Positions 1 through 64,000 of a stretch of DNA of 64,000 nucleotides are shown piece by piece. The notes beneath the pieces were generated by a model. It had not been told where the DNA came from, did not search any database, and was given only the letters and a program-made list of their open reading frames with translations. The stretch is from positions 32,551-96,550 of IMG/VR virus record IMGVR_UViG_3300026521_000088. One strand, 5' to 3'. How positions within the stretch are numbered: position 1 is the first letter of the stretch; the number at the start of each line of letters is the position of its first letter. This stretch comes from a virus (Duplodnaviria > Heunggongvirae > Uroviricota > Caudoviricetes). The translations under genes and the position numbers were made by a program.

Positions 1-888
1 TACATCATTTTCGTAATCTCTAGTAGATGTAGCTGGTTCTATTAAGTCTAAATTTTTATAAATTCCATAAGATGTAATATTACCATTCTCATCACACTCT
101 TCATAATACTCTTCTCTTTTTAAATCACTTAATGTAGTATCATACTCATGTATTACAAACTGTAAATCTTCTATAACACCATTAGCTGTAGGGTCTAATA
201 TAACATTTCTAGTATCACATACAGTATACATAGGTTGGTTTTTAACTAATTTATATTCAGGTACTTGTACTACTTCTGTACCTTTTTGTACTGGTTGTCC
301 AGACTCTATAATTTGTTGTGCTTGTTCTTCAGACATCTCACCAGATTCTAATGCTTGTTGTATAATCTGTAATGACTCTTCTGGAGAAGCATATACAGGT
401 ACTTCTTTATCTACCATTACTTCTTCTTCATCAGTTTCCCAACCAGTCTTTACAATAACTATACCATCTGTAGCAATAGTTCTAGATATGTTATTTATTA
501 ATCTTACTTTATCTACTTTAGTAGACCATTGATAATTTATAAGTAATTCATTTTGTTTAGCTTTATCAACATCTTCAAATGTTCTAGGTTTTAATTGAAA
601 CATATCTACAGTATTTAAAAATGGTTCTTCTAATGCAGGTATTTTCCACTCTAATTGTTTTCTAATCAATTTAGGTCTAGTAGAACTTTTACCTTTAGGA
701 ACTTTTATCATAGGACCACCATCTAGATATAGTTCTCTTCTATCTAAATCAGCTATTACAACAGCTTGGTCTGATTGTGCATCAACATAGTTATTATATA
801 AATCTTTAAATGATGGTTGATTTTTCCAACAAGGTTGTAACTCTTCTGGTTCTATTAAACCTACATCTTTTAATACATTATCATCCAA
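1..888 (-). CDS. N-terminal ~295 codons of a larger protein that continues beyond the window start; function unknown (structural/late module)
   Basis: Uninterrupted minus-strand reading frame from a TTG at 886-888 (preceded by GAAAGGA SD-like sequence, stop TAA just upstream) to position 1; first in-frame ATG is ~50 codons in. Not in the ORF track because it has no stop within the window. Confidence 0.45.
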   Translation of the reverse strand, partial: MDDNVLKDVGLIEPEELQPCWKNQPSFKDLYNNYVDAQSDQAVVIADLDRRELYLDGGPMIKVPKGKSSTRPKLIRKQLEWKIPALEEPFLNTVDMFQLKPRTFEDVDKAKQNELLINYQWSTKVDKVRLINNISRTIATDGIVIVKTGWETDEEEVMVDKEVPVYASPEESLQIIQQALESGEMSEEQAQQIIESGQPVQKGTEVVQVPEYKLVKNQPMYTVCDTRNVILDPTANGVIEDLQFVIHEYDTTLSDLKREEYYEECDENGNITSYGIYKNLDLIEPATSTRDYENDV

Positions 889-945
889 TATAATCCTTTC
901 TTATATTTATATTAAAGTATATCTTAATATACCTTAAAGTATAAA

Positions 946-1503
946 TTATTTTAGTTCATCTCTTATATAACTCATAGTTAAACAGGGACAATCTTTAGTA
1001 ACTTTAGGTAACTCATTATGCCCAATAATATCTGTATTTTTTAAATTATACATATCTTTTAAAGTATTTAATGTAGTGATTAATGTTTTATGTTGTGCAT
1101 CTGTCATATTATCATAGTCAGCAATATATTTACCTTTAATAATACCTTTAATACCACCAGCATATACTACACCTATAGTACTTCTATTGTAACCTTTAGC
1201 ATGAGCTCCAGCATTATCTACCCATCTACCTTTCTCTAAAGTACCATCTCTTTTTATAAGGTAGTGGTAACCTATACCAGACCAACCTCTATCTAAATGC
1301 CAACCATCTACCATTTTAGCATCTACACTAGTATTTGAACTAGAAGAAGCAGTACAATGTACTACTATTTTCTTAATATCTCTTTTATCAGTTTTATATA
1401 GTTTTGTAGGGTTTAATACTTTACCCACAGAACTAAATTTTTTATTTCTTTTCATTGCTACTCTTTGTATTAAATTCTTTATTATAAAGTTTATTTTGTT
1501 CAT
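946..1503 (-). CDS. N-acetylmuramoyl-L-alanine amidase (Amidase_2 / PGRP / T7-lysozyme-like endolysin)
   Basis: Translated ORF shows Amidase_2 hallmarks: ...KKIVVHCTASS..., ...AGAHAKGYNRSTIGVVYAGG..., ...GHNELPKVTKDCPC (zinc-ligand His/His/Cys pattern of T7 lysozyme family). Sits at the end of the membrane-protein/lysis cluster. Confidence 0.8.
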   Translation of the reverse strand: MNKINFIIKNLIQRVAMKRNKKFSSVGKVLNPTKLYKTDKRDIKKIVVHCTASSSSNTSVDAKMVDGWHLDRGWSGIGYHYLIKRDGTLEKGRWVDNAGAHAKGYNRSTIGVVYAGGIKGIIKGKYIADYDNMTDAQHKTLITTLNTLKDMYNLKNTDIIGHNELPKVTKDCPCLTMSYIRDELK

Positions 1504-1686
1504 TTAAAACTTTACAACATTGTTTGTACTCTTTAAATTTTTTAAAAAATTCTTGCATCTTATCCATAGGTGCTTTAAACATTTTCATAATATACCTCAT
1601 ATTCTAATGGAGTATCAGTATAGTTAATATCATACATAATCATTGTTGGGTACTCTGGTTCTATATATACAGTTTCTGTACACCCG

Positions 1687-1920
1687 CTAAAGAGAAATAG
1701 TATGCTTACCGATAGTATCAGATACTTCATCTTTTTTACCTTCTTTAAATAATTTTACTTGCTTTATAGAAAATACTTTAACTTTTTCTACATTTTGTTT
1801 ATGTACTTCTTTTTGTACAATCTCAGTTTCTTTAAATTTAGCTAATTTATTATTTAAAGTATATAAGTTAAATAATAAATAACATATAATACAAGCCAGT
1901 ACACTTAAAAAATAATTCAT
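1687..1920 (-). CDS. small membrane-anchored protein (N-terminal TM helix, charged C-terminus); lysis accessory (holin/antiholin/spanin-like) candidate
   Basis: Hydrophobic N-terminus MNYFLSVLACIICYLLFNLY then Lys/Glu-rich tail; position between holin-like genes and endolysin. Confidence 0.4.
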   Translation of the reverse strand: MNYFLSVLACIICYLLFNLYTLNNKLAKFKETEIVQKEVHKQNVEKVKVFSIKQVKLFKEGKKDEVSDTIGKHTISL

Positions 1921-2002
1921 ATATCAGAATACCTACTATATGTACTACATTTTATATAATGTATTTTAAATGGTTCTGATATATACTTATAAAACTTTTT
2001 AA

Positions 2003-2245
2003 TCATACTTTTCTCCATACATCTTTATTATCATGTGGTATAACTCTCCATACTAATATTGTTAGTAAAAATATTAAAGTAAGTATCATAGAATCTGTAT
2101 AATGTAATGCACCAAATACTCCTGCTAAACCAACACTTATAGTTGTAAGTGTTGTTGATATACTAGCTTGTAAAGAGTTAGTTTTCCATAATAAGATAAG
2201 CATAGCACTAGATGATAAGTATAATAGCATAAATTCTGTTATCAT
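2003..2245 (-). CDS. small membrane protein (2-3 TM), holin-like
   Basis: 80 aa, almost entirely hydrophobic segments (LLYLSSSAMLILLW..., TLTTISVGLAGVFGALHY..., LIFLLTILVW) with basic C-terminus; overlaps upstream gene by 4 nt (ATGA). Confidence 0.45.
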   Translation of the reverse strand: MITEFMLLYLSSSAMLILLWKTNSLQASISTTLTTISVGLAGVFGALHYTDSMILTLIFLLTILVWRVIPHDNKDVWRKV

Positions 2246-2688
2246 TTTTTATCTCCTATTAATTTATCTACTAATCTTGATGGAATATGTGTAATATATT
2301 CCCATATAGGTACAGCTAATGTAGTAAGCCATATAGTTAACATAAACCAAAATGATGGTATAAGCTCTATTGCTACATTATTACCTAAAATATATGTAAG
2401 AATAGCATTACCACCACCTATAAATAATAAAAATGATGACACTGATAATATAGCACCTATAAAAAAAGCTTTTACTAATTCTAAGTTTAAACTTTTTAAA
2501 CATTCTGTATTATTATGTTCATGTTGTTTCTTTAAAATACCATAATCATAATATGCAGAACCCATACTTACAAAAGCTCCTATAAATGCTAAAATACCAT
2601 ATATAGGGTCTGTAAATAAAACCATAGTGGACATAAATCCTCCACTAGCTGATGCAGCTTTAATAGCTGCTGTTGTTTGGTTAATCAT
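2242..2688 (-). CDS. membrane protein (about 4 TM helices), holin-like
   Basis: 148 aa with four long hydrophobic stretches; adjacent to other lysis genes. Confidence 0.45.
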   Translation of the reverse strand: MINQTTAAIKAASASGGFMSTMVLFTDPIYGILAFIGAFVSMGSAYYDYGILKKQHEHNNTECLKSLNLELVKAFFIGAILSVSSFLLFIGGGNAILTYILGNNVAIELIPSFWFMLTIWLTTLAVPIWEYITHIPSRLVDKLIGDKK

Positions 2689-2751
2689 ACCAAATATCCT
2701 TTAATTTAAATATATAATTATACACTATTATAAATAATACTTATATTATAT

Positions 2752-3978
2752 TTAATATCTTACATCCCAACCTCTGTCTTCTAATGTATCAGCATTATCT
2801 TTACCGTCATCACTAGGTTCTTCTTTATTGTCTTCTAAGTACACACTACCATCTTCTATACCACTATCAACTAAAGCTTGTAATATGTTATCTAGTGCTT
2901 CTTGATCTAAATTGTTTTCATTAAAATTTATATATGTAAGTTTTTCTATTTTATCTAAACCTAATGGTTCTTCATAACAACTACATCTCAAACAATCTAA
3001 ATACTCAAGATTCACCATAGTATCACCAAAATCTAATTGATGGTCTACATAATGTTGTCCACAAATATCTATATGTGTAAGTTTAGGTAAATCTTTTAAT
3101 CCATTAACATTTGATAAACCTCCTTCATAATGTCCAGGTCCCCATATTCTACTAACATCAACATACTCTAACTCAGTTAAACTACTTAAATTATCTAAAT
3201 CACCTATCAAACCATCGTTGTGAGCAAGGTCTATATATTTTAATTTTTTACAATTATGCAAATCAGCTATTCTACCATCTAAAAAAGTAAATGGTAATTT
3301 TAATACTTCTAAATTAGGACAATCTATAAATTTACCGTATAAAGTACCACCATTAAAACCACCACCATACCAAGCACCTCTTGATTGTATATATCTTAAA
3401 TTAGGCATATTATTAAAGTAATAATCTAGTTTAGTCCTAATATGTGTACCCTCTACATTTAAGTATTCTAGTTTATGCATATTTTGCAAACAAGTAACAG
3501 GTCCTGTTATAGGTGTATCGTATAGACTTAATGTTTTTAAATTTACAAGATTTTTTAAATTATCAAAAGAATCTGTAAAACTATCATTTAAATCACTTAA
3601 TGTTAAATGTTCTAAAGTAGTACACATACTAATATTAGCTAAACCAGAACTAAACCCAGCATGTTTAAAATATAACTTTTTTAATTTAGTAAAATATGTT
3701 AATCTAGGTAATGGGCTATTAGGAATATCATTACCATTTTTATCTACAGGTCTTATCCATACCCCACCATTTACACCTATTTCAGTAAACTCTGTACCTT
3801 CTATAAAATTTAATTTATTAACACCAAATTTGAATGTGAATGGTGTACCTGTTTCTACATATTCATCATTAATGTACATGAATTTAGTATCACCTTCAAA
3901 TTGTTGTATTGGGTCACTTAATGTATTACCCAAAAACCAATACCACATAACAGGGAATGGGAATTTTTTACTATACAT
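2752..3978 (-). CDS. leucine-rich repeat (LRR) protein
   Basis: Repeated L-x-x-L-x-L-x-x-N/T units (e.g. LEHLTLSDLNDSFTDSFDNLKNLVNLKTLSLYDTPITG..., LEYLNVEGTHIRT..., LKYIDLAHNDGLIGDLDNLSSLTELEYVDVS), typical of BspA/internalin-type LRR folds. Confidence 0.6.
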   Translation of the reverse strand: MYSKKFPFPVMWYWFLGNTLSDPIQQFEGDTKFMYINDEYVETGTPFTFKFGVNKLNFIEGTEFTEIGVNGGVWIRPVDKNGNDIPNSPLPRLTYFTKLKKLYFKHAGFSSGLANISMCTTLEHLTLSDLNDSFTDSFDNLKNLVNLKTLSLYDTPITGPVTCLQNMHKLEYLNVEGTHIRTKLDYYFNNMPNLRYIQSRGAWYGGGFNGGTLYGKFIDCPNLEVLKLPFTFLDGRIADLHNCKKLKYIDLAHNDGLIGDLDNLSSLTELEYVDVSRIWGPGHYEGGLSNVNGLKDLPKLTHIDICGQHYVDHQLDFGDTMVNLEYLDCLRCSCYEEPLGLDKIEKLTYINFNENNLDQEALDNILQALVDSGIEDGSVYLEDNKEEPSDDGKDNADTLEDRGWDVRY

Positions 3979-3990
3979 AATTTTCCTTTA

Positions 3991-4476
3991 TTATTTAAAT
4001 ACACCAAATTTTAAAGCTTTAGCCATATCATTTGGTGATGTTTTACAAGGTATAAGATTTCTAAATTCTGGTATATACAATTGAAGTTCTTTAGTACATA
4101 CTTCACTACAAAAACTTTTAGTTTTATCTTCATGTATATTTTTAAATACAAACCCTAATAAACCTAAATAATCATACTTTTCTTTTTTCAATACTCTCTG
4201 TTCGCACCTAGCTCTAATAGTATCTTCATCTTGTTTAGATATATTTAATTTTAATCTATCCCAAGCTGTACCTGTAAAGCTATGTTTTTTAAATCTTACT
4301 TTATTTTCATAAGAACTAGCACTAAACATCATACCATCTGAGAAAACTATTTCTACATGACTATATGTATATTTCCATTTACCATTTAATTTATAAGACA
4401 ATGGAGAAGTCCACCATCTTACAAATTTACCATAAATACTTCCATAGTTGTTACCATAAAATGCTAAATACATCAT
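3991..4476 (-). CDS. permuted papain-fold peptidase (NlpC/P60 superfamily, YiiX/C92-like); putative peptidoglycan peptidase
   Basis: YSHVEIVFSDG ... KSFCSEVCTKEL matches the YiiX-type arrangement (SHVG-IY His motif preceding a C-S-E-[LV]-V catalytic Cys motif). Confidence 0.5.
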   Translation of the reverse strand: MMYLAFYGNNYGSIYGKFVRWWTSPLSYKLNGKWKYTYSHVEIVFSDGMMFSASSYENKVRFKKHSFTGTAWDRLKLNISKQDEDTIRARCEQRVLKKEKYDYLGLLGFVFKNIHEDKTKSFCSEVCTKELQLYIPEFRNLIPCKTSPNDMAKALKFGVFK

Positions 4477-4835
4477 AAAAAAGAACCTATTTTAAAAGGT
4501 CTAAAGTTATATACTTCTCTACCTTTACTATCTATATGTTTTATAGGTTTATCATAAGGATATACAGATTTATACTTATTTAACTTACTTTTATGTTTTT
4601 TTAGTCTTATGGTATAATATGTACCTAAATCTTTTAACATTTTATATTTTTTTAAATCTAATTTTAATACTCTTGCTAAAGTTAGTGATTTATTACCATT
4701 TTTTTTGATAGGTGTTAATATACATCCTGTACAAAAAGATTTGGTTTCTTCATTATAGTGACCATCTTTTATTAATTGTTTTTTTAAGGCTTTTAAATCA
4801 GAACAATATATTATTCTATCATTGTATTTTTTCAT
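4473..4835 (-). CDS. hypothetical basic protein
   Basis: 120-aa ORF, Lys-rich, overlaps neighbours by 4 nt in an operon-like array. Confidence 0.4.
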   Translation of the reverse strand: MKKYNDRIIYCSDLKALKKQLIKDGHYNEETKSFCTGCILTPIKKNGNKSLTLARVLKLDLKKYKMLKDLGTYYTIRLKKHKSKLNKYKSVYPYDKPIKHIDSKGREVYNFRPFKIGSFL

Positions 4836-4844
4836 ATTATTCCT

Positions 4845-6287
4845 CTATATTAAATTCAACTCTATATCAGTTAAGACATTTTGATATATCTTTAAGTTAG
4901 ATATATGCCCAAACAAGCAACCAGCTGAAACATCTACATCTGCACCACCAATAGATATGTAAGAACCATAGTCATAAGTATTAGTTAAACCTTTATTAGT
5001 AGTAGATTGTAATACACCATTAACATATACTTTAATTATACCTTCACTAAAGACAGTACCTACTCTCTTAAGTGTAGTATTATCAAACTCTTCACCAAAG
5101 TATATTGAAGACATGGTATCATCATCTACAAATAATTTATTGTTATGACTATAACTAAACCCTGCTACAAATTTATCATTACCTGTACTATCAATAAAAA
5201 CTAAAGCTTTAGCTCTATCAGTAGTATCTGTACCGTAAGAGTTTGCAGTATATACTAATGTAAAATCTCTATAAGGTAGATTATCATTTTTACTTAGTAC
5301 ACATTTTTCACCAACTCTAGTAACTTCATCATCTGTTGTAGGAATATAAGAAGTAGCAAAAGGTAATTTCTCTAATTGATTACCCCATACATAAAAATAA
5401 TCATCTGTTACACCATCATTAGTTAAATAAAGTAAATCCATATAATCATCACCATCACTATCTGTATCAGAAGTGCTTGTAATAGATAGTCTAAACCAAC
5501 CGTTTGCTAGAGCTTCTATAGTAGCATTATCAGCACCCCTATTATCAGTAATTTCACCAGTATTTAAATCAAAATCTACAGCACAACCATCACCAAATGT
5601 ATTAGCATGAAATCTTAATGTAAATAAACCATTAGTTGTACCATTTTTTACAAACCAACTACTAGTATATGTAACTTCATCTTCACTTGTACCTCGTCTA
5701 TATATATATACAGAACCATCTTCTGTAACTGTAACTTTAGCTGCTTCTGTAGCATTATTAGGTGCTGTTGAGTCATTATCTGTGATAGAACATCTAGCAT
5801 TTGAAAATGCATCATCAGTTATTTGACTATATAGTTTTATATTTGTACTAGGACCTTCTACAAGTAAACCATCTTTTTCAAATCTAGGTACATGTGCATC
5901 TACAGTTCGTAAAACACCATATCTATCAATAAATGTAGCAGAACCATCTCTAGTAAATTCTATTGGGCCATTACCTGCTTTTAAGTCTAGATTATTTATT
6001 AAAGGTGCATCAACTATTGGTTGTGATATATTAGATACTAACATATTTAAGTCTCTACTGCTATAAACTGTAGAGCCTGATTTAGTTAAATCGTTTGTAA
6101 TATCTAAACTCCCATTTACTACCCCATCTTCATCATTTTTAATAGTTCTATCATTTAAAATCTTAGCTTGTTTAGCACTAACAGATTTAGTACTATCATC
6201 TGTATTTACATCATCTACTATGTTATCTAATATAGAATTAGTTACATGCTCTTTACTAGCTATTACTACCTTATCACCACTAGCCAT
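4845..6287 (-). CDS. tail fibre / receptor-binding protein with C-terminal LamG (concanavalin-like) domain
   Basis: Asp/Thr/Ser/Asn-rich beta-type composition; C-terminus ...GCLFGHISNLKIYQNVLTDIELNLI resembles the LamG/pentraxin-like end motif also present three times in the 665-aa fibre protein. Confidence 0.55.
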   Translation of the reverse strand: MASGDKVVIASKEHVTNSILDNIVDDVNTDDSTKSVSAKQAKILNDRTIKNDEDGVVNGSLDITNDLTKSGSTVYSSRDLNMLVSNISQPIVDAPLINNLDLKAGNGPIEFTRDGSATFIDRYGVLRTVDAHVPRFEKDGLLVEGPSTNIKLYSQITDDAFSNARCSITDNDSTAPNNATEAAKVTVTEDGSVYIYRRGTSEDEVTYTSSWFVKNGTTNGLFTLRFHANTFGDGCAVDFDLNTGEITDNRGADNATIEALANGWFRLSITSTSDTDSDGDDYMDLLYLTNDGVTDDYFYVWGNQLEKLPFATSYIPTTDDEVTRVGEKCVLSKNDNLPYRDFTLVYTANSYGTDTTDRAKALVFIDSTGNDKFVAGFSYSHNNKLFVDDDTMSSIYFGEEFDNTTLKRVGTVFSEGIIKVYVNGVLQSTTNKGLTNTYDYGSYISIGGADVDVSAGCLFGHISNLKIYQNVLTDIELNLI

Positions 6288-7321
6288 TATATCTCCTCTA
6301 AGATAATATCACCATTATCTATATATAATTTATAATTTGTATCTGTACTAGCATCATCATATACTGTATCTGTACTAGATGTTTGTAGTTTTGTAGCTTT
6401 ATTAGACTCTAAAGTATCTATGTCACTTTGCAATTCCTCTAATCCAGCTTGTACATCAGTACTAGTTAAATTACCACTAGCTTCTACTTTAATCTCACTA
6501 GCTTTTTCTTCTATATTTCTATTAACTAATGTCCAATCATCTATACTTCCAGCATCATCTACTTCAGCTATTAATGTATCACCTATAGCTACTGATACAT
6601 CATAAAATTCTCCAGCTACAGTTACAGTATACATATCACCAATAGATATAGTTCCAGTATCTGGGTTATCATCTAGGTTTGGTTCATTAGCATCTGCATC
6701 ATAACTACCTTTGTAACTCATTTCACTAGCTACAGCAGCATCTACTTGCTCTTTAATAGCACTATTTATAAGTTCTGGTGTGTATCTATATACAGTATCA
6801 TCTGATGTATCTTTAATTTGATCATCAGTAGCTACAGATACTCTATTGTTATAAGCAGTCTCTATCTCTTCATCTGTTTGGTCAGCAGTAGCTCCAGATT
6901 CAATACCGTCTAATTTATCTCCATCAGCAGAAACATCTCTACCATCTACTGTACCATCTGTTACTAAATTACCAACTGATAAATCACCATCAATAGAAGC
7001 AGTACCATCAGCATTTAAAGTCATACTTTCTAGTACATTACCATCTTTATCTTTTAAAGTGAATGCAGTGGATAAGCCATCTGAAGCTACCGTAAGTTCA
7101 GCATATTTTGTACTAGCATCATCAGCTGTTTTATTAGCCCATAATTGTACTACTCTATCATCTGTAACAATAGGAGTATCTTCTGTTAAAGCTACAGTAA
7201 ATTTTTTAGTAACTACATTCTCTTCATCATCTCGCATAAAACCCATTTCATCTAAGTCTTCTATAAGTTTAAGTAAGAAGACACCAAAAGGGTCTATTAT
7301 ACGATTATAATTTATAATCAT
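6287..7321 (-). CDS. acidic tail-fibre-like structural protein
   Basis: 344 aa, very Asp/Thr/Ser rich, contiguous (ATGA-type overlap) with fibre genes on both sides. Confidence 0.45.
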   Translation of the reverse strand: MIINYNRIIDPFGVFLLKLIEDLDEMGFMRDDEENVVTKKFTVALTEDTPIVTDDRVVQLWANKTADDASTKYAELTVASDGLSTAFTLKDKDGNVLESMTLNADGTASIDGDLSVGNLVTDGTVDGRDVSADGDKLDGIESGATADQTDEEIETAYNNRVSVATDDQIKDTSDDTVYRYTPELINSAIKEQVDAAVASEMSYKGSYDADANEPNLDDNPDTGTISIGDMYTVTVAGEFYDVSVAIGDTLIAEVDDAGSIDDWTLVNRNIEEKASEIKVEASGNLTSTDVQAGLEELQSDIDTLESNKATKLQTSSTDTVYDDASTDTNYKLYIDNGDIILEEI

Positions 7322-7575
7322 ACATTAATCCTTGTTATCTTACCAGTACCTTCAGTACTTCTAAAATATATAGTTTTATCTTGAGGTACAGCTATTGATA
7401 GTTTAATATCTAATATATTCCAACCTTGTTGATCTACATCATCAAATTGATATTTTAAGTCATATTTAGCACTATTTTGTATAACACAACTTTGGTCAGT
7501 TTCTAATTTATATAAAGTACCTGGTTTTAAATAAGTACCTTTATCATCATTATCTATATCTACAGCATCTGCCAT
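7318..7575 (-). CDS. small structural protein (hypothetical)
   Basis: 85-aa ORF, overlaps the downstream gene by 4 nt. Confidence 0.4.
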   Translation of the reverse strand: MADAVDIDNDDKGTYLKPGTLYKLETDQSCVIQNSAKYDLKYQFDDVDQQGWNILDIKLSIAVPQDKTIYFRSTEGTGKITRINV

Positions 7576-7642
7576 TTATATCCTTTATTGTTTATTTAGT
7601 TTAACCAAATATTATTATACCTTATTACAAAATATTAGTAAA

Positions 7643-8212
7643 CTAATTTAATATAGTATTTTTTATATTTTGTAATTCATTAATAGATTTACAGTTATTG
7701 ACTTTAGATTCTTTATCCCATTTATTATGAATTTTATTAACCAATGCTTTTTTAACAATATTTAAAATAATGTCTATATCACCATCTTGTAAAGTTTCAA
7801 ATGTGTTATCTGCTGTTTTTATAGTATCTAAATTTAAATCTTTAATAAGTTGTAAATTTTCTAAATCCTCTTTAGAACAATCTACATAATACCCTAATGT
7901 AGAGTCTACTTTAAATCTATTATTTTGTAGGTACTGTTTTTTAATATCTTTTTTAAATTTATTTTTTATAACATCTAAAGGTAACTCTACTTGTTCTACT
8001 ATTTTTATAGCTCTACCATCTACTATCTTATAAGATATTTTACCTGGTTTATAAAAATAAGTATCTATATTTGTAGTATCCTTTATTCTAAAGTACCCAG
8101 CTTTTATTAATTCTTCATCTGTTAATTTATTTGTATACTTTCTAAATTTACCTAGCAACACTGTTCTAGGTAAATCTTCCACTTTTTGTGTATTGTTATT
8201 ATAATATTTCAT
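7643..8212 (-). CDS. hypothetical protein (structural module)
   Basis: 189-aa ORF with SD-like sequence upstream; no recognisable motif. Confidence 0.45.
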   Translation of the reverse strand: MKYYNNNTQKVEDLPRTVLLGKFRKYTNKLTDEELIKAGYFRIKDTTNIDTYFYKPGKISYKIVDGRAIKIVEQVELPLDVIKNKFKKDIKKQYLQNNRFKVDSTLGYYVDCSKEDLENLQLIKDLNLDTIKTADNTFETLQDGDIDIILNIVKKALVNKIHNKWDKESKVNNCKSINELQNIKNTILN

Positions 8213-8221
8213 ATCTAATCC

Positions 8222-10219
8222 TTATATAAGTTCTTCCAATTCTTTAGTGTATATAGTATGTTGTTCTGTACTATTTAATGCTCTATTATATACTCTTACA
8301 TTTTTAATATTACCTTTAAAAAAATCTGATGTATCACTACCATCATATTCTTGACCTAAACTAACTTTATCAATATCACTAAAATCAAAACTATAATCAT
8401 ATTCTAATATTTTATCATTATTAATTGTACATACTAGATTATCATCTATAGTTATACAAGCAAAATACCATTTATTATCAGTATATGTGTTATCTACAGT
8501 ACCAGAAGCATTTTCACCATCTAACACTAAAAATGTTTTATTGCTGTTAAAAGCTAATCTTATTTTATTATCTCCATCAGAATCATGACATGAAAAAACC
8601 TGATTACTATAATCATCGTCAGAGTCTGTTACATCTGTTTTAAACCAAAAAGTTATACTACAAGTATTTACATCTTTAAGTGAATTTGATAATTCATTTA
8701 TATTTATATAGCTAGATGTACCATTAAATAAAGCACTATTATTATCATATTCTATATCTGTATCTGTTCCATCATATTGCTTAACCCAGTGATCTTCACT
8801 AGATATAGCTAATTTATAATAAGCCATTAACCCATTATCTATTATAGGTTCTCTAGTTATCTTTTCATAATTATATATAGTTTTTATTTCTTCTTGTGTT
8901 AAAGCTCTATCATATACACGGACGTTTGAAATATTACCATTTAACTCATATCTAATATCACTACCATCATCACTATTATCAAAAGCTCCAAACAACTGTC
9001 TATAATAGTCAGTAGTTTCCCAGAAGTTAAAATCAGCACTACCTACTTCCTCAAGGTTAACATACAACTTATAGGTGTTATCATCCTTTTGAAGTACTGT
9101 ATAGTACCAAATATCTGTAGTAACAGTAGCATCGGTTGTGAATACAGTTGTATAACTATAGTCATCATGATGACCTTCTCTTCCTGCTAACTGCAATTTA
9201 TTCCCATCTGTAATATTTAGGTCAAGATTACTCCAACCAGCATCAGGTTGCGATATGTGCAATAGCCTAGTTTCTTTATCAAGTTCGCCATTAATTTTAA
9301 ACCAAAAACTTACACAAGTTTGTAGTCCTAGTGCTATATTATCTTCCACTAATTCTACTCTTGTGTTACTACCCTCACCACCAAAACTCCCAGCAATCCC
9401 CATTTCTGTCGCAGCATAAGTCAAGCCTCCATTTTCAGTACCATTATAGTTACCAGTCAAATCTTCAGCAGTACCATCTAATGGATAGTGAGCTACTAAA
9501 CCACTTATAGCTTGTGTTGGGTCACAATCATACTTTAATTGAGTGTATAACATTTCTACTTCTTGTGGGTTTAATGCTCTGTTGTAGATTTCTACTTGAT
9601 CAATCAAACCATTAAAATAATACTCCTCACTCCGTTTACCTATAGTTACAGTTGTATCATCACCTGAACCTATATAATCATCATCTAAATTACCTTTTTG
9701 TTCGATATTACTAATATATAATATTGCAGAGTTTGTACCATCAAAAATAGCAACTACTGAATATAATGTATCATTTTCTAAAGTAGTATCTGATTGAACA
9801 TTTTTACCATCTTCATTTTTAAAAGTTACTATTAATTTACTATCATAAAGTCCAATAGTATGTTCAGAATTACCAATATCTATAAGTAATTGAAACTTAC
9901 TTATATCTACTGAACTAAAAACAAAAGATACAGAATAAGTAGATAGTGATGATATTTCAATCTCAGTATCAATCTTGCTTGTGTCACCATTAAAACTACC
10001 AGCATATCCAAATTTACCATTTTCATAAGTAATATCAGTAGCTACACCATCATAATTACCTAACAAATCAGTAGCATCACCATCTAATAAGTATTTAGCT
10101 ATCAAACTACCATCATTAAATGGATCTGTACTGCTTACTAAATTCTTACTAGGCATACTTGGACAAGTTCCAGTAGATATTCCATTACAAGTTATACTTC
10201 TACAAGCTTCTAAACTCAT
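8222..10219 (-). CDS. tail fibre / receptor-binding protein with three LamG (concanavalin A-like lectin) repeats
   Basis: Three repeats each ending in a LamG-type motif: ...IDQVEIYNRALNPQEVEMLY, ...ISNVRVYDRALTQEEIKTIYNYE, ...IKNVRVYNRALNSTEQHTIYT; each preceded by GNYDG/GNYNG... glycine-rich strands. Confidence 0.6.
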   Translation of the reverse strand: MSLEACRSITCNGISTGTCPSMPSKNLVSSTDPFNDGSLIAKYLLDGDATDLLGNYDGVATDITYENGKFGYAGSFNGDTSKIDTEIEISSLSTYSVSFVFSSVDISKFQLLIDIGNSEHTIGLYDSKLIVTFKNEDGKNVQSDTTLENDTLYSVVAIFDGTNSAILYISNIEQKGNLDDDYIGSGDDTTVTIGKRSEEYYFNGLIDQVEIYNRALNPQEVEMLYTQLKYDCDPTQAISGLVAHYPLDGTAEDLTGNYNGTENGGLTYAATEMGIAGSFGGEGSNTRVELVEDNIALGLQTCVSFWFKINGELDKETRLLHISQPDAGWSNLDLNITDGNKLQLAGREGHHDDYSYTTVFTTDATVTTDIWYYTVLQKDDNTYKLYVNLEEVGSADFNFWETTDYYRQLFGAFDNSDDGSDIRYELNGNISNVRVYDRALTQEEIKTIYNYEKITREPIIDNGLMAYYKLAISSEDHWVKQYDGTDTDIEYDNNSALFNGTSSYININELSNSLKDVNTCSITFWFKTDVTDSDDDYSNQVFSCHDSDGDNKIRLAFNSNKTFLVLDGENASGTVDNTYTDNKWYFACITIDDNLVCTINNDKILEYDYSFDFSDIDKVSLGQEYDGSDTSDFFKGNIKNVRVYNRALNSTEQHTIYTKELEELI

Positions 10220-10230
10220 ATATACCTACC

Positions 10231-10683
10231 TTATCTATTAATTAAAACAACACCAGATTGGTTGTCTTCATCTTGATCATATAAATAACCATATTGTTCT
10301 AATTTTTCAATATAAGATTCAATTTCTTGATTATATTTTCTAATTATATCTTTAGCTAATTCTTCATGATATTGTGTTTTAAGTGTACTTACAAAACTAC
10401 ATACATACCTAGCTATAGCTGGAACTAAACTTTCATCTATATCTAACTCATCTTCATCAGTTTCTGGTAAATTAGGGAAACGAATAAATTGATTCTCTGT
10501 TATTTGTCTAGCAATTCTCCAACCAAATGGTGTTAAAACAGTTAAATGTACAGAGTCTGCTTCCATAGCTACTTTATTATAAGCATATTCTAGTAAACCT
10601 AGTAATTCATCATTATCTTCTGTAAGAGTTACATCTTGAATTAATAAGGCACTAACTAAACTTTTAAATCTTTTATAGGTCAT
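10231..10683 (-). CDS. hypothetical structural protein
   Basis: 150-aa acidic ORF directly upstream of the fibre gene. Confidence 0.45.
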   Translation of the reverse strand: MTYKRFKSLVSALLIQDVTLTEDNDELLGLLEYAYNKVAMEADSVHLTVLTPFGWRIARQITENQFIRFPNLPETDEDELDIDESLVPAIARYVCSFVSTLKTQYHEELAKDIIRKYNQEIESYIEKLEQYGYLYDQDEDNQSGVVLINR

Positions 10684-10792
10684 TACACCTCCTATTTTTT
10701 AATGTATAAGTATAACATATTTTATTCACTATAACTAATACTATATCATTATAAGTAATAAAATACATTTAGTATACTTTTAATCTAATTAT

Positions 10793-11185
10793 TTACTTTT
10801 TGTTAAATACATTACTATAAAAGTTATACATATTTTTAACATTCTTATCACTGTTCAGATTAAACATTCCAAGTGTGAGCCCATTTGCAATAGAAGATGT
10901 AACATTTACAGCTCTTGTACCTATCGTATCTTTTTTACCAAATACATCATTGTTTCTCCCTTGATATGCATCTAAAAGAATACCAGCACCTAATCCAACA
11001 GGACCTGCTTTTTTATAGAATTTAGATAAACCTTGTTTTGGGTATCTTTTAATATAATCTATAGCATTGTGCTTTAATATATTGTTGGTAGTTGACATTG
11101 ATACAGATAAACCATCAACGATCATATTTTCAGTAATTTCATCTTTAATTGATTTATATGTATCTGCTAGTGTATCACTCATCAC
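10793..11185 (-). CDS. hypothetical protein
   Basis: 130-aa ORF downstream of terminase, Gly/Asn-rich. Confidence 0.45.
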   Translation of the reverse strand: MMSDTLADTYKSIKDEITENMIVDGLSVSMSTTNNILKHNAIDYIKRYPKQGLSKFYKKAGPVGLGAGILLDAYQGRNNDVFGKKDTIGTRAVNVTSSIANGLTLGMFNLNSDKNVKNMYNFYSNVFNKK

Positions 11186-11497
11186 TTTCTCCTTTTTATT
11201 TAACTTTTAATCTATTTAATGAGATTAAACATTTGTATATATTCTAGTAGAGATTTTATTTAATAATCTCTACTAACTTTTAGTTATTTTTTCATATTAT
11301 TTTGTAAGATGGTTAATCTCATCTATAAAAATGTGTTTATCACCTTTATATATAACACTTTATATTCTATAGTTCTAAATTCAAATACACTAAAACTTTT
11401 ATTATATATATTACATAGAAATATTTATTTAATATTTGTTAAGGTAGGATAGCATAAATATAATTAAATAAAATACAACTCATACATAATGTATACT

Positions 11498-14488
11498 TTA
11501 CTCACTATAACTATCATAAGCTGTAGACTCTGTATCATCATCTATAATACCCCAGATATACTCATTCATAGGACTATTTCTTTTAGCTTTTTTAACTGCT
11601 TCAGCATTTTCAAATTCTTTAGCAGGATATATAATATCTATCATATTTATTTGAGAAATTAAATCTAATCCATCATCATGTTTAGAACCTATACTTGTAT
11701 ATGATGTATACTTAATCTCTTCCATAAGTTCTCTCATATCTGGAGTATCTTTTAAAGCTTCATTAAACCATATCTTTCTATTTTGAAATAATGGTAACAT
11801 TTGTCTAAATCTCCAATGTTTATTACCACCTTCAAGTCTACTCCTAATACCTTCAGAACCTATCTTAGCTCCTTTTTGTCTAGCAAAACTAAAGAATGTA
11901 TTTCTATCTACCATCATTTGTTTTAAAGAGTATATATGAATATTTTGTTGTCCATCTACTTCAACACCTACATCTACCCATCTAGCATTACCAAATACAC
12001 TTTCAACCATTTTAAAAGTTGTTCTATATTGTTCTTCTAACTCCATTTTCTTTAATGTTAAATCTACTAAAAATATATCACCACTACTAGCTACTGCCCA
12101 TAATGCTGCACCACTAAAATCACTACCTTTACTACCTGTACTTGTATAATCTGTAGTTAAATACCAATTGTATTGACTAGCTCTAGCTTTTATTTTAGCT
12201 GTGTCTATAAATTGTATTAAAGACTCTGGTACTAACCTATCTTCTTCATTACTAATTCTTAGCATTAATTCTTGATTAAATTCCCTTATAGAATTAGTCC
12301 CTAAAGCATCTTCATATCTTTCTTTAACTCTTTCGTAAGAATGCATAGGTTCCCAAGCTCCTACAAACTCTTTCTTAGTTATATTGTCATCTATCTTTTC
12401 ACACATAGGTATACAAACTGGTGTCCAAGTACCAGATTCTAATGCTTGGTATACTGGATCATTTTTATTAAATGGTGTATTAATTGCTATAATTTTACCT
12501 TTCTTACCACCTAAAGCATTTTCAGCATCAGCATACATCATAGACTTAAGTTTTTTCATAATAATTTTAGAATTAGCATCAGCCTCATTCTTAATAATAT
12601 CATCAAAAATAATACAGTTTTTAGATATACCAAATAGTGTACTATAAGCATGGTTTTCCCCAATTACTTTTTCAATATCCCTATTATTACACTGTATAGG
12701 TATTAAGTCTAGGTCTTTTGTTTCCTCTACACTTTTTACTTGTCTCCATAACATACCATTCTCTATATGTACTTGTTTAAACTTTACCTTTGTACTGGCC
12801 GATACATCAATATTCAGTATTTGCTTTACATTTTCTACCAATCTTAGTTCCCATTGATGGTTAATATTGTGTTCTTTGTTAGTTGAATTAAATACTTGTA
12901 CACCACTTCTTTTTGTATTGCGTATATAAGTAGGTAGTCCTAAACGACTAGAAATGACTTGTAGTTGTTTTAATACATTTAAATTAACACTATTTATCCT
13001 TACCTGTTGACTAACTTTCTTATTATCTATATATCCATCAGCAGCTATGTAACCAAGTAATAAATTTTTTTGCTTATTTAAGGTTATACGCATTACCCAA
13101 TCTGGCATATTTTTAATACTATTTCCACTTTTTTGGGACTTCAACCAATTTGACATGTCTGTATCGGATGTAACAATATTATAACAACCTGAACCAAACC
13201 TCTGGATACTATACTTTTTACCAAGACTATCTAGTATACTACATACTTTTTTACCAATAGTTTTCTCTTGGGTATTTGCTATAGTGTAAATTATATTACT
13301 ATTAGATATAGTCCCATCACCTAACCACAAACCATAAAGCCACCACCAATCATCGTTATCAAACTCAGTAAACTGAATCTTTTCTAACTTACTTATTTTC
13401 CTAGTTTTAAGAATCCTACCTTTAGAATCTCTAGCTATGATTTCATCATAGTATTTAACACATTCTACCAATGGAGGGTTGATTTCAGTATAATCAATCA
13501 TTGACCCAATCCAATGTCTATTTGTTAACTTGCTAGCTTCTTCCCAGCAAGCTTCATATTCAATATAATTTTTTACTAATTTTTTACTAGTTCTACACCA
13601 TACTTGGTCATTGGTACACTTTTTAGCCCAGTATTTGTGGTCTTTGCTAACAAATTCTGATTCTGTCAAACCTCTTACTTTAATTTCATACCCATTTTCA
13701 ATAAACCCTTCAGCCTTGATGGGGTGTTCTTCTATAGGATATGTACCGTACTCTGTTGTAACAATAGTCCCTCTTACATGACATTGAGGTCTTTCTGTTT
13801 TATATCTAATACCCCTTACAGAACCTCCAGCAGCACCTTTAACTTTATACATAAATGACCTAGATTTTATAGACTTATTTTCACCAGGTAGTTGCTTTCT
13901 TAAGAACTCACATTCTTCATCTGTAAATCTCATTTTTTCAAAATATTCTTTACAAAATAATGAATCCTCACATATATCTCTAATAGTATTAGCTTGAACT
14001 TTAGCTCCAGCTTGTTGTGAATCACCAAACCCTACTACAAACATAACATCACCAAAATTAGGCATCTTACCTTTTATTGCCAAGTATATAGGTAAAAATG
14101 CTGTAATAACTGTACTTTTAGCTAAACCTCTAGAACACATAATAGCTATTTTTCTATTATTAATTCTAATACTATCTTGAATTTCTTTTGAATATGGGTA
14201 TTGATGTCTTTTAATATTACCAAATACTAAGTCTACTAAAAAGTAATGCATCAAAGAGTTTTCCACTTCAAAGTCTTGTCCTTGTACTAATCGCATTAAA
14301 CTAAAAAATTCTATAGCATCTCTGCTAGGTAAATACCCACCAAATTTTAAATCCATATTATTTAGTGCTTCATCAATATTAAATTTATATTTTTTATTAG
14401 GTACTAACTGCACATCAGGCAAATCTTCTATATCGTTAGCGTTTTCTAAATACTCTTCCCACTCTTTACTTATTTTTTTATTACTCAC
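11498..14488 (-). CDS. terL: terminase large subunit interrupted by an in-frame intein with LAGLIDADG homing endonuclease
   Basis: N-extein has terminase Walker A-like MCSRGLAKST; the sequence resumes as CIIFDDIIKNE (Walker B hhhhDD) after a 389-aa insert beginning with Cys (RPQ|CHVRGTIV...) and ending ...ISKN|C; insert carries two LAGLIDADG motifs (WLYGLWLGDGTIS and LLLGYIAADGYID). C-terminal part is nuclease-domain sized. Confidence 0.85.
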   Translation of the reverse strand: MSNKKISKEWEEYLENANDIEDLPDVQLVPNKKYKFNIDEALNNMDLKFGGYLPSRDAIEFFSLMRLVQGQDFEVENSLMHYFLVDLVFGNIKRHQYPYSKEIQDSIRINNRKIAIMCSRGLAKSTVITAFLPIYLAIKGKMPNFGDVMFVVGFGDSQQAGAKVQANTIRDICEDSLFCKEYFEKMRFTDEECEFLRKQLPGENKSIKSRSFMYKVKGAAGGSVRGIRYKTERPQCHVRGTIVTTEYGTYPIEEHPIKAEGFIENGYEIKVRGLTESEFVSKDHKYWAKKCTNDQVWCRTSKKLVKNYIEYEACWEEASKLTNRHWIGSMIDYTEINPPLVECVKYYDEIIARDSKGRILKTRKISKLEKIQFTEFDNDDWWWLYGLWLGDGTISNSNIIYTIANTQEKTIGKKVCSILDSLGKKYSIQRFGSGCYNIVTSDTDMSNWLKSQKSGNSIKNMPDWVMRITLNKQKNLLLGYIAADGYIDNKKVSQQVRINSVNLNVLKQLQVISSRLGLPTYIRNTKRSGVQVFNSTNKEHNINHQWELRLVENVKQILNIDVSASTKVKFKQVHIENGMLWRQVKSVEETKDLDLIPIQCNNRDIEKVIGENHAYSTLFGISKNCIIFDDIIKNEADANSKIIMKKLKSMMYADAENALGGKKGKIIAINTPFNKNDPVYQALESGTWTPVCIPMCEKIDDNITKKEFVGAWEPMHSYERVKERYEDALGTNSIREFNQELMLRISNEEDRLVPESLIQFIDTAKIKARASQYNWYLTTDYTSTGSKGSDFSGAALWAVASSGDIFLVDLTLKKMELEEQYRTTFKMVESVFGNARWVDVGVEVDGQQNIHIYSLKQMMVDRNTFFSFARQKGAKIGSEGIRSRLEGGNKHWRFRQMLPLFQNRKIWFNEALKDTPDMRELMEEIKYTSYTSIGSKHDDGLDLISQINMIDIIYPAKEFENAEAVKKAKRNSPMNEYIWGIIDDDTESTAYDSYSE
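12617..13783 (-). mobile_element. intein (aa 236-624 of TerL) with double-motif LAGLIDADG homing endonuclease domain
   Basis: Boundaries inferred from Cys1 (C236) and C-extein Cys (C625) flanking ...SKN; LAGLIDADG blocks present; insertion immediately upstream of terminase Walker B. Confidence 0.7.
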
Positions 14489-15200
14489 ACTCTACCTCTA
14501 TTGTCTCTAAATTAACTCCTAGTTTTTGTACAGTTTCTATAGTTTCTCCTGATTCTAACTGTTTCATTTTAGCATCAGTAGATAATTTTAACTGTTCCAT
14601 AAGTTGTTGTTGAATACTTTTTGACTCATCATCCAACCCTATAGTAATATCCAACTTATTATTTTCTTCTGGTTTAAGTAGTTCTAACAATGTCTTAGAT
14701 GCTAATTGTTGTACTGTACCACTTGTAGGATTTCCATTAGCATCAGTACCAGTAGCTAATCTAGCTTGTACTTGTATTTGTTGATAAAACACTGGAGCAT
14801 ATAAAGCTTTATAATCCAGTAATTTTTGAGCTTCTAATTTAACAACTATAGGTCTAGAATTATAGTAACTTACATGAGAGCTATTCCATCTACCTTCTTG
14901 TACTAATTTATTATACTTATCAGGAAATGTAAGTTCCCAAGCTTCATTATTACTCATATTTTGTTTTAATTGTACATACTTAACAGCATCTACATAATCT
15001 TTAAAACTAACCCTTACTTCTCTTAATATAGGTAAATTATTAAGAATACTCTCTTCAGCATATTCTTGAAGTAGTCCAGTATCTTTCTCTATATTATCTA
15101 TTAGAGAAAGTACTTCATCTGTAACTTTATAGTTACTACCTTTTGGTAGTAATTTTTCTATCTTCTCTCTAGTTATATTATATTTTGTATTTGTATCCAT
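14481..15200 (-). CDS. putative terminase small subunit (positional call)
   Basis: 239-aa ORF immediately upstream of and overlapping terL by 8 nt; coiled-coil C-terminus; no diagnostic motif. Confidence 0.35.
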   Translation of the reverse strand: MDTNTKYNITREKIEKLLPKGSNYKVTDEVLSLIDNIEKDTGLLQEYAEESILNNLPILREVRVSFKDYVDAVKYVQLKQNMSNNEAWELTFPDKYNKLVQEGRWNSSHVSYYNSRPIVVKLEAQKLLDYKALYAPVFYQQIQVQARLATGTDANGNPTSGTVQQLASKTLLELLKPEENNKLDITIGLDDESKSIQQQLMEQLKLSTDAKMKQLESGETIETVQKLGVNLETIEVECE

Positions 15201-15238
15201 ATAGTATAATGTATCCTTATTGAGTTTTATTGATTTAT

Positions 15239-15247
15239 ATTATACCA
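15239..15247 (-). promoter_or_regulatory. extended -10 promoter (TGGTATAAT)
   Basis: Identical TGGTATAAT on minus strand ~35 nt upstream of the 14481..15200 start. Confidence 0.35.
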
Positions 15248-15266
15248 TAATAAATATATTTATATA

Positions 15267-16577
15267 CTATATATCATTTTTACCAAATATAACTTGTAAG
15301 AAAGGTACAGCTTTATTTAACTTTTGTCTGTTTCCATAGATAGTTTTAAATGTATTACCAGTTAATACATTATTTTCATATATAACTTCAGGTACATCAT
15401 AGTTATACTCATACTTAAACCCTATAGTAACATTACTATCATCACCTATTTCAGAAGATGTCATAGGATATATAAACTTAACTCTACCATTAGATAAAGT
15501 TACTATAAATACAAAATTATTAGTATATTTTATAGGGTAGTACCAGTAAGGTAAGTAAGAGTCTCCAGTTTCTTCTACAGCATACTGCCAAAGATTAGTA
15601 CCAGAATAAGTATAAAACTCTACATTTTTTTCATCATCTCCACTAGTTTGTAAACATAATCCTGTATCTGTTAATGTTATACCAACTATACCTGAGATAC
15701 CTTTTACATTACTATATCCTATCTCTATATATGGTTGTGGTATATTATCTTTAATAGGATATAAATATACTTTAGGTTCATCTACATTATATTTAGTATT
15801 GGTAACAGCTATGTAAGAATGTCCTGATACTGTAGTATAAGCATCAAATATAACACCAAAATCTTCTATATCTGGTTTATCTAAAATTTGGTAACCACCA
15901 AAATCTTTATCAACTAAATATACATTACTTTCTCTTGATAAGTACTCACCATCACTATAAGCAGGTGTACTAGAACAAACAAGTACATTATCTAACAATG
16001 TAAGGTTATGACCAAATTCTCTTATACTATCATTTATTTTAAACTCTGGTCTAAAGGTATCTACAATATTATTATTAGTTCTATCAAATTTAAATATAGC
16101 ACCATAAGGTTGAGAATCTGGTAATTCAGAACCATAACCTGTATCTGCTAAATATAGGTAATTTTCTGTAAGTACAACATTTGGTCCTACATTAGCATCA
16201 TCTTTTTCATATAGATCTCTACCCTCTTGTGGTTCTACCATATATATTTCTTCATCATATATACCTAATTTATCAAACCTATACACATAAGCTTTAGCAG
16301 TAACTTCATCATAATCAATAACACCTATAGCTATATGATTCTCATACACACTTGCTGTATGCCCAAATTCCATAAAGAATGGTTCTAAATAATTTCTAGG
16401 TCTTATAGTATATAATTTCTCACCTGTTAAATTATCATAAGCATATACTGTACCTATTGATTTAGTATAATCTACAGAATAATCTAATTCACCTATAAAT
16501 GTTATCTCATTTGTACTAGCTAATATAAAACAATATTCTGAACCTGTATCAGAAACTTTTGCTATATGTTCTGTCAT
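15267..16577 (-). CDS. hypothetical late protein (first gene of the minus-strand module)
   Basis: 436-aa Tyr/Asp/Gly-rich ORF right downstream of an extended -10-type promoter; function undetermined (could be portal or another virion protein). Confidence 0.5.
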   Translation of the reverse strand: MTEHIAKVSDTGSEYCFILASTNEITFIGELDYSVDYTKSIGTVYAYDNLTGEKLYTIRPRNYLEPFFMEFGHTASVYENHIAIGVIDYDEVTAKAYVYRFDKLGIYDEEIYMVEPQEGRDLYEKDDANVGPNVVLTENYLYLADTGYGSELPDSQPYGAIFKFDRTNNNIVDTFRPEFKINDSIREFGHNLTLLDNVLVCSSTPAYSDGEYLSRESNVYLVDKDFGGYQILDKPDIEDFGVIFDAYTTVSGHSYIAVTNTKYNVDEPKVYLYPIKDNIPQPYIEIGYSNVKGISGIVGITLTDTGLCLQTSGDDEKNVEFYTYSGTNLWQYAVEETGDSYLPYWYYPIKYTNNFVFIVTLSNGRVKFIYPMTSSEIGDDSNVTIGFKYEYNYDVPEVIYENNVLTGNTFKTIYGNRQKLNKAVPFLQVIFGKNDI

Positions 16578-16599
16578 TTTAAACCTTTATTTTTATATT

Positions 16600-16608
16600 A
16601 TTATACCA
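16600..16608 (-). promoter_or_regulatory. extended -10 promoter (TGGTATAAT) for late operon
   Basis: Minus-strand TGGTATAAT ~20 nt upstream of the SD/ATG of the 15267..16577 gene; the same ATTATACCAT plus-strand motif recurs upstream of the 14481..15200 gene. Confidence 0.4.
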
Positions 16609-16820
16609 TTATATTTATCTACATTTACACTTGATGGTATATAAGTTTAAAATATAATAATTATAACTTATATTATACCTATAAAAATAACTAATATAAT
16701 AAAATATAATTTTTTAAAAGATACTACTATAAAATATTACATAATTTTAAAAAGTATTTTTCTTAAATTTTCAAATTTTCAAATTTTTATTTTTTTCTGT
16801 ATTTTTACAGTATACCCTAT

Positions 16821-16837
16821 TATCATCATAGATGATA
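16821..16837. promoter_or_regulatory. perfect 7-3-7 palindrome TATCATC-ATA-GATGATA in the divergent switch region (operator-like)
   Basis: Seen directly in sequence; next to a C6 run and ACTTCGTAT direct repeats in an otherwise AT-rich non-coding 390-nt region between the two divergent modules. Confidence 0.4.
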
Positions 16838-16968
16838 AACCACTCCCCCCTCTATCTACTTCGTATATATGGGACCCATAATTATATTTCATATAATTAT
16901 TTACTACAGATACTTCGTATCTTTCGTTAGGTTCTATGTGATAGAAATTTTAAATTAAAAGGGTAGTT

Positions 16969-17184
16969 ATGACAAGTACAGAAGTAAGTAAGTATTTTGC
17001 TAAAAAATTAGCAAAGAAATTTGGTACAGGTATTGAGGATATTAAAGAAGCAGGAGCTTTTGTGGCAAATGCAGGATTTAAGCTTAAATCAAAAAAAGAC
17101 GGTAAAGTATACAAAGTATACATGAGTGAGATCCTAGCTCTGATGCACAGTATGCGAGAAGACAAGGATATACCAGAGCTATAA
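16969..17184 (+). CDS. small basic protein (first early gene)
   Basis: 71-aa ORF with AAAGGG SD; mirror minus-strand ORF 16950..17165 judged antisense artefact. Confidence 0.4.
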   Translation: MTSTEVSKYFAKKLAKKFGTGIEDIKEAGAFVANAGFKLKSKKDGKVYKVYMSEILALMHSMREDKDIPEL

Positions 17185-17272
17185 GCTTTGGTACAGATTA
17201 AAAAATCTCAGTAAGATAGATACTATAGGTGCTAGAAATAGCTAATAATAAATTAAATTTAAAGGATAAGTA

Positions 17273-17626
17273 ATGGAATATGCAGTAGTAATAATTGGAT
17301 TAGTGATTGTTTGGAAGATGCTTAAAACAAATGAAGCAAAAACTATAGGTAGAGAACTTACAACAGTTACAGTATCAGGTTTAAAGTCAGCAAGTAACAT
17401 TGCAAAAAGTGGTGAGATAATCACCAAAGATTGGCTTGAAGAAAGTCTAATCGAGTCTGTTGAACAATCTACTAAATTAGAATCTAGATTAGCTAAACTT
17501 ACATTAGACCAAGTTAAGTCTGAAAATGCTGAACTTAAAGGTGTAGATAATACAGTTAAAGAGAAATACGAAGCTGAACTTGCTGCCAATATGCAAAAGT
17601 TAGAAAATTTGAGAAAAGGATTATAA
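17273..17626 (+). CDS. membrane-anchored coiled-coil protein
   Basis: N-terminal TM (AVVIIGLVIVW) followed by charged helical region. Confidence 0.5.
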   Translation: MEYAVVIIGLVIVWKMLKTNEAKTIGRELTTVTVSGLKSASNIAKSGEIITKDWLEESLIESVEQSTKLESRLAKLTLDQVKSENAELKGVDNTVKEKYEAELAANMQKLENLRKGL

Positions 17627-17877
17627 GATGAATAATAATCAACTTAAAGCAGCAATAGCTCTGCTAGGTTCTAAAGCTACTGTAGCTGACTTAGCAAAAC
17701 TTATGAAAATAGTTAAAGCTTAGAGAAATCTAGGCTTTAGCTAAATTAGTCAATGTAGGATTGTTGTTAGAAAACCTTAATAAGTTAAAATGTATAAATC
17801 TAACAACAATATTTGAAAAAACATAAGTTAAAACTATTATAGTAGGACTTATATATTATGTCTGTAGGAGGATAAAA

Positions 17878-18126
17878 ATGAGAAAAATCAAAAAAAGTAA
17901 TGGATCTAGATATGATCTGTATCTAGGAAAAGATTTAGAGTTTATGGAGTTTACAGCTCCAAATTATGATACATATGCACCTGATGGTGCATATGTAAAA
18001 ACAGTAGATAAAAAGGTATATTGGATAGGTTTAATGTCTACATCTAGTGGAAATATATGCAATATAATAACAAAAAAAGAAATAGAAACTAGATTAAATA
18101 ATAACTGGAATATCTGTTCTTGTTAA
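17878..18126 (+). CDS. hypothetical protein
   Basis: 82-aa ORF with AGGAGG SD (ctgtaggaggataaaaATG). Confidence 0.45.
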   Translation: MRKIKKSNGSRYDLYLGKDLEFMEFTAPNYDTYAPDGAYVKTVDKKVYWIGLMSTSSGNICNIITKKEIETRLNNNWNICSC

Positions 18127-18408
18127 AAAAATCAAATAAACTCAAATATATAATATAAGTTTTCTGTACTTTGTTATATATTTGAATAAATATTACTCAA
18201 AAATAAAAAGTAGGATTTATATATTTTAAAATCAAATTAACTCAAACATAAGCTATATAATATATAGTCATCAAATGAGTTATAGAGTATAAGATACATA
18301 GGATTAAATTCTAATGCTAAAGTCTATCAAGGTAGGCTTTATGGATTAGACTAGCTGTGCAATAGTGCCAACAAAACCAAATAAAATAACCAAATAAAAG
18401 GAAAACCA

Positions 18409-19068
18409 ATGAATACAAATAACCAGACACAACAAACATTTAAAGAATTATTAGCAGCAAAAGTAGCAGAACAACAAGCTAAAGCAGAAGAGTTAAGGCT
18501 AGAAGCACAGATGAAATTACTTGATGACGAAAAGTATTTAGAGTCAGTTCGTAAGACAGAAGCTATGAAAAAAGAGACATCAAGACTAAATACAATTATG
18601 AGATCTATCAATACTATGGAACCATTTGTTACACCAAAAGGTGAGAAATTTGGTATTAGATGTTTTCCAGTAAGTTTCTTTGGATTAGGACATAGCTTAG
18701 TAATGGGTATTGTCTTGTCATCTGCTCAAGCCTTTACAGAAGAAAAGTTAATGGAATATTCAGCTATTTCAGGAGTAAATGAAATTCTATTACAACAAGC
18801 TGTTATAGCATTTGGCAGACCAGCTTACTTTAGTAAAGATGGTAAATTGATAGATGAAGAGAAAGGAAACTTTGAAGAGTTCTCAGCTCTACTAACATCA
18901 GTCTATATGGAGCTAGAACTTATGGAGTTTGCTGCTTCAGATATTACAGAAGCTAAGTATAATGCTTATTTTGAAAGAGAGTTAAAGAAAGCTAAAATCC
19001 AAAAAGAAGAGTTTGAGAAAGCTGAGATTCTAGATAATGAAGGAGGTGACTTCGTTATCAATGACTAA
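18409..19068 (+). CDS. putative N-terminal fragment of split T7-like single-subunit RNA polymerase
   Basis: Assignment by position and size: 219 aa + 231 aa places the DWRGR motif at ~aa 450, comparable to T7 RNAP (DWRGR at ~421-425); helical, charged composition like the T7 N-terminal domain. No diagnostic motif in this piece itself. Confidence 0.4.
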   Translation: MNTNNQTQQTFKELLAAKVAEQQAKAEELRLEAQMKLLDDEKYLESVRKTEAMKKETSRLNTIMRSINTMEPFVTPKGEKFGIRCFPVSFFGLGHSLVMGIVLSSAQAFTEEKLMEYSAISGVNEILLQQAVIAFGRPAYFSKDGKLIDEEKGNFEEFSALLTSVYMELELMEFAASDITEAKYNAYFERELKKAKIQKEEFEKAEILDNEGGDFVIND

Positions 19069-19151
19069 AAGATAAGTAAGTAGTCTTAGGACTGCTTATG
19101 TAACCAGCACTATTGTTATATATATATTATTAATTCTGTAGGAGGAATTAA

Positions 19152-19847
19152 ATGATAAGAAATCAAATATTAGATGGAAAGTTAGCGTTACCTGAAATAA
19201 CAGGTTTTGAAGAAAAATATGGTAAAGATATATATAGTAAGATAGATTACATGTTCCAAGCTATGTTTAGAGCATACCTTAAACAAGGTACAAAAGGTAC
19301 CATATCTTTACCATATTGGATTAAGAAGATAGAAAATGTTAAAGCAGTTAATAGTGCTTTAATAGTTCTATCTAAATCAGGTTGGGTAACATCTGTTTCA
19401 AATCCTAGTAGGAATTGGGCAGAAGCTTACATAAATGAAGATAAACTACTTGAGTATGTAACTAAAGAAGAGTTAGCTCAGGTTAGATTGAACAATAAGT
19501 TTAATGCTTATGTCCTAACAAATACTGAAAAAGCAGTATCTAACAATAAAGTTAGAGTAACTGGAAAAGTTATGGAAACAGGTTTAATTAGAGAAGGTTT
19601 CAGAAAAGCTGGTAATGTTGAGTTTGAACTTGATACTGGTACAATAGCTAAGTACCATGACGAGGTAATAGCTCTAGTGAATAAAGGTATTGAAAAGATG
19701 GCTAAAAAGCATAGCTCTATAAAAGAAGACTTAGCTAATTATGCTATAACAGGTGAAGAAGTAGTTGAGTCTTATATTTATGCTGAAGGTATGACATATA
19801 CTCCTGGACAAAATAGTATAGATTGGAGAGGTAGAAACATCAAGTAA
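19152..19847 (+). CDS. middle fragment of split T7-like single-subunit RNA polymerase
   Basis: ORF ends ...NSIDWRGRNIK*, i.e. the conserved DWRGR motif of T7-type RNAPs; the next ORF continues with the NPxG segment that follows DWRGR in T7 RNAP. Confidence 0.7.
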   Translation: MIRNQILDGKLALPEITGFEEKYGKDIYSKIDYMFQAMFRAYLKQGTKGTISLPYWIKKIENVKAVNSALIVLSKSGWVTSVSNPSRNWAEAYINEDKLLEYVTKEELAQVRLNNKFNAYVLTNTEKAVSNNKVRVTGKVMETGLIREGFRKAGNVEFELDTGTIAKYHDEVIALVNKGIEKMAKKHSSIKEDLANYAITGEEVVESYIYAEGMTYTPGQNSIDWRGRNIK

Positions 19848-19900
19848 GATGTTCTGCCTTAGGTTATAAAAATATATATAAAAAATAAAAGGGAAGAAAA

Positions 19901-21136
19901 ATGAGTATGTTAGATAAAATTGGTAATCCAGTAGGTTTTAAGATTATGAGAGCTATGTTAGTAATTCCAGAACAATATAGAAACATTGCAACAGCTAACG
20001 GACTTAAAAATGTGTATCTATTTATAGGTGAGTTATTAGGTTATAAGAATGGAACTGTTCAAGGTAAAATTGAGTTTGGTAGAGAAGCATACTTTAACAG
20101 AACTTTAATTGAAGATATAGAGTTAGATGACTTATATGAGAATATATGGTTAGAAAGACTTTATGAAGATATTGATAGAGTTTTAAATGTAAGAGGAAAC
20201 TATCAGAAAGTTCTAACTTTAAGAAAGTATGAATTAGGTACTATGACTTTAGAAGAATGTGCTAAAGTTATTGAGACATTTGAATATAGAAAATGGTCTG
20301 TACCTATAGAGATAGATGTGTCTGCTAGTGTATTAGCAATCATAGGACTTCTATTAGGGCATAAACCATTTATGAAAAGAACTAATATGATTGGTAACAC
20401 TATTCAAGATGCTTGGAAACATGATGTAGTAACTAACAGAGTACAATTCAAAAGTATTATGAGAATAATTTATGGTTCGTCTATGCCAACTAGCCAAATG
20501 TGGTTAGAGGATGATATTCAGTATACAACTGAAGAGTTACAAGCATTTAGCCAAGAGTTAAAAGATGGTGAGTTAGCTGTAGCTGCTAAATTCAGAGACT
20601 TTCTGATTAAGAATGCTAATATGAAAGAAGAGATGAATATAGTAGTAGACAAAGAAGAGTTTACAATCTACTGCAACAAATTCAGAAATGTAGGTGAGAA
20701 GACTACAAAGTATGATGTATATAATTCAGCTACAAATTCTATCAGAACAATTCAGAATACAAGTACTAAAAAAGTACCAGATTTAAAGAGATTTGCTGTA
20801 AGTACTGTGACTACACTCATTCACAATTTAGATTCACAATGTATGAATAACACAGTAGAAGCAGTAATAGATAAATTTGGATGGGTTATAGACATTCATG
20901 ATGCAATTATAGTTTGTCCAGAAGTTGTAGATTATGCTAGAGATATATACTGTAGTGGTACAGATTCTGATAAACCGAGTTTAGAAAGAATCTATAGAGA
21001 AAGAAATAGTATCCTATCTAAGTATTTTACAAGTATTGGTATTAGACCAAGTAAAATAAAAGAGTGGGGTGAAGTTATGAGTAAAGTAGATAAATTTGAA
21101 GGAGAGTTTAGATGTAACAGAATTGTACTAAAATAA
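19901..21136 (+). CDS. C-terminal (palm/fingers) fragment of split T7-like single-subunit RNA polymerase
   Basis: Begins ...DKIGNPVGFKIMRAML (cf. T7 FNPQGNDMTKGLL); motif A IDVSASVLAII (cf. T7 FDGSCSGIQHF), motif B NRVQFKSIMRIIYGSS (cf. T7 RSVTKRSVMTLAYGSK), motif C IDIHDAIIV (cf. T7 LIHDSFGT). Own SD (aaagggaag) before the ATG. Confidence 0.85.
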   Translation: MSMLDKIGNPVGFKIMRAMLVIPEQYRNIATANGLKNVYLFIGELLGYKNGTVQGKIEFGREAYFNRTLIEDIELDDLYENIWLERLYEDIDRVLNVRGNYQKVLTLRKYELGTMTLEECAKVIETFEYRKWSVPIEIDVSASVLAIIGLLLGHKPFMKRTNMIGNTIQDAWKHDVVTNRVQFKSIMRIIYGSSMPTSQMWLEDDIQYTTEELQAFSQELKDGELAVAAKFRDFLIKNANMKEEMNIVVDKEEFTIYCNKFRNVGEKTTKYDVYNSATNSIRTIQNTSTKKVPDLKRFAVSTVTTLIHNLDSQCMNNTVEAVIDKFGWVIDIHDAIIVCPEVVDYARDIYCSGTDSDKPSLERIYRERNSILSKYFTSIGIRPSKIKEWGEVMSKVDKFEGEFRCNRIVLK

Positions 21137-21139
21137 AGA

Positions 21140-21194
21140 CTTAAGTAGGTGACCTGTATAGGTTACTTGCTTAAGTTATTTTTTTTTTTTTTTT
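21140..21194 (+). terminator. rho-independent terminator after the RNAP gene
   Basis: Imperfect hairpin (cttaagtaggtgacc ... ggttacttgcttaag) followed by a 16-nt T run (21179-21194); a second T13 run at 21265-21277. Confidence 0.6.
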
Positions 21195-22745
21195 GATTTT
21201 AATGAACTAACTTTTTAAGAAGCCAAGTAATAACTAAAGTATCTTTTATAAGGTATTTTAGTTATTTTTTTTTTTTAAATTAATAAACATAGTGGATAGT
21301 ATTTATTAAGATATTAGATATTTATTACTTTTTATTATAAGAAAAAACTTATTGATAAAGAGAGTAAGTAAAATAGATACTAAATAAAAAGGATATGTAA
21401 TAATACAACTGACAAAAAAACTATCAAATACATTACTTGTAGAAAGTTTGTGTGGAGATGGTAATAATATAACTTTACTATGGGTTAAACCTGCTAACTT
21501 ATTTACTACACCACACGATGAACTATTAAATATTAATAGTATGTTATTATTAAATTTAGAAGCATTAATATATAATAAATAAAAGGATATATATGATTCA
21601 ATTAATGAAATTTCAAAATAAAGATTCAAATAATGCAATTAGTAGGAGTAATATAGGCTACTGTAATTATATAACTTCATTGTGGTTTATGGTTATTCTT
21701 CCAGATATTAAATCTATTAATGCTTCTAAAAGAATGTTAGTACATCTAGATGGGTTAATAATGGATAATATAAATGAAAAGGTATATATATATGACACAA
21801 ATACTAAAGACTAAAGGTGGAACAAGTACAAGAATTCAAATTACTAGAACAACTACACCTATATGTGTAACATCATTATGGTATGCATCTCAAACTTTAT
21901 TTAGTAAAAATAGGTTTGATGGTAACATTAGACTACTGATAGATTTAGAAAGATTAGTAATAAAAACTTATAAAGGTGTACTTAATGATTCAATTATTAG
22001 AAAGATATAAAAATGTATCTTATGGGTTAGTTTCATATAATAGATATTTTTCAAGAGTATCTATTATTATAACAAAATTTTCTAGATTTAATGCTAATAA
22101 TACTCTTATAGTATGTTTAAATGATATAGATGTATATGCTAATTTAAAGGATAAAAATGATTAACTTAATTAGATATAACAGTGGGGTTATAGCATACGG
22201 TAATTATTACGATAAACATATAACTTTTTTATGTATAGTCGGTATATGGGAAATAAGTATAAATAAAAATTTGTTAAAAAATTTAGATGAACTAATGCTA
22301 ATAAAATAAGGATTTCTATGTTACAAATAATGAAGATAAAAAATAATGTAAGATTAAATTGGTTAGGTTATAGCTTATATTGTATAACAGATTTACCATA
22401 TTTATCAAATATACAGTTAATTAACACACCTTATGGTAGTAATAATAGGGGTTTATCAACACTTATTAATATGTATACTTTTAAAACATGTAAGGATTAA
22501 AAAATTATGACTCAAGTACTTAAAAGACATGTTACAGATTATAAGTTACATTATTCTAGTATTTTCATAGTAAATAATCATATTTTATCAAAATACTGGT
22601 TTTTCTTAACTGATTGTAGAAAAATAAATCAAAATATATTAGTTAAGTTAGGTTGTAGCAATATAAAAATTTAAGGATATATTAGAAAATCTATTAATAT
22701 TTAGATTTGCTAAATAAATAAGATATATAAAATAAAGGAATTAAA

Positions 22746-23090
22746 ATGACAACAGAGCAGTATATTAGAGAAAAGAATAAATTAGTTTATAAAGCTACAG
22801 GTATGGTGTTAGTACCAGAAGATCAAATTATTGATATGGGGTATAAAGATACTTTTAGAGCTACAGAACATTTAGATAAGTTGAGTTGTCCTTATTGTCT
22901 TTATTATTTTGATAATGACTGTAAAGGTTGTATTATGTATGAAAAAGGTAATGGTTGTTTAGACGGATATGGTTCATACGAGCGTATAGTTGAATATCTA
23001 GAAAATACGGAATGCTTAAATAGTGATTATGATGTTATTCCAGGATTATATGAATTAGGTGTGAAATATAAAGAAAGTAACGAAAGGTAA
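22746..23090 (+). CDS. Cys-rich small protein (possible zinc-binding)
   Basis: CPYCLYYFDNDCKGC and further Cys pairs; good SD. Confidence 0.5.
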   Translation: MTTEQYIREKNKLVYKATGMVLVPEDQIIDMGYKDTFRATEHLDKLSCPYCLYYFDNDCKGCIMYEKGNGCLDGYGSYERIVEYLENTECLNSDYDVIPGLYELGVKYKESNER

Positions 23091-23093
23091 AAA

Positions 23094-23651
23094 ATGTATA
23101 AATTTAATAGGATAGAGACTAAAGTATTAGAAGCTTTAGCTAAATTAGATAGATGGAGTATTGTAGGAGCTAAAGCTCTATCTTATTATGGTGTACATAG
23201 ATTTACTAAAGATACTGATATTTTATGTCATACAGAAGTAGCTAAAAGTATACTAGAAATATTTAAACAACAAGGGTTTAATATAACCTATTGTGATATA
23301 TCTCAAGTAAATGCTGTAAAAGATGGTGTAGAGTTTGATATTCTTATTACTTCTGCACCAGAATATAGTAATGCTTTAACTAAGCAAAAAGGTACATACT
23401 ACACTACTTGTAGTGGTTTATTAGATATGTACTTATTAAGTGATAAAGAGCAGAATCAATTTGATGCTGTTAATCTATTACAGAGTAATAGTAATTGTAA
23501 ACCTAGTGAAGAAGTAGTTAGTATAGAACTGGGTAGATACCAATATCTTTTAGAGAAATCTAAAGAAGATATTAAGTATTTCAAACCTAGAGCATTATCT
23601 GATGAATTTAACCTAGAAGAGTTATTACTAGAGTTAGATGATATTGAATAA
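23094..23651 (+). CDS. nucleotidyltransferase-fold protein, AbiEii/DUF1814-like
   Basis: VGAKALSYYGVHRFTKDTDILCH matches the G-[GA]-x-A-L-x(4)-G-x-x-R-x-[ST]-x-D-[IL]-D signature of AbiEii-type (pol-beta superfamily) nucleotidyltransferases. Confidence 0.5.
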   Translation: MYKFNRIETKVLEALAKLDRWSIVGAKALSYYGVHRFTKDTDILCHTEVAKSILEIFKQQGFNITYCDISQVNAVKDGVEFDILITSAPEYSNALTKQKGTYYTTCSGLLDMYLLSDKEQNQFDAVNLLQSNSNCKPSEEVVSIELGRYQYLLEKSKEDIKYFKPRALSDEFNLEELLLELDDIE

Positions 23652-23667
23652 ATTTAAAGGATAAAAA

Positions 23668-24258
23668 ATGAAGAAAATGACAACATTATTTAAAAAAACA
23701 GATGATCAGTCTAAAGTTATTGATGAACTTAGAGAAGAGAATAGATGGGTTTTAGAAAATTCTACAGCATATAGAAAATGGGATGGTACAGCTTGTGCTA
23801 TTATTAATGGAAAATTATATAAAAGATATGATGCTAAAATCAATAAAAAAACAGGTAAAAGAAAAATACCACCAGCTAATTCTATTGCTTGTCAAGAACC
23901 AGATGAAATAACAGGGCATCAACCATATTGGACTCCAGTATTAGATGAAAATAAAAGTGATAAGAGAATGTTAGATGCATTTAATAAAATTGTAGATACA
24001 AAAATTTTAAGTAAATACCCTTCAAAGTATGATGGAACTTACGAGTTTTGTGGACCTAAAGTAAATGGTAATCCAGAACAATTAAAAGAACATGTACTTA
24101 TACCACATAAAGAAGAAAAACTAGATATAGTTGATTATAGTTTTGCAGGGTTAAAACAATACTTAACAGATATTAATATTGAAGGTATTGTATTTTGGAA
24201 TAAAAATAATGATAAAAAATGTAAGATTAGAAAAACAGATTTTAATATTAAAAGATAG
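23668..24258 (+). CDS. small covalent nucleotidyltransferase (ATP-dependent RNA/DNA ligase-like, KxDG)
   Basis: Motif I RKWDGTACAI (KxDG), motif IV-like EGIVFW, motif V-like KCKIRK; 196 aa, so a minimal ligase-like domain. Confidence 0.5.
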   Translation: MKKMTTLFKKTDDQSKVIDELREENRWVLENSTAYRKWDGTACAIINGKLYKRYDAKINKKTGKRKIPPANSIACQEPDEITGHQPYWTPVLDENKSDKRMLDAFNKIVDTKILSKYPSKYDGTYEFCGPKVNGNPEQLKEHVLIPHKEEKLDIVDYSFAGLKQYLTDINIEGIVFWNKNNDKKCKIRKTDFNIKR

Positions 24259-24341
24259 AATCTTAAATATTATAAAAATTAGTAGGTATTTATAATAGGT
24301 TCATTTAATCTAATATAAAATATTAGATCAAAGGAGTAGTA

Positions 24342-24536
24342 ATGAAAAAGTTAGTAATTAATGTAATACTTATTACTTCAGTATTTAGTAGTACTGATAT
24401 AGTAACTAACGAATGTGCTATAGCTCTAACAGAAGCTACTAAAATACATGCTAAATATATGGATGGTAATGTATCTATAACAGAAGATTATAATACTTAT
24501 AATTTAGCATTAAACATATGTAATATAAAAGGATAA
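24342..24536 (+). CDS. small protein with N-terminal hydrophobic segment
   Basis: 64-aa ORF, SD aaaggag. Confidence 0.4.
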   Translation: MKKLVINVILITSVFSSTDIVTNECAIALTEATKIHAKYMDGNVSITEDYNTYNLALNICNIKG

Positions 24537-24539
24537 ATA

Positions 24540-24749
24540 ATGAAAATATATCAGTATATATTATATCCATATGAAGAATATGATGATGAATTGGGAGAAT
24601 GGGTCACAAACCACGACAATCCAAATAACTGGATAACAGAAGAAAGATTACTACAAGACAATGATGTAAAAAGTATTGAAGAAGTAGACTTGTCAATGTA
24701 CAATGTACAAGAAATAAGCAACAAGGAATATAATGATACAATTAAGTAA
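24540..24749 (+). CDS. small highly acidic protein
   Basis: 69 aa, strongly Asp/Glu/Tyr rich. Confidence 0.45.
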   Translation: MKIYQYILYPYEEYDDELGEWVTNHDNPNNWITEERLLQDNDVKSIEEVDLSMYNVQEISNKEYNDTIK

Positions 24750-24927
24750 AATACCTGAACCTTTTAAGTCTAAATTAGAAGCTACTTTAGGTAATAAGGA
24801 TTACTGTATAATGGAGAGTAGTTATATTTTCCGTTATGAAGATATTAGCACAGATTTTGGTAAATGGCTTATCTCAAAAGGTGAAGAAGAATTTGCTGGT
24901 GAGATTGAGTATAAATTAACAATTTAA
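24733..24927 (+). CDS. small protein, MIQ-start family member
   Basis: Starts ATGATACAA (MIQ) like the paralog clusters; overlaps upstream ORF. Confidence 0.4.
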   Translation: MIQLSKIPEPFKSKLEATLGNKDYCIMESSYIFRYEDISTDFGKWLISKGEEEFAGEIEYKLTI

Positions 24928-24945
24928 ATTTAAAAAGGACAAATA

Positions 24946-25338
24946 ATGGAAAAATTATATATAAAAGCAACAAGAAATAAGTAGAGATTTCAAACAACAA
25001 GAGAACATATATCAGTAGAAGAGTTATGGGATTTACCACTTAAATCAAGAACAAACTTTGATTTAGATACAGTAGCAAAAACTGTAAATAAACAAGTAAA
25101 AAAAACTGAAGAAGAATCTTTTGTTACAACTACAGCAAAAGATACAGAACCAAAAGAGAAACTTGAATTTGTTAAATATATCATTTCAGTCAAGCTACAA
25201 GAAGCTAAAGACAAACAAGATGCACAAGCAAAAGCTGGAAGAAAACAACAAATTCTAGCGTTATTAGCTGAAAAAGAAGTAGAAGGACTTAAAGCAAAAT
25301 CAAAAGAAGAGTTGCTTAAAGAGTTAGAATCTTTATAA
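24946..25338 (+). CDS. 130-codon reading frame interrupted by a single in-frame TAG at codon 13 (24982-24984): pseudogene or amber read-through/recoded gene
   Basis: ATG with AAAAGGA SD; after the TAG the same frame stays open for 117 more codons with no ATG and ends in a coiled-coil-like KE-rich tail; only a spurious minus ORF is called across it. Confidence 0.4.
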
Positions 25339-25428
25339 GTAACTTAAATTCATATCCGTTACCATTTTACTACTATGTTTTAAAATGGTAATAATATAAA
25401 TTAAAGTAGATTACTAAGGAGTTAGTAA

Positions 25429-25767
25429 ATGCAAGGTTTATGGAAAGATAAAACTAAGCACTATTTAAAGTCTAAGTTAAAATACTATATAAGAGATAAT
25501 AAAATTTTATATGGTAAAGATTTAGATATTGTACATAATAATGATGTATGTGTTAAAGTTTTAAATAGTATTAAACAAGATAGCTTTGTATGTATAAAAA
25601 ATAAAATAGTTAAATTATCTTCTAATCTAATATATAGACATTCTAAAAAATGTATTTATGACTTAGAGTATGAAGATATTTTTATAAATAGTACATTTAA
25701 TAAAATAGGTAGTAAAAATATATACTCTGATAAAGAGTTAATAGAATTTAAATATAAGGATAAATGA
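25429..25767 (+). CDS. hypothetical protein
   Basis: 112-aa Lys-rich ORF with AAGGAG SD. Confidence 0.5.
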   Translation: MQGLWKDKTKHYLKSKLKYYIRDNKILYGKDLDIVHNNDVCVKVLNSIKQDSFVCIKNKIVKLSSNLIYRHSKKCIYDLEYEDIFINSTFNKIGSKNIYSDKELIEFKYKDK

Positions 25768-25876
25768 TGTGTAATATCAGAACAAGAAAAAATGATGTAA
25801 AACTAACAATCAAACAAGCACAACAAGCACTGAAGATAGCAAAGTCTTTAAATAAAGAGTTATATATACTAAGATA

Positions 25877-25896
25877 TTAACCTTATTTAAGGTTAA
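25877..25896 (+). terminator. hairpin (ttaacctta-tt-taaggttaa) upstream of tRNA cluster
   Basis: Perfect 9-bp inverted repeat seen in sequence; weak T tract after it. Confidence 0.35.
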
Positions 25897-25933
25897 TCTT
25901 GTATAATTAGATTTATATAACATATCAATATAT

Positions 25934-26019
25934 GCTGCTATGGTGGAAAGGTAGACACTGAAGGCTTAAAACCTTCTGACTGAAAAGTCGTCCCAGTTCG
26001 AATCTGGGTAGCAGTACCA
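25934..26019 (+). tRNA. tRNA-Leu (anticodon TAA), type II with long variable arm, CCA encoded
   Basis: Acceptor GCTGCTA/TAGCAGT, anticodon arm GAAGG-CTTAAAA-CCTTC, variable stem-loop, T arm CCCAG-TTCGAAT-CTGGG, then ACCA. Confidence 0.8.
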
Positions 26020-26021
26020 AA

Positions 26022-26095
26022 TCTCCAATAGCTTGAAGGTCAAGCAAATGACTGTTAATCATTAGTTGTAGGTTCGATTCCTACTTGGAGAGCCA
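26022..26095 (+). tRNA. tRNA-Asn (anticodon GTT), CCA encoded
   Basis: Acceptor TCTCCAA/TTGGAGA, D arm GCTT-GAAGGTC-AAGC, anticodon arm AATGA-CTGTTAA-TCATT, T arm GTAGG-TTCGATT-CCTAC, then GCCA. Confidence 0.8.
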
Positions 26096-26164
26096 ATATA
26101 TAATTATAATAACTAACTATTAGCTATTAAATATAGGTTAAAACTTATATAGTTAACCATTTAT

Positions 26165-26240
26165 GTTGTACTGCTACCTGGGGTAGATATAGTAATATAT
26201 AGATAGTAATATCTTATAGGTTCGAATCCTATGTACAACA
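26165..26240 (+). other. tRNA-like element / degenerate tRNA (acceptor stem and T arm intact, anticodon region replaced by an ATAGTAATAT tandem duplication)
   Basis: GTTGTAC...GTACAAC acceptor pairing and ATAGG-TTCGAAT-CCTAT T arm are perfect, but no canonical anticodon stem can be drawn; 10-nt direct repeat inside. Confidence 0.3.
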
Positions 26241-26667
26241 CCTCCTACAAATAAGTAGTAAAGTTTATAGTAGAAAATTTTTAACATACCTATTTCCTTT
26301 TAAAGTATGTATTTTCATTTTCCTTCCCTTTTTAAATTTTAACTGACAAACTATAATTCTACTATAAACCTACTACTTATTATTTTTAATAAACCAATAT
26401 TTATATTGATTTATTAAAAATAATAATATACATATATACAAGGATTTACTATGTTACAAGTACTTAATCATAAGTATACATTTGCAAGAACAACTACTAA
26501 AGGATATTATGTAAAATATTATATATTTTCTTTTATACATTTTAGAAAACAACTACATCTACTACATATACGCAATTATAATAGTATAAAAACATTAGAT
26601 GAGACTCTATTATCTTTAATATAGACTATAAAATATTATAAATAATTATAATAAATAAAGGAAAATA

Positions 26668-26850
26668 ATGATACAGATAATTGAAAGTACTAAAATACAT
26701 ACTGATACTCTTAGTAGGTTAGACACTAGTCATATTGTGAAAAACATAGTTGATTTTTATATTAGACAAATGCCATATAACAATAATGGAATTATACTAT
26801 TACAACTTACTGCATTAATAGTAGAGGTTACAGATGATACAGAATGTTAA
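26668..26850 (+). CDS. small protein, MIQ paralog family
   Basis: AAATAAAGGAAAATA-ATGATACAG start; ~60 aa; shares MIQ...DFY...LL pattern with neighbours. Confidence 0.5.
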   Translation: MIQIIESTKIHTDTLSRLDTSHIVKNIVDFYIRQMPYNNNGIILLQLTALIVEVTDDTEC

Positions 26851-27031
26851 TACAATATATTCTAAAATGTATGATCCTAGAAACAAGTATAAATTACATT
26901 ATAGTCAGGATACTGAGGATTTTTTTATTAATTGGTACTTATCTTCACAACTTTTAGATAGTAATAGTAGTATTTTATATAAACTAACAGAATATCTACT
27001 AGACTATACACAACAAAATAAAGGAAAATAA
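26834..27031 (+). CDS. small protein, MIQ paralog family
   Basis: MIQNVN... with ...TEDFFINWYL core; overlaps neighbours. Confidence 0.5.
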   Translation: MIQNVNTIYSKMYDPRNKYKLHYSQDTEDFFINWYLSSQLLDSNSSILYKLTEYLLDYTQQNKGK

Positions 27032-27219
27032 TGATACAAAATATAGCTGCTAATACTAAACTTATTCATAAATTTATATCTAAACCACATATTATAAAAA
27101 GTACCTCTGATAATGATTTTTATATACCCAATCTATTATCTGGTACACATACAAGAATACTAGCAGGTATTGTTATGTTAGTAATAAAGGGTGCTGATGT
27201 TGCAAAATATAAGACATAA
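27031..27219 (+). CDS. small protein, MIQ paralog family
   Basis: AAATAAAGGAAAATA-ATGATACAA start; ...NDFYIPNLL core. Confidence 0.5.
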   Translation: MIQNIAANTKLIHKFISKPHIIKSTSDNDFYIPNLLSGTHTRILAGIVMLVIKGADVAKYKT

Positions 27220-27388
27220 TATTAGTAAGAACTTAATAGGTGTAAGATTAGTACTTGATCAAGATAAAAATATTTATATTACTAAAAATATTTTTTATAC
27301 TCAAGTATATATAAAAAATAAAATAAGTAAAGTATGTACTAAACTTTTGAGAAATACAGTCTACCTACTTTATAAAAATACTAAATAA
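27191..27388 (+). CDS. small basic protein
   Basis: 65-aa ORF in the same tight array. Confidence 0.35.
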   Translation: MLMLQNIRHNISKNLIGVRLVLDQDKNIYITKNIFYTQVYIKNKISKVCTKLLRNTVYLLYKNTK

Positions 27389-27406
27389 ACAAATAAAGGA
27401 AAAAAT

Positions 27407-28633
27407 ATGAAAAATGTACTAGATTTAATAAAAGAAGATATGATTTCACCAAAATATAAAAATGCTGATGATGTAATGGATATGGTTATTACTCAAGAGA
27501 CAGATACACTGTTAAATCCAGCATATAATAAAGAGTATAGTAAATTCTTAGATACTCTTAAAGAAGACTTTAAAAAAGACATTAAATTGAACTTTAGTGA
27601 GTCATATGGTCTAGATACACCATTAGAGTTTATAGGAACAGGTGGTGTAGGAGCAAACCTATTATATATGTTAGAACACCATAGAAATTTCACTGAAGAT
27701 AATAATGGTGAAAAATTCTATATACCAAACTCATTCTTTGAATTTGACCATTGGGACTTTAGCAATTTAGCTAGAATACCATTTATACCAGAAAAATATC
27801 GTAAAGGTGAAGATATTGTAGCTAAAGAACTTGCTAACCATGATGCTAAAGAAGAGCAATTTCTAGACCCATTATTTATTGAGGCTAGCCATAATAAGCT
27901 ATCGAAAATAATTCCTTGTGGAGCTATGGATTTAGAAACTAGAAAAGTAATGACTACTGCTAAAATACCATACATCACAGTTACACACAAAGATGATAAG
28001 CTACAAATTAAATTATGTCCTACACCTGTAGAACATGAGTCTTTAATGGCTGAAACATATGGTATGATTGATGTAAACTTCTTGTTACCAGCAGTACATC
28101 TAGCTTCATTCTATATCTCAGATATTATGAATGCTGCAAATACTGATAAAACAGAAGGTTACAATATATCTGCAGTTAAAGCTTATGAGGATATTAAAGT
28201 CTTCAAAGCTGAAATGTTGAAGTATAGAGAGTTAACTATAGCTAATGAAGCTAATAGTAACAATGATATTTTACAAAGTTTTATCTTGTATTGTGCAGAT
28301 ATTGTAAAAGATAGAACTAACTATAATTTAGAAGATACAGATGAGTTACAAAAATTTAGAGTAGAAATTTACACTGAAGTAACTAGAAGACTTTCTAATG
28401 CTGAAGACTTAGAAGCAATGGTCAATAGTTCAAAAGAATCATTTAATCATCTAGGTGGTAAAGAGTATGTATGTACAAGAGCCAAAGAATTGCTAGATCT
28501 AGACACCTTATGGAGTGGTATGGAAGATAGAGTATTACTAGAAATTACACCAGATGATGTAAGAGACTTTCTAGAAGTCAAAAATACAAAGGAAGCTTAT
28601 GAACTTGTTAGAAGACTTTCATCCAATAATTAA
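27407..28633 (+). CDS. E1-like adenylyltransferase (ThiF/MoeB/HesA family)
   Basis: Rossmann nucleotide-binding motif LEFIGTGGVGANLLYML followed by FEFDHWDFSNLARI (cf. ThiF/MoeB VLVVGAGGLGS ... LIDFDVVELSNLNRQ). Confidence 0.7.
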   Translation: MKNVLDLIKEDMISPKYKNADDVMDMVITQETDTLLNPAYNKEYSKFLDTLKEDFKKDIKLNFSESYGLDTPLEFIGTGGVGANLLYMLEHHRNFTEDNNGEKFYIPNSFFEFDHWDFSNLARIPFIPEKYRKGEDIVAKELANHDAKEEQFLDPLFIEASHNKLSKIIPCGAMDLETRKVMTTAKIPYITVTHKDDKLQIKLCPTPVEHESLMAETYGMIDVNFLLPAVHLASFYISDIMNAANTDKTEGYNISAVKAYEDIKVFKAEMLKYRELTIANEANSNNDILQSFILYCADIVKDRTNYNLEDTDELQKFRVEIYTEVTRRLSNAEDLEAMVNSSKESFNHLGGKEYVCTRAKELLDLDTLWSGMEDRVLLEITPDDVRDFLEVKNTKEAYELVRRLSSNN

Positions 28634-29222
28634 AGAATTAGTAGTATATAAAGATATTACTAAATTCTTTAAAAAAACTAGAGAGATTAGAATAAATTAC
28701 ATAACTGCTATATGTGATAATATAGCAGTACCTATTTATTACTATTCAGAGGAACAATGGGGTTCTAGAGCTTATATTGATTATACTATGAAACTGGATA
28801 CAATTAGAGATTTAGATAAATCTATTATAGATTGTAAAATAAAAGAGTTGCAAGAGTTAGGGTTAAATATAACAAGTATTTCATTAACAGATAATCTACA
28901 CACTCATCCAGTAGGTTGTACTAGTTTTTCACCTACAGATTATAATGGTTGTTTAAAACCTGACTATACAGAGAATAGCTTAGGTACTAATATGTTATTT
29001 TCATTTACTGGAGAGCTTTATAAAACTATTGTGAGAGAACAAATAAATGGTGAGTATAAGTATTATAAAGTTAAACAAATAGAAGTAGATGACTTTATAC
29101 CACATATAGATATTAAAGAGGAGCATTTTAAAACTAAAGCATTAACATACCTTACTGTAAATTTAATGAAACAAAAGATAAAGAAAAAACTACATAAATC
29201 AAAAATTAAGCATAAAAGATAA
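28599..29222 (+). CDS. JAB/JAMM (MPN+) metalloprotease-fold protein
   Basis: Exact JAMM motif H-x-H-x(7)-S-x(2)-D: HTHPVGCTSFSPTD, with an upstream Glu (SEEQW); overlaps the E1-like gene by 35 nt. Confidence 0.7.
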   Translation: MNLLEDFHPIIKELVVYKDITKFFKKTREIRINYITAICDNIAVPIYYYSEEQWGSRAYIDYTMKLDTIRDLDKSIIDCKIKELQELGLNITSISLTDNLHTHPVGCTSFSPTDYNGCLKPDYTENSLGTNMLFSFTGELYKTIVREQINGEYKYYKVKQIEVDDFIPHIDIKEEHFKTKALTYLTVNLMKQKIKKKLHKSKIKHKR

Positions 29223-29302
29223 GTGCTTCAAGCTACTATTATTTAGTAGTTTTGAGCAACTATTTTAGTTAGCAAAAAAAAAAAATACTATAAGGAAATA
29301 CA

Positions 29303-29851
29303 ATGGCAACATTAAGAGAGAGAGCAGAAGCAAAACTAAGAGAGCAAAACAAAATGGATACAACTACAACAGAAGAGGTAACAAAATTGTTTGAACAAGC
29401 TCAAGAGAGCGTTGTAAGTACTGCACAGGAAGTAAAAAAATCAGATAGTGGAGCAGATATGTCTATAGCCCAAAATGAAGTAGAGGCTATTTATGATGGT
29501 AAAGATACAGTTGAATACCCTAAAGGTATTACAGATGTGCTAAATGATGAAGATGTTAAACCAACTATAGCTATAAAAGCTATCAAAGCTTATGTAAAAG
29601 CTACTAGAAAAGCTTATAGTAAGGATAAAGTACAAGTAAAAGGTTTTAGTTTTAAAACTAGTGCATCTGAGAAGATTATGGCTATTGCTGATGAGGTAGA
29701 TAGAATCAATGAAAAACTAGAAGATTTTGACCAAAGCAATAGAGAAGTAGGTTCAAAAATCTATAACTTAGAAAAAGAAGCAGAAAGACTTGTAGCTACA
29801 AGTGCAGTATTACTTGGTCTATTGGTAAAATCTAGTAATAAATTAATCTAG
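29303..29851 (+). CDS. hypothetical coiled-coil protein with hydrophobic C-terminus
   Basis: 182 aa, no Cys; A12 tract immediately upstream (29274-29285). Confidence 0.5.
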   Translation: MATLRERAEAKLREQNKMDTTTTEEVTKLFEQAQESVVSTAQEVKKSDSGADMSIAQNEVEAIYDGKDTVEYPKGITDVLNDEDVKPTIAIKAIKAYVKATRKAYSKDKVQVKGFSFKTSASEKIMAIADEVDRINEKLEDFDQSNREVGSKIYNLEKEAERLVATSAVLLGLLVKSSNKLI

Positions 29852-29884
29852 TTACTAGCTAGTGCCTATATTTATATAGGTACT

Positions 29885-31003
29885 ATGGTATTAACAATTA
29901 AAATAAAGGGGTTAAAAATGACAAGAAATAAACAGAACGAAGCATTTATTAGAAAAGTGTTACTAGCTAAAGCTATTGAAAAAGTTGTAAAACAAGTTGA
30001 TTTTGATACAGATGTTAATGTAGAGCATTTCTCTGAAACCTACGGTATTTATGTATCTAAATTTGATAGAGATTATGTAAAATCTTTAATTGATAAAAAA
30101 GAAAATTTATCTCAAATTAAAGATATGAAAGTTACAGGTTACGATGTACAAGGATTGATTGGTCTAGCTAATTTATTAGATACTATGTCAGATAATCCTG
30201 ATTTTTATGGTTGTATTGTTCTTATTGAAAAAGCTAATCAAAAAATTCCATATAACCCATTGTCTGAGTCTTTTATGAAAAAACTAACATCTGGTGTTAT
30301 TAAAATCAATGATGATACAAAACTAAAAGTTTTTATTTATTCTATCAACGGTGAAGTAGATAACGATGTAGCTTTACAAACTGTAGATATGTTATCTAAA
30401 ATTTCTGTAATTAATGCAGAGACTGTTCAAATTGAAAAACCAGATGATGAAGAAGAGGTTAAAACTTTATGGTTAAAAGCACCTGTAGCTTGGGATACTA
30501 ACAACAGCCAGAACTCGGTTGTTAATAATGGTACATTAGAAGACATTCACTTAGATCAATTACATAAATCTATTACATTTACTGCTTCAAATAGAATTGA
30601 TTATAAAGATTTGTTAGCTTATGATATTGATATGCTATTAAACAGTGAAATTGAAGACAATTCTAATTCCATTATTAAGAGAATGTTAGATAACAATTGG
30701 ATGATTGAATTATCTGTTATTGATATTGGTGGTATGATTGTACCAGCATATGGTTTTTTTGAACATAAAGATAATGCTATGTATGATATTTTATGTGCTA
30801 CAAGACACCCAAATATTTCAAATGACGGGTCTAACTACTGTACTGGTGCTAACGGAAGAACTACCCTGAAGGGTATTTCAGAATTAAGTTATGGTAACCT
30901 AACATCACCACTCAATAGTAACATTTGGTCAAAAAATAGCTTATCTATAGCTAAAGGGTTTGTAGCTTATTATACTGAGAAATTTTTAAATCTAGAAGTA
31001 TAA
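29885..31003 (+). CDS. hypothetical protein
   Basis: 372-aa ORF, no recognisable motif. Confidence 0.5.
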   Translation: MVLTIKIKGLKMTRNKQNEAFIRKVLLAKAIEKVVKQVDFDTDVNVEHFSETYGIYVSKFDRDYVKSLIDKKENLSQIKDMKVTGYDVQGLIGLANLLDTMSDNPDFYGCIVLIEKANQKIPYNPLSESFMKKLTSGVIKINDDTKLKVFIYSINGEVDNDVALQTVDMLSKISVINAETVQIEKPDDEEEVKTLWLKAPVAWDTNNSQNSVVNNGTLEDIHLDQLHKSITFTASNRIDYKDLLAYDIDMLLNSEIEDNSNSIIKRMLDNNWMIELSVIDIGGMIVPAYGFFEHKDNAMYDILCATRHPNISNDGSNYCTGANGRTTLKGISELSYGNLTSPLNSNIWSKNSLSIAKGFVAYYTEKFLNLEV

Positions 31004-31012
31004 AGGTAACTT

Positions 31013-31258
31013 ATGATAACAACACAATATTTGTATGATTGTAACCCAGAGGATTTTAAAGATTTACCTTATAAGGATGCTATAAAATATAAGTATAACC
31101 AAGCTAAGATGCTTGGTTATAGACTATACAAAGAGTTGATACTTAAAAATGATAACACTAAAGAGAGTTATTTAAATAATACTGAACTAAGAAAAAGATT
31201 GTATATGGTAAATAAAGCTGAAAAACATAATAGAATCCTACTGGATGAATTAAATTAA
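31013..31258 (+). CDS. hypothetical small protein
   Basis: 81-aa ORF. Confidence 0.45.
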   Translation: MITTQYLYDCNPEDFKDLPYKDAIKYKYNQAKMLGYRLYKELILKNDNTKESYLNNTELRKRLYMVNKAEKHNRILLDELN

Positions 31259-31267
31259 AGAATTAGA

Positions 31268-31477
31268 ATGAAATATAATAAAGTAAGTATTATAACCGAG
31301 ATAGCAGTAGTATGTATGTACCTTGTGATAATAATTGGTATAGGTTATGGGTATATTAATAATATTATCCAAAAAGTACATTCAGAACTTGAGCCATTAA
31401 CGACTCAAGTTGTTATAGGTATAGGTGGAATATTTGTACCACCTATTGGTGTTCTTATGGGGCTTTTTGTCTGGTAA
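31268..31477 (+). CDS. small 2-TM membrane protein (possible partner of the SPFH protein)
   Basis: 69 aa, two hydrophobic helices. Confidence 0.45.
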   Translation: MKYNKVSIITEIAVVCMYLVIIIGIGYGYINNIIQKVHSELEPLTTQVVIGIGGIFVPPIGVLMGLFVW

Positions 31478-31519
31478 TAGCTAAATAAATTCAAAAAAAA
31501 AAAAAATAAAAGATAAACA

Positions 31520-32488
31520 ATGGAAATTTTTAAGAAAAATGAATATGAGCAAGTTATAGGTGTAAATACAAAATTCATTATTGGTAGTATAGTAAGTATT
31601 ATTGTAATTGTTGCAGCACTATTAAGTTTTTATACTATAAATAGTGGGTATGTAGGTGTACTATCTACAATGGGTAAATACCATAAAAATGAAATAAACC
31701 CTGGACTTAACTTTAAGATACCTTATATGCAAAGTGTAACAGTGTTTAATACTAAAGCGCATGTGGTGAATTATAAAGGTTCAAAAGATCTACCTGATAC
31801 TGAAGACATTATCAATAAACCTTATATTGTGGTTCTTGATAAGAACAATCAAAATATTGTGATTGAGTTATCAGTACAGTATCAACCAGTTGCATCTGAA
31901 GCATCTGAGATTCTTACACAATATGGTAAAACATACTTTTATAAAGCTATTAACCCTATCGTAAGAGAGGTTGTAAGAGATGTAATTGGAAAATATGAAG
32001 CAGAAACTATTGCTTTAAATAGAACAGCTATAGCTACAAAACTTAAAGATACACTTATCAATAGATATAAAAATAATCATCAATTCTCTATCTTAGAAGT
32101 ATCTCTAAGAAACATTAGATTACCTAAACTTATTAAAGATAAGATTAATCAAGTACAAGTAGCTGCACAAGAAGAGCAAAGGTTAGCTAGAGTTGCTAAA
32201 CAAGCTCAAAGACATCAAGAGATTAAGACTATTGAAGCTAATACAAGAATGATTGAAATTACTACTAAAGCTAAAGCTCAAGCAGAAAAGAAAAAGATTG
32301 AAGCAGATGCTAAAGCTTATCAAATTCTAACAGAAGCTAATGCTAAATCAAAAGCTAACGAAGAGATTGCTAAATCTATAACACCAACATTGATTCAATA
32401 TAATCAAATTAACAAATGGTCTGGTATATATCCATCTACATATATGGGTAGTGGTATGAATAATGATGTAATTTTAAATATGAAATAA
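31520..32488 (+). CDS. SPFH/band-7 (stomatin/prohibitin/HflKC-like) membrane protein
   Basis: N-terminal TM, then SGYVGVLSTMGKY...PGLNFKIPYMQSVTVFNTKAH (canonical SPFH start) and a long coiled-coil QEEQRLARVAKQAQRHQEIKTIEA... tail. Confidence 0.75.
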   Translation: MEIFKKNEYEQVIGVNTKFIIGSIVSIIVIVAALLSFYTINSGYVGVLSTMGKYHKNEINPGLNFKIPYMQSVTVFNTKAHVVNYKGSKDLPDTEDIINKPYIVVLDKNNQNIVIELSVQYQPVASEASEILTQYGKTYFYKAINPIVREVVRDVIGKYEAETIALNRTAIATKLKDTLINRYKNNHQFSILEVSLRNIRLPKLIKDKINQVQVAAQEEQRLARVAKQAQRHQEIKTIEANTRMIEITTKAKAQAEKKKIEADAKAYQILTEANAKSKANEEIAKSITPTLIQYNQINKWSGIYPSTYMGSGMNNDVILNMK

Positions 32489-32948
32489 ATAGGACTTCAG
32501 TCCTATATATTTTTTAAAGTATTATATATAAATATTTTTAAAAATATACAGGAGTTAGGTAATGGTGCAGGTAGTAAAGAAATATAAGAAAGATTGTTAT
32601 ATTTTGGATTATTCAAATTTATGTATGTCTACAGATAGTTTAGATGTAAACCTATGTTTACTGTATGAGATAGATGAGTTAACATATATACCATAATATA
32701 ATATAAGTTATAAATATTTTATACTAATGTAATGACTTATTATTAAAAACAATATAAATCTAGATAAGAGGGGTATAAATGATACAATTAGTTAATATGT
32801 ATTATACAGAAATAGAAGGTAGTCCTAAAATAAAAGTACATAAATGGAATTACTTATATGCTGGTTCATCATCATTAAATAACAGTATTAATACAGAGTT
32901 GTTATATAGGATAAATTACTTAAAACTACATACATAAAGGTAAGCATT

Positions 32949-33161
32949 ATGATTCAACTAATAAATTTAACAACAGAAGATTTAACTTGTGATGATTTTA
33001 CATATAAAGCTTATATAGATAAACTACATAGGTCTTTAATACATACAAAGTATAAAGATTTTTATACTAATGCTCCATTACTAACACTAAACAATAATAT
33101 ACATTATGAAATTTTATATTTATTTTGTGCTAAATTAACAAATTCTATAGAAAAGTATTAA
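32949..33161 (+). CDS. small protein, MIQ paralog family
   Basis: MIQLINL...KDFYTNAPLL; a further unlisted member (MIQLVNMYY..., ~52 aa) starts at 32779. Confidence 0.45.
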   Translation: MIQLINLTTEDLTCDDFTYKAYIDKLHRSLIHTKYKDFYTNAPLLTLNNNIHYEILYLFCAKLTNSIEKY

Positions 33162-33257
33162 AAATGGTAACATTTATAGCTAATGTAAATAAATTAGGTA
33201 TATAAATACTAATGCATATATACTATATAGTATGTTTTTTAAATACAAAGGAAAATT

Positions 33258-33443
33258 ATGGTAAATAATATAAAACTAAGTACTAATAAATCATATGTAC
33301 ATTTATATTCGGTTAAAAAAAGACTAATAATATATTTACCAAAATTTACCTTATCTGGTATAAATAGGGTAATTTTATTAGAGATAGGTGTATTATTTAA
33401 TAACTTAGAGGGTACAAATGATACAAGTAATAAAATTATATAG
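33258..33443 (+). CDS. small hypothetical protein
   Basis: 61-aa ORF with AAAGGAAAAT SD. Confidence 0.35.
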   Translation: MVNNIKLSTNKSYVHLYSVKKRLIIYLPKFTLSGINRVILLEIGVLFNNLEGTNDTSNKII

Positions 33444-33593
33444 AAATATTGATAAAAAAGAAATAGATATAGGCTTTAATACTTATATTGGTATACTATC
33501 TTATGTTATATTCCCTATATCAACAAATACAAATATAATAAATTATAACTTATTAACAGATAAGTTTATTTATTATACTTATAAAGGTAATTT

Positions 33594-33785
33594 ATGATTC
33601 AACAAACATATCATATTAATAAGTCATATTCATCAAAACTTGTTAAATATAGTTATTATAGTTATTATAATAATAATATAAACATATCTTATTATATTTA
33701 TAAAGAAGTAATTAAAACAGAGTGTAATATAAATGATAATATCCTATTTTTTATAGGTATGTTACTTCGTAAAGTTACACATTAA
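33594..33785 (+). CDS. small protein, MIQ-start, Tyr/Asn-rich
   Basis: MIQQTY...; low complexity, so uncertain. Confidence 0.3.
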   Translation: MIQQTYHINKSYSSKLVKYSYYSYYNNNINISYYIYKEVIKTECNINDNILFFIGMLLRKVTH

Positions 33786-34242
33786 ATTAAAGTATATATA
33801 ACTTTAATCAATTATAAGGAGGTTAGTATGAAACTGATGACATAAACATACATATATATCTATATATATAAGGTAGATTACACACTTTATACATTACATT
33901 TGGTAGACTTTTATGTCTACCGAAAATATATAATAAAGCTTACAAAGGTAGGTTTTTAATATATTTTAAAGAATTAAGATGAATTACATTTTTAGTTATA
34001 TACTAATAACTTTGTTTATAGTCTTAGTATATATGTACAATAATCATATAAATACTATTAGTATGTATAGATATGAAGTTGTATATGATATTAATGAAGT
34101 AGCATATACTAATAATTCTGTAGATGTACATAATTGTATATGTACTACTGAAGGAAATATTTGTGGTAATTTTAGGGTATATCATAACCCATTTTTCAAG
34201 TAAAACATACAACTAATTAAAGTCTGAAATAAAGGATAAATA

Positions 34243-34482
34243 ATGATACTTATAGACAGAATATATATAGAAGATCGATTTATAGAACAGGAATTTAATG
34301 TGATAACTAATTGGAAATTTATGAGGTATAAATCATTAAGTTATATGTATATTAAATATAAACGATTACTGTATATGTACTATAAATATAATAAAAATTA
34401 TAATATAGATTTCGATAGACTTATACAAGTTAATGGCGTAAGTTTTTATAATGTATATAGGGTAACAAATGAAAATAGGTAA
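34243..34482 (+). CDS. small hypothetical protein
   Basis: AAATAAAGGATAAATA-ATGATAC start motif. Confidence 0.35.
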   Translation: MILIDRIYIEDRFIEQEFNVITNWKFMRYKSLSYMYIKYKRLLYMYYKYNKNYNIDFDRLIQVNGVSFYNVYRVTNENR

Positions 34483-34819
34483 TATTGTAGGAGTAATGGA
34501 AATAGGGAATGGTTTTACCACTGAGTGTATAAAAGGTATAGATGGTGCGTACCATTTTACAACATCTCGAGATGGTGTTTTTGTACACCATTTTTATAAC
34601 TATATGACATTAGATAATGCTGTAAGTTACCTGGAAAAACGCTTGTTCTTAAAAGATATTGTAATTTTACAATTTAATGATGGTAGTTATACTACTACTA
34701 AATTAAAAAATAAAATGATTTTCCCAGAAAGGTTTATGAGAAGTAAACCTATAAGGTATTGGGTATTTGATGATATTACTAAAGAAAATATGGAAAATAT
34801 TAGAGTTATATTAAACTAA
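34469..34819 (+). CDS. hypothetical protein
   Basis: 116-aa ORF. Confidence 0.45.
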   Translation: MKIGNIVGVMEIGNGFTTECIKGIDGAYHFTTSRDGVFVHHFYNYMTLDNAVSYLEKRLFLKDIVILQFNDGSYTTTKLKNKMIFPERFMRSKPIRYWVFDDITKENMENIRVILN

Positions 34820-34830
34820 AAGTAGATAAG

Positions 34831-35322
34831 ATAATTTACTTCACAAGTGACTTACATATACATCATAAAAATATATGTAAATATAGAACAAAATTTAAAA
34901 CAACAGAAGAACACGACAACTATTGGATAGATAAAATACTTAGTTTAGGTAAAATAGATATTTTATATATATTAGGGGATTTTATATTTGATACAAATGA
35001 GGAAACATTTAATAAAACAATAAATAAATTAAAGAATATCAAATGTAGAATTAAGTTGATAATGGGTAATCATGACTCCTTAAAGTTATATAAAATAAAT
35101 AATCCTAAAATAGAGATGCAATTACCACTATTTACATATAAAGATTTTTGGTTATCTCATTGTCCTATACACCCACAAAAGATGAGAACCAGATAGGGTA
35201 ACATTCATGGACATTTACATGATGTTATTTTAGATGATAAATTATATTTTGATGTATCCCCAGAAAAGCATAACTATAAATTTGTGTCATTGAATGATAT
35301 AAAGGAATATTATAATAAATAG
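34831..35322 (+). pseudogene. calcineurin-like metallophosphoesterase lacking a canonical start codon and carrying one in-frame TAG (35194-35196)
   Basis: Frame reads KIIYFTSDLHIHH (motif I D-x-H) ... ILGDFIFD (GD-x-x-D) ... LIMGNHD (GNH[DE]) ... TAG ... GNIHGHLHD (GH-x-H); no ATG/GTG/TTG at the domain start; frame is -1 relative to the upstream 34469..34819 ORF. Confidence 0.5.
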
Positions 35323-35355
35323 ATCAAAATATATTAAAATAAAAAAGGAAGTAAA

Positions 35356-35973
35356 ATGACAAGAGAACAGTATTTAAAACATAAAGAAGTAATGGATCAA
35401 TTCTACCATCAACCTGAATGTACTGCTATATGGTGTAAAAACTGTAGTGGGTGGGTAAAAACAACACGCCCTAGCTGGTTTTTAGAAAGTACTTATGTTA
35501 TCAATGATAAATACATAGACTTAAGAAAAGCTGTAGTTGATGGAGAAACTATTCAATGGGAACAAACTGAAAATAATTGGATAGATTTACCAAAAAATTA
35601 TGATTTTATAAAAGCAGAAGAGAATGGTGCAACAATAGAAGAGTATAGAATCAAACCAGAAGAACCTAAATTTAAAACAGGTGACTGGGTAAGAGTTAAA
35701 GAAGCACCTGCTGATATTTACAAGATAGCAGATATTGATAGTAATGAAATATATGGAACAAATTGTATAGGGTATAACACATCAGAGCAAATTGAATTGT
35801 GGGAACCTAAAAAAGGTGAATGGTGTTGGATAGGCAAAGCGTTTGCTAAGTTTATTGAAAAAGATACAGATAGTAATTATGTTGGAATTTGTTATCAATA
35901 TAGTGATAAAGTATATGATAAACACATTGAACCGTTTATAGGTGAATTGCCTACCAAATATAAAAACAGATAA
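35356..35973 (+). CDS. hypothetical protein with Cys-rich N-terminus
   Basis: HQPECTAIWCKNCSGW; 205 aa. Confidence 0.5.
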   Translation: MTREQYLKHKEVMDQFYHQPECTAIWCKNCSGWVKTTRPSWFLESTYVINDKYIDLRKAVVDGETIQWEQTENNWIDLPKNYDFIKAEENGATIEEYRIKPEEPKFKTGDWVRVKEAPADIYKIADIDSNEIYGTNCIGYNTSEQIELWEPKKGEWCWIGKAFAKFIEKDTDSNYVGICYQYSDKVYDKHIEPFIGELPTKYKNR

Positions 35974-35990
35974 GATAATAGGAGAAAATT

Positions 35991-36623
35991 ATGGGGTTAG
36001 ATATGAATATCTTTAAGCTAACTAAAAAAGTAATTGAAATAGAAAAACAAAAAGAACAATTAAGTAGTCAATTTGATAGAGAACTTAATAAAGAAATAGA
36101 TAAAATAACATCTCAAATTAAAGATGATTGTATTAACCATCTCAATAAATTTAACATAGAGATAACAGAAGATAATGTTAAAGTAGTTATAAGCAACCTA
36201 GTAGAAAGTACTTGGGTTACAGATAAAGAATCAAGGTATAATATGTTATTTAGATATTTTCCTGTATATGATCTATTTATAGAAGAAAAGAAACAAAACA
36301 AAATATATGAAGATTTTCTAAAGTTACAAGAAAAGATAGAACCAAATAAAAACTTAATATCTTTACATAGTAGTTATCAAAAATTAGACGCATTAGATAT
36401 AAAAAGAGAAGAAGTAGCTTATTGGAGAAAATACCATGATTTAAATAGTTATATCTTGGAAACATATGGTGGAGGTAATTGTGAAGATACTACACTGTCC
36501 TTAGAAGATTTAAAAGATATTAAAAAGTTTATAAAAAACGATAACAAAGATACCACACAAATAGATAAAATTATAAGTAATTTTGATAATGAATGTACTT
36601 ATGTATATAATCCTTGGTGGTAG
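35991..36623 (+). CDS. hypothetical protein
   Basis: 210-aa ORF. Confidence 0.5.
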   Translation: MGLDMNIFKLTKKVIEIEKQKEQLSSQFDRELNKEIDKITSQIKDDCINHLNKFNIEITEDNVKVVISNLVESTWVTDKESRYNMLFRYFPVYDLFIEEKKQNKIYEDFLKLQEKIEPNKNLISLHSSYQKLDALDIKREEVAYWRKYHDLNSYILETYGGGNCEDTTLSLEDLKDIKKFIKNDNKDTTQIDKIISNFDNECTYVYNPWW

Positions 36624-36703
36624 TGTGGTAGGTAATATATATGAAATAGTATGTATTTTAGCGTGTTTATTAAATACTAGCAGATAAATATTAAGGAAAA
36701 GTA

Positions 36704-37009
36704 ATGTTAAATGAAGACAAGGTAGAGGAATTAGTAGAAGCAATAGAGAAAAGTTTTAACTGTGTTACTGGGGTTGATTTTTGGTCAGTTGTACAAAAAG
36801 AAAAAGGTAATAAAACTGAGGTGCAAATAGGTATAATTTATGTTGATGCTAACGAAGATGATGTCTATAAAATCGACAATAACTCACATATTTTAGATAC
36901 TATACTTAAGAATATCAATATAAATGTTGTAAGTAAACCAATATTTGATATAGGAGACACATACCCAGATGGTTCGTCTTATTATAGTCTTAGATTTCTT
37001 ATAGAATAA
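36704..37009 (+). CDS. hypothetical protein
   Basis: 101-aa ORF. Confidence 0.45.
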   Translation: MLNEDKVEELVEAIEKSFNCVTGVDFWSVVQKEKGNKTEVQIGIIYVDANEDDVYKIDNNSHILDTILKNININVVSKPIFDIGDTYPDGSSYYSLRFLIE

Positions 37010-37087
37010 AATTAAATATAAAACAAAAAACTATTAAAAAGATCTTAATGATAAATTAATCAATTTAAAAGATATTAAGGAGATATT

Positions 37088-37411
37088 ATGACACTACAAC
37101 CAATAGAGTTAAGTGATGAATTTGTAACACAAAATATAAAAAATTCAACCGTTAAATATAGTCTAGCACCAAAAGATTATTTTGAGTGTTTTCACAAGCA
37201 TATTTGCTCTAAACATAACCTATTTGGTACTTTACAGGTATATGACTTCGATATAAGTAAAGAAAAGCTATACAGAATGTATTTAAATGATACTAAAGTA
37301 GACTATATAACAGATACTAGAGCATTAAAAAGTCTCTTAGAAATAGGTACAGAGGTTATTATATTAGAAAAAATAGATAATGATGTAATACCCTATAAAT
37401 TAGTACAATAA
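37088..37411 (+). CDS. hypothetical protein
   Basis: 107-aa ORF with AAGGAG SD. Confidence 0.45.
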   Translation: MTLQPIELSDEFVTQNIKNSTVKYSLAPKDYFECFHKHICSKHNLFGTLQVYDFDISKEKLYRMYLNDTKVDYITDTRALKSLLEIGTEVIILEKIDNDVIPYKLVQ

Positions 37412-37429
37412 TAAACATAAGGAAAACAA

Positions 37430-38521
37430 ATGAATAACCAAACTAAATTTTTTTTTTTAAATAATAGTGGTACAGTAAGAGTTATAGAACTGGATAAAGA
37501 TACAATACAAGAATCACTGGTACCTGCTATATATGAAGTAAACTATAATCAAATGACAGGATATTATCTTACATATATAACTGATAAGTATAAATTACCT
37601 AAGCGTATTCTTGGTTCTATAAACAAAAGAGTAGATAAGGTAATCAATACCTACAATAATGAACCAAATAAAAATACTGGTGTACTATTACTTGGGGAGA
37701 AAGGTTCAGGTAAAACTCTACTATCTCAGGTTATTGCGAACAAAATGATAGAGCAAAATATTCCCGTTATTACAGTAAATACACAATTTTCTGACTCTTC
37801 TTTTATAAATTTCATTAAATCTCTTGATAATATCTGTCTAATATTTGATGAGTTCGATAAGCATTATTATAGACTAAAAGATGAAGGTGAAGCTGATGAT
37901 ACACAAACAGAAATCCTAAAACTCTTTGAGGATAATAATGATAAAAAATCAAAGAATTTAAATATCATTATTGCAAATAATGGGTATAGAATATCAGATT
38001 TTCTAATAGATAGACCTTCAAGGTTTAAATATAGATGGCACTATAATAAAGTAGAACCAGAAGTGATAGAAGAATTATGTTCTATACATAATCTTCCTAG
38101 TGATAAAACAAAACAACTTGTAGATTACTCAAAATCTGTTAAGTTGTTCTCATTTGATATTCTTGAATCGATAATTAAAGAATGTATATTATACTCTAAT
38201 GAAGATTTTAATGATATTATAGAGGATATGAATATACCTAAAGTAAAACAAGAAATAAAATTTAAAATTGAAGAAGTAGAATATAAAGGTAAAACATATA
38301 AGGCACAAAAAGAGGTATATATTAATCATTATTTTAAATTAAATAATATATACGATGCTATACAAGATAAAAATATACCTCATGAATCTATGTCATATAG
38401 TTTAGATAACCTTATTTACTCGGATAGTACAACAGAAATATACAGTATTATGAGAAATGAAATGTTAATAAAAGTAACTAAGGTATTTGAGACTGTGGAT
38501 TATAGAAATCTATTAGTGTAA
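37430..38521 (+). CDS. AAA+ ATPase
   Basis: Walker A LLLGEKGSGKTLLS, Walker B CLIFDEFD; T11 homopolymer at codons 7-10 (37449-37459). Confidence 0.65.
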   Translation: MNNQTKFFFLNNSGTVRVIELDKDTIQESLVPAIYEVNYNQMTGYYLTYITDKYKLPKRILGSINKRVDKVINTYNNEPNKNTGVLLLGEKGSGKTLLSQVIANKMIEQNIPVITVNTQFSDSSFINFIKSLDNICLIFDEFDKHYYRLKDEGEADDTQTEILKLFEDNNDKKSKNLNIIIANNGYRISDFLIDRPSRFKYRWHYNKVEPEVIEELCSIHNLPSDKTKQLVDYSKSVKLFSFDILESIIKECILYSNEDFNDIIEDMNIPKVKQEIKFKIEEVEYKGKTYKAQKEVYINHYFKLNNIYDAIQDKNIPHESMSYSLDNLIYSDSTTEIYSIMRNEMLIKVTKVFETVDYRNLLV

Positions 38522-38631
38522 AGGCTATAATAATGAAATTAGATTCTTTGAACCTATTAAAAACTCACATAAATGTGAATTATATTGTTTGAAATATGAA
38601 AAATATAGATATTTACCATGGAGACGAAAAA

Positions 38632-39201
38632 ATGTCACAATATAAAAATAGACAAAACAAAAGAAACTATTCGGTAGGAGTGTATCTTGGGAGATTTCAA
38701 CCTTTTCATCATGGGCACAACTCAATAATTCAACAAATTATAATGGATGGTAGAATACCATTATTACTTATAGGACATAAAGGTTCTTTAAATGATAGAC
38801 ATCCATTATCTATAACTCAAATAAAAGAGCTTATTAGATTGTTATATCCAGAAAACCAGGTAATGATTGAATATGTTGAGGATAATGACAGTTGGGATAA
38901 ATGGTACGATACTTTAATGTACAAAATAAATCTAAATACTACACTAAACAATATTGTCATATATTCCCATGAAAAAGAGTGCGACAATACTACTTTTAGG
39001 TTTAGAGATAAATACTTTGTAAATTGTTCACAAAATGAATGTTTTATAGTAGATGATATACCAATAAAATATTGTGAAGAGTATATTGACAATAAAGGAC
39101 AAGTACTATCAGCAACAAAAATAAGAGAAGATAAAGAATATGCTATGCAACATTTAGATGCTAGAATTTTTAAACAATTAGAAGAGTGGAGGTTATGGTG
39201 A
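38632..39201 (+). CDS. nadM: nicotinamide mononucleotide adenylyltransferase (NadM/NMNAT-type cytidylyltransferase fold)
   Basis: GVYLGRFQPFHHGHNSII = (H/T)xGH nucleotidyltransferase motif of NMNATs; track ORF starts at 38596 but the ATG at 38632 has a better SD (ggagacgaaaaaATG). Confidence 0.7.
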   Translation: MSQYKNRQNKRNYSVGVYLGRFQPFHHGHNSIIQQIIMDGRIPLLLIGHKGSLNDRHPLSITQIKELIRLLYPENQVMIEYVEDNDSWDKWYDTLMYKINLNTTLNNIVIYSHEKECDNTTFRFRDKYFVNCSQNECFIVDDIPIKYCEEYIDNKGQVLSATKIREDKEYAMQHLDARIFKQLEEWRLW

Positions 39202-39803
39202 AAACAATTAAAATATTAAGTAAAGAGCCGCTTGCAAAACCAAAGTTTCTTAAAACAGAACTTGTAACTTACCAAAAAGATAATGAAAAACCAAGACAAT
39301 GGGAAGTTTTACAAGGATTTGATACAGTACACATTCTCATTAAAAATACTGATACAAACAAGTTCTTGTTAGTCAAGCAAAACAGAATACCTGTAGCTGT
39401 CAAAAATACTAATCAAGGTATTTGTATAGAATGTTGTGCAGGGATTATTGATAAATACCAACATTCAAAATCATCTTTATATCAAGCTAAATTAGTAGCT
39501 AGAGATGAGATACTTGAAGAATTAGGTTATCATAAAGAAAATTTAAAGGATATTGAATTAGTAGACACATTACTAAGTTCAGTAGGCACTGTTGGTTCTA
39601 AACAATACTTGTTCTATTGTGAAGTTAACGATTCTGAATATACAGGACAACATTTAGAACCAGATGAAGAAATTGAAGTTATTGAATATACAAGTAATGA
39701 TTTAATGGATTTAATATTTAAAGAGTATAATACAGACTCGGTGACTAAATATTTATGTTTAAATCATATTGGAGAAATATATAACATAAAGGATAATTTA
39801 TGA
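39186..39803 (+). CDS. Nudix hydrolase (ADP-ribose pyrophosphatase-like; NatV C-terminal-domain equivalent)
   Basis: Nudix box-like ...LVARDEILEELGYH...; overlaps the NMNAT gene by 16 nt and the NadV gene by 4 nt. Confidence 0.6.
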   Translation: MEVMVKTIKILSKEPLAKPKFLKTELVTYQKDNEKPRQWEVLQGFDTVHILIKNTDTNKFLLVKQNRIPVAVKNTNQGICIECCAGIIDKYQHSKSSLYQAKLVARDEILEELGYHKENLKDIELVDTLLSSVGTVGSKQYLFYCEVNDSEYTGQHLEPDEEIEVIEYTSNDLMDLIFKEYNTDSVTKYLCLNHIGEIYNIKDNL

Positions 39804-41239
39804 GTAAACTATTAGAATCAACATTAATAACAGGAGATAGTTATAAATATGGGCATCCATTTCTATTAAGAGATGATATAGCTTATCAATATAACTATAT
39901 GGAAGCAAGAAAAGGCGATGATATAATATTTGTAGGTATGCAATATTATATTAAAAAGTTTCTAACAAAAGTACCATCAAAGAAACAAATTAAAAAAGTT
40001 AAAAAGATGGCATTAAAGCATGGAATTTATTTTGATGAAAAGATGTGGAAATACATCAATAAATTAGGATATTATCCAATTAGAATTAAAGCAATACCAG
40101 AAGGAACAAAAGTACCATCAGGTGTACCATTAGTTACTTTTGAAAATACAGATCCAGAATGTGTAGGATTAGTAGGTTTTCTTGAAACTCTGTTTATGAA
40201 AGTATGGATGCCAACATCGGTTGCTACGCAAAGCTATGAAGTTAAACAGATGTTATTAAAGTATGGTTCACCTGAATGGGCTGAATATGCTTATCACAAT
40301 TTTGGTTCTAGAAGCACAACATCATTAGAACACGATATGATTGCTGGATACGCACACCTAACACAATTTAAAGGAACTGACAGCTTTTCTTCACTATTCT
40401 TTTGCGAAAAATACTATAATCAAGGGAAAGAACCAGCAGGATATTCAGTATTAGCAACAGAGCACTCTGTTACTACAATGAATGGTATAGAAAACGAAGA
40501 AGAGTTTGTATATAAAACATTATTAAATAATCAAAATAGTCAAATTATCTCATTTGTTGGAGATTCTTATGATATTTATAAATTTACAGATTTTGTAACA
40601 AATCCAAACGGTAGAATAAGAAAATTACTAAACAAAAGAAAAAACCAAAAACTTGTAATTAGACCAGATAGTGGAGAACCAATTAAAGTACTTAAAGGTG
40701 TTATTGATATAATGAAAAACAATGATTGTTTTAATTCTGGAATAGAAGGTAAACTATTGTCGCCTAAATACGGAATTCTTTGGGGTGATGGTATAACACA
40801 AAAAATAATTGAACACATTCTACAATACTTCACTAATGAATCTTATAGACAATTCATGATAAATAGTAGTACAGACATACTAGCAACTAAAATTAAAAAT
40901 TTACAATTACTAGCAGCAGAAAACTTTGTATTTGGTTCTGGGACAGACTTAGTTAATTCAAAAGATAGAGATACTTATGGATTTGCTATTAAATGTTCAT
41001 CAGTTACACTTAAAGATGGTACAGAGCTAGATGTATTCAAAAATCCTATAACTGCACCTACTAAAAAATCGAAAAGAGGTAGAGTAGAAACAGCATTTAA
41101 CACAGCAAAGAAAACATATAGAACAACTAAAGGTGGGTATAAAGATATAGAAACGAAAGCGTTACAGTTAATATTTGAAGATGGTAAGTTATATAATGAA
41201 ACTTCCCTAGAAAACATTAGAAGTAACAGTTTAAAATAA
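39800..41239 (+). CDS. nadV: nicotinamide phosphoribosyltransferase (NAMPT/NadV)
   Basis: N-terminal TGDSYKYGH (NAMPT DSYK motif), 479 aa, typical NAMPT length and composition. Confidence 0.75.
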   Translation: MSKLLESTLITGDSYKYGHPFLLRDDIAYQYNYMEARKGDDIIFVGMQYYIKKFLTKVPSKKQIKKVKKMALKHGIYFDEKMWKYINKLGYYPIRIKAIPEGTKVPSGVPLVTFENTDPECVGLVGFLETLFMKVWMPTSVATQSYEVKQMLLKYGSPEWAEYAYHNFGSRSTTSLEHDMIAGYAHLTQFKGTDSFSSLFFCEKYYNQGKEPAGYSVLATEHSVTTMNGIENEEEFVYKTLLNNQNSQIISFVGDSYDIYKFTDFVTNPNGRIRKLLNKRKNQKLVIRPDSGEPIKVLKGVIDIMKNNDCFNSGIEGKLLSPKYGILWGDGITQKIIEHILQYFTNESYRQFMINSSTDILATKIKNLQLLAAENFVFGSGTDLVNSKDRDTYGFAIKCSSVTLKDGTELDVFKNPITAPTKKSKRGRVETAFNTAKKTYRTTKGGYKDIETKALQLIFEDGKLYNETSLENIRSNSLK

Positions 41240-41510
41240 ATATAAAGGTAAAAATTATAAAAGATATAAAAAGACAAGAACTAGAAATAGGTGATAAAGT
41301 AGTTGTAAGCTACCCACCATTTAATTCTCAGGAACTTACAATGGACTTTGGTGAGGTAGTAAAAGTAGCTCCAACATCAGCAACAATTAAGCTATCGGAT
41401 AATACAACTAGAACTTTTAAAGTAAGTAGAGGTTATGGTAGTATAAATGACTACTCTAAAAGAGTCATCAAACTATAAGAAAATACCAACTAAAACATAA
41501 GGATAAAATA

Positions 41511-41819
41511 ATGAATAAAAATAGACTTGTAATACAAGCTTGTGGTGATTATGTAGCATTTCATGAAATGGATATAGATGTAGTATATGAGTTTGGTACT
41601 TGTAATATCATAAATATACTAGAAGAGATAAAGGATGATAGACTTGAACTTATATGTGATAAAATAGATAAAGATGAACAATTAACAAACGAAGAACAAG
41701 AGCTCTTAGATGAGATAGTAGAAGAGTATGTAGATAATTATACAGGAGATTATTATGACTTAACTATTGCTTTTGGTTATAACATAGAAGGTAATTGGTA
41801 CATAAATTTTTATAAATAA
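41511..41819 (+). CDS. small acidic protein
   Basis: 102 aa, Glu/Asp/Tyr-rich. Confidence 0.45.
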   Translation: MNKNRLVIQACGDYVAFHEMDIDVVYEFGTCNIINILEEIKDDRLELICDKIDKDEQLTNEEQELLDEIVEEYVDNYTGDYYDLTIAFGYNIEGNWYINFYK

Positions 41820-41822
41820 ATA

Positions 41823-41848
41823 GGTATAGAGTGTTACCACTCTATACC
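41823..41848. terminator. bidirectional terminator hairpin (11-bp perfect stem ggtatagagtg / cactctatacc, loop ttac) at a convergent gene junction
   Basis: Seen directly; sits between the plus-strand 41511..41819 gene and the 3' end of the minus-strand 41834..42337 gene. Confidence 0.55.
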
Positions 41849-42337
41849 TTGTCCTTCTAATCCATTATCAGCATCCATTATACTATATGCAGATAATCTT
41901 TGTTTAGGAACTACTACTTGTTTAGTAGGTTGATTCGAAACAGTAGGTGTTACTTTTTTAGGTTGTAATCTTTGTTTAACTTTATGTACTACTTGTCTAG
42001 GTTTAGCTATAACAGTAGTAGGTATAATTTTATCTGTATCTTGTACAACTTGAAAATTTGGAGGAACTAATGTATTATACTCATCGCCTACTCTATTAGC
42101 TAAAATTTTATTAGATGTACCTATATAAGTAGGTGTTTCAAATAAAGTATTACCTAATCCTTTAGTTACTATAGGTACAATATTTGTAGATTTACTAGAT
42201 TGTGTAGATAAACCTCTAATACTATTTAACAGCTCTTCATCATTATCTGGGTATTTTAAGGCAATAGATGTAAATGGTGATACTTCCTTGTTTTGATTAA
42301 CTCTTTGTTTTAAATGATTTAACATATTACTATGCAT
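41834..42337 (-). CDS. hypothetical Pro/Gln/Lys-rich protein (only minus-strand gene inside the plus module)
   Basis: 167-aa ORF; its own divergent promoter region lies at 42338-42430. Confidence 0.45.
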   Translation of the reverse strand: MHSNMLNHLKQRVNQNKEVSPFTSIALKYPDNDEELLNSIRGLSTQSSKSTNIVPIVTKGLGNTLFETPTYIGTSNKILANRVGDEYNTLVPPNFQVVQDTDKIIPTTVIAKPRQVVHKVKQRLQPKKVTPTVSNQPTKQVVVPKQRLSAYSIMDADNGLEGQGIEW

Positions 42338-42430
42338 AAGTGTAATATCCTTTATATATTATTTTAATATATAAAGTATATCATATATAGATATAGAATA
42401 GCAAATTTACACATAAAATAAAGGGATAGA

Positions 42431-42748
42431 ATGACAATACTTACTAATATACTACATAGTATAAATTATATAAAAATATATACAAATAATATATTATTTA
42501 AAAATAAAAATATATATGTAATAACTGTATTATTTGTAGGGGAATTAGAGAAAGTTTATAGCTTTATAAATAAAGATAAAGCTAAATTAAAAATGATAGA
42601 ATTATGTAAAGACTGGTGTAACCAAACATTAGTATTAGAGTATTTAGAAAAAGGTAATACTTTAGATACTGTAGATGATTGGATTCAATATTTTCAAATA
42701 ATACATGATGATTGTTATATAGAGTTAAATAAAACTATATTAAAATAA
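42431..42748 (+). CDS. hypothetical protein
   Basis: 105-aa ORF. Confidence 0.4.
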   Translation: MTILTNILHSINYIKIYTNNILFKNKNIYVITVLFVGELEKVYSFINKDKAKLKMIELCKDWCNQTLVLEYLEKGNTLDTVDDWIQYFQIIHDDCYIELNKTILK

Positions 42749-42758
42749 AGGGTACTAA

Positions 42759-43910
42759 ATGACAAAAGTAGAGTTAAAACTAATAGATGCGAATGTTAAA
42801 GCTCAGTTACAACAAAAAGAAGTAGGTCCACTATTTATAGTTGGGTTGCCAGGTACTGGTAAAACTTCAAGTATTGTAACATTAGCTAATACTAATAATA
42901 TAAATATTTTAGTAGTATCAGCACCTACATTAACTGTGGAAGTCCTTACAGGTTTACCTCATGATAATATAGTAGATACTAACCAAGGTAAAAAAACAGT
43001 AGTATCTTGGAGTGTACCTGAGATTATTGCTCAAGCTAATAAATTAAGTGAAGACAAAGATACTATCTTACTTATTGATGATTTTCATGCTACACCTAAG
43101 CATATTCAAGCTTATTTTTTTAAATTGTTATTAGGTAGAAGTATTGGTTCACATAAATTAGAAGATAATATTGCTATTTTAGGTACTATGAATAATAGTG
43201 AAGAAGCTGGTTTTTATGGTATTAACTCTGCTATTCGAAATAGGTTAGCTGTGCTAGATGTTAAGTTTAATTTCGATTATTGGTTTAAAAATTATGGAAA
43301 TGGCTTACATTATATTATAAAATCATTCTTAACATTATATAAAAGTTCAGTACAAGAAGAAGAAAATACATCATTAGAAGGTTATGCTACAGCTAGAAGT
43401 TGGACATATTTTAGTAATATGTTAAAAGAACTAGATGATGAATTTATAAAAGTTAATATTGTTAAATTAGCTAAAATGTATATATCTACAGATATGGCTT
43501 ATAAACTAGAACAACATACTATATATATGGATCAATTTGATTTTAAATATAAAGTAGAGACTAGAGAAGATATTGATTTAGAGTCTATAGATCAAATGCA
43601 AAAGATGATGTTTTCATATATTCTTAACTTTATTGATACTGTACAAGATGCTAAATATTTATTAGAAATAATGAGTAAAAATAGTAAAGATGATGCTTTT
43701 ATTGGATTTATTGTAGGTGAGTTGTACTCTATATATCTAAGTGATAAATACTCAGATGGTATTAGATTTATGGTTGATACATTATTAGATTTTAAAATTA
43801 TTAAATCTAATTATCCTAATACTTCTACAGCAGTATTAAATACTGTAAAAAAAGTTAAATTTAAAAATTTAAATAGTGCTATGGAAATAGCTACTAATTT
43901 TATATTATAA
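42759..43910 (+). CDS. AAA ATPase (MoxR-like)
   Basis: Walker A FIVGLPGTGKTSSI, Walker B ILLIDDFH; followed directly by a vWA protein as in MoxR-vWA pairs. Confidence 0.6.
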   Translation: MTKVELKLIDANVKAQLQQKEVGPLFIVGLPGTGKTSSIVTLANTNNINILVVSAPTLTVEVLTGLPHDNIVDTNQGKKTVVSWSVPEIIAQANKLSEDKDTILLIDDFHATPKHIQAYFFKLLLGRSIGSHKLEDNIAILGTMNNSEEAGFYGINSAIRNRLAVLDVKFNFDYWFKNYGNGLHYIIKSFLTLYKSSVQEEENTSLEGYATARSWTYFSNMLKELDDEFIKVNIVKLAKMYISTDMAYKLEQHTIYMDQFDFKYKVETREDIDLESIDQMQKMMFSYILNFIDTVQDAKYLLEIMSKNSKDDAFIGFIVGELYSIYLSDKYSDGIRFMVDTLLDFKIIKSNYPNTSTAVLNTVKKVKFKNLNSAMEIATNFIL

Positions 43911-43919
43911 GGGTATATA

Positions 43920-45284
43920 ATGATACAAATTAAACAAGAGATTATTAACAAATTTACTACTAAAGTAGTTACTGAATCTAATATTATTGCTGATGTTAAT
44001 AAAACTTCAGCAATATTTATTAAACTACTATCCCATTTTAAATTTAATTTTAAATTTAGAAAAGTAGAAAATTTAAATTCATATCTTTTTACAGATATAC
44101 AAAAAAAGTATAAAATTATGGTAAATACATCTAAAACTAAAGCAGATATTATTGATGTAAATATTTATTATACTAAAGAGAAAGAACTACAAGAGATATT
44201 AAAAGTACTTGATGTATCAAATAAACCTGATGGTTATTGTGGTTTTATCGTGACTAGAGAGTTATTTAAAGTGTTATTAGGACATACAACTTATACACAT
44301 TACAATAAATATAAATATTTAGTAACTTCTAAACTTGATGAAAAATATGCTTATCTCGTTTTAGTTATTGCATCTAATTTATATATTGAGCATATTGTAG
44401 CTGGTATATGTAATGATAATAATGTACAATTTGATACAAGTAAATTAAAATATCTAGATGATATTTTATTAAAAAATATAAATTCATATCCTAGAGTTAT
44501 TAGAGATGTAGTTGAACAATTAAATATTATTTTGTCTGTTAGTACAAATTTATATAAAGATGATGTTATCTTATACTCTGATAAATTGCTAGAATATGAT
44601 GAACACACTATTTTTATTGCAGAAGTATTAGAAACTACAATTAACTCAGAAGTAAGAGGTTTTACAAGTTCTCCTATTTTTAAAACAGCATTAGCTTCTA
44701 AAAATACTGTAAATACAGACTGGATTAAAGAGCTAAAGAAACATATTAGCAGGTTTACTTATGAACGAACTAATGATATTGAATCTACTTGGGGTAAGTA
44801 TAACAATACTTATAAAAATATCTTTACTGCACCTGGAGCTAATTGCATTACACATAAATTAAAATTTGTACTATCTATTGATCAATCAGGTTCTATGACA
44901 AATGAAGATATTGCTTTGATTCAGGAAGTTATGAAAGTTATTGCAAAAGATACTGCTGAAGCTACTATTATTTTACATGATACAGAAATTGCTGATATTA
45001 TTGATATAGTAGATTTAGAAGAAGATGAGTTAAAGAAAAAACTTATTGAATCTACACATAGAGTGTGTACTGGTGGTACTTCACATAAGCATGTATTTGA
45101 ATATCTATCTACTTTAACAAATTTAGAAGATATTCTATATATATCTTTCAGTGACAATTATAGCGATATTGAAGAGGCTTACAAAAAATATAGAAAATAT
45201 ATGAATAAACTAGATTGTATATTTTTATCTACATCTGATAAAAAAGTAAATATAAATAGTATAAAAAATATTAAGATATTGTAA
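43920..45284 (+). CDS. von Willebrand factor A (vWA) domain protein
   Basis: MIDAS motif LSIDQSGSMT (DxSxS) in the C-terminal half; starts with the ATGATACAA (MIQ) motif. Confidence 0.55.
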   Translation: MIQIKQEIINKFTTKVVTESNIIADVNKTSAIFIKLLSHFKFNFKFRKVENLNSYLFTDIQKKYKIMVNTSKTKADIIDVNIYYTKEKELQEILKVLDVSNKPDGYCGFIVTRELFKVLLGHTTYTHYNKYKYLVTSKLDEKYAYLVLVIASNLYIEHIVAGICNDNNVQFDTSKLKYLDDILLKNINSYPRVIRDVVEQLNIILSVSTNLYKDDVILYSDKLLEYDEHTIFIAEVLETTINSEVRGFTSSPIFKTALASKNTVNTDWIKELKKHISRFTYERTNDIESTWGKYNNTYKNIFTAPGANCITHKLKFVLSIDQSGSMTNEDIALIQEVMKVIAKDTAEATIILHDTEIADIIDIVDLEEDELKKKLIESTHRVCTGGTSHKHVFEYLSTLTNLEDILYISFSDNYSDIEEAYKKYRKYMNKLDCIFLSTSDKKVNINSIKNIKIL

Positions 45285-45322
45285 TGTATGTATATAATTT
45301 AACTAGATAAAGGTAATAAAGT

Positions 45323-46666
45323 ATGACAAATGTAATAAATGAACATATAAATAGGGTTATAGACTATGAATATAATAAAAATATGTACATAGTTAGAGTT
45401 ATACCTAGGTATGGACAACCTGAAGATTCTGAAATATTTTCTTTAAAAATTATAAATTATTTAGATAATGTAGTTGTAAATATTGATAAATTTATTGATT
45501 CTTTTCTAATAGTGTACACTCTGTACAGAATATATGAGTTTAATAGTACTTTAATAGTACATAATTCTAACTCAGATAAAATAACTAAAGAAGCACTTAT
45601 ACAGAATTTACCTTTAAAACAGAAAAATTTATATGAATACTTGGTATCTATACCTACTAGAAAATCTATACAAATAAAAGTAAATGAAGATATAGTAAAG
45701 TATTATGATGTAAATTACATAGAGACTTTACTAGAACCATTACTTAAAAAATATACTATAAATGATTTGTTAGTACAGTTATTTCAAGCAATGTATAAAG
45801 ATACTGTAGTAAAAAATAAATATGTATATACTAGTACAAGTTATAAAATACAAAATTCTTTTGATATAGCAAAAATAAAGATAAATGAGAGAGAAAAGCG
45901 TTTACTTTTAAAAGTACCTAAATTGGATATGTTTAGTGCTAAATTATATAATAAATATATATCTAGTTTAAAGTCTTTTAAATCTTCAGATATGATGAGA
46001 GTTTTAGATAAGCTATTACCAACATTTATTATTGAAGTAGAGGATGATGATAGTAAGAGAGAAGTTTTAGAGTATATTTTAAATACAATGTTAAAAAAAC
46101 TTACATCTAAATATTATATATCAAATATATTAGGTAAAAGGTTAGCTTTTATACAAGATATATATAGTTTAAATATTGATTTTTATTCTTTAAATGTATA
46201 TAAATTTACAAGATATATGTATAATGTAGATACAAGTTTTTTCTTAAAGCTTAATCATTTAGATTCTGTATTTACATATATAGATGAACAAGAGATAGTA
46301 AATGATATTTATACAGATTTAGATATAAAAATACTAAAAAATATTATTATTTTTAAAAACAGTAAACCTAAAGATTATACAAAATATTCACATAGAGATT
46401 TAATAATTTTTTTAAAAACATATTCTACAATGTTATATATTTTAAAATATAAAAAATATAATATAAAATATAATAAAGAATTAGTAAAATTAGTAAATCA
46501 AAATATACAGTTAGTTACACAAACTTTAAAAAATAAGAAAGTATCAAAAGTAGATAAGCAAATATTAGCTACTGAATTAGATAGATTACATAAAGAAGTA
46601 TGTATAGCTAATATACTGTATAAAAGTATTAAAAAAGAAGGTTTATATGAAAAGGGTAATTTATGA
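45323..46666 (+). CDS. hypothetical Lys/Tyr/Ile-rich protein
   Basis: 447-aa ORF. Confidence 0.5.
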   Translation: MTNVINEHINRVIDYEYNKNMYIVRVIPRYGQPEDSEIFSLKIINYLDNVVVNIDKFIDSFLIVYTLYRIYEFNSTLIVHNSNSDKITKEALIQNLPLKQKNLYEYLVSIPTRKSIQIKVNEDIVKYYDVNYIETLLEPLLKKYTINDLLVQLFQAMYKDTVVKNKYVYTSTSYKIQNSFDIAKIKINEREKRLLLKVPKLDMFSAKLYNKYISSLKSFKSSDMMRVLDKLLPTFIIEVEDDDSKREVLEYILNTMLKKLTSKYYISNILGKRLAFIQDIYSLNIDFYSLNVYKFTRYMYNVDTSFFLKLNHLDSVFTYIDEQEIVNDIYTDLDIKILKNIIIFKNSKPKDYTKYSHRDLIIFLKTYSTMLYILKYKKYNIKYNKELVKLVNQNIQLVTQTLKNKKVSKVDKQILATELDRLHKEVCIANILYKSIKKEGLYEKGNL

Positions 46667-46842
46667 TTAAATATGAAGATTTAAATATAACAACAGTGCA
46701 ATATCTACAACTACAAAACCTAGAACTGGTGCATCAATATGAATTATGTAGTATAACTACAGTTCTTGTAAAAGGAGTTCTTATTTTGTTTTTAATATAT
46801 TTTGCATATAAAATAGCAACAAATAAAATCACAAATATATAA
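46663..46842 (+). CDS. small tail-anchored membrane protein (paralog A; MIKYEDLNIT...)
   Basis: 59 aa, C-terminal TM; ATGA overlap with the upstream stop; below the ORF-track size cutoff; paralogous to 47234..47392. Confidence 0.4.
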   Translation: MIKYEDLNITTVQYLQLQNLELVHQYELCSITTVLVKGVLILFLIYFAYKIATNKITNI

Positions 46843-46855
46843 GAGAGGATTAATA

Positions 46856-47182
46856 ATGGCAAAAGTAGCATATAATAATTGTTATGGTGGATTCACTTTA
46901 TCAAAAGAAGCAAGTAAATTATTAAACGAGAGAAAAGGTTATAAACCTGAAGATAGTAAGTATATTAACCCAGAATGCGGATTTATACGTTATTTACCTA
47001 GACATGATAAAGACCTTATAACAGTTATAGAAGAAATGGAAGAAAATGGTAAAGATCCATCTGGTGATTTTTCTAAAATACGACTAACAGAAGTTGAAGG
47101 TAAGTATATTATAGATGAGGATGATGGTATGGAGACAGTAGTAGAGTCAGATGTGTTTGACTGGATAGATACAAAAGAGTAA
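46856..47182 (+). CDS. small acidic protein
   Basis: 108 aa, acidic C-terminal half. Confidence 0.45.
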   Translation: MAKVAYNNCYGGFTLSKEASKLLNERKGYKPEDSKYINPECGFIRYLPRHDKDLITVIEEMEENGKDPSGDFSKIRLTEVEGKYIIDEDDGMETVVESDVFDWIDTKE

Positions 47183-47233
47183 TAAATAACTTATTTAATA
47201 ATATATATATAAAATAAAATTGAAGGAATTTAT

Positions 47234-47392
47234 ATGATTAAGTATAAAGATTTAAATATAACAATGTTAAAAGACTTATCACCACAAGCTGTAGAGTTGA
47301 TAAATAAACATGAGCTGTACAATATGTGCACTAATATTGCTGGTATATTACTTATTAGTTTTATAGTGTTTATAGTGTATAAAGCTGAGTGA
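47234..47392 (+). CDS. small tail-anchored membrane protein (paralog B; MIKYKDLNIT...)
   Basis: 52 aa, same N-terminus and C-terminal TM as paralog A. Confidence 0.4.
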   Translation: MIKYKDLNITMLKDLSPQAVELINKHELYNMCTNIAGILLISFIVFIVYKAE

Positions 47393-47410
47393 TAATTAAA
47401 AAGGATTTAT

Positions 47411-47935
47411 ATGAAAAAATATGATGTATGTTTAAAATTTGTAGATACTATAGATTCTGAATGTAAATCTGGTAATGTTGAGCTAGTAGATAATGGTATA
47501 TATCATTATGGTACATTAATAGCTTTAAAATATAAATTACCTTCAGGTAAATTTATAATTGTACTAGATAAAGATATGATAGGTAGGTCTGTATCAACTA
47601 CAGCATTATGTACAGATATTATACGAGCTACTAATACTGACCCAAATTTAAAGCTTATAAAATTAAACTTTACTTATGACTCTAAAAAATCTAAAGATAT
47701 TATTAACGATATATATAATGAGTATATAGAAATTATACATAAAATATCTAGAATGAGAAATTTAGATAAAAAACAAGTACATATTAATGAATTTAAACAA
47801 TTTATTAAACAAGATATACACTATATATTTCTATTACATAATGAATTATTTAAACAAAGAAAGGTGCAGAAAAGAGTTATAACTAAACTAGTAAGTAAAT
47901 TAACTTTAGAAGCTATGAAATATAAAATAATATAA
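47411..47935 (+). CDS. hypothetical protein
   Basis: 174-aa ORF. Confidence 0.5.
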   Translation: MKKYDVCLKFVDTIDSECKSGNVELVDNGIYHYGTLIALKYKLPSGKFIIVLDKDMIGRSVSTTALCTDIIRATNTDPNLKLIKLNFTYDSKKSKDIINDIYNEYIEIIHKISRMRNLDKKQVHINEFKQFIKQDIHYIFLLHNELFKQRKVQKRVITKLVSKLTLEAMKYKII

Positions 47936-47943
47936 GGATAAAT

Positions 47944-48573
47944 ATGACTGAAAATATGTTAAAAGTTGTTGTACCTATATCAGAGTATGATGTAGGACTT
48001 TTTAAAAAACTTAAGGATAAGTTAGTATGGACTTTACCAACTAATACAGATGAAGAGATTGAATTACATTTTATATCTGATAAACAATATATAAGTGAGA
48101 CTAAAAATACAATTAAAAAATTAGATCCTATAAAAGAAATGATGTTGTATCAATCAGAAAGAGGTTTAGATAAACTAGAATATAACCCTTTAAATGAAGC
48201 TTCTATGGTATTTGAAGAGATTTTAGAATCTTTAGGTTATAACCTTGATAAATCTAAAAGAAATGTATTAAAAGATAGATTAGAAGAGTTTGTAGAAGAA
48301 TTATATTTTGATTGTATTACTACAAAATTGGATAAATCTGAATATACAGGACATAATGTAGTAGATCCTCATTTAGATCAAATTGAACTTAATGTAGGTG
48401 CTATTATGAAATTAGGTTATGATGTAAATAAATCTATATTAGAAATGACTAAAGAAATTAGAAGCAGAAAAGGGGAGATTATTAACGGTAAGTTTGAAAA
48501 ATTTACTAAAGATGATCCTAGATATGCAGAACCTTATAAAGCAGATTATAGTAAAACAAAATTAAAAGAGTAA
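47944..48573 (+). CDS. hypothetical protein
   Basis: 209-aa ORF. Confidence 0.5.
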   Translation: MTENMLKVVVPISEYDVGLFKKLKDKLVWTLPTNTDEEIELHFISDKQYISETKNTIKKLDPIKEMMLYQSERGLDKLEYNPLNEASMVFEEILESLGYNLDKSKRNVLKDRLEEFVEELYFDCITTKLDKSEYTGHNVVDPHLDQIELNVGAIMKLGYDVNKSILEMTKEIRSRKGEIINGKFEKFTKDDPRYAEPYKADYSKTKLKE

Positions 48574-48576
48574 AGT

Positions 48577-48948
48577 ATGGGTAGATATTATAATGGAGAT
48601 ATAAATGGTAAATTTTGGTTTGCTGTTCAAAATAGCGATGCAGCAGATCAATTTGGTGTAGTTGGAAGACAACCAGATGAACTTATATATTATTTTGATG
48701 AAAGTAATATACAAGATATAACAAATAGATTAACTTATTTAAAAGATGCTTTAGGTGATTATAAAACAAAACTAGATAGATTTTTTGATAAAGTACCAGC
48801 TTATAATGAAAAGACTGTAGAAGAACATGGTATGGATTATGAAGAATTTGAAGAAAAAGTAAGATATTATGCTGATTTACAACTAGGTGAAAAGATACTA
48901 AAATGCATTGAAGACAAAGGTGAGTGTGAATTTATAGCAGAATGTTAA
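48577..48948 (+). CDS. hypothetical protein
   Basis: 123-aa ORF followed by a terminator hairpin. Confidence 0.5.
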   Translation: MGRYYNGDINGKFWFAVQNSDAADQFGVVGRQPDELIYYFDESNIQDITNRLTYLKDALGDYKTKLDRFFDKVPAYNEKTVEEHGMDYEEFEEKVRYYADLQLGEKILKCIEDKGECEFIAEC

Positions 48949-48955
48949 TATAATA

Positions 48956-48988
48956 TATAACTAGTATATACATACTAGTTATATTTTT
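48956..48988 (+). terminator. rho-independent terminator (12-bp perfect stem tataactagtat / atactagttata, then T5)
   Basis: Seen directly in sequence. Confidence 0.6.
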
Positions 48989-49042
48989 ATATTAATTATA
49001 AATAATTATAAATATACTTAATATAAAAATATAAGGAGTATT

Positions 49043-49471
49043 ATGAGTGAAGAAACACTACAAGCTACTATTATAGCTATAGGTAAAGAATTTTACCCAG
49101 AGTTAATATTTGTAGGTAGTACTAATGGTATTAATTTAAGTAAATTAACACCTAAAGATAAGGCAATACTATTAAAAACATTATATGAACAAGGTTTTGT
49201 TAAAGGACATGAAGATTTAACAATCTACTTACCTAATAATGAAGTAATACATATTGAATTAAAAGTAGGTAAAAATAAGCAATCTAAAGACCAAATAGCC
49301 TACCAACAAAAGTTAGAGAACTTAGGACATACATATTACTGTTTAAATGACATTAATGATGTATTTAAGACACTTAATAAGCATTTAGGTACAAAGTATT
49401 GTACAAAACTTTTTAACTCTTATAATGGAAATATGAGTAAAGAATTAGTAAAACATCAATACAGTTTATAA
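49043..49471 (+). CDS. VRR-NUC-like PD-(D/E)xK nuclease domain protein
   Basis: ...DLTIYLPNNEVIHIELKVGKNKQSKDQIAYQQKLENLGHTYYCLNDINDVFKTL fits the VRR-NUC pattern (D...hhhhELK...Q..w...L...G). Confidence 0.5.
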   Translation: MSEETLQATIIAIGKEFYPELIFVGSTNGINLSKLTPKDKAILLKTLYEQGFVKGHEDLTIYLPNNEVIHIELKVGKNKQSKDQIAYQQKLENLGHTYYCLNDINDVFKTLNKHLGTKYCTKLFNSYNGNMSKELVKHQYSL

Positions 49472-49490
49472 AATCAATAAAGGAAATAAC

Positions 49491-49757
49491 ATGATACCAA
49501 TTAAAAATAGAAGAGAATACCCAAAAGCAGTAAAAGAAGCACTATTAAATAGATATAAAGAATTATCAAAAAATAAAAATATAAAAAATCATGGGTTACA
49601 AAAACAATTAGCAAATGAATTTAATGTATCTCATGCTACAGTATGTAGATGGGTAAATAACAGTAAATATAACAGTACAACAGCATTGGTATACATAGAA
49701 GGTAATTATATTATATATAAAGGTGCTAGATATGAACCTGTATGTAGAGTTAAATAA
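49491..49757 (+). CDS. small helix-turn-helix DNA-binding protein
   Basis: ANEFNVSHATVCRWVNN is a classic HTH recognition-helix signature. Confidence 0.5.
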   Translation: MIPIKNRREYPKAVKEALLNRYKELSKNKNIKNHGLQKQLANEFNVSHATVCRWVNNSKYNSTTALVYIEGNYIIYKGARYEPVCRVK

Positions 49758-49823
49758 CTGCAGTAAATACAAGATATTTAAATAATAATATATAGTATAA
49801 GTAGTACATAATAAGGAGTAAAT

Positions 49824-50864
49824 ATGCATATAGTGATACCAAAAAAGCTGAATGTTGGATTTGTAAACAGGAAAGATACCTATTCAGGTAAACTAGCTTA
49901 TATTACATATTGGGATAATAAAGGTAAATTAAGAAAAGAAGTATCTTGGCAAAAGTGGAGAGATAAAAAAATTCCAAATATGAAATTAGCTAATAAACCT
50001 ATTGAGGGATTTGTGTTAAATAAACGAGTTGGAGGGTATAAAACTGGTTGGAATACAAGAGCTACTTATATTAGAGTATATGATCCTAGGGGGTTTGATA
50101 TTAACATAAGTGTAGATAATTTACTATATATACTAGAAAGTGTTACTTGTTCAAAAAATAAAGGACTTGAAAGTAAATTTGTATATGGTTGGTCTGGTAC
50201 AGAACTAGTATTAGTACCTGTAGTTTCACCAGATTATATTGAACATAAAAAATTTTCTGATAAGTTATTCAACAACAAATTTATTAAAACAAAAGAATTA
50301 AAAATAGGTTCATTATACGAACATATAAATAAAAATACATATTTATATTTAGGTAGAAGTAATGCTTACGAGGATAATAAGTCCTTAGTACCAGATAAAC
50401 AAAAAGGTAAAACAAAATATTTTTGGTTTAAAGATATAAATTCTACTTATAAAAATGGGATTGTATGTATGTCTACAGTAAATAAGAAATTTACAGGTTG
50501 TATTGGAGAAGATTTATCTGCAGTATCAAATGCGACAGAACTTATGATGAATGATATACGGTATAAAAAACCTGGTAAAGTTGTACATGAATATATCACA
50601 AAAACAGATATTGTTGAAATTTTTAATACAAAAAAATGTTGTAAAAACAAAGAATTATTTGCATATTTCGATACTGAAGTAGGTGTTAAAACATTAATAC
50701 TAGAAGTAGAGACAAGTGAATATATAGTTGATCATCTTAACTCTAACCCTATTCGGTATGAACATTTAACTTTAGATAGTTTTATAGATAAATACAAGCC
50801 TAGAATTACTAAATACTATAACGAAGATAATACCATTAGATATATTAAAGGTGAATATAATTAA
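49824..50864 (+). CDS. hypothetical protein
   Basis: 346-aa ORF. Confidence 0.5.
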   Translation: MHIVIPKKLNVGFVNRKDTYSGKLAYITYWDNKGKLRKEVSWQKWRDKKIPNMKLANKPIEGFVLNKRVGGYKTGWNTRATYIRVYDPRGFDINISVDNLLYILESVTCSKNKGLESKFVYGWSGTELVLVPVVSPDYIEHKKFSDKLFNNKFIKTKELKIGSLYEHINKNTYLYLGRSNAYEDNKSLVPDKQKGKTKYFWFKDINSTYKNGIVCMSTVNKKFTGCIGEDLSAVSNATELMMNDIRYKKPGKVVHEYITKTDIVEIFNTKKCCKNKELFAYFDTEVGVKTLILEVETSEYIVDHLNSNPIRYEHLTLDSFIDKYKPRITKYYNEDNTIRYIKGEYN

Positions 50865-50914
50865 AAGCAATATAAATAACTTACTAAATAAAAAATATTA
50901 CTAAGGATTAGATA

Positions 50915-51166
50915 ATGTATATACAAGACCCAAAAACGAAAGAACCACCAAAATTAAATGAAAAATATGTACAAAAGGCTGAAAAAGCTTTGGAATCAGT
51001 ACATTACCCTATTATTATAAATATTGGAAGACACCTTATGAACTCCTATACACAAGACTATATTGAAAATGAAATTAGGAAAACAGGTTATTATCAAGTA
51101 ACTAGAAGACTTAGTAATTGTGGTAAATATGAAGTACTTGAGGTTATGTATAACTATGAAACCTAG
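50915..51166 (+). CDS. hypothetical small protein
   Basis: 83 aa; overlaps the helicase gene start. Confidence 0.4.
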   Translation: MYIQDPKTKEPPKLNEKYVQKAEKALESVHYPIIINIGRHLMNSYTQDYIENEIRKTGYYQVTRRLSNCGKYEVLEVMYNYET

Positions 51167-52970
51167 ACCAGTACAACTACGATATGTAGACAATATTAAA
51201 GTTGATACGAGTAATCTACTTATTGCTCCTATGGGGTTAGGTAAGTCATTTATACTTAAACTTATAGTTGATAAATATTTTAATAATAAGAAAATACTAG
51301 TATTAACTAATAGAAGACAATTAACATTACAGTTATCATCATACTTTAAAGATCATACCTTTATCCTATCTGGTAAAGATTATGATGAAAATTCACATAT
51401 TCATCTAGCAACATTTCAAACATTAAATAGAAGAGATATAGATTTAAGTACTTATGATTTAGTATGTGTTGATGAGATACATGAAGTTTTTAATGTAAAA
51501 TTAATGAAAACTATCAAAGGCTTAAACTGTACTAAAGTGTATTTAACAGGAACTCCTATTAACTCTAAAGGTAAGTTTTTAGGTAAATTTGATAATGTTA
51601 TGGAATATATAAATATTGAAAAAATGATAGAATTAGGTTATTTAGCTAAAACTAGATTTATTTCAAAAGCTAATATTTTAGCTGATGAAGCAGATATTGG
51701 TATTCAAAACGGAGATTATAAATCAGAAGGTATTGAAAGAGTTATAGATAAACAAGCTATTATTCAATGGGTTGTAAATGATAATTTAGAGTACAAATGG
51801 GGTACTGAACATAAAGCTATTATGTATGTTAATTCTATTGCTACAGCTATTAAAGTTATGGAAGCAATGAATGAAGATACTATTAGAGTAGTACATTCTA
51901 AGTTATCTAGTAAAGAATTAGAGAGTACTTTAAAATGGTTTCATGAAACTGATGTAGGTATTCTTATTAATGTAAGAATGTTAACTACAGGAACTGATAT
52001 ACCTACTGTTGATACTATTATTAACTTATCTCCTACAAAGATTATATCCTTATACTTACAATCTATTTGGAGAGGTTCTAGAGTAAATGGTGATAAAGAA
52101 ACTATAGTATATGATTATACTGGTAATTTATTGAAAATTTCACCATATTATACAGATTGGTATAAGAAAAGTAAACCAAGCTGTAGAGATAAATGTAAGG
52201 AATTTCCAGAAAATAGTATTGCTAGACATATGTGTTTAGAAACTTGTAAGATACCAGAACATCAATTTATTATATGTAATGGTAAACCTTCTTATACTTT
52301 TGAACAAGATCCATATAAATCTGAATATATTGTAAAAGGTACACCTTGTAATAAAGGGTACCCTTTTCATGCTATGGAGTACAAAACAACAGTTCCACCT
52401 AATAGTATAGGTAAACTATGGGTATGGTCAAAATGTCCTTGTGGTTGTATTACTAGATATACCTTAGAGACTATGACACAACCTAGTAAAACTATTGAAT
52501 TATATAGTAATGTAGTAGATTCTAATAATATTATATTTATATATAACAAAAAAGAAAGAAAAGGATTAGTTATAGCTGAAAGTATTAGAAAGAAAAACTA
52601 TAGCTATAAGACAGTTTATAGTCAAGAAGAGTTATATGAGTATGCTTTAAAGTTATTTAAAGGTAAAAAATTTACAATAGGTAGTAATATACCATTACCT
52701 AAATTAAAGAATATAACTGTTATACCTAAACTAGAAGAATATGTAGATTTAATAGATTGGACAAAAGACAACCCTAAAGTAATGAGAAAGATTATTACAT
52801 ATAAATTAAACAATATGGTTAAGGAATATGGTATGAAAAAAGGTTATGTTTATTGGTTTAAAAAATTAGTAAAAGAGAGTAACGAACGATATGTTATGAA
52901 AGGTTTAGAGAATGTATATGATAGATATTCTCTAATGGCTTTAAAAAGAAAATTAGAACAAATGCAATAA
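51120..52970 (+). CDS. superfamily 2 (DEAD/DExH-like) helicase with C-terminal Cys-rich region
   Basis: Motif I LIAPMGLGKSF, motif II VCVDEIHE, motif III LTGTP, motif VI QSIWRGSR; Cys cluster CRDKCKEF...CLETCKIPEH. Confidence 0.7.
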   Translation: MVNMKYLRLCITMKPRPVQLRYVDNIKVDTSNLLIAPMGLGKSFILKLIVDKYFNNKKILVLTNRRQLTLQLSSYFKDHTFILSGKDYDENSHIHLATFQTLNRRDIDLSTYDLVCVDEIHEVFNVKLMKTIKGLNCTKVYLTGTPINSKGKFLGKFDNVMEYINIEKMIELGYLAKTRFISKANILADEADIGIQNGDYKSEGIERVIDKQAIIQWVVNDNLEYKWGTEHKAIMYVNSIATAIKVMEAMNEDTIRVVHSKLSSKELESTLKWFHETDVGILINVRMLTTGTDIPTVDTIINLSPTKIISLYLQSIWRGSRVNGDKETIVYDYTGNLLKISPYYTDWYKKSKPSCRDKCKEFPENSIARHMCLETCKIPEHQFIICNGKPSYTFEQDPYKSEYIVKGTPCNKGYPFHAMEYKTTVPPNSIGKLWVWSKCPCGCITRYTLETMTQPSKTIELYSNVVDSNNIIFIYNKKERKGLVIAESIRKKNYSYKTVYSQEELYEYALKLFKGKKFTIGSNIPLPKLKNITVIPKLEEYVDLIDWTKDNPKVMRKIITYKLNNMVKEYGMKKGYVYWFKKLVKESNERYVMKGLENVYDRYSLMALKRKLEQMQ

Positions 52971-52981
52971 AAAGGGTTTTT

Positions 52982-53698
52982 ATGACTATAAATAATTATG
53001 ATATGAGTTCTACAGGCTTAAATATTGAGTTAGATGTATTTTATGATGAAGATAAGGCTAGAGATAATTACACTAATTACTTAGTACATTTAAAAGATGA
53101 TGTATATGAGTATCTACCATATAATGATAGAAGTAAATGGAAGTCAAATAGTTGTGAATCTTATATAAAAATAGATACCCAAAAAAATAGACTTGGTACT
53201 CTTTTAAGATTACTTGTGGAAAAATTTGATTATACCGATTTTAAAAGTTATACTAAAGATAAAGCTATAGAAGAAATTTTTGATAACTTTCAATTTCCAG
53301 ATGATATGTTATATTTAGAATATTTATTAGACTTATATGATATACAATATAAAAAACTATATATAAGTAAAAGAATAGTTGGATATAGCCAAGGTGAATG
53401 TAATATAGTTATCTATAGACCTAAAATATTTAGACAACAAACAGTACTAAAAGAAGATGAATTAAAAGATGAGGATTTAGTTAATTCTGATTGGTTATGT
53501 AATCTTTTATATGATGCACCATTATATTTAACTATAGTTATAAATGGTGTTGAATATGAGTCAAATATATATCATAATAGATATATAGATTTTAACAAAA
53601 ATACTTTTATACAAGAGTGTCTATATCATTTTAAAGAAGTGGATAAAGATATACTACAACAAGAGTTAGAACGAATTGTACCAGATACAATTTATTAA
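52982..53698 (+). CDS. hypothetical protein
   Basis: 238-aa ORF. Confidence 0.5.
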   Translation: MTINNYDMSSTGLNIELDVFYDEDKARDNYTNYLVHLKDDVYEYLPYNDRSKWKSNSCESYIKIDTQKNRLGTLLRLLVEKFDYTDFKSYTKDKAIEEIFDNFQFPDDMLYLEYLLDLYDIQYKKLYISKRIVGYSQGECNIVIYRPKIFRQQTVLKEDELKDEDLVNSDWLCNLLYDAPLYLTIVINGVEYESNIYHNRYIDFNKNTFIQECLYHFKEVDKDILQQELERIVPDTIY

Positions 53699-53708
53699 AG
53701 GATAAATA

Positions 53709-54233
53709 ATGAAATATGAAGAATTAGTAGAAGAGTGTAAAAAAGATATTATAAAAGAGTTAGAAGAATTATTAAAATTACCAAAAGATTATAAAATTAA
53801 ATATAATATGTTAATAAAATCAGAGGTAAGATATACAGATTGTATTACAGATATACATAGTATTAATAAAGCTCTAGAACAACTTAAAGAAATAGAATTT
53901 GATAAAGATAAATACTTAAAAGTAACTACAGAAATAGATACTGATATTGATGCTTATGCAGTAGATAACGAAATTATTATTGAACAAACTGATGTATTTA
54001 TTAAATCTACTGCTATTAAACCTATTAGTAAAAATAAACTAGAAGAGTTACTAGCAGGTACATACTCATTTAATCAATTATTTAAAGAGTATTTAACAGC
54101 TAGAATTATGGAAGAAAAAGGTGTTAGATTACATACTTATGAAATTGACTGTAAATTACTAGAACTATATAAAAATGGTACTCTTGATTATAATCAATTA
54201 ATAGAGAGTTTAGTATCTGTATGTAAGGTATAA
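53709..54233 (+). CDS. hypothetical protein
   Basis: 174-aa ORF. Confidence 0.5.
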   Translation: MKYEELVEECKKDIIKELEELLKLPKDYKIKYNMLIKSEVRYTDCITDIHSINKALEQLKEIEFDKDKYLKVTTEIDTDIDAYAVDNEIIIEQTDVFIKSTAIKPISKNKLEELLAGTYSFNQLFKEYLTARIMEEKGVRLHTYEIDCKLLELYKNGTLDYNQLIESLVSVCKV

Positions 54234-54236
54234 ATA

Positions 54237-55739
54237 ATGAGGTATACTACTGAACAACAAAATGTAATTGAAGCTAGTTTAGTAGAACCTTTAGTATTAG
54301 TAGATAGTGTAGCTGGTTCAGGTAAGTCAAGTGTTTTAGAAGGTGTTGCTGAAGCTCATAATAATGAAAAATGTACCTATATTGTATTTAACAAAGAACA
54401 AGAGATTGAAGCTAAACGGAGATTTAATAAGAAAGTTAGAGTACACACTACTCATGCTTTAGCTTATAATTATGTTATAAGGCAAGGTTTAGAGTTAGAT
54501 AGTAATAACAAACTTATTGAATCTACTGATATGTTTGGAATATCTACAACAAAACCTAGAAAATTAGGTTCATTTAATGTGAACACTATAGTAGAAAATA
54601 TTAAAGCTAGAGAAAAAGAGAAGGTAGTATATTGGTTTGAAGTATTTTGTAAAAGTCAGTATTTAACTGTAGATGAGTTTTGTAAAGTAGAAGAAAAAGC
54701 TAATAAAAGAAAAGATTTATTAAATAAATATTTTAACTTAATGGTTAAAAAACAAATAGATGTTACTTTTGAGTTTAATCTAAAATATTTACAAATACTA
54801 AGTGTAGCTGGTGTTATTGATTTTGGTATTAATGTGCTATTAGTAGATGAATTACAAGATTTTTCAATTCCTATGTTAGAAGTATTAAAACATATTAATG
54901 TTAAACATATTGTAGGTGTAGGTGATAAAAATCAACAATTATACTCATTTGCTGGTGCAGTTAATGGATTCAGCTATTTAGCTGACCAAAATCCTAAGTA
55001 TATGAAATTAACACAATCATTTAGAGTTCCTACAAAAGTAGCTAAGAAAATTGAGATTTTTGGTAGATTATATTTAGACCCTAACTTTGAGTTTAAAGGT
55101 ACTGATAATCAACCTAATATACTAACTGAAGCATATATTACTAGTACTAATTCAGCATTAATTGAACAGATTGAATTATTTCATTTACAAAGAAAACCTT
55201 ATAGACTTACTAGAAGTGTTGCATCTATATTTGAAGCAGTTAAAGTTATTATGTACCTTAATAAGAAAGGTGTATATAACAAAAAATATAGTTTTTTAAA
55301 TAGAGGTATTGATGAATATTTTTCAGGTAAAACTAAAGCTAAAAGTCTTATAGGTTATATTAAAACAGAATATTCATACCATATAGAGATTCAAGCAGCA
55401 ATTAGTATTGTACTAAAAATGGGTAATATCAGACTTAAGAAACTTATGGAAGAAGCTAAATTAAATGAGAAGAAAATAGCTTATAAAACTGCTCGTACTA
55501 CATTAGCAACATCACATACATTAAAAGGTAAAACTTTTAGTAAAGTTTTCTTAGATTCTGGTTTATTACCTAAAGATGAGATATTAGATACTTCTATAAA
55601 TTTTAGAACTATTGAAGAACAAGAAGCATTAAATAATTTATATGTTGCAGCTACTAGATGTAATCAAGAAAGTAAGACTACTCTAATAGATCAAGCTATA
55701 AAATATAAACTGAAGGAGAAACATGCTAAGTCAAATTAA
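54237..55739 (+). CDS. superfamily 1 helicase (UvrD/RecD/Dda-like)
   Basis: Walker A VDSVAGSGKSSVL, Walker B/motif II LLVDELQDFS, C-terminal ...VAATRC motif VI-like. Confidence 0.65.
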   Translation: MRYTTEQQNVIEASLVEPLVLVDSVAGSGKSSVLEGVAEAHNNEKCTYIVFNKEQEIEAKRRFNKKVRVHTTHALAYNYVIRQGLELDSNNKLIESTDMFGISTTKPRKLGSFNVNTIVENIKAREKEKVVYWFEVFCKSQYLTVDEFCKVEEKANKRKDLLNKYFNLMVKKQIDVTFEFNLKYLQILSVAGVIDFGINVLLVDELQDFSIPMLEVLKHINVKHIVGVGDKNQQLYSFAGAVNGFSYLADQNPKYMKLTQSFRVPTKVAKKIEIFGRLYLDPNFEFKGTDNQPNILTEAYITSTNSALIEQIELFHLQRKPYRLTRSVASIFEAVKVIMYLNKKGVYNKKYSFLNRGIDEYFSGKTKAKSLIGYIKTEYSYHIEIQAAISIVLKMGNIRLKKLMEEAKLNEKKIAYKTARTTLATSHTLKGKTFSKVFLDSGLLPKDEILDTSINFRTIEEQEALNNLYVAATRCNQESKTTLIDQAIKYKLKEKHAKSN

Positions 55740-55929
55740 ATTATGGTATTGGTGGAATTTTATAATAAATAAAAATATATACGATATTTATCAATATTGG
55801 GAAACATATCCTAATCTCACAATACAACAACAAATAAACCAAGAACAAATTATACTGTATTTAGCAGATGGTTATAGTGTTTTTGATATACCAGCTTCTA
55901 AAATAAAGGAGGCTGGAATTTTAATATAA
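55723..55929 (+). CDS. small hypothetical protein
   Basis: 68 aa, Trp/Tyr-rich. Confidence 0.35.
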   Translation: MLSQIKLWYWWNFIINKNIYDIYQYWETYPNLTIQQQINQEQIILYLADGYSVFDIPASKIKEAGILI

Positions 55930-55939
55930 GGATAGATAT

Positions 55940-56935
55940 ATGGTAAATTTATTTAACAATATACCTGTATACACTACTCTAAAAGAAACAGAAGATACAA
56001 TATTTATAAATAATAATGAGGTTATACCAGAATGGTTAGCTTTAAGATATATAGATATTTCTTTAAAATCTTATAGTGGTAAAAGAGAGCTTAATAGAAT
56101 TAGTACAACAGAATTTAGTAAAAGTGATAAACAAATATTACTAGAGCAACAAAGAATACAGAATGGTTATAAAATAACTGTAGATGTAGAAGATATTGTA
56201 TCTAGTGTATTAGGTACTATTGTACATGAAGGTATATTACAAACAGAACCAGAAAGACAAGAAAAAAGTATTGGAAAATGGGTTATATCAGGACAAGCAG
56301 ATAGGATTGATAATAATACTATATATGATTTAAAACATACTTCAATATACTCTGGTAAAAATCTTTTAAGAGAATTGGATTTATACCCTAAATACCATGA
56401 GATGTCTTTAGAAGATTTACAAGTTAAATGTCCTAGTATATTCAAGTATCTTAGTCAATTAGCTATTTATAATTGGTTATATAATTTAGATAATGATATA
56501 GGGTATATTACATTTATTTTTAATAATTGGACTTTTAAAGATAAACAAGATATAAAAAATAAAAATATGCAAATAGAGTTTAAATTACCTAGTATAGATA
56601 AGATTGAACAATATTTAATTAATAGATTGAATAGATTAAAATCTTATCAAGATACAGGATATTTGCCTGATTGTGATGATAATACTCTAGGCATCTCTAC
56701 AACTAGAACTTATAAAATAGTTAAATATGGTAAAACTAGAGCAGTAAATGGTAGTGGTGGTTCTTTTAATACTTTAAATGAAGCTTCTATAGCACAATTA
56801 AAATTTCCTAATACAGAGATAAAAGAGACAGTAATTACAACAGAACCTACTTTATGTTTAAATTGGTGTAAATTTAATAAAGAAGGTATATGTGAACAAG
56901 GTCAAAAAATAAAGGAAGCATATGAAACAATATAG
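55940..56935 (+). CDS. PD-(D/E)xK nuclease, Cas4/RecB-family-like exonuclease
   Basis: GQADRIDNNTIYDLKHTS (D ... [DE]-L-K nuclease core) plus C-terminal Cys cluster CLNWCKFNKEGIC reminiscent of Cas4 Fe-S ligands. Confidence 0.5.
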   Translation: MVNLFNNIPVYTTLKETEDTIFINNNEVIPEWLALRYIDISLKSYSGKRELNRISTTEFSKSDKQILLEQQRIQNGYKITVDVEDIVSSVLGTIVHEGILQTEPERQEKSIGKWVISGQADRIDNNTIYDLKHTSIYSGKNLLRELDLYPKYHEMSLEDLQVKCPSIFKYLSQLAIYNWLYNLDNDIGYITFIFNNWTFKDKQDIKNKNMQIEFKLPSIDKIEQYLINRLNRLKSYQDTGYLPDCDDNTLGISTTRTYKIVKYGKTRAVNGSGGSFNTLNEASIAQLKFPNTEIKETVITTEPTLCLNWCKFNKEGICEQGQKIKEAYETI

Positions 56936-57296
56936 AATGTCTGGGAACTTTAAAATGTTTATAAATGTACTGTTTAATATATTGACAGTATATTACTGTA
57001 TAATAAATCCTACAGATACATTATATACATCTATTTATATTGTTATAACTGCTATTATTGTAATAACTATGTGGCTTACATTTTTCTTAGATGATACTTA
57101 TTTAATAAAAACAGCAAAACAGTATAAAGATTATAATAATACACATTTAGCTATATATTATTTACAAATAGCTATTACAGGTATTATTCTTATAATTTAC
57201 GATTACCAATTGTTAGGTGCTTTATATACTTCTATTATAATACCTTTCTCTTTTATACAGACATATAAGGATATGTATTATGAGATTGATTACTAA
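56922..57296 (+). CDS. membrane protein (3-4 TM)
   Basis: Hydrophobic helices throughout the 124-aa ORF. Confidence 0.45.
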   Translation: MKQYRMSGNFKMFINVLFNILTVYYCIINPTDTLYTSIYIVITAIIVITMWLTFFLDDTYLIKTAKQYKDYNNTHLAIYYLQIAITGIILIIYDYQLLGALYTSIIIPFSFIQTYKDMYYEIDY

Positions 57297-60039
57297 AGAC
57301 AAACCATTATATAGAGATACTAAAAGTACAAGAACATTATTTGAAGTATATAAAAGAAGATTTCCTAAAGGTAAACAACCTACTGAAGATAATCTAGTTA
57401 AAGATGGTGGTGTAGATTTAAGTTTAATACCTAACTTAGAAGATAGAATTAATAAAATAAGAGCAGATTTTTTAAATGTTAAAGTATGGTTACTTGAAAC
57501 TGAAAAAGACTTAAATAGATTATTTAAGTATATTGAAGATTTTGATACTATATCTATGGATACTGAAACAAATAACCCACAAAAGTTTCATTTTCCTAGT
57601 ATATATTTATGGTCTATATCGTGTAAACCTAATGAAGCATTTGTAATACCGTATCATTTTAATAAAACAGTATCAAATTATCTAATTAGTACTGATAAAA
57701 TGGTAGTAATGCATAATGCTGGTTATGATATGAAATTAGTACATAAAATGACAGGTAAATTTATTAAGAATTTTGCAGATACACTACTTATAGAATACTC
57801 TTATGTAAATGATGCAGTTAATACACCATCACTATCATTAAAGAATTTATGTAAAAGTCAATATGGTAGTTGGGCAGAAGATGTTACAGATTTAACTGAA
57901 GATTGTATTAATGATGAAAACTTACTATATTACAGTGGTGTAGATAGTATGAGTACATTATGGCTATATAACAAATATAAAGCCAAAATAGTGAATGAAG
58001 ATACTGTAGATCTATTTAACATATTTCCTGCTAAACACCCTAAAGAAAGGTCATATAGTAGGGAATGGTTTTATAAAAATATTGCTGTACAATTATTACC
58101 ATTAACTATAGATTTTATGAATAATGGATTACATTTTAATATTGATAGACTTGAGCAACTTAATACTAAACTAGAAGATGAGTTAGCTAGAATAGATAAA
58201 GAAGTTAAAGATTTACCAATAGTTATGGAATATTGGGAAAAGTTAAGTAAGAGACAAGCTACTAAAAAAGCTGAGAAATATGAAACTGATAGATTAAATG
58301 TTATTGAAGCAAGTAATAAAAGTTTGAGTCCTAATAACTCTACTTTTGTTGATTTATTTATGCAATTAAAATATCCAAATATTACAAAACCATCTAAAAG
58401 TAAGAGTTGGACATATACTGTATTAAAAACATTACTAGGACCTGATAATCCAGTAGCTTTAGCGTTAAAAAATAAAGATATGGAAAGTTTAAGATATACA
58501 CCTGAATTTGCAGATATTTTTGAAAGAGTGGATAGTATTATTATAGAAGATAAGAAACAGTTAGCTTTAGAAAAATGTAAAGAAACTAAGCAAAAAACTT
58601 ATCTTTCAGCTTTAACTTCATTAGATTTTAAAGTATTATCATCTGCTAATCAAAAGAAATATATACTTAATAAAGGATATAAGCTTGAGTCAAATGAGAA
58701 ATCAGCAAAAACTGGTGAAGACTCATTTGGTAGAAAAGAGATTGAAAGACTGTTAAAACAAGAAAAAGAAGGTGAAGCTAAGACATTCTTACAATTAGCA
58801 GTAGACTATAGTACTGCTGCTGTTATAAAGAAAAACTTCATTGAAAACATTTTAGCAGGTCATTTAAATGGCAATATGCATAGCAATTATAGATTAGGTG
58901 GAACAAAGACTTTCAGACCATCTAGTGGTGGTGGTAGTAGAGATAGAAAAAAAGATCCTGAATTATTAGGAGCTATTAATCTATTAAATCAACCATCTAG
59001 TGGTAATAAATACGCTTCAGAATTTAAGCACTGTATAACAGTACCTGATGATGATTGGGTATGGATAACTGCAGATTTTACTGCTTTAGAGGAAAACTGC
59101 ATGGGAAACATATCAAAAGATAAGACTAAAACTAAGATTTTAAAAGAAGGTTTTGATAGTCATTGTGTTCATGCTCCAGCATATTTTAGTAGAATTGAAG
59201 AAATTTTAGGAAAAAATGATGGTAGTTTAGAATGGAATAAGAATTTTAAGCTACAATGTGATTCTAATAAAGAATTAGCACAACTTAGACAAGATTCAAA
59301 ACCTATAAGTTTCAGTTTGGCTTACTTAGCTGGTTTAACAGGATTATTTAGGTCAGTAGGTTATACAGAAGATATTTTCTCTGATGAGATTAGATTTAAA
59401 GATTATCAATTTACAACTGATTTATCTAAACAAGTTAGTTTTAATGGTTCTGAATATTTAGCTCCTACTAAAGATGCTATATGGTATGATGTAGAAGATT
59501 ATAAACATTTAGATACTAAGTACCATAAGTTTTTTGAACAAGCTGTATTACCAGCAAAACAAGCACACTATAAATATCATAATAGTATGTATAGTGGTTT
59601 AAAAAATTATAGAGAAGAAGTTGTATTACCACAAATTAAAAAATATAAAGATTATCATATAGGTTTAGGATTATATATTAATCATAAAGGTAGAGTAAGT
59701 AATGGTGTACTTAGAACTCTTAATAATGCTGGTTATCAAGGTTGGTCATGGTTAGCTCTAATTGCTATGGAAAAATTTAGAAGAGTATGTGTTAAAGAAG
59801 GTAAAGCAGATAGTGTAAAAAATATTTGTTCTATATATGATAGTGTTTATTTCTTAGTAAAAAAAAATATAGATACTATTAAATGGGTAAATAAGACACT
59901 TAAACCAATACTTGAGACTCAATACCTAGAAGACCAAGAAATACCTTTAAAAGCTGAAATAGAGATAAGTACAGATAGTTGGAAAGACTTTGTTAAATTT
60001 GATTCTATTGAAGATTTAAGAGGTTATTTATATACATAA
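57280..60039 (+). CDS. family A DNA polymerase (Pol I-like) with 3'-5' proofreading exonuclease domain
   Basis: Exo I SMDTETN, Exo II MHNAGYDMKLV, Exo III YSGVDSMSTLWLY; pol motif A ITADFTALEENCMG, motif B RQDSKPISFSLAYLAG, motif C-like IYDSVYF. Confidence 0.85.
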   Translation: MRLITKDKPLYRDTKSTRTLFEVYKRRFPKGKQPTEDNLVKDGGVDLSLIPNLEDRINKIRADFLNVKVWLLETEKDLNRLFKYIEDFDTISMDTETNNPQKFHFPSIYLWSISCKPNEAFVIPYHFNKTVSNYLISTDKMVVMHNAGYDMKLVHKMTGKFIKNFADTLLIEYSYVNDAVNTPSLSLKNLCKSQYGSWAEDVTDLTEDCINDENLLYYSGVDSMSTLWLYNKYKAKIVNEDTVDLFNIFPAKHPKERSYSREWFYKNIAVQLLPLTIDFMNNGLHFNIDRLEQLNTKLEDELARIDKEVKDLPIVMEYWEKLSKRQATKKAEKYETDRLNVIEASNKSLSPNNSTFVDLFMQLKYPNITKPSKSKSWTYTVLKTLLGPDNPVALALKNKDMESLRYTPEFADIFERVDSIIIEDKKQLALEKCKETKQKTYLSALTSLDFKVLSSANQKKYILNKGYKLESNEKSAKTGEDSFGRKEIERLLKQEKEGEAKTFLQLAVDYSTAAVIKKNFIENILAGHLNGNMHSNYRLGGTKTFRPSSGGGSRDRKKDPELLGAINLLNQPSSGNKYASEFKHCITVPDDDWVWITADFTALEENCMGNISKDKTKTKILKEGFDSHCVHAPAYFSRIEEILGKNDGSLEWNKNFKLQCDSNKELAQLRQDSKPISFSLAYLAGLTGLFRSVGYTEDIFSDEIRFKDYQFTTDLSKQVSFNGSEYLAPTKDAIWYDVEDYKHLDTKYHKFFEQAVLPAKQAHYKYHNSMYSGLKNYREEVVLPQIKKYKDYHIGLGLYINHKGRVSNGVLRTLNNAGYQGWSWLALIAMEKFRRVCVKEGKADSVKNICSIYDSVYFLVKKNIDTIKWVNKTLKPILETQYLEDQEIPLKAEIEISTDSWKDFVKFDSIEDLRGYLYT

Positions 60040-60068
60040 ATAAAGAATAATAAATAAACGGAGGAAAT

Positions 60069-62477
60069 ATGTTAGATGAAGAATATTTAGATAATGAATT
60101 AAAAAATATTGAACAAAATGTAGAAGAAGGTTTAGTTAAAATTAATGAAGCTAGAAAGCTATTACCAACACACTATAAGGATTTAATGTCAGATATTGGA
60201 GGAGATATTGATACTGATTTTGATTTAAATAGATTACCATCCAATCTTAGAAAAATGGTAGAAATCTTTGAAGTTGAAGCTCCAGCATTAGGTACACAAA
60301 CTAATGTTATGGTAGCTACTATGGCTTATGCTTCATTATTTGGTAAATTTAGACCTTATATTAGAGACATTCTTGTATCTAAAAAAGCTGATATTCCAGC
60401 TAATGTATTTGCCATAAGTTTAGTAGGTTCTGGGGAAGGTAAAGACAAATCATTTGATTTAGGTCTTGATATTCTTAAAAAAGCTAATACATTAATATTA
60501 GATAAGATGGTACTAGACTCAGAGATTAAAGCTAAAAGAATTGCTATAGCTAAAAATAGAGAAAAACAAGAAAAAGAAGGGGTACCTAAAGATAAGATTG
60601 TAGATGACGATAGTGGTTGGAATAAGTATTATAATCAACCTCATGATTCTATCTTTAAAATGGCTACTTATGAAGGTTTACTTGCTGCTGCTGAAGAAAC
60701 TACAAAGAATGGTGAACTAGGTAATATCTTCGTAGCTATATCAGAGTTAGGTAATAGTTTAAAACTAGACCCTAATATTGATAGACTTATGATGGTATTA
60801 GCAGAATTATATGATGTAGGTAAAGCTCCTGAAGATTTAAAGAAAACTAAAGAGCTTAAAACTGGAGCTATTGAAGGTTTAGCACCTAGTATGTTAGCAC
60901 ATACATCCCCAGCACCATTGTTAAGTGATTCTAAGTTAGTAGCTAAGTTAAAGACTATGATTGGTTCATACTTTGGTAGAAGAGCTTATATCTTATATAC
61001 ATCATTATCTGAAACTGTAGAGAATGTAGAATTAAATACAGATTTAGAAAATCAAGTAAAAATGATGATGCAATCAACATTTAAATCTGTAGAAGACATC
61101 GAAGTAGTTGAGAGTAATGCTGTAGAAGCTGTTACAAGATTATTGTCTGGTACAGACTTACATATGTTATCATTAACTGATGATGCTAGAATGTTATATG
61201 GTAAGTATTTTTTATTAAATAAATATTATAGAAGGCTTAGTTATATGAAAGACCAAGATTTTAGTGGTGAAGGACTTTTAACTGAGTTAACTAATAGACA
61301 TTGGAGAGCAATTAAAGTAGCTGGAATTTGGGCTTTAGCTCAAAACAGTAGTGTAATTACTAAAGATTTAATGTCTTCTGCTATTTATTTTACAGAGTAT
61401 TTAGGTAAAGGTTTAAGAAAACTAATGGATATGATTGATTTAGAAGTACATGAAAGATTCATTAGAGCTTTAGAAAATAAAGATATTGGTTCGACTTATA
61501 GGTTTGACCAATTAATTAAACAAAACTATGTAAAAAAAGCAGATAAAAATCAAATATCAGCATTACTTACAGCAGTAAATTCAGCTCTTCAAGGTAAAGC
61601 AGTAGTTATTGCAGATTATAAAAAATCTATACTAAATATTGATATTATTAAAGAATCTGAAGGCGAGTATGGATTTTCTTATATTAAATTCCCAAAAGGT
61701 CTAGATAAAGATAAAAGAAAAGAGATAGCTTATAAAGGTTTTAAATACTACAAGAAAGACTTATCTTACTTAAAAAATATACTAGCTAATGATTGTGCTT
61801 ATTTACCATTTAAACTAAAAGATGGTTATAGAAAAGATGATAACGTTATTTCTACAACAAATTATGTAGTACTAGATGTTGATAAATCAGATATTGATAT
61901 GGATGTATTACATGAGACATACTTAAGTGGTACGTTACATATGATAGCTACAACCTCTGACAATACTAATAAGCGTAAGTTTAGAATTATTATACCTATT
62001 CAGCAACAATTAGGTGAAAATAATCAAATCTATAAATATGTTATTCAACGGATTGCAGATGAACTTATGTTAGATATTGATTTACTAGGTAGAAGTCAAG
62101 TAATGTATGGTTATAGTGATAGTATTGTATTAGATAACATTAATAGTAATTTACAACCAATGGATGTAGGTAATTATATTAAAGATGCTGCATCTAATAT
62201 TCAAGTAAATACACATTCTAAACAGTTAACTAAAGCTGAACAAAAGAAATTACAAGCAAATATGGAACATGACTTTGAGACAGTATTTAGTAGAGCTATA
62301 TATGCTCCTAATGGTCAAGGTAGTATTAGTCTATTCTTAGCTGGTAGAGACATGCAACAAGCTGGTTGTACTTTTAAAGAAATTGAAATATATCTTAATA
62401 AAATCAACTCTATGTGGACTTCACCTATGCCACATAGTAGATTAAATAAGATAATCAACCAGTTTAAGGTAGTTTAG
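60069..62477 (+). CDS. putative replication protein (primase/helicase-like); AEP-type primase-like motifs in C-terminal part
   Basis: C-terminal VVLDVDKSD (DxD) ... LHMIATTS (sxH-like) ... KFRIIIP resembles archaeo-eukaryotic primase/PrimPol catalytic motifs; N-terminal region has a P-loop-like LVGSGEGKDKS. Location between PolA and the SSB-like gene supports a replication role. Confidence 0.4.
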   Translation: MLDEEYLDNELKNIEQNVEEGLVKINEARKLLPTHYKDLMSDIGGDIDTDFDLNRLPSNLRKMVEIFEVEAPALGTQTNVMVATMAYASLFGKFRPYIRDILVSKKADIPANVFAISLVGSGEGKDKSFDLGLDILKKANTLILDKMVLDSEIKAKRIAIAKNREKQEKEGVPKDKIVDDDSGWNKYYNQPHDSIFKMATYEGLLAAAEETTKNGELGNIFVAISELGNSLKLDPNIDRLMMVLAELYDVGKAPEDLKKTKELKTGAIEGLAPSMLAHTSPAPLLSDSKLVAKLKTMIGSYFGRRAYILYTSLSETVENVELNTDLENQVKMMMQSTFKSVEDIEVVESNAVEAVTRLLSGTDLHMLSLTDDARMLYGKYFLLNKYYRRLSYMKDQDFSGEGLLTELTNRHWRAIKVAGIWALAQNSSVITKDLMSSAIYFTEYLGKGLRKLMDMIDLEVHERFIRALENKDIGSTYRFDQLIKQNYVKKADKNQISALLTAVNSALQGKAVVIADYKKSILNIDIIKESEGEYGFSYIKFPKGLDKDKRKEIAYKGFKYYKKDLSYLKNILANDCAYLPFKLKDGYRKDDNVISTTNYVVLDVDKSDIDMDVLHETYLSGTLHMIATTSDNTNKRKFRIIIPIQQQLGENNQIYKYVIQRIADELMLDIDLLGRSQVMYGYSDSIVLDNINSNLQPMDVGNYIKDAASNIQVNTHSKQLTKAEQKKLQANMEHDFETVFSRAIYAPNGQGSISLFLAGRDMQQAGCTFKEIEIYLNKINSMWTSPMPHSRLNKIINQFKVV

Positions 62478-62609
62478 AGGTATTACATACTATAATTCGT
62501 AATAGATTATATTAGTAAATATAAGGCTATAGAGGGTTAAAATACTCTACTGGAATTAATACGGGATAACACATAAAATTAAAATAAAAATCAAATTAAA
62601 AGGAAACAC

Positions 62610-63509
62610 ATGCAAAATTTATTCGCAGATATTGATCTAGATCAAATTAAAAAAGAAGTAGAGGTTAGAGGTACAGCAGGATTTTATAAACCAGGCATTC
62701 ATAAGATTGTAGATACAACCGTATATAGATATGACTCAGAGTGGAATGGTCAAACTTTTTCAAATGTTGTAATTGAGTTTGAACGAGAAGATGGTGCTAA
62801 ATTGCAACAAGAACTTAGCCCTCATACTAAATCATATCAAAAAGAAGGTAGATCTGATTTTGTAAACTTTATTAGTAATCTTACTATTTGTACAGGTAGA
62901 GAAGAAGAGTTTAACAATCTTAAAACAACATTTAATGCTCTACCAATTATTAAATTTACAGACAAATATAAAAAAGAACGTGATGCAAGAGTGATTAGAA
63001 TTTTTTCTGGAGCTAAGTATAGTATTCTTACAACAACAGAACTACAATTAGGTAATAATGGTATTTACACTTCTCAAGCCTTGGATGTTAGATTTGTATT
63101 TAGAGATGAGGATAATGCTTCAGCTAATGAAATTAAAGCTGGTGATGCTGATAAATTTGGTGGTAATTATGAACATTGGAACAATCCAGAAAATTATGAA
63201 ACTAAAGTCCATGCTGCATATGATAAAATTAATTATGATAACTGGGAAGATAAACCAAATAGAGAATTAAAAGAACAACTTGTAGAAGCTATTGAATATT
63301 ACAAAGATGGTGGTAATCTATCTGAAGAGTTACCTGGACAAGATGGTATTCCTAAATCTGATAGACAAAGAGCTCATCATTTACTATTAGATGGTCTTAC
63401 TGCTAAAGAAGTGAAAGCAAGATTTGAAGCTCTTAAAGCTGGTACTACATGTACTTCAAATGATATTGATTCTATGGATTCTGACGAAGATGAAGTTCCA
63501 TTTCCATAA
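62610..63509 (+). CDS. putative single-stranded DNA-binding protein (T7 gp2.5/SSB-like acidic C-terminal tail)
   Basis: C-terminus ...DSMDSDEDEVPFP: acidic tail with terminal aromatic residue as in E. coli SSB (DDDIPF) and T7 gp2.5; position in the replication module. Confidence 0.4.
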   Translation: MQNLFADIDLDQIKKEVEVRGTAGFYKPGIHKIVDTTVYRYDSEWNGQTFSNVVIEFEREDGAKLQQELSPHTKSYQKEGRSDFVNFISNLTICTGREEEFNNLKTTFNALPIIKFTDKYKKERDARVIRIFSGAKYSILTTTELQLGNNGIYTSQALDVRFVFRDEDNASANEIKAGDADKFGGNYEHWNNPENYETKVHAAYDKINYDNWEDKPNRELKEQLVEAIEYYKDGGNLSEELPGQDGIPKSDRQRAHHLLLDGLTAKEVKARFEALKAGTTCTSNDIDSMDSDEDEVPFP

Positions 63510-63519
63510 GGAGTGATTA

Positions 63520-64000
63520 ATGGCAGCATTTGGTAAAACAAATCTAGAGCTTAAGAACTTATCAGAGAAGGAGACTTTCTCTGGTAAATCATTTATGATT
63601 TATAATGATTCAGCTACTAGAAAGACAAGAACATTAGGTACATTACCTGGTAGAACTATTCATTGTTCATTAGATAATGGAGCAGAATCTGCTATGAGAG
63701 CAGCAGAACTACTAGAGATTGAAGGTGCAACTCACCACGAAGTCAAGATTAATAACTTAGCAGATTTAGATGCAGTAATCACTACATTGCAAACAAGTAA
63801 AGCATATATTGGTGGTTTTGATACAGTAGTATTTGATAATTTAGTAGAAATTACTCAATTACTTAAAGATAGAATTGTGACATCATCTAGATATAAAGCA
63901 GACCAATTAAAACTTGAAGATATTATGGACCCAGAAGCTAGGCTATCTGCTCAATCATCTAAAACTATGGCTTTGTATAATGACATTCAAATCCAGACAA
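63520..64000 (+). CDS. 5' part of an ORF continuing beyond the window; RecA-fold-like with degenerate P-loop (speculative)
   Basis: SFMIYNDSATRKTRT looks like a Walker A (hhIYGxxGxGKT) with the glycines lost; VVFDNLVE Walker B-like. Reading frame still open at 64000. Confidence 0.3.
   Translation, partial: MAAFGKTNLELKNLSEKETFSGKSFMIYNDSATRKTRTLGTLPGRTIHCSLDNGAESAMRAAELLEIEGATHHEVKINNLADLDAVITTLQTSKAYIGGFDTVVFDNLVEITQLLKDRIVTSSRYKADQLKLEDIMDPEARLSAQSSKTMALYNDIQIQT

Follow-up and report, generated by a model that had tools for sequence, protein, structure and literature searches.

Three arrays of small, fast-diverging paralogous genes in an AT-rich, uncultured phage with N4-like replication genes

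We analysed a stretch of 64,000 nucleotides (hereafter the window) from an uncultured, very AT-rich phage (IMGVR_UViG_3300026521_000088:32551-96550), with a GC content of 26.7% across the whole 64 kb. It carries a family of small genes composed of 17 ATG-initiated ORFs and one ORF with ATA in the place of ATG, encoding products of 44-73 aa and distributed in three arrays at 21397-22674, 26451-27388 and 32562-33785 (Table 1). Members were sought by testing every ATG-initiated ORF with 35 codons or more against the pattern M-[ILVT]-[QN]-x-h, which returned 17 small ORFs, all on the plus strand, all within 21.5-33.8 kb and all with an AAAGG-type ribosome-binding site. The family ORFs represent about one in five of the plus-strand ORFs of at least 45 codons in the window and the summed length of the 18 ORFs is about 3.3 kb.

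Table 1. Coordinates of the family genes and of the associated features in the window (empty cell, no value reported)
Position	Strand	Feature	Product (aa)	N-terminus	Remarks
19152-19847, 19901-21136		Single-subunit RNA polymerase, split in two genes			PHROG matches
21138..21177	+	Terminator-like hairpin, 18-pair stem then T run			3' of RNA polymerase gene, 5' of array 1
21397..21582	+	Probable 18th member, ATA for ATG		IIQLTKK...NINSMLLLNLEAL	Family HMM
21593..21814	+	Array 1	73	MIQLMK...	ORF still open in strain variant L007
21792..22010	+	Array 1	72	MTQILK...	23-nt overlap with 21593 gene; start picked by gene caller
21985..22164	+	Array 1	59	MIQLLE...	Leave-one-out HMM score reached by 0/300 shuffles
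22157..22309	+	Array 1	50	MINLIR...	
22318..22500	+	Array 1	60	MLQIMK...	
22507..22674	+	Array 1	55	MTQVLK...	
24733..24927	+	Doubtful ORF	64	MIQLSK	Similar cassette upstream; no family signal past N-terminus
26377..26426	.	Near-perfect palindrome, 24-nt arms, 96% complementary			Between tRNA genes and first array-2 gene
26451..26624	+	Array 2	57	MLQVLN...	Missing in sister contig L008
26653..26675	+	23-nt identical stretch, copy 1, AAATAAAGGAAAATAATGATACA			Ribosome-binding site and first codons
26668..26850	+	Array 2	60	MIQIIE...	DFY at 29-31; orthologue P0017, 43% identical
26834..27031	+	Array 2	65	MIQNVN...	DFF at 29-31
27016..27038	+	23-nt identical stretch, copy 2			
27031..27219	+	Array 2	62	MIQNIA...	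DFY at 29-31
27197..27388	+	Array 2	63	MLQNIR...	ATG TTG CAA; 23-nt overlap with 27031 gene
32489..32506	+	Terminator-like hairpin			3' of SPFH gene, 5' of array 3
32562..32696	+	Array 3	44	MVQVVK...	L009 orthologue 65 aa; recurrent top 'background' match in leave-one-out HMMs
32779..32937	+	Array 3	52	MIQLVN...	
32949..33161	+	Array 3	70	MIQLIN...	DFY at 38-40; P0020 orthologue, 61% identical
33258..33443	+	Array 3	61	MVNNIK...	
33418..33597	+	Array 3	59	MIQVIK...	
33594..33785	+	Array 3	63	MIQQTY...	ATGA overlap with 33418 gene

A preliminary description of this DNA had pointed to four consecutive, partly overlapping small ORFs in array 2 (26668-26850, 26834-27031, 27031-27219 and 27197-27388) and to a second cluster at 32779-33785. 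Both are present, and the four ORFs were also predicted by an independent gene caller on the ENA and JGI contigs. Their overlaps are of 17, 1 and 23 nt, the 26834 gene sharing 17 nt with the gene upstream and 1 nt (TAATG) with the gene downstream. The ORFs listed in that description are family members, except for the doubtful 24733, which has the N-terminus and the cassette only: 37/300 shuffles reach its leave-one-out score and it is absent from the listed family-HMM matches. In the same way, the ORF at 34243 has only the N-terminus in common with the family, without HMM support, and was rejected. Beyond the earlier list, the family extends to most of the array at 21397-22674 (six to seven genes) and to the genes at 26451, 32562, 33258 and 33418. 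When 671 stop-to-stop segments were scored with the family HMM, the ORF at 21397, with ATA for ATG, was the best match outside the training set (11.0 bits, HMM positions 2-53); this probable member is a pseudogene or else a gene whose start is non-canonical.

The plus strand carries nearly all genes from about 16.97 kb onward, while the terminase, tail and virion proteins are encoded by a minus-strand block at 1-16.6 kb. The arrays therefore belong to the non-structural arm of the genome, with the RNA polymerase on one side and the replication genes on the other. Other plus-strand genes encode an RNA ligase, a nicotinamide phosphoribosyl transferase, helicases, a DNA polymerase and a primase. 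In a tblastn search, the DNA polymerase reached only about 28% identity, with Alteromonas podoviruses and N4-like phages. A megablast search with the 20-35 kb region returned no match among 50,697 phage records; the identical sequence is also found on a 13-kb ENA contig, and family members are also carried by a 104,075-bp contig listed in the protein database.

As previously noted, tRNA genes stand near array 2; these are tRNA-Leu and tRNA-Asn at 25934-26095, the sole Rfam matches. The E1/JAB module that had been proposed as a neighbour is weakly supported: the protein encoded after array 2 has a weak UBA5-like Rossmann region (E=0.014), and the HxHx7SxxD (JAMM) motif of another protein near array 2 was read by eye. 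Each array appears to be located at the head of a transcription unit, and terminator-like hairpins precede arrays 1 and 3. A sigma-70 promoter scan gave 144 sites versus 152 expected from shuffles, in a phage that encodes its own RNA polymerase, and no enrichment was seen for the candidate motif TATAATATAAGTT. Within the arrays, 8/14 junctions are overlapping, by 1 to 26 nt, which suggests that many of the genes may be translationally coupled via overlapping stop and start codons.

The four consecutive ORFs of array 2 had been described as all beginning with ATGATACAR behind a near-identical upstream sequence, and this had been read as a duplicated translation-initiation cassette. The ATGATACAR start is indeed that of 26668, 26834 and 27031, but 27197 begins with ATGTTGCAA (MLQ). 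Likewise, AAATAAAGGAAAATA is found before 26668 and 27031 only, whereas 26834 is preceded by GTAGAGGTTACAG. The 23-nt identical stretch of Table 1 is common to 26668 and 27031 only. It lengthens to 26 nt in a strain variant of the phage (contigs L005, L006 and L007, 92-99% nucleotide identity), and the cassette is also kept in the orthologue of contig L008, from a sister phage represented by L008 (P0017) and L009 (P0020). The longest DNA similarity between paralogues covers 55 nt with 73% identity, at the 5' ends of 26668 and 27031. In the window, ATGATACAR is found 11 times versus 2.9 expected, and the 20-mer AAAGGAAAATAATGATACAR, with up to 3 mismatches, 4 times versus 0.18 expected. As a feature of the family, however, the cassette was not supported: the upstream information content of the family equals that of 53 other phage genes, both having AAAGG at -11 to -7.

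Family-specific information is found instead in codons 2-6, at their first two positions, the wobble position being free. The Ile codon is ATA or ATT, or is replaced by a Leu (TTA/TTG), Thr or Val codon, and Gln is encoded by CAA or CAG. What the members share is thus a motif of amino acids, M-[ILTV]-Q-[LIVN]-[LIVM]-[KNER], rather than a repeated regulatory element, and the conserved start is a protein-level signal. Among the 53 comparison genes, an M-I-Q start was found only in an unrelated HNH-like gene at 43920.

According to the preliminary description, the ORFs would not be paralogues if their similarity ended with the first residues. We found that the similarity goes further. With residues 1-5 removed, 3/6 pairs of the four consecutive array-2 ORFs (26668-26834, 26668-27031 and 27031-27197) align co-linearly with p 0.002-0.003. 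Over all 153 pairs, z exceeds 3 in 7%, the top pairs being mostly neighbours in the same array, and 6/18 members are individually significant in leave-one-out HMMs built without the N-terminus. Furthermore, an HMM built from the window alone recovers, in contigs L008 and L009, both the orthologues and additional members (independent E-values 5e-6 to 2e-14). This post-N-terminal similarity is weak but significant, so that the paralogy stands, between genes that have diverged to less than 25% identity.

The MAFFT alignment gives a common layout with the N-terminal motif, an aromatic-rich centre and an N-x-x-[ILV]-[LIV]-x-x-[LIV] element that opens a C-terminal helix. The DF[YF] pattern reported earlier is exact at residues 29-31 in 26668, 26834, 27031 and the L008 orthologue. 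The motif of the C-terminal helix (N-x-x-h-L-x-x-h) is found in most members; in the form N-x-x-h-h-x-x-h, a pattern picked post hoc, it is present in 14/18 members, whereas 2000 shuffles gave 5.0 on average and 12 at most, and it falls in the C-terminal half, at residues 30-48, in 13 members. Altogether, the co-linear alignments, the helix motif and the HMM recovery in independent contigs bear out the earlier claim of a tandem array of ~60-aa paralogues. The ORFs are real, translated-looking paralogous genes in three arrays. No gene-length DNA repeat was detected by Tandem Repeats Finder.

The family belongs to no described protein family. Indeed, sequence and profile searches of Pfam-A, PHROGs v4 and PDB gave no match at or near curated thresholds, and literature searches returned nothing on this small-protein family. 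For the structure prediction suggested in the preliminary description, AlphaFold run on paralogue alignments of 17 and 23 sequences predicted helices with low overall confidence (pLDDT 62 and 59), and the C-terminal helix alone is moderately confident, with a pLDDT of ~73-84. The proteins have pI values of mostly 9-10. No transmembrane segment was predicted and the hydropathy maximum over 19 residues is below 1.5, and the idea of transmembrane peptides was rejected.

The family is lineage-restricted. Among 5.8 billion proteins searched with a profile, and again among 1.84 billion (1.84e9) representatives searched exhaustively with HMMER, the only matches came from the present phage, its strain variant and the sister phage. 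No family member was found in L013 and L014, which are syntenic and more distant (E1-like protein 38% identical), nor in the RNA-ligase relatives L010-L012. In IMGVR 3300028534_000018, likewise syntenic and more distant, the 15 kb that can be read upstream of its RNA polymerase contain nothing family-like. Scanning IMG/VR with the E1-like and SPFH proteins gave no relatives; with the RNA polymerase, the IMG/VR scan gave one contig, whose sequence stops just past the polymerase gene and in which no terminal repeat was found, and a metagenome scan gave the same contig.

Copy number also changes between close relatives. After the SPFH gene, L009 has 9-10 family genes versus 6 in the window, L008 is without the 26451 gene, and the window has a five-codon ORF with a strong ribosome-binding site at the place of a 50-aa ORF of L009. 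Between the window and L008/L009, nucleotide identity is 68-70% for family genes versus 82-98% for neighbouring genes. The sister-phage orthologues are 34-83% identical and intact. In the strain variant, the 22507 gene retains MTQVLKR and KINQxILxxLGCS while most of its centre is different.

We then compared substitution rates with those of the flanking genes. In the ten family genes covered in the strain variant, 16 synonymous and 93 non-synonymous substitutions give a dN/dS of 1.40 versus 0.11 in flanking genes. In the sister phage, the six array-3 genes have a dN/dS of 0.88, with pS of ~0.3-0.47, against 0.16 for SPFH and 0.15 and 0.06 for two other neighbours. Ratios well below 1, as under purifying selection on the sequence, were thus not seen in the family genes. 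The departure from 1 is not significant (binomial p=0.13), so that positive selection is not demonstrated. When the proteins are divided into regions, residues 1-8 have a dN/dS of 0.71, the centre 1.03, the helix 0.81 and the tail 1.39; hence the N-terminus and the helix are only mildly constrained in these recent comparisons.

The reading frame behaves differently, being strictly maintained while the sequence is near-neutral in rate. None of the 109 substitutions that separate the window from the strain variant creates a stop codon, and 0/5000 simulations with the same substitution spectrum left all 10 ORFs open; from base composition, stops would make up ~8% of random codons. The only indel is a 1-bp deletion in the variant, 16 nt before the 26834 stop, which shortens the product to 60 aa. 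The substitution spectrum is ordinary and transition-rich both ways (A>G 25, G>A 19, C>T 17, T>C 7). Since it is not adenine-specific, a diversity-generating retroelement target is ruled out; the 16-36 kb and 21-34.5 kb regions showed no template-like DNA repeat.

The reading that we favour, with middling confidence, is that of a birth-and-death family of putative early/middle accessory proteins acting on host factors. The phage carries ~18 copies of a single lineage-specific family, whose proteins are small, soluble and mostly basic. The family may have grown by local tandem duplication and then followed birth-and-death evolution, genes being gained, lost and shortened between close relatives. 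What stays constant is the open frame, together with the brief N-terminal motif (M-[ILV]-Q-h-h-K/N) and an amphipathic helix at the C-terminus, the remainder changing at a near-neutral rate. As diversified accessory proteins, the copies might bind host factors and so serve host takeover or counter-defence. Such a role, already put forward in the preliminary description, is plausible: it fits the location of the arrays among non-structural genes, their fast evolution and their turnover in copy number. More tentatively, and by analogy with the gene accordions of large eukaryotic DNA viruses, the family might be one scaffold in ~18 copies, constantly acquired, lost and diversified anew, and acting as putative binders or decoys against variable host defences or factors. 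Selection would then keep the frame and the ends of the scaffold, leaving the surfaces to vary freely.

It could also be that the sequence of the products hardly matters, the ORFs being kept open for leader translation (coupling or mRNA protection) or forming a nearly neutral nursery of young genes. We regard this as rather unlikely, and it is the main rival. It agrees with dN/dS values of 0.9-1.4 that do not depart significantly from 1, with the mild constraint even in motif regions, with the rapid gain, loss and shortening of genes (the 1-bp deletion in 26834, the ATA start of 21397, a mini-ORF remnant at 33829) and with the lack of a confident predicted fold. Nonetheless, paralogues less than 25% identical keep the N-terminal motif with its wobble positions free; their helix motif also keeps its relative position, and their lengths remain similar. 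The retention of these features despite the divergence requires purifying selection on the product over the long term. In addition, ~3.3 kb of filler would be costly for a capsid-limited genome.

The products might instead be small basic proteins that are packaged into virions and leave with the DNA at ejection, the N-terminus being a targeting signal. The internal proteins IPI-III of T4 share a capsid-targeting sequence at the N-terminus, and their loci vary greatly among T-even phages. The present family resembles them by its small and mostly basic proteins, by its polymorphic loci and by the short N-terminus held in common on otherwise variable products. It differs from them in that the genes lie in a putative early/middle arm, on the strand opposite to that of the terminase, tail and virion genes, and not in a late region. 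Moreover, neither a conserved [LI]-x-E protease site nor a conserved Glu was found after the MIQ motif, and the C-terminal helix motif is also common to the members, so that the similarity exceeds a leader. Altogether, packaging seems improbable.

That the common start would be the footprint of a nucleotide element, i.e. a ribosome-binding or promoter cassette placed before unrelated ORFs, is suggested by the 23-nt identity of 26653-26675 and 27016-27038 (26 nt in the variant) and by the cassette of the L008 orthologue, but is already contradicted by upstream information no higher than in 53 other genes, by the changing Ile and Gln codons and by the significant similarity past residue 5, and is thus very unlikely. 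We give equally little credit to the idea that the neighbouring E1-like and JAMM-motif proteins have the family products as ubiquitin-like substrates, whose N-terminus would resemble the first strand of ThiS, MoaD or ubiquitin. Array 2 is directly before these two genes, and the MIQLIK-type N-terminus recalls the MQIFVK of ubiquitin and the MQILFN of ThiS; however, a C-terminal or near-terminal Gly-Gly is absent from all members, the moderately confident element is a C-terminal helix and not a strand, two of the three arrays are not beside the E1/JAB pair, and L013 retains an E1-like gene with zero family members.

Small, fast-evolving genes of phage early regions are the source of many anti-defence and host-takeover proteins, and they are usually unrelated to one another. 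In the hyperplastic early regions of T4-like phages and in the host-takeover module of SPO1, runs of small early genes have strong ribosome-binding sites. As in these systems, the genes described here are packed, often overlapping and located in a non-structural arm, with homologues limited to a narrow clade, variable between relatives and presumed to act on the host. While the small genes of T4-like phages and SPO1 are mostly unrelated, those of the present phage are ~18 paralogues of one family, and their early timing is putative. Tandem expansion, rapid divergence and copy-number change between close relatives are also known from the MGF families of ASFV and from the amplification of K3L in poxviruses, where expanded families are tied to host-range or immune-evasion conflicts. 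Here, in contrast, the genome is that of a phage of 104 kb, the proteins are much smaller and their link to host defence is putative.

A bacterial parallel is the lpl cluster of Staphylococcus aureus, which is made of tandem paralogues with conserved gene ends and junctions and a variable centre (PMC2568036). In that cluster as in the phage arrays, gene ends are better conserved than the centre and copy number is strain-variable; unlike for these lipoprotein genes, conservation at the nucleotide level of the junctions concerns two genes only in the phage and is otherwise found at the protein level.

At present, the family is an orphan one, carried by an uncultured phage. Its particularity would be that one scaffold has been amplified to ~18 copies, with a turnover that is measurable between close relatives and an unusual selection signature in which the frame is strictly kept and the sequence nearly free. 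If the copies bind different host targets, they would form a natural library on one small scaffold, as well as a compact system for studying the birth and death of phage genes. If the sequence is irrelevant, the arrays would clearly exemplify selection that acts on translation itself.

Finally, the RNA polymerase encoded ahead of array 1 is split in two genes in the window, and a fused homologue of 641 aa was found.

The two strains are far closer to each other in array 2 of the M-[ILTV]-Q family than in the adjoining gene for an E1-like protein. Indeed, comparison with L005, a contig of the strain variant, gave 8 differences in about 720 nt across window positions 26668-27388 and 56 differences in the 1227 nt of the E1-like gene. 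On these sequence comparisons, the disparity suggests a recent recombination or sweep limited to array 2. Upstream of the array lies a near-perfect palindrome, partially matched in L008, a contig of the sister phage.

The other contig of the sister phage, L009, was found to be a mosaic relative to window 31.5-40.3 kb. Its identity to the window is 98% across 39199-40297 and 68% across the family genes; for both 38677-39198 and the SPFH gene it is 82-84%. L009 carries other genes in place of window 33.8-38.5 kb, together with a second, diverged copy of the window gene at 39195-39803. At the position of the five-codon ORF of the window, L009 has a 50-aa ORF starting MKMMNVLKNN, and the five-codon ORF may be a remnant of a lost array member.

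Features of the window (window coordinates)
Feature	Position (strand)	Description
TATAATATAAGTT, copy 1	16665-16677 (-)	exact
TATAATATAAGTT, copy 2	18149-18161 (+)	exact
TATAATATAAGTT, copy 3	32697-32709 (+)	exact
Single-subunit RNA polymerase, two adjacent genes	19152-19847; 19901-21136	231 and 411 aa
Terminator-like hairpin	21138-21194	very long (18 pairs), then run of 16 T; directly 3' of RNA polymerase gene
Palindrome	26377-26426	24-nt arms, 96% complementary, 2-nt spacer; between tRNA-Asn and first array 2 gene
E1-like protein	27407-28633	408 aa; GTGGVGAN Rossmann motif
JAMM-motif protein	28599-29222	207 aa; exact motif HTHPVGCTSFSPTD; gene overlaps that of the E1-like protein
Five-codon ORF	33818-33846	strong AAGGAGG ribosome-binding site, then MKLMT, stop
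HNH-endonuclease-like gene	43909-45284	454 aa; start MIQIKQ, preceded by AAGGGTATATAATGATACAA

With a 4-sequence profile, the E1-like protein weakly matched the E1 enzyme UBA5 (E=0.014), and its JAMM-motif neighbour had no match in Pfam or PDB sequences. An E1-like/JAB pair within the early region of a phage could deserve a separate study.

At least two of the TATAATATAAGTT copies, those at 18149 and 32697, fall in gaps separating annotated ORFs. This repeated sequence could be a promoter element; when mismatches were allowed, it showed no enrichment over shuffles. As for the start motif, it is not exclusive to the family, since it also opens the HNH-endonuclease-like gene, which length and HMM comparison ruled out as a family member.

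While the RNA polymerase is split in the window, it is encoded by a single 641-aa gene (9302-11227) in L002, a contig of the sole distant relative found in IMG/VR; the C-terminal parts share 57-58% identity. About 200 nt of non-coding sequence separate the hairpin and its T run from array 1.

Follow-up and report, generated by a model that had tools for sequence, protein, structure and literature searches.

Here, we describe a four-gene module in a stretch of DNA from an uncultured Caudoviricetes phage (64,000 nucleotides; positions 32,551 to 96,550 of IMG/VR virus record IMGVR_UViG_3300026521_000088; hereafter the window), which encodes an E1-like adenylyltransferase, a predicted JAB/JAMM metallopeptidase, a short peptide ("tag") with a conserved Ser-Gly site, and a partner protein with an invariant cysteine (p372). 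We give about an even chance to the reading that tag, E1, Cys carrier and JAB make up a phage-encoded conjugation system for covalent tagging. A preliminary description of this DNA had proposed either a phage-intrinsic conjugation system or a counter-defence device, and the genes present speak more for the first than for a device whose sole action is to undo host conjugation. The features of the module, all on the plus strand, are as follows.

27407..28633 (+): E1-like adenylyltransferase of the ThiF/MoeB/UBA5 superfamily, 408 aa
~residues 1-65 of the E1-like protein: conserved N-terminal extension (Y17, N19, D25, LNPAYN)
~residues 66-250 of the E1-like protein: adenylation core
27635..27658 (+): nucleotide-binding loop G77-T-G-G-V-G-A-N84, aligning with the GVGGVGS loop of UBA5
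27761..27775 (+): S119-N-L-A-R123 motif, aligning with ANMNR of UBA5
27920..27943 (+): G172-A-M-D-L-E-T-R179, outside the region covered by the PDB alignment
28052..28063 (+): E216-T-Y218-G219, just past where the crossover loop would lie
~residues 250-408 of the E1-like protein: helical C-terminal extension
28599..29222 (+): predicted JAB/MPN+ (JAMM) zinc metallopeptidase, 207 aa, its start overlapping the E1 gene by 35 nt
28683-28685 (+): E29, candidate upstream catalytic Glu of the JAB protein
28899..28940 (+): JAMM motif H101-T-H103-x7-S111-x2-D114
29303..29452 (+): candidate modifier (tag), residues 1-50 of a 182-aa ORF, ending ...KKSDS-G50
29453..29851 (+): helical/coiled-coil C-terminal domain fused behind the tag (tblastn; only weak coiled-coil-type Pfam matches)
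29885..31003 (+): p372, conserved partner protein, with an N-terminal domain and a C-terminal domain of ~135 aa (30596-31003)
30806..30847 (+): E2-like active-site signature H308-P-N310-I-S-N-D-G-S-N-Y-C319-T-G321 of p372
31013..31258 (+): helical protein, 81 aa, after p372, in the close family only; possibly accessory

The first two genes were verified in the sequence where the preliminary description had placed them, on the plus strand and with their 35-nt overlap, as were the motif strings that it quoted (GTGGVGAN at 27635-27658; FEFDHWDFSNLAR, in which SNLAR spans 27761-27775; and HTHPVGCTSFSPTD at 28899-28940). One AAGGA-type ribosome-binding site precedes each of the two genes. The phage-borne setting is also as described: the minus strand of the window bears tail and terminase genes, and the plus strand bears replication genes. 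The virion genes lie on the opposite strand to the E1 and JAB genes, at 1-16.6 kb of the window, and the E1 and JAB genes are found in the early/replication arm, outside the virion arm. The module adjoins replication genes in distant phages as well. A reading of 29303-29851 and 29885-31003 as scaffold and major capsid genes, with the E1 and JAB genes as misread portal and protease, was rejected because of this position and strand of the virion genes and because the two proteins resemble E1 and JAB enzymes.

The ~65-aa N-terminal extension that had been noted for the E1-like protein is present and conserved, and the C-terminal extension, put earlier at ~250 aa, comes to about 160 aa, since the region common to distant members covers ~residues 55-250. 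The family profile matches UBA5 (E 1.2e-5), with GxGGxG, DxDxxxxSNxxR and the next Lys in register, and MccB as the second PDB family (4e-3). Among 65 family members, G77 and G79 of the nucleotide-binding loop are invariant and G80 and N84 are at least 97% conserved; in the SNLAR motif, which is of the type that forms the Arg-finger motif of E1 enzymes, R123 is invariant and N120 is 98% conserved. In G172-A-M-D-L-E-T-R179, which we take to be the D-x-x-x-T-R Mg/ATP motif of ThiF/MoeB, G172 is invariant, A173, T178 and R179 are at least 91% conserved, and D175 is 83% conserved. K133 is, like N84, N120, T178 and R179, at least 90% conserved, and E216, Y218 and G219 are invariant (65/65 sequences). 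As judged from these alignments, the motifs exceed chance and the protein belongs to the E1 superfamily, a membership that is transitive, through the family profile; the UBA5 match and the invariant motif residues together uphold the E1-like assignment first made from the sequence.

The protein from the window, taken alone, gave no ThiF match at E ≤ 1 in Pfam or NCBIfam, and PF00899 is matched by only 7/65 relatives (best E 4.2e-5). When E1 and JAB were scanned singly, no curated threshold was reached in Pfam, PHROGs, PADLOC or NCBIfam, and phmmer against the PDB returned nothing usable. The predicted E1 structure is poor (pLDDT 59.5). No Cys is conserved in the family, the most Cys-rich alignment column holding 21/65 and C204 of the window protein being replaced by Thr in P0004, and the hallmark of canonical thioester-forming E1 enzymes, a conserved Cys in or near the crossover loop, is absent from the 65 sequences. 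Lacking such a cysteine, the enzyme would have a role confined to adenylation, as is the case for ThiF, MoeB, MccB and the E1 of BubCD.

For the JAB protein, all 10 homologues compared, at 15-35% identity, retain E29, H101, H103, S111 and D114, with the JAMM spacing shortened to x6 in one lineage (L024), and the predicted structure has the JAB/MPN fold; together these bear out the JAB/JAMM assignment that had been made from the motif. The window protein has no Pfam match, and Prok-JAB is matched by only 3/10 relatives at E 0.013, under the cut-off.

Two regions, 26668-27388 and 29303-29851, had been pointed out as places to look for a beta-grasp ubiquitin-like protein (Ubl) with a C-terminal Gly. 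The upstream region turned out not to be a source, as it holds four small "MIQ..." ORFs that have no Gly-type C-terminus and are not conserved with the module. The downstream region does contain a candidate modifier, which is no beta-grasp protein with a C-terminal Gly but the first 50 aa of the ORF product, with the S-G inside that product. Among 12 aligned tags, drawn from all lineages, G50 is invariant and S49 is found in 11, and behind the conserved S-G there are either 1-8 further residues or an entire domain. The helical domain behind the tag, which is presumably released by cleavage, is kept in the close family, L018 and L023, and is missing from L005, L019, L020, L021, L022 and L024, where the tag is a standalone ORF (36, 38, 50, 54, 64 and 71 aa) with its stop codon 1-8 residues past the conserved Gly. 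These ORFs end in ...SGAG-SY, ...SGSG-K, ...KSG-N, ...GGSG-K, ...SDSG-DNSDRLDC and ...ASG-FVA. Such Gly-type ends occur in 6/752 small ORFs, 4/6 of which flank the E1 gene, against a background of 2/748 others. The S-G site could also be a plain domain linker. We reason from length that the shortest standalone tags cannot form a beta-grasp, so that the tag, at 36-71 aa, would not be a Ubl in the structural sense, and we know of no E1-type enzyme that conjugates so short a peptide to proteins.

The likely start of p372 is the ATG at 29918, which has a ribosome-binding site and agrees with the start of the L008 homologue. E2 enzymes have an HPN-type Asn ~7-9 residues before the catalytic Cys, and the C-terminal domain contains an Asn...Cys pair of this kind (HPNISNDGSNYC in the window), with N310 before a candidate catalytic Cys (C319). 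Nine sequences, with identities as low as 15%, all have N310, C319 and G321. N310 and C319 are spaced by 6-8 residues in L021, L023 and the close family, by 10 in L020, and by a long insert in L022. H308 and P309 vary, with S-A, S-P or S-S in their place in distant homologues. Among the polar residues of the domain, N310, C319, N338 and S341 alone are invariant, and the lack of an invariant His argues against a Cys-His protease. In an hhalign alignment of p372 with five eukaryotic E2s, the HPN motifs coincide and so do the Cys residues, at P 0.003-0.008 and a probability of only 5-10%, and the register holds to both C-termini. The alignment exceeds 200/200 and 100/100 column-shuffled controls. 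Taken by itself, the segment behind the Cys still beats 99/100 shuffles, and the region before the HPN motif gives no signal. The p372 family (7 and 9 members) had no UQ_con, Prok-E2 or E2/UBC match in Pfam at E ≤ 10, and a profile search of the PDB returned no E2, only chance haemagglutinin matches (E 0.1). The pair resembles an E2 active site, and p372 is only a candidate for the E2 family. A Bub-like Ubl-E2 fusion with a Gly junction inside p372 was ruled out, as the Gly before "HLSDLH" is not conserved. A CX5R loop of the kind seen in PTP or rhodanese enzymes was likewise ruled out for Cys319, as the Arg is not conserved.

Homologues of all four parts (E1, JAB, Gly-ended peptide and p372) were found together in 13/13 independent phage lineages with visible flanks, 8 close and 5 distant, a co-occurrence that is obligate in this set. 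Gene order varies among the 8 close lineages (E1-JAB, JAB-E1, or p372 upstream of E1), and the distant lineages L020-L024 (~20% E1 identity) keep the order E1, p372-like, JAB-like; one of these, L024, was obtained after the hypothesis was stated and has all four parts. The preliminary description, which saw no adjacent E2 or obvious Ubl, is to be corrected here, as the next two genes (29303-29851 and 29885-31003) accompany the pair in every lineage. The 81-aa protein (31013-31258) has homologues directly downstream of p372 in L001, L002, L009, L010, L012, L015 and L016 (tblastn). The E1-like family comprises 227 representative clusters at 50% identity and is recognised directly by no curated library. 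Neither megablast with the region nor tblastn with p372, the E1 of the window and two distant relatives of this E1 returned a match among 50,697 GenBank phages. The alignment of close E1 sequences, run against 185,579 reference genomes, identified no relative, and IMG/VR scans with single proteins gave no match. The family is thus absent from Pfam, PHROGs, PADLOC, NCBIfam and both of these genome collections.

In the 13 lineages, E1 and JAB are never seen apart from the gene for the Gly-ended peptide and that for the Cys protein. Such constancy speaks for a self-contained system that brings its own substrate, and it counts against a counter-defence pair in which JAB would strip off the Ubl or CD-NTase conjugates that the host makes with Bil, Bub or type II CBASS systems, E1 would sequester or mis-activate the host modifier, and the neighbouring genes would be unrelated. 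Moreover, the JAB protein is no more similar to Cap3 or BilC than to eukaryotic Rpn11 or CSN5, and the window proteins are unmatched by PADLOC models. We consider this counter-defence role unlikely.

Peptide natural-product or cofactor chemistry is rather improbable in our estimation. E1 would adenylate the C-terminus of the peptide, as MccB does with MccA, or a small-molecule carboxylate that p372 would then hold as a thioester, as with HcgE/HcgF, and JAB would be a leader or follower peptidase, to give a modified peptide or nucleotide-peptide. The microcin C7 pair MccB/MccA likewise combines an E1-like enzyme that has an N-terminal extension with a short ribosomal peptide as substrate, a role that is proposed here for the tag, which is short and probably unstructured. 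Further points in favour are the place of MccB as second match of the E1 profile, the conserved N-terminal extension of E1, which could serve as a peptide clamp, the missing catalytic Cys, and a weak HcgF match of one p372 homologue (E 0.032), which is single and sub-threshold. However, MccB chemistry requires a C-terminal Asn; MccA ends in Asn, becomes a peptidyl-nucleotide and is not known to have a JAB or Cys-carrier partner. The conserved end here is instead S-G with a removable, variable tail, and an MccA-like Asn was discarded as a feature of the tag, being found in L022 only. In addition, genes for export, immunity or tailoring are not among the conserved neighbours of the module, and most lineages have the peptide joined to a domain of 130-180 aa.

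A sulfur-carrier pathway, in which the peptide would be adenylated and become a thiocarboxylate, Cys319 of p372 a persulfide donor of sulfur for nucleic-acid or cofactor modification, and JAB the protease that matures the carrier, appears highly unlikely. To our knowledge, every sulfur carrier described so far is a beta-grasp protein with GG at its end, whereas the carrier here has 36-71 aa and ends in SG; no neighbour matches a rhodanese, cysteine desulfurase or sulfurtransferase, and the Arg or Lys found six residues past Cys319 is not conserved. In its favour, the combination of E1, JAB and Gly-ended carrier is the architecture of CysO/Mec+ and QbsCDE (PMC1779556), the module adjoins replication genes in distant phages, and the E1 is, like many enzymes of the MoeB and ThiF type, without a conserved Cys. 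Mec+ matures CysO, and QbsD matures QbsE. Inactive enzymes or a chance resemblance, with scaffolding or structural proteins merely keeping E1-like and JAB-like folds, would accord with the sub-threshold profile scores of both window proteins and the low-confidence E1 structure but can scarcely be credited, given that the ATP-binding and catalytic residues of both are exactly the ones that stay invariant across 15-40% identity and that the genes lie in the early/replication and not the virion arm.

In the conjugation system that we propose, JAB would cut the 182-aa precursor after Gly50 (...KKSDSG/ADMS...), freeing a 50-aa peptide with a C-terminal glycine, much as QbsD, BilC and BubCD expose the Gly of their modifiers. 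The E1-like enzyme would then bind ATP and adenylate the glycine carboxylate, and p372 would take over the activated peptide in thioester linkage on its invariant Cys319, with the invariant Asn310 aiding catalysis as in an E2 enzyme, whose fold p372 may share. The N-terminal domain of p372 would pick a host or phage target during infection, an amine of which would take the peptide, and JAB may also undo the linkage between tag and target. Tentatively, and with somewhat more doubt than conviction, we suggest that this is the phage's own ubiquitin-style cascade (peptidase, E1 and Cys carrier), with a Pup-sized, probably unstructured, Ser-Gly-ended modifier that marks host or viral proteins during infection, and that prokaryotes would then have a third, independent kind of protein tag, which E1 chemistry activates.

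Type II CBASS has an E2-E1 fusion (Cap2) and a JAB protein (Cap3); the module, unlike it, has no CD-NTase and no effector, its E1 and p372 are separate genes, and PADLOC matched none of its four proteins to a CBASS model, the sole match being a chance one to LmuB. Pup ends in GGQ or GGE, and its glutamate side chain is ligated by glutamine-synthetase-like enzymes, with no E1, E2 or JAB protein known to be involved; shared with Pup/PafA/Dop are a small tag (~40-70 aa) that is probably not a beta-grasp and, as proposed here, maturation of its C-terminus before ligation. Type I Bub (6E.1) operons encode BubAB (a Ubl-E2 fusion), BubCD (a JAB-E1 fusion) and BubE; the JAB domain of BubCD cuts BubAB after Gly, and its E1 has no catalytic Cys and carries an invariant Tyr in the crossover loop (PMC11601596). 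The module likewise has an E1-like adenylation domain that lacks a catalytic Cys and keeps an invariant Tyr close to the crossover region, a small (~130 aa) partner domain that may be a non-canonical E2, no E3, and a JAB that would release the modifier by cutting a fusion precursor after Gly. It differs in having separate genes in place of the Ubl-E2 and JAB-E1 fusions and an invariant Cys in p372 in place of the Ser/His E2 active site of Bub, and the Bub protease DUF6527 is not among the Pfam matches of the module neighbours. BilABCD, the "6d" system of Iyer et al. (2006), combines a Ubl precursor, E1, E2 and JAB (PMC10557695), and 6d operons are also listed with an alpha-helical accessory protein (PMC1779556). 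The proposed trimming by JAB of residues behind the Gly of the modifier and the lack of an E3 are shared with Bil; the two-domain (IAD-AAD) E1 with a mobile Cys domain (BilD), the CEHH motif of BilB and the beta-grasp of BilA are missing here, and Bil is a bacterial anti-phage system, whereas this module is phage-borne. The only phage-borne association of Ubl and JAB found in the literature searched is that of TAPI (Ubl) and TAPK (JAB-NlpC/P60) in lambdoid and T1-like tail assembly (PMC1779556), which, unlike the module, belongs to a tail module, lacks an E1 and has a beta-grasp modifier.

A literature search for phage-encoded E1/JAB/E2 systems found no description of a phage-encoded E1-based conjugation system. 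Prokaryotic E1/E2/JAB systems have so far been known as bacterial anti-phage devices (type II CBASS, Bil and Bub) or as sulfur-carrier pathways. The Gly50 site, Cys319, Asn310 and the JAMM residues offer direct points for mutational tests, and the four-gene system, if real, would be small enough for reconstitution in vitro. It would give a testable function to the whole E1-like family and mean that an E1/JAB pair can work with a tag that is not a beta-grasp. Phages may thus possess a ubiquitin-style tagging system of their own that had not been described before, in which case ubiquitin-type chemistry would be used on both sides of the phage-host conflict.

Both genes named in the preliminary description, one E1-like and one JAB, are present in the window as claimed, with their 35-nt overlap and every quoted motif, and each is preceded by an AAGGA-type ribosome-binding site. 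Together with two downstream ORFs they form what we term the module:

27407-28633 (+), E1-like protein, 408 aa
28599-29222 (+), JAB protein, 207 aa
29303-29851 (+), cc182, 182 aa, its first 50 residues being the candidate tag
29885-31003 (+), p372

The p372 start codon is likely 29918, because a ribosome-binding site lies there and the position matches the start of the homologue in L008, one of the phage loci (L001-L024) used for comparison. Homologues of E1, JAB, cc182 and p372 occur together in 8 close lineages (tblastn, window proteins against all fetched loci; window/L008, L001/L002, L003, L004/L011, L005/L013, L006/L017, L007/L014, and L010 with L009 and L012). These differ in gene order (E1-JAB, JAB-E1, or p372 upstream of E1), which argues for functional, not merely syntenic, linkage. 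The distant L020, L021, L022 and L023 (E1 identity ~20%) carry E1, then p372 and JAB homologues, with a 129-aa ORF between the latter two in L023, and distant modules often adjoin DNA polymerase, helicase and PD-(D/E)XK genes (L020-L023). As an out-of-sample case, L024 (a 122-kb IMG/VR contig, E1 identity ~22%) encodes in order E1, a p372-like gene (GNISSEDHEVCFG), a JAB-like gene (HKHPGRFGFSSTD) and a 54-aa ORF ending ...ASG-FVA, similar at its N-terminus to the L020 tag. A DUF7566 protein (126-130 aa) is found near the E1-like gene in L019 (1531-1911; C-terminal ...TTTTGGE) and L020 (12663-13055).

Alone, the window E1-like protein had no match in Pfam, PHROGs, PADLOC, NCBIfam or PDB. A word-indexed search found only 4 relatives and an exhaustive profile search 227 representative clusters (E <= 0.001), the distant ones aligning over residues ~55-250 only. 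Among 65 of these relatives, 7 matched Pfam ThiF and 4 the PADLOC E1-E2 (Cap2) model, and their joint profile matched UBA5 (E 1.2e-5) and MccB (E 4e-3) in the PDB, with GxGGxG, DxDxxxxSNxxR and the next Lys in register. G77, G79, R123, G172, E216, Y218 and G219 are invariant across the 65 sequences, and no alignment column holds a conserved Cys. The E1 assignment is held with high confidence, and by its sequence the protein is judged a genuine, very divergent, Cys-less E1-like adenylating enzyme. Its core is flanked by a conserved extension at the N-terminus and, at the C-terminus, by a helical one of ~160 aa, in whose conserved end L378, I380, D384, V385, F388, L389 and E396 are invariant among 4 sequences. 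Residues 381-405 (28547-28621) gave a weak excisionase-type helix-turn-helix match (NCBIfam E 0.0035, far below cut-off).

In the JAB protein, E29, H101, H103, S111 and D114 are invariant in the first 7, then 10, homologues (15-50% identity), and the AF2 model scores well (pLDDT 80.8, pTM 0.77). The JAB assignment is very probable, and residues and model predict an active JAMM metallopeptidase. The closest viral structural matches (BFVD A0A8S5Q0U4, A0A8S5QUA1 and A0A6J5NMZ4) are JAB-type proteins of 338-413 aa from crAss-like and other uncultured phages, suggesting that the distant module form with a long JAB, as in L020 and L022, may occur in gut crAss-like viruses. The L021 JAB-like gene lies in two ORFs (3647-4057 and 4072-4803), and the break parts the JAMM motif exactly into its HRHP and SFSGTD halves; a frameshift, assembly error or insertion is possible.

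All cc182 homologues share a K-x-S-x-S-G motif ~50-70 residues from the N-terminus (window KKSDSG-AD, L001 KKSTSG-AD, L010 KESGSG-AE, L018 NSGSG-AP, L023 KSGSG-AG). Loci lacking cc182 have instead a short ORF beside the E1 gene that ends exactly at a motif of this type:

L005, 71 aa, ...KQSGAG-SY
L019, 38 aa, ...KSGSG-K
L022, 36 aa, ...SKSG-N
L021, 64 aa, ...GGSG-K
L020, 50 aa, ...SDSG-DNSDRLDC

Homology of the L005 ORF to the N-terminal parts of the L001 and L010 cc182 proteins is clear, and the tag Gly is invariant in 12/12 sequences. A C-terminal [SGK]x[SA]G followed by 1-2 residues occurs in 6 of 752 small ORFs (ATG-ORFs of 25-110 aa in non-redundant loci), and 4 of the 6 are E1-flanking tag ORFs. 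Ubiquitin-like precursors classically have a Gly with a short tail or a fused domain behind it. In bacterial systems such Gly-exposing maturation is performed by JAB enzymes: BilC is one example (PMC10557695), and BubCD cuts the BubAB fusion after G229 (PMC11601596). The short Gly-ended peptide is probably the modifier.

Across nine p372 sequences, with identity down to 15%, G109, N124, P287, Y289, N310, C319, G321, G330, L334, N338 and S341 are invariant; no His, which a Cys protease would need, is among them. The window stretch HPNISNDGSNYC is similar to an E2 active site (HPNINSNGSIC in UBE2D2); distant homologues have other residues in place of its His and Pro, leaving of the stretch only Asn and Cys, the catalytic residues of E2s, invariant. 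No E2 match was found for the homologues in Pfam or for p372 in PDB profile searches. Against five eukaryotic E2s, hhalign gave P 0.003-0.008 at a probability of only 5-10%, with an alignment in register that reaches both C-termini and outscores 200/200 and 100/100 column-shuffled controls. When the stretch from HPN to Cys was left out, the post-Cys part was still matched by only 1/100 shuffles and the pre-Cys part gave no signal. Because these results are mixed, we use 'E2-like' to name a hypothesis about mechanism without assigning p372 to the E2 family, and consider a carrier role tentative, slightly short of an even chance. One of the nine homologues weakly matched Pfam HcgF (E 0.032), the thioester-forming partner of E1-like HcgE in FeGP cofactor biosynthesis; the match is probably chance, though the functional analogy is apt.

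The best-supported reading of the module, to which we give about even weight, is a cascade in which JAB would free the Gly-ended tag, E1 would adenylate it and Cys319 of p372 would carry it as a thioester to a target. Its rivals are small-molecule chemistry of the MccB or HcgE/F type, recalling the MccB profile match; a sulfur-carrier pathway; and inactive E1-like and JAB-like folds, to be set beside the invariant residues of both families. A counter-defence deconjugase pair, as the preliminary description also proposed, is less likely, since the module invariably brings substrate genes of its own.

The window has ~26% G+C and a strand switch near 16.6-17 kb, with tail proteins and the large terminase in a minus-strand block (1-16.6 kb) and RNA ligase, ATPases, NAMPT, helicases, exonuclease, DNA polymerase and primase on the plus strand. 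Identity of the polymerase to its GenBank phage counterparts does not exceed 28-30%, and the matches spanning most of its length are to Alteromonas podophages AD45-P1 to P4 (genomes roughly 100 kb; the source record is 104 kb). This layout, gene content and distant polymerase place the module in the early/auxiliary arm of a novel uncultured phage. Other features are:

11498-14488 (-), large terminase ORF, 996 aa, PHROG terminase match at residues 624-966
23668-24258, RNA ligase (phrog_14301, E 2e-57)
25934-26095, tRNA-Leu(TAA) and tRNA-Asn(GTT), 1.7 kb downstream of the RNA ligase gene
31268-31477, 69-aa membrane protein, just downstream of the module
31520-32488, SPFH/Band-7 protein following it (Pfam E 1e-28)
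39800-41239, nicotinamide phosphoribosyltransferase (phrog_448, E 1e-111)

The ~600 N-terminal terminase residues outside the PHROG match may be an extra domain, fusion or intein. RNA ligase and tRNA genes could form a tRNA-repair or tRNA-supply pairing, and NAD+ salvage genes of the NAMPT type could be useful where host defences deplete NAD+. The modules of L001, L010 (90% identical) and the distant L024 (8422-9363) likewise have an SPFH gene nearby, and the visible flanks of L020-L023 have none; this may reflect common synteny or a loose functional association. A recurring start context, AAAGGAAAATAATGATACAA (ribosome-binding site plus Met-Ile-Gln; copies at 26652-26682, 27015-27045, 33242-33272, 24723-24751, 32771-32802 and 33410-33441), heads many tandem 55-70-aa 'MIQ...' ORFs on both module sides (26668-27388 and 32779-33785) and at 22157-22674 and 24733. 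Analogous small-ORF arrays, with ends '...FWNEYV', surround the L007 module.

Among described systems, Bub type I and Bil are nearest. The module, in its proposed logic, resembles Bub in that the E1 is Cys-less and carries an invariant Tyr, JAB would cut a fused precursor and no E3 takes part, but it has none of the Bub-defining gene fusions, Ser/His E2 or DUF6527, and by defining features is not CBASS, Bil, Pup or MccB. At threshold, the E1 family is absent from four profile libraries (Pfam, PHROGs, PADLOC, NCBIfam); 50,697 GenBank phage records held no match to three family members or to p372 (tblastn), and 185,579 reference genomes, scanned with the close family only, no E1 relative. None of the limited collection of papers searched describes an E1-based system encoded by a phage. 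If the mechanism holds, the module would be the first such system in phages and the first with a non-beta-grasp tag.

Follow-up and report, generated by a model that had tools for sequence, protein, structure and literature searches.

Members of PHROG 547, small metallophosphoesterases of the calcineurin-like type (Pfam PF00149), appear in GenBank phages under the names phosphoesterase or putative Ser/Thr phosphatase, for example in Salmonella phage 7-11 and Vibrio phage 1.133.O. All of the intact homologues that we aligned (n = 26) are stand-alone proteins of 157–189 aa. The closest solved structure to the protein described here is aq_1665 of Aquifex aeolicus (PDB 1xm7), which was found by profile search at E 5e-8 over query residues 1–131; this is a distant similarity that reflects the common metallophosphoesterase core. 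PdeM and SbcD resemble the protein more weakly than aq_1665 does, and because the score against the NCBIfam PdeM model (41 bits) is far under its cut-off of 150, we rejected membership in the PdeM/SbcD group. Other known systems are relevant to the way in which this gene is interrupted and to its putative start codon. Recoded crAss-like and Lak phages, which translate TAG into an amino acid, have many in-frame TAGs, mostly in late genes, together with a suppressor tRNA of their own, and they avoid TAG as a terminator. AUA and AUU are near-cognate start codons permitted by translation table 11.

The gene lies in a stretch of 64,000 nucleotides (the window) from a large tailed phage. The window has a GC content of 26–27% and is densely coding under the standard code. 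Its large-scale arrangement is as follows.

Up to ~16.6 kb, minus strand: structural and packaging module.
Plus strand: early and replication region with RNA ligase, NAMPT, AAA ATPases, helicases, DNA polymerase and primase.

No cultured phage is close to this one: the DNA polymerase shares 28% identity with that of Alteromonas phage AD45, and a megablast search with the 4.5 kb around the phosphoesterase gave no match among GenBank phages. Near-identical copies were also absent from IMG/VR (queried by protein and with two DNA patterns) and from GTDB genomes, and neither flanking protein had an exact match.

Several other features of the window were observed. The large terminase subunit is encoded by an ORF of 996 aa with a GTG start (11498–14488, minus strand); the PHROG terminase profiles cover only residues 616–966 of this ORF and leave the N-terminal ~600 residues without explanation. 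A segment of ~1.6 kb at 21137–22745 has 19–25% GC; the ORFs on its coding strand are all short and unconvincing, and it gave no Rfam match at E ≤ 1. Genes for tRNA-Leu(taa) and tRNA-Asn(gtt) are adjacent at 25934–26095 (plus strand), and both read A/T-rich codons, which fits the AT bias of the genome. In the related loci L005 and L007, a gene of PHROG 2018 directly abuts a Band_7 gene. In the window, ~6 kb (25339–31514) that include the two tRNAs are inserted between these genes, and a further ~2.9 kb (32492–35353), the phosphoesterase included, follow the Band_7 gene and are not in the L005/L007 arrangement. The order of the small genes after the Band_7 region also differs between the window and L005/L007. 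The segment at 32489–34468 is very AT-rich (~22% GC) and has only small ORFs of 59–79 aa that are rich in N, I, Y and K; these could be small genes or more decayed genes.

The phosphoesterase frame, the ORF that precedes it and the motifs that are listed by position are given here.

34469..34819, plus strand: upstream 116-aa ORF with a TAA stop, unrelated to the phosphoesterase cassette.
34831..35322, plus strand: disrupted metallophosphoesterase gene (PHROG 547 / PF00149), 163 codons and a terminal TAG, assigned from profiles and homologues.
34849..34857, plus strand: motif I, D-L-H (DxH), with the invariant D16 and H18 of the 26-homologue alignment.
34975..34980, plus strand: motif II, G-D.
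35065..35076, plus strand: motif III, G-N-H-D.
35209..35220, plus strand: motif V, G-H-L-H, 3' of the premature TAG.

The frame from 34831 reads IIYFTSDLHIHHKN...LGDFIFD...GNHD...SHCPIHPQKMRTR, then the premature stop, then GNIHGHLHD...EYYNK and the terminal stop (TAG, 35320–35322). The metal-binding motifs DxH, GD, GNH(D/E), H and GHxH are therefore all in one frame; the H motif between GNHD and GHLH is SHCPIH, and GHLH comes after the TAG. The frame passes the curated threshold of Pfam PF00149 (E 1.9e-7, 32.2 bits with a cut-off of 21.5) and matches the PHROG 547 phosphoesterase profile over residues 1–163, its full length, at E 1.4e-44. Database searches gave 284 homologues at E ≤ 1e-10, the top one at 82% identity, and tblastn against GenBank phages gave 1644 records that match the phosphoesterase. 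Judged by these scores, the match is far beyond chance, and the gene would be a new, degraded member of the known family PHROG 547 / PF00149.

The nearest protein (P0001; 82% aa and 88% nt identity) is on an ENA contig, L001, where the gene has an ATG and an AAAGG Shine–Dalgarno (SD) sequence. L001 has an in-frame TGA (863–865) at a column that is 98% Arg, three codons before the position of the window TAG, and the gene caller had translated this TGA as Trp. An intact orthologue, P0123 (169 aa, 82% identity), with an ATG and with Arg119, is on JGI contig Ga0256828_1000987 (L002). Across the gene, L002 and L001 are identical except for one base (AGA versus TGA). They seem to represent a single phage recovered in both an ENA assembly and a JGI metagenome, and the TGA in L001 may be a nonsense polymorphism or may come from faulty assembly. 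Two other contigs, L003 (JGI, 3532–3534) and L004 (an independent ENA assembly, 696–698), form a second sister lineage with ATA in place of ATG; apart from this, both retain an intact ORF, the SD and the conserved residues. In L003 there is also a frameshift at ~4530–4545 in an 81-aa gene that lies two genes downstream and is intact in L001 (1275–1520).

Similarity between the window and these sister contigs at the DNA level (88%) is confined to 34818–35319, which is the gene itself, and the genes that flank the phosphoesterase are unrelated. Because the similarity ends at the gene borders and the flanks are unrelated, we consider the gene to be an exchangeable accessory cassette. The 116-aa ORF upstream of it in the window had no Pfam or PHROG match. 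In the relatives the upstream gene is a different one, a 113-aa ORF that resembles a membrane protein and is unrelated to the 116-aa ORF, and the ATG or ATA of the phosphoesterase comes three bases past the stop of that gene. Pairwise distances make the window an outgroup to the pair formed by L001/L002 and L003/L004, so the two ATA states need two events, which would be either two losses or a loss and a reversion. The cassette appears to break repeatedly, with separate lesions in the sister contigs.

In the window copy, we identified the following changes.

34818..34830, plus strand: degraded ribosome-binding region, AAAAGTAGATAAG, without GG, where relatives have AAAAAGGTAAATA; DNA homology to the relatives also has its 5' end here.
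34831..34833, plus strand: ATA at the initiator-Met column of the homologues (ATG in L001/L002, ATA in L003/L004).
34954..34956, plus strand: R42I, with ATA for Ile42; Arg in 93% of 119 homologues and AGA in the sister contigs; window-specific.
35179..35181, plus strand: E117K, with AAG for Lys117; Glu in 119/119 homologues and GAG in the sister contigs; window-specific.
35194..35196, plus strand: premature in-frame TAG at codon 122, which cuts off the GHxH motif.

Met1 aligned at or within one residue of the ATA in 26/26 intact homologues, where the context is M-V/N/I-Y-F-T-S-D-L-H. No ATG, GTG or TTG occurs between the in-frame upstream TAG at 34801–34803 and a TTG at 35056. There is no GG at positions –20 to –4 of the phosphoesterase start; GG is present at these positions in 52 of 56 window genes, and 51 of the 56 match the anti-SD complement over 4 nt or more. 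A promoter and terminator scan around the gene gave fewer promoter-like sites than shuffled sequences and no terminator. The column of the TAG is variable among the 26 homologues (K, Y, L, I, T, Q and others). Codon 122 is AAA (Lys) in the three sister lineages, and the TAG differs from it at two positions. Of 20 columns with 100% invariance, the window copy keeps 19 and has lost Glu117. With no canonical start that has an SD and with an interrupted ORF, this copy does not qualify as an intact gene, and comparison with the intact P0123 reveals the lesions of a pseudogene, namely a lost start, a nonsense codon and a change at an invariant residue. These results agree with the first-pass annotation of this DNA, which had described a complete phosphoesterase motif set in one frame at 34831–35322, a single in-frame TAG, the lack of ATG, GTG or TTG at the domain start and a –1 frame relative to the upstream ORF; the last of these follows from the positions (34469 mod 3 = 2; 34831 mod 3 = 1).

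As controls we used other genes of the window. In NAMPT there are no window-specific changes at the 65 columns that are at least 98% conserved, and in the ATPase the deviations at such columns are all common to its relatives. Because the control genes are without window-specific changes at conserved columns, the damage is gathered in particular genes; random error would have scattered it. L002, an intact lineage, departs from the family too, at two columns with at least 90% conservation (K17E, L76V), and missense changes alone are for this reason weak evidence of inactivation.

The Nei–Gojobori dN/dS of the phosphoesterase in the window is 0.165 versus L003 and 0.25 versus L001, the overall range of pairwise values to the sister contigs being 0.15–0.25, and the value for the window branch is ~0.23 (hand calculation by three-taxon decomposition of the pairwise values). 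Versus L003, dN/dS is 0.147 before the TAG and 0.150 after it. There is no measurable relaxation of selection on the phosphoesterase. Because dN/dS is low and equal on both sides of the TAG, inactivation, if any, is recent, and purifying selection acted through nearly all of the divergence of the gene.

Together, these data make it likely that the window carries a recently inactivated copy, a pseudogene, of a small stand-alone phage metallophosphoesterase. The cassette would move by recombination at gene borders between otherwise dissimilar AT-rich environmental phages. In the window phage, the start ATG has become ATA, the GG of the SD has been lost, Arg42 has changed to Ile and the family-invariant Glu117 to Lys, and codon 122 has become TAG, which removes the GHxH metal-binding motif. 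The start lesion and the stop lesion would each cause a strong drop in expression and jointly would leave essentially no full-length enzyme. A functional product made from ATA, without an SD and with a stop before GHxH, seems very unlikely. The lesions, the intact orthologue, the independent lesions of the sister contigs, the ordinary use of TAG as a stop and the lack of frameshift signals are direct observations; we infer that the phosphoesterase protein is not made and that its loss is tolerated since the gene is dispensable. The low dN/dS is in tension with inactivation and is compatible with a recent event only. Likewise, the ATA in both the window and L003/L004 means that the start was lost twice or that ATA was kept under purifying selection, all three of the interrupting stops that are not contradicted by a twin assembly are TAG where a share of ~0.21 is expected, and the deviations of the intact L002 also weigh against this reading. 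A decaying pseudogene was among the explanations put forward in the first-pass annotation, and it is the one favored by the lesions, by the intact orthologue and by the lesions in the sister contigs. The alignment with intact homologues that it had suggested put the ATA at the Met1 column and the TAG in a variable column, and the disruptions in related phages that it had associated with a plain pseudogene are found as the ATA in L003/L004 and the TGA in L001.

A different reading, which we regard as unlikely, is that the phosphoesterase is still expressed at a low level from an AUA start with amber read-through, the lesions being attenuators and not a knock-out. Initiation at the AUA could possibly occur by re-initiation after the TAA of the upstream ORF 11 nt away, and a suppressor tRNA for the read-through would have to come from the host or from the phage genome beyond the window. 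Initiation at AUA is ~1–2% of that at AUG in E. coli reporters (bioRxiv 10.1101/063800). The otherwise perfect ORF and SD behind the ATA in L003/L004 argue for such a start, but the SD is missing from the window copy. The dN/dS 3' of the TAG, as low as that 5' of it, is in keeping with read-through, and so are other genes interrupted by TAG, one of which is in the window.

24946-25338, plus strand: second interrupted gene, PHROG 2018, a ~130-aa family of unknown function (E 9e-37, full length).

This gene has a good ribosome-binding site (RBS) and an ATG, followed by TAG at codon 13 (24982–24984) and then by 117 open codons. Its four closest relatives (74–90% identity) have TGG (Trp) at the TAG codon. 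It also has the change G20E (GGA to GAA, 25003–25005) at a residue that is Gly in 120/120 homologues. A third TAG-interrupted gene is in L005 (ENA ERZ27262685 k141_168345), with an ATG at 10356, TAG at codon 15 (10397–10399) and a stop at 10631–10633. It has an RBS, was missed by the gene caller and has no canonical start in the 34 codons past the TAG. Matches to PHROG 8389 and to ORF043 of Pseudomonas phage KPP25 cover the C-terminal part of its product, and the length of ORF043 indicates that the segment before the TAG belongs to the L005 protein. Among these phages, ~127 kb in all contain four interrupting stops: three TAGs, one TGA that is contradicted by its twin assembly and no TAA, so that TAG makes up 3/4 of them; the shares expected from codon usage are 0.21 for TAG, 0.25 for TGA and 0.55 for TAA, and the chance of at least three TAGs among four stops is ~0.03 (hand calculation from the expected shares). 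A scan of the coding strand for long start-less 5' extensions singled out only the two TAG-bearing genes, and a further ~19 kb of relatives (L009–L011) held no more interrupted genes. ORF pairs joined by TAG at 29849 and 4847 were rejected as candidates, since they look like ordinary gene junctions with an RBS adjoining the following start.

It is because the second window gene and the L005 gene are interrupted by TAG that tolerance of amber codons keeps a small share of the probability. In the overall weighing, the TAG excess is the one argument for such tolerance. However, both of the window genes with a TAG have lost a 100%-invariant residue (E117K; G20E), which is unexpected under continued selection; relaxed constraint predicts such losses, and they therefore count against amber tolerance. 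Moreover, no tRNA(CUA) is found in the 64 kb window or in ~63 kb of related loci, TAG is the normal terminator of 10 genes, and the three TAGs differ in the next base (A, G, C) and have no common sequence context. Longer survival of leaky stops would give the same bias without a dedicated mechanism, and a simpler account is that TAG and TGA, being leaky, do less harm than TAA and so persist longer in a population. As a general claim, that amber codons and AUA starts in accessory genes of these phages are tolerated or act as expression dampers, with low-level suppression of TAG by a tRNA, we rate this as improbable. If it were true, the TAG-interrupted genes (24982, 35194 and L005 10397) and the recurrent ATA would be leaky alleles and not dead genes. 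The small TAG excess is worth a directed look if it reflects amber suppression in an uncultured host.

It is also possible, and we think quite unlikely, that the ATA and the TAG are sequencing, consensus or assembly errors, or that they come from a captured minor defective variant, and that the gene of the real phage is intact. The one-base difference that makes a TGA in one of L001 and L002, apparently the same phage, lends this some weight, as does the frameshift in a nearby gene of L003. But at least four damaging changes fall within a single gene of 490 nt while long intact ORFs persist in the other ~60 kb, NAMPT has no changes in its conserved columns, and the TAG requires changes at two positions relative to the AAA of the relatives. 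In addition, the ATA of L003 is reproduced in the independent assembly L004. Hypermutation or DNA damage was rejected as a source: over ~6 kb compared between the window and L005, transitions from GC to AT (248) and from AT to GC (241) are balanced, and there is no global G-to-A excess. Transversions in the same comparison are asymmetric, with 110 changes from A in L005 to T in the window and 58 in the reverse direction.

It is very improbable that TAG serves as a sense codon throughout the genome under an alternative code, the stop-codon recoding that had been raised at first. The support for this reading consists of the in-frame TAGs in two conserved window genes. Against this, these two are all that occur in ~19,000 codons, the structural genes have none, and coding density under the standard code is already ~91%. 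TAG terminates 10 of 72 window genes (TGA terminates 9 of 72), and at both of the TAG junctions that we read the RBS adjoins the start of the following gene. Nor was a suppressor tRNA found. ARAGORN and Rfam searches of the window and of the tRNA gap at 25300–27450 gave only tRNA-Leu(taa) and tRNA-Asn(gtt), with no CUA anticodon, and a tRNA search in the related loci L001–L008 gave no tRNA at all.

Also proposed at first was a fusion of the 116-aa ORF to the phosphoesterase domain by programmed –1 ribosomal frameshifting close to the end of that ORF. It fits the –1 frame of the phosphoesterase, which is open from 34804 and gives a 16-nt overlap window, but it is hardly credible given that no slippery heptamer (X XXY YYZ) occurs in 34780–34822, a range that takes in the last 13 codons of the upstream ORF, that the homologues are separate proteins whose start is at the ATA column, that the upstream gene of the relatives is unrelated and DNA homology starts only at 34818, and that the fusion would still end at the TAG.

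In annotation terms, the label that fits this region is disrupted phosphoesterase pseudogene; it should not be marked as recoded or as frameshifted, and the standard code is the right one for translating the genome. The locus would be a clean case of a phage accessory cassette that is exchanged at the gene borders and then knocked out again and again in sister lineages by single-base changes.

Like the recoded crAss-like and Lak phages, the window has in-frame TAG within conserved phage genes; unlike them, it has two such TAGs in 64 kb, both in the early or accessory region, no suppressor tRNA and 10 TAG terminators. As in systems that initiate at AUA or AUU, an ATA stands exactly at the ancestral start, and it recurs in L003/L004; in contrast to those systems, the window ATA is a putative start only and the SD is also gone. 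The closest likeness is to the members of PHROG 547, with which the window copy has in common all five motifs, a length of ~165 aa and its position as a stand-alone early-region gene. Identity to the members from cultured phages is only 37–40%, and the window copy differs from the family in that it lacks an ATG, GTG or TTG start and an SD, contains a premature TAG and carries E117K.

Follow-up and report, generated by a model that had tools for sequence, protein, structure and literature searches.

The window analysed here is a 64-kb stretch of DNA from an uncultured AT-rich tailed phage. According to the listing of open reading frames, positions 38632-41239 are filled by three adjacent, co-directional genes on the plus strand, ORF1, ORF2 and ORF3. 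A sequence-only reading had placed an NMN adenylyltransferase (NMNAT), a Nudix hydrolase and a nicotinamide phosphoribosyltransferase (NAMPT) in this segment, and the three genes indeed occupy exactly this span. The sequence has a GC content of 26%, and ORFs of 189 to 479 aa are long for such AT-rich DNA; together with the many homologues found for each gene (profile E-values down to 1e-112), these lengths argue against chance ORFs. A megablast search of GenBank phages with positions 38000-42000 returned zero matches; thus, there is no close cultured relative from which an annotation could be borrowed. Genes of the replication and early type, among them AAA ATPases, helicases and a polymerase, surround the module, and no recognisable anti-defence island was seen among its neighbours.

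ORF1 (38632..39201, plus strand) encodes a protein of 189 aa. The longest frame opens with an ATG at 38596; the start is assigned to the ATG at 38632, since a Shine-Dalgarno-like GGAG read from the sequence (38620..38623, plus strand) lies 8 nt upstream of it and a 100%-identical database protein, P0001, is also 189 aa long. ORF1 and ORF2 were thought to overlap by 16 nt, which is true only for the longest ORF2 frame, opening with a GTG at 39186. The homologues of ORF2 begin with MKTIKIL in the family alignment, a gene caller places the ORF2 start on an identical contig 4 nt before the ORF1 stop, and a Shine-Dalgarno sequence, GGAGG (39188..39192, plus strand), is located within the 3' end of ORF1, 5 nt upstream of a GTG at 39198. 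These observations favour the GTG at 39198 as the start of ORF2 (39198..39803, plus strand; 201 aa), and the overlap is probably the 4-nt sequence GTGA; an alternative ATG at 39195 would overlap ORF1 by 7 nt. The 4-nt overlap claimed for the second junction is present: ORF2 ends at 39803 and ORF3 starts at 39800, with the sequence ATGA at the junction and a Shine-Dalgarno sequence, AAGGA (39789..39793, plus strand), 6 nt upstream of the ORF3 start codon. The tight coupling proposed for the three genes is not conserved, as close relatives carry small ORFs between them. ORF1 to ORF3 are probably transcribed as one unit. A sigma-70 promoter scan returned 37 sites versus 44 expected by chance and is uninformative in such AT-rich DNA; of these, the one located upstream of ORF1 (38503-38531) counts only as a candidate. 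The single terminator-like hairpin in the scan lies at 41822-41849 on the minus strand.

A stand-alone NMNAT and a KVP40-type NAMPT

ORF1 ends with the TGA at 39199-39201 after 189 aa, and no Nudix domain is fused to its C-terminus; the members of its family are likewise mostly stand-alone proteins of 170-190 aa. The protein contains the motifs GRFQPFHHGH (HxGH, residues 20-29), on which the initial assignment had been based, and SATKIR (SxTxxR, residues 160-165), and residues D84 and W91 are invariant across the family alignment. The Pfam model CTP_transf_like scores 19.8 bits, just under its cutoff of 21 bits, and the top-ranking NCBIfam models without exception describe NMNATs, with the NadM-type model at 2e-10, below the curated cutoff. 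In a PDB sequence search, the best matches were Francisella NadM, Synechocystis NadM and NadR. Similarity to the NadM of Phaeobacter phage MD18 was detected by BLASTP (E = 2e-13), and the ORF1 family aligns with NadM-type proteins in hhalign with an E-value of 2.8e-35. The AF2 model of ORF1 has a pLDDT of 92.5, and its top Foldseek matches are NadM (2qjo/2qjt) and archaeal NMNAT, with TM-scores of about 0.70. Relatives of ORF1 are named NMNAT by JGI and labelled 'cytidyltransferase' in PHROGs, and two family members, P0074 and P0102, are fused to NAD-kinase-like domains. Based on profiles, fold and motifs, ORF1 is a predicted NMNAT of the NadM/archaeal/NadR class. Placement among non-NMNAT cytidylyltransferases was also considered; among the HIGH nucleotidyltransferases, the protein groups with the NMNATs and not with a cytidylyltransferase branch.

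In both structure and sequence, ORF1 is matched best by bacterial NadM proteins (2qjo, 2qjt), with which it shares the HxGH and SxTxxR motifs. The Asp and Trp that are conserved at the NMN site are shared as well, and their spacing resembles that of D78 and W85 of KVP40 NatV (PMC13464706). In contrast to ORF1, NadM, a bifunctional NMNAT/ADP-ribose pyrophosphatase, carries a fused Nudix domain, and the ORF1 family possesses a peculiar beta-hairpin insertion (H-x-K-x-x-D ... F-x-F-x-G-K, residues about 113-132).

ORF3 (39800..41239, plus strand; 479 aa) consists of a NAMPT_N domain and a catalytic barrel. Both Pfam models (PF04095 and PF18127, used with the Pfam gathering thresholds) score above threshold, NAPRTase with 8e-25 and 88.4 bits (cutoff 20.8) and NAMPT_N with 3e-12 and 47.1 bits (cutoff 25), and the TGDSYKYGH motif that had led to its annotation as NadV/NAMPT is present. 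The protein matches phrog_448 with an E-value of 1e-111, whereas PRK09198 reaches 376 bits, below its 405-bit cutoff. A PDB sequence search retrieved human NAMPT (1e-67 to 1e-69), and BLASTP gave 34% identity to human NAMPT (E = 4e-74), relative to which ORF3 contains an insertion of roughly 17 residues at about 351-367. The catalytic residues, whose absence would have spoken against this annotation, were compared on the BLASTP alignment with a verified human sequence, and 12 of the 13 catalytic and ligand residues of human NAMPT (PMC3665594) are kept: Y15, F168, R171, D194, H222, D255, R288, D290, G329, D330, G380 and D13 of ORF3 correspond to human Y18, F193, R196, D219, H247, D279, R311, D313, G353, D354, G383 and D16, respectively. 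The sole exception is human G384, which is T381 in ORF3. Full-length matches to KVP40-type NadV/Nampt proteins were obtained (1e-51 to 1e-66), whereas the matches to NAMPT-family genes of 87-90-kb Escherichia phages, which are probably of the Namat type, are partial only (about 1e-22). By sequence similarity, ORF3 is thus placed in the KVP40-type Nampt clade and not in the Adps-associated Namat clade.

The Nudix hydrolase encoded by ORF2

The product of ORF2 is a Nudix hydrolase from the subfamily of dimeric NDP-sugar/ADP-ribose pyrophosphatases; its residue numbers are counted here from the ATG at 39195. Compared with the canonical Nudix box (Gx5Ex7REUxEExGU), the box of ORF2 (G83-Y112) contains an insertion of 7 residues and an Asp where Arg is usual. 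Within the family, E105, E108, E109 and the G-Y pair of the box are invariant, and the position of the Arg is taken by Asp or Glu. Due to this atypical box, the activity or substrate of ORF2 could differ from those of its relatives. The NCBIfam model TIGR00052 (YffH/AdpP) matches with an E-value of 6e-17 and 61.8 bits, below its cutoff of 79.55 bits, the Pfam NUDIX model scores 16 bits, also below cutoff, and a PHROGs profile search matched no family. Judged from these scores, ORF2 should be regarded as divergent from the TIGR00052 family, to which it is related without being a curated member. Its sequence matches in the PDB are NUDT14 (2e-12), NudK and the ADPRase 1viu.

The AF2 model of ORF2 (pLDDT 91.4) matched NudK, a Bdellovibrio NDP-sugar hydrolase, NUDT14, NudF and NUDT5 over the full length in Foldseek, with TM-scores of 0.70-0.84. 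In the alignments with NudK, Bd3179 and 1viu, 192-198 columns cover the two-domain fold, an N-terminal beta domain followed by the Nudix domain, and the fold that ORF2 shares with E. coli NudK (YffH) and NudF, human NUDT5 and NUDT14 and Bdellovibrio Bd3179 includes the N-terminal swapped-dimer beta domain. Sequence identity to these pyrophosphatases is 19-27% (16-27% over the top-50 Foldseek matches). ORF2 retains their metal-binding glutamates, the glutamate of loop L9 and the aromatic base-stacking pair: F18, W36, E37, E105, E108, E109 and E158 are equivalent to W28, W46, E47, E112, E115, E116 and E166 of NUDT5. The purine-stacking pair of ORF2 is formed by F18 and W36-E37 in place of W28 and W46-E47, and the acidic residue of loop L9, which acts as general base in this subfamily, is the invariant E158, aligned with NUDT5 E166, next to E159, which aligns with NudK D152. 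Unlike the characterized pyrophosphatases, ORF2 has the 7-residue insertion in its box and Asp/Glu in place of the Arg, is encoded by a phage and is linked to NAMPT and NMNAT genes.

The Nudix hydrolase had been described as the Nudix moiety of NatV, present as a separate gene. It is a separate gene; however, it does not represent a detached NatV/NadM moiety, since it belongs to the YffH/NudK/NUDT14/NUDT5-like subfamily. When ORF2 was compared with a phage NadM by BLASTP, the E-value was 12, meaning that no similarity to the NadM Nudix domain was detected, and an NCBIfam search matched no PRK05379 model. In hhalign, human NUDT5 is matched at 3.4e-15 with 28% identity, as opposed to 3.3e-7 and 18% for NadM-type proteins. 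An origin of ORF2 as the split-off Nudix domain of NatV was rejected on the basis of the BLASTP result and the stronger hhalign match to NUDT5. The difference in subfamily instead points to a non-orthologous replacement and not to a simple gene split.

Linkage of the three genes in other phages

The trio recurs in metagenomic phages of at least seven other, divergent lineages (contigs L001/L013, L002/L019, L003/L018, L014-16/L026, L017, L021, L025 and L027): genes for a stand-alone NMNAT of the ORF1 type and for a NAMPT are found no more than 6 kb from an ORF2-type Nudix gene, and the order of the three varies between lineages. The Nudix proteins of these contigs are mostly 38-46% identical to ORF2, with 77% in the close relative L025 and a weak match in L027. 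The NAMPT proteins of split-type loci share 36-71% identity with ORF3, compared with 30-36% for those encoded beside fused NadM genes, which suggests that the trio has been inherited as a module. Furthermore, in L008/L009 a Nudix gene of the same family is located between an isochorismatase/PncA-like gene and an NAD synthase gene, beside an NMNAT-like gene. About six loci contain an ORF2-type Nudix gene but lack NAD genes at a distance of up to 5-6 kb. In the contig of one relative, the Nudix-NAMPT pair is preceded, at a distance of 2.4 kb, by an Apyc1 anti-Pycsar gene.

Among 50,697 GenBank phage records searched by tblastn, the ORF2 Nudix family was detected in only two, both of which represent the same 735-kb genome of an uncultured phage. 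The Nudix protein encoded there is canonical, and neither NAMPT nor NMNAT genes are nearby; these records are therefore uninformative with regard to linkage. A fused NadM gene followed by NadV is the usual arrangement in cultured phages as well as in most IMG/VR contigs. Fused genes encoding about 340-390 aa lie beside NadV in ACP17, Synechococcus B3 and MD18, which are cultured phages, and in 35 of 80 sampled IMG/VR loci; the IMG/VR scan, for which the ORF1 family pattern was used, retrieved mostly fused NadM-type genes and unrelated long ORFs and serves only as a background frequency.

A putative NAD+ reconstitution module

The NARP2 pathway is defined by the presence of Nampt and Nmnat in one phage, and it was shown experimentally that Nampt and Nmnat of KVP40 raise NAD+ levels and overcome NAD+-depleting defence systems, among them Thoeris, DSR and SIR2-HerA; NAD+ is also raised in defence-free cells (Osterman et al., bioRxiv 10.1101/2024.02.11.579819). 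The window contains both NARP2 genes, with Nmnat (ORF1) directly upstream of the Nudix-Nampt pair, in line with the suggestion that the locus carries the gene set of the NadV-NatV pathway. The two core reactions of NARP2, the formation of NMN from nicotinamide and PRPP and that of NAD+ from NMN and ATP, would be the same in both phages. NAMPT and NMNAT are homologous, ORF3 being 32-34% identical to NadV of KVP40-like and other cultured phages, and a Nudix hydrolase accompanies them in KVP40 as well as here. However, KVP40 produces a bifunctional Nmnat-Nudix protein, whereas the present phage encodes a stand-alone NMNAT of 189 aa and a separate Nudix hydrolase of another subfamily. Furthermore, nadV and natV of KVP40 are not adjacent, whereas all three genes are adjacent here.

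The pathways NARP1 (Adps and Namat) and NARP3 (PnuC and NadR) lead to the same end result, a phage-driven rebuilding of NAD+, and Namat of NARP1 is a NAMPT homologue. The 64-kb window contains 48 ORFs of at least 120 aa; nearly all of them were examined, and none of these encodes a Prs-like Adps or a PRPP synthetase. Searches of the window for PnuC and a NadR kinase domain were likewise negative. NARP1 was rejected because ORF3 is a Nampt-type enzyme and no Adps was found in the window, and NARP3 because neither PnuC nor a NadR kinase was found there.

We regard it as probable, at roughly 75%, that the trio constitutes a NARP2-type NAD+ salvage or reconstitution module in which ORF2 probably recycles ADP-ribose. 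This reading is supported by the family assignments and predicted folds, by catalytic residues retained in all three proteins, by the linkage of the genes in other phages and by the links of ORF1 and ORF2 relatives to further genes of NAD metabolism. ORF3 would convert nicotinamide and PRPP to NMN, and ORF1 would form NAD+ from NMN and ATP. ORF2 most likely cleaves ADP-ribose into AMP and ribose-5-phosphate, and the latter could be converted by the host PRPP synthetase to the PRPP consumed by NAMPT. Both products released by NADases, nicotinamide as well as ADP-ribose, would in this way be returned to NAD+. None of the ORFs examined in the window encodes a PRPP synthetase, so that this loop would have to rely on the enzyme of the host. 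Members of the ORF2 subfamily also hydrolyse GDP-mannose, UDP-glucose and oxidised nucleotides, and the specificity of ORF2 for ADP-ribose is therefore presumptive. The benefit for the phage is probably that NAD+ is kept up during infection, which by analogy with the KVP40 experiments may extend to NAD+-depleting defences such as TIR, SIR2 and DSR effectors.

The same enzymes might also serve a purely metabolic purpose, namely to supply NAD+ for replication, NAD-dependent enzymes and the redox demand of a large phage, with no selection for counter-defence, a possibility that we consider real though rather improbable. It would agree with the rise in NAD+ that KVP40 NARP2 causes in the absence of any defence system and with the replication-type neighbourhood of the module, which is devoid of a recognisable anti-defence island. 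However, NARP2 rescues phages from Thoeris, DSR and SIR2-HerA, and the Apyc1 gene near the Nudix-NAMPT pair of one relative also argues against an exclusively metabolic role; metabolic and anti-defence roles are compatible with each other. ORF2, on the other hand, could be a regulator that caps NAD(H) by hydrolysing NAD+ or NADH, or could destroy gcADPR or His-ADPR signals. It was suggested that the NadM Nudix domain regulates NAD+ and that viral Nudix proteins may degrade ADPr derivatives produced in defence (Iyer et al., PMC9503650), and the purine-stacking pair and pyrophosphatase site of ORF2 would fit various ADP-X compounds. Such a function seems unlikely, as the closest characterized relatives of ORF2 are ADP-ribose and NDP-sugar hydrolases and NudC-type NAD(H) pyrophosphatases are absent from its sequence and fold matches.

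It is very improbable that ORF1 or ORF2 acts outside NAD metabolism and is found next to NAMPT by coincidence, ORF1 as another adenylyl- or cytidylyltransferase or ORF2 as a GDP-mannose or UDP-glucose hydrolase acting on sugar-nucleotide pools of the host. Both proteins score below the curated family cutoffs, the PHROGs label of ORF1 relatives is 'cytidyltransferase', NudK and NUDT14 hydrolyse GDP-mannose and UDP-glucose, and some ORF2-type genes have no NAD genes nearby. On the contrary, the three genes are linked in at least seven other lineages despite their reshuffled order, NMNATs account for all top matches of ORF1 among profiles and folds, relatives of ORF1 are fused to NAD kinases, and ORF2-type Nudix genes are also linked to PncA-like and NadE genes.

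Beyond the probable NARP2-type module, it is tempting to speculate that the Nudix hydrolase is an obligatory third enzyme, through which NAD+ would be rebuilt from both cleavage products by classical reactions only, thereby forming a functional bridge between NARP1 and NARP2; this proposal is tentative. Two unrelated Nudix lineages have joined NadV and NMNAT independently, one in fused form (NadM type) and one unfused (YffH type); the Nudix step would then itself be under selection, a point missed when NARP2 is defined by two genes. In a bolder version, ORF2-type Nudix hydrolases may also destroy ADP-ribose-derived immune signals.

Reconstitution of NAD+ by phages has recently been recognised as a broad-spectrum escape from NAD+-depleting immunity. 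The function proposed here is familiar, and the gene architecture is a recurrent, previously undescribed variant and as such modestly new: a second architecture of the NARP2 type, consisting of a stand-alone NMNAT and a Nudix hydrolase of a different subfamily, recurs in many uncultured phages. The homology screen that started from KVP40 NatV dropped proteins of less than 200 residues (bioRxiv 10.1101/2024.02.11.579819); stand-alone NMNATs were thus probably missed, and the prevalence of NARP2-like pathways may be underestimated. The convergent recruitment of Nudix hydrolases suggests that the handling of ADP-ribose belongs to the logic of the pathway.

The NMNAT and NAMPT genes

The sequence-only reading had proposed a cluster of three genes at 38632-41239, and this region is indeed filled by three plus-strand ORFs, assigned as an NMN adenylyltransferase (NMNAT, ORF1), a Nudix hydrolase (ORF2) and a nicotinamide phosphoribosyltransferase (NAMPT, ORF3). 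ORF1 starts at ATG 38632, with GGAG 8 nt upstream, and an identical database protein (P0001, 100%) of 189 aa agrees with this start. ORF3 starts at ATG 39800, with AAGGA 6 nt upstream, and overlaps the ORF2 stop codon as ATGA. The 4-nt overlap claimed for this junction therefore stands, whereas the 16-nt overlap of ORF1 and ORF2 probably does not, since it needs the longest ORF2 frame, which begins at GTG 39186. Because ORF2 homologues begin with MKTIKIL, a gene caller placed the start 4 nt before the ORF1 stop in an identical contig, and GGAGG is found nearby at 39188-39192, ORF2 probably starts at GTG 39198 and overlaps the ORF1 TGA as GTGA. In contig L025, which is 79% related, small ORFs of 86 and 53 codons lie between the three genes; gene order is conserved, but tight coupling is not.

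ORF1 is an NMNAT. It scores just below the cutoff of Pfam CTP_transf_like (19.8 versus 21 bits), and 14 of 16 matching NCBIfam models are NMN or NaMN adenylyltransferases, led by NadM-type models (2e-10); the remaining two comprise a generic adenylyl/cytidylyltransferase-family model and one for pantetheine-phosphate adenylyltransferase, matched only marginally. In the PDB, the top-scoring sequences are Francisella NadM, Synechocystis NadM and a NadR, and the top fold matches of a confident AF2 model (pLDDT 92.5) are NadM, archaeal NMNAT and NadR (TM ~0.63-0.70), with PPAT and NaMNAT ranking lower. HMMER, run exhaustively over 1.84 billion representatives, returned 408 relatives (87 with E < 1e-10), the majority of which are stand-alone proteins of 170-190 aa; several carry the JGI name NMNAT. 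HxGH and SxTxxR are signatures of this nucleotidyltransferase class, and the family alignment retains GRFQPFHxGH, NPL, the invariant Asp84 and Trp91, and [SA][AT]xIR. The Asp and Trp are spaced like D78 and W85 in the NMN site of NatV, the fused NMNAT-Nudix protein of KVP40 (PMC13464706). Profile-profile comparison of the family with twelve fused NadM-type phage proteins gave a probability of 99.9% (E 2.8e-35) over the NMNAT domain. The best profile, PDB and fold matches are NMNAT types rather than cytidylyltransferases, as had been proposed. Two family members of ~400 aa in total (P0074, P0102) carry a fused C-terminal NAD-kinase-like domain with GGDGT, a motif typical of NAD kinase, and P0078 is fused to a dephospho-CoA- or nucleoside-kinase-like P-loop kinase; these fusions connect the ORF1 family with NAD(P) synthesis.

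ORF3 is, on alignment, a NAMPT. It exceeds the cutoffs of Pfam NAPRTase (8e-25) and NAMPT_N (3e-12), matches phrog_448 at 1e-111 and NAMPT structures from human and other sources at 1e-49 to 1e-69, and aligns with human NAMPT at 34% identity (E 4e-74; reference checked against PDB 2gvg_A, residues 1-491 of which agree). The preference of human NAMPT for nicotinamide over nicotinate is commonly attributed to D219, and its autophosphorylation to H247. Among the catalytic and ligand-binding residues listed for the human enzyme (PMC3665594), Y18, F193, R196, D219, H247, D279, R311, D313, G353, D354, G383 and D16 correspond to Y15, F168, R171, D194, H222, D255, R288, D290, G329, D330, G380 and D13 of ORF3, and the sole change is G384 to T381; the catalytic residues, whose absence would have spoken against the assignment, are therefore present. 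The best cultured-phage matches are full-length NadV proteins of Ralstonia RsoM2USA, Acidovorax ACP17, Synechococcus B3/B23 and the KVP40 group (32-34% identity, 1e-51 to 1e-66), whereas the match to NAMPT-family genes of 87-90-kb Escherichia phages is partial, beginning at about residue 80 (~1e-22). This pattern fits Nampt rather than Namat of the NARP1 pathway (Adps plus Namat).

A Nudix hydrolase other than that of NatV

ORF2 is a Nudix hydrolase, yet not of the NatV/NadM type. It reaches 16 bits against Pfam NUDIX, below the cutoff, and has no PHROG family; its NCBIfam matches include TIGR00052 (YffH/AdpP, 6e-17) and NudK (3e-11) but no bifunctional NadM model. PDB sequence matches are NUDT14 (2e-12), NudK, ADPRase 1viu, Bdellovibrio NudF and, weakly, NUDT5. 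A NatV/NadM-type Nudix was rejected: BLASTP found no similarity between ORF2 and a phage NadM-Nudix protein (E = 12), the N-terminal half of which is matched by ORF1 at 2e-13, and the ORF2 family profile hits NadM-type proteins over the generic Nudix core only (E 3.3e-7, 18% identity) but is closer to human NUDT5 (one sequence, confirmed with PDB 5nqr; E 3.4e-15, 28% identity). The ORF2 AF2 model (pLDDT 91.4) superimposes over its full length on NudK, Bd3179, 1viu, NUDT14, Klebsiella NudF and NUDT5 (TM 0.70-0.84), including the N-terminal beta domain, which in these enzymes builds a swapped dimer.

Counted from ATG 39195, E105, E108 and E109 of ORF2 correspond to E112, E115 and E116 of NUDT5 and E100, E103 and E104 of NudK; the invariant E158 corresponds to NUDT5 E166, E159 to NudK D152, F18 to NUDT5 W28, and W36-E37 to NUDT5 W46-E47. 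In NUDT5, E166 is the general base in loop L9, and W28 and W46-E47 sandwich and hydrogen-bond the purine (PMC3203587). Because these metal, L9 and purine-binding residues are kept, ORF2 appears capable of catalysis, with a site fit for a purine nucleoside diphosphate-X substrate; beside NMNAT and NAMPT, the obvious candidate is ADP-ribose. The Nudix box of the ORF2 subgroup has a 7-residue insertion, and the whole family carries Asp or Glu in place of the canonical Arg. Phage Nudix domains are mostly of the T4 NudE or NadM type (Iyer et al., PMC9503650); ORF2 belongs to neither.

Genomic surroundings and conserved linkage

The window (GC ~26%) comes from the genome of a tailed phage and encodes a large terminase, tail proteins, an amidase endolysin, helicases, DNA polymerase, primase and two tRNAs (tRNA-Leu(TAA) and tRNA-Asn(GTT), 25934-26095). 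No near-identical relative was found among 50,697 GenBank phage records; matching fragments, identical or 80% identical, came only from metagenome assemblies. The large-terminase ORF (11498-14488, minus strand, 996 aa) is covered by the terminase profile at residues 623-965 only, and its N-terminal ~600 residues may represent an intein, a fused domain or the product of a mis-joined frame. A leucine-rich-repeat protein (2752-3978, minus strand) adjoins the tail and tail-fibre genes (4845-7321) and may be a receptor-binding component. At ~16.6-18.4 kb (16577-18409), the coding strand switches and GC skew changes sign, marking divergent gene blocks.

Immediately 5' of the NAD module lies a plus-strand AAA+ ATPase gene (37430-38521; phrog_2376, 5e-67; weak nSTAND3-like match), whose relative position is kept in contigs L024 and L025. 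A plus-strand Band_7/SPFH-domain protein (31520-32488; Pfam 1e-28), labelled lipoprotein by PHROGs, also has a counterpart near the module in L003 and L025. At 42759-45284 (plus strand), an AAA ATPase (phrog_1297) neighbours a protein with a VWA-like DUF2201/CoxE-type C-terminal domain, a layout like that of a MoxR-VWA pair. The 270 nt 3' of the NAMPT gene (41240-41510) contain a sole ORF of 45 codons (41341-41478), and the sole terminator-like hairpin of the region is on the minus strand (41822-41849), 3' of a minus-strand gene (41834-42337).

Metagenome and IMG/VR contigs around ORF2-type Nudix genes were scanned with ORF1- and ORF2-family profiles and ORF3. The trio occurred within 6 kb in L001/L013, L002/L019, L003/L018, L014-16/L026, L017, L021, L025 and L027, in orders including NMNAT-Nudix-NAMPT, NMNAT-NAMPT-Nudix and Nudix-NAMPT-NMNAT, with or without inserted small ORFs. 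In most of these loci the Nudix is only 38-46% identical to ORF2; NAMPT identity to ORF3 is 36-71%, versus 30-36% beside fused NadM genes. Since six other loci carry the Nudix alone, this family is not confined to NAD modules. In L008 (2612-6575; also L009), an ORF2-family, YffH-type Nudix gene lies between isochorismatase (PncA-like) and NAD synthase genes, beside an NMNAT-like gene, which points to a module for NAD salvage by a deamidated (Preiss-Handler-like) route, encoded by the phage; a phosphoribosyltransferase was not recognised in L008 2612-6575. In the Logan contig of P0021 (SRR14699981), the gene for an Apyc1-type anti-Pycsar metallo-beta-lactamase precedes a Nudix-NAMPT pair by 2.4 kb (genes at 3586-4326 and 6001-8409), a hint that the NAD module can be placed among counter-defence genes.

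Among 80 IMG/VR loci found via the pattern GRFQPxHxGH, a fused gene of ~340-390 aa followed by NAMPT occurred in 35 and the split trio in two. The fused form is also found in the cultured phages ACP17, Synechococcus B3 and Phaeobacter MD18; KVP40 has no NMNAT gene within 4 kb of nadV. The split trio is thus a coherent architecture, and a minority one.

Proposed pathway and relation to NARP2

By homology, ORF3 would convert nicotinamide and PRPP to NMN, and ORF1 would form NAD+ from NMN and ATP. ORF2 would probably cleave ADP-ribose to AMP and ribose-5-phosphate, from which host PRPP synthetase (Prs) could regenerate PRPP, so that both products of NADase would re-enter a closed cycle; the scanned window ORFs of at least 120 aa included no Prs-like gene. 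In KVP40, such NARP2 chemistry increases NAD+ and lets phages overcome Thoeris and further NAD+-depleting systems (bioRxiv 10.1101/2024.02.11.579819). Alternatively, the Nudix hydrolase might serve to cap NAD(H) or to destroy ADPR-derived signals, or the purpose of the module might be purely metabolic.

NARP2 requires that a phage encode Nampt together with an Nmnat homologue and lack Adps (bioRxiv 10.1101/2024.02.11.579819). By this criterion the module is a NARP2-type system and of a known kind; Nampt and Nmnat are present and no Adps was found among the window ORFs scanned, in line with the proposed NadV-NatV gene set. NARP1 and NARP3 (PnuC plus NadR) were rejected, as the scanned ORFs of the window showed no Adps, PnuC or NadR kinase domain and ORF3 is of the Nampt type. 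The claim that NMNAT and Nudix moieties are separate genes holds, but the Nudix is not that of NatV; as both the fusion and a NadM-type Nudix were tested and are absent, the module does not belong to NatV/NadM. What is new is the architecture, in which a stand-alone NMNAT is combined with a non-orthologous NUDT5/NudK-like Nudix, both apparently inherited with a distinct NAMPT group in many uncultured phages, and the variant is modestly new. The original survey used KVP40 Nmnat as query and discarded sequences of < 200 residues (bioRxiv 10.1101/2024.02.11.579819); stand-alone NMNATs like ORF1 may therefore have escaped it.
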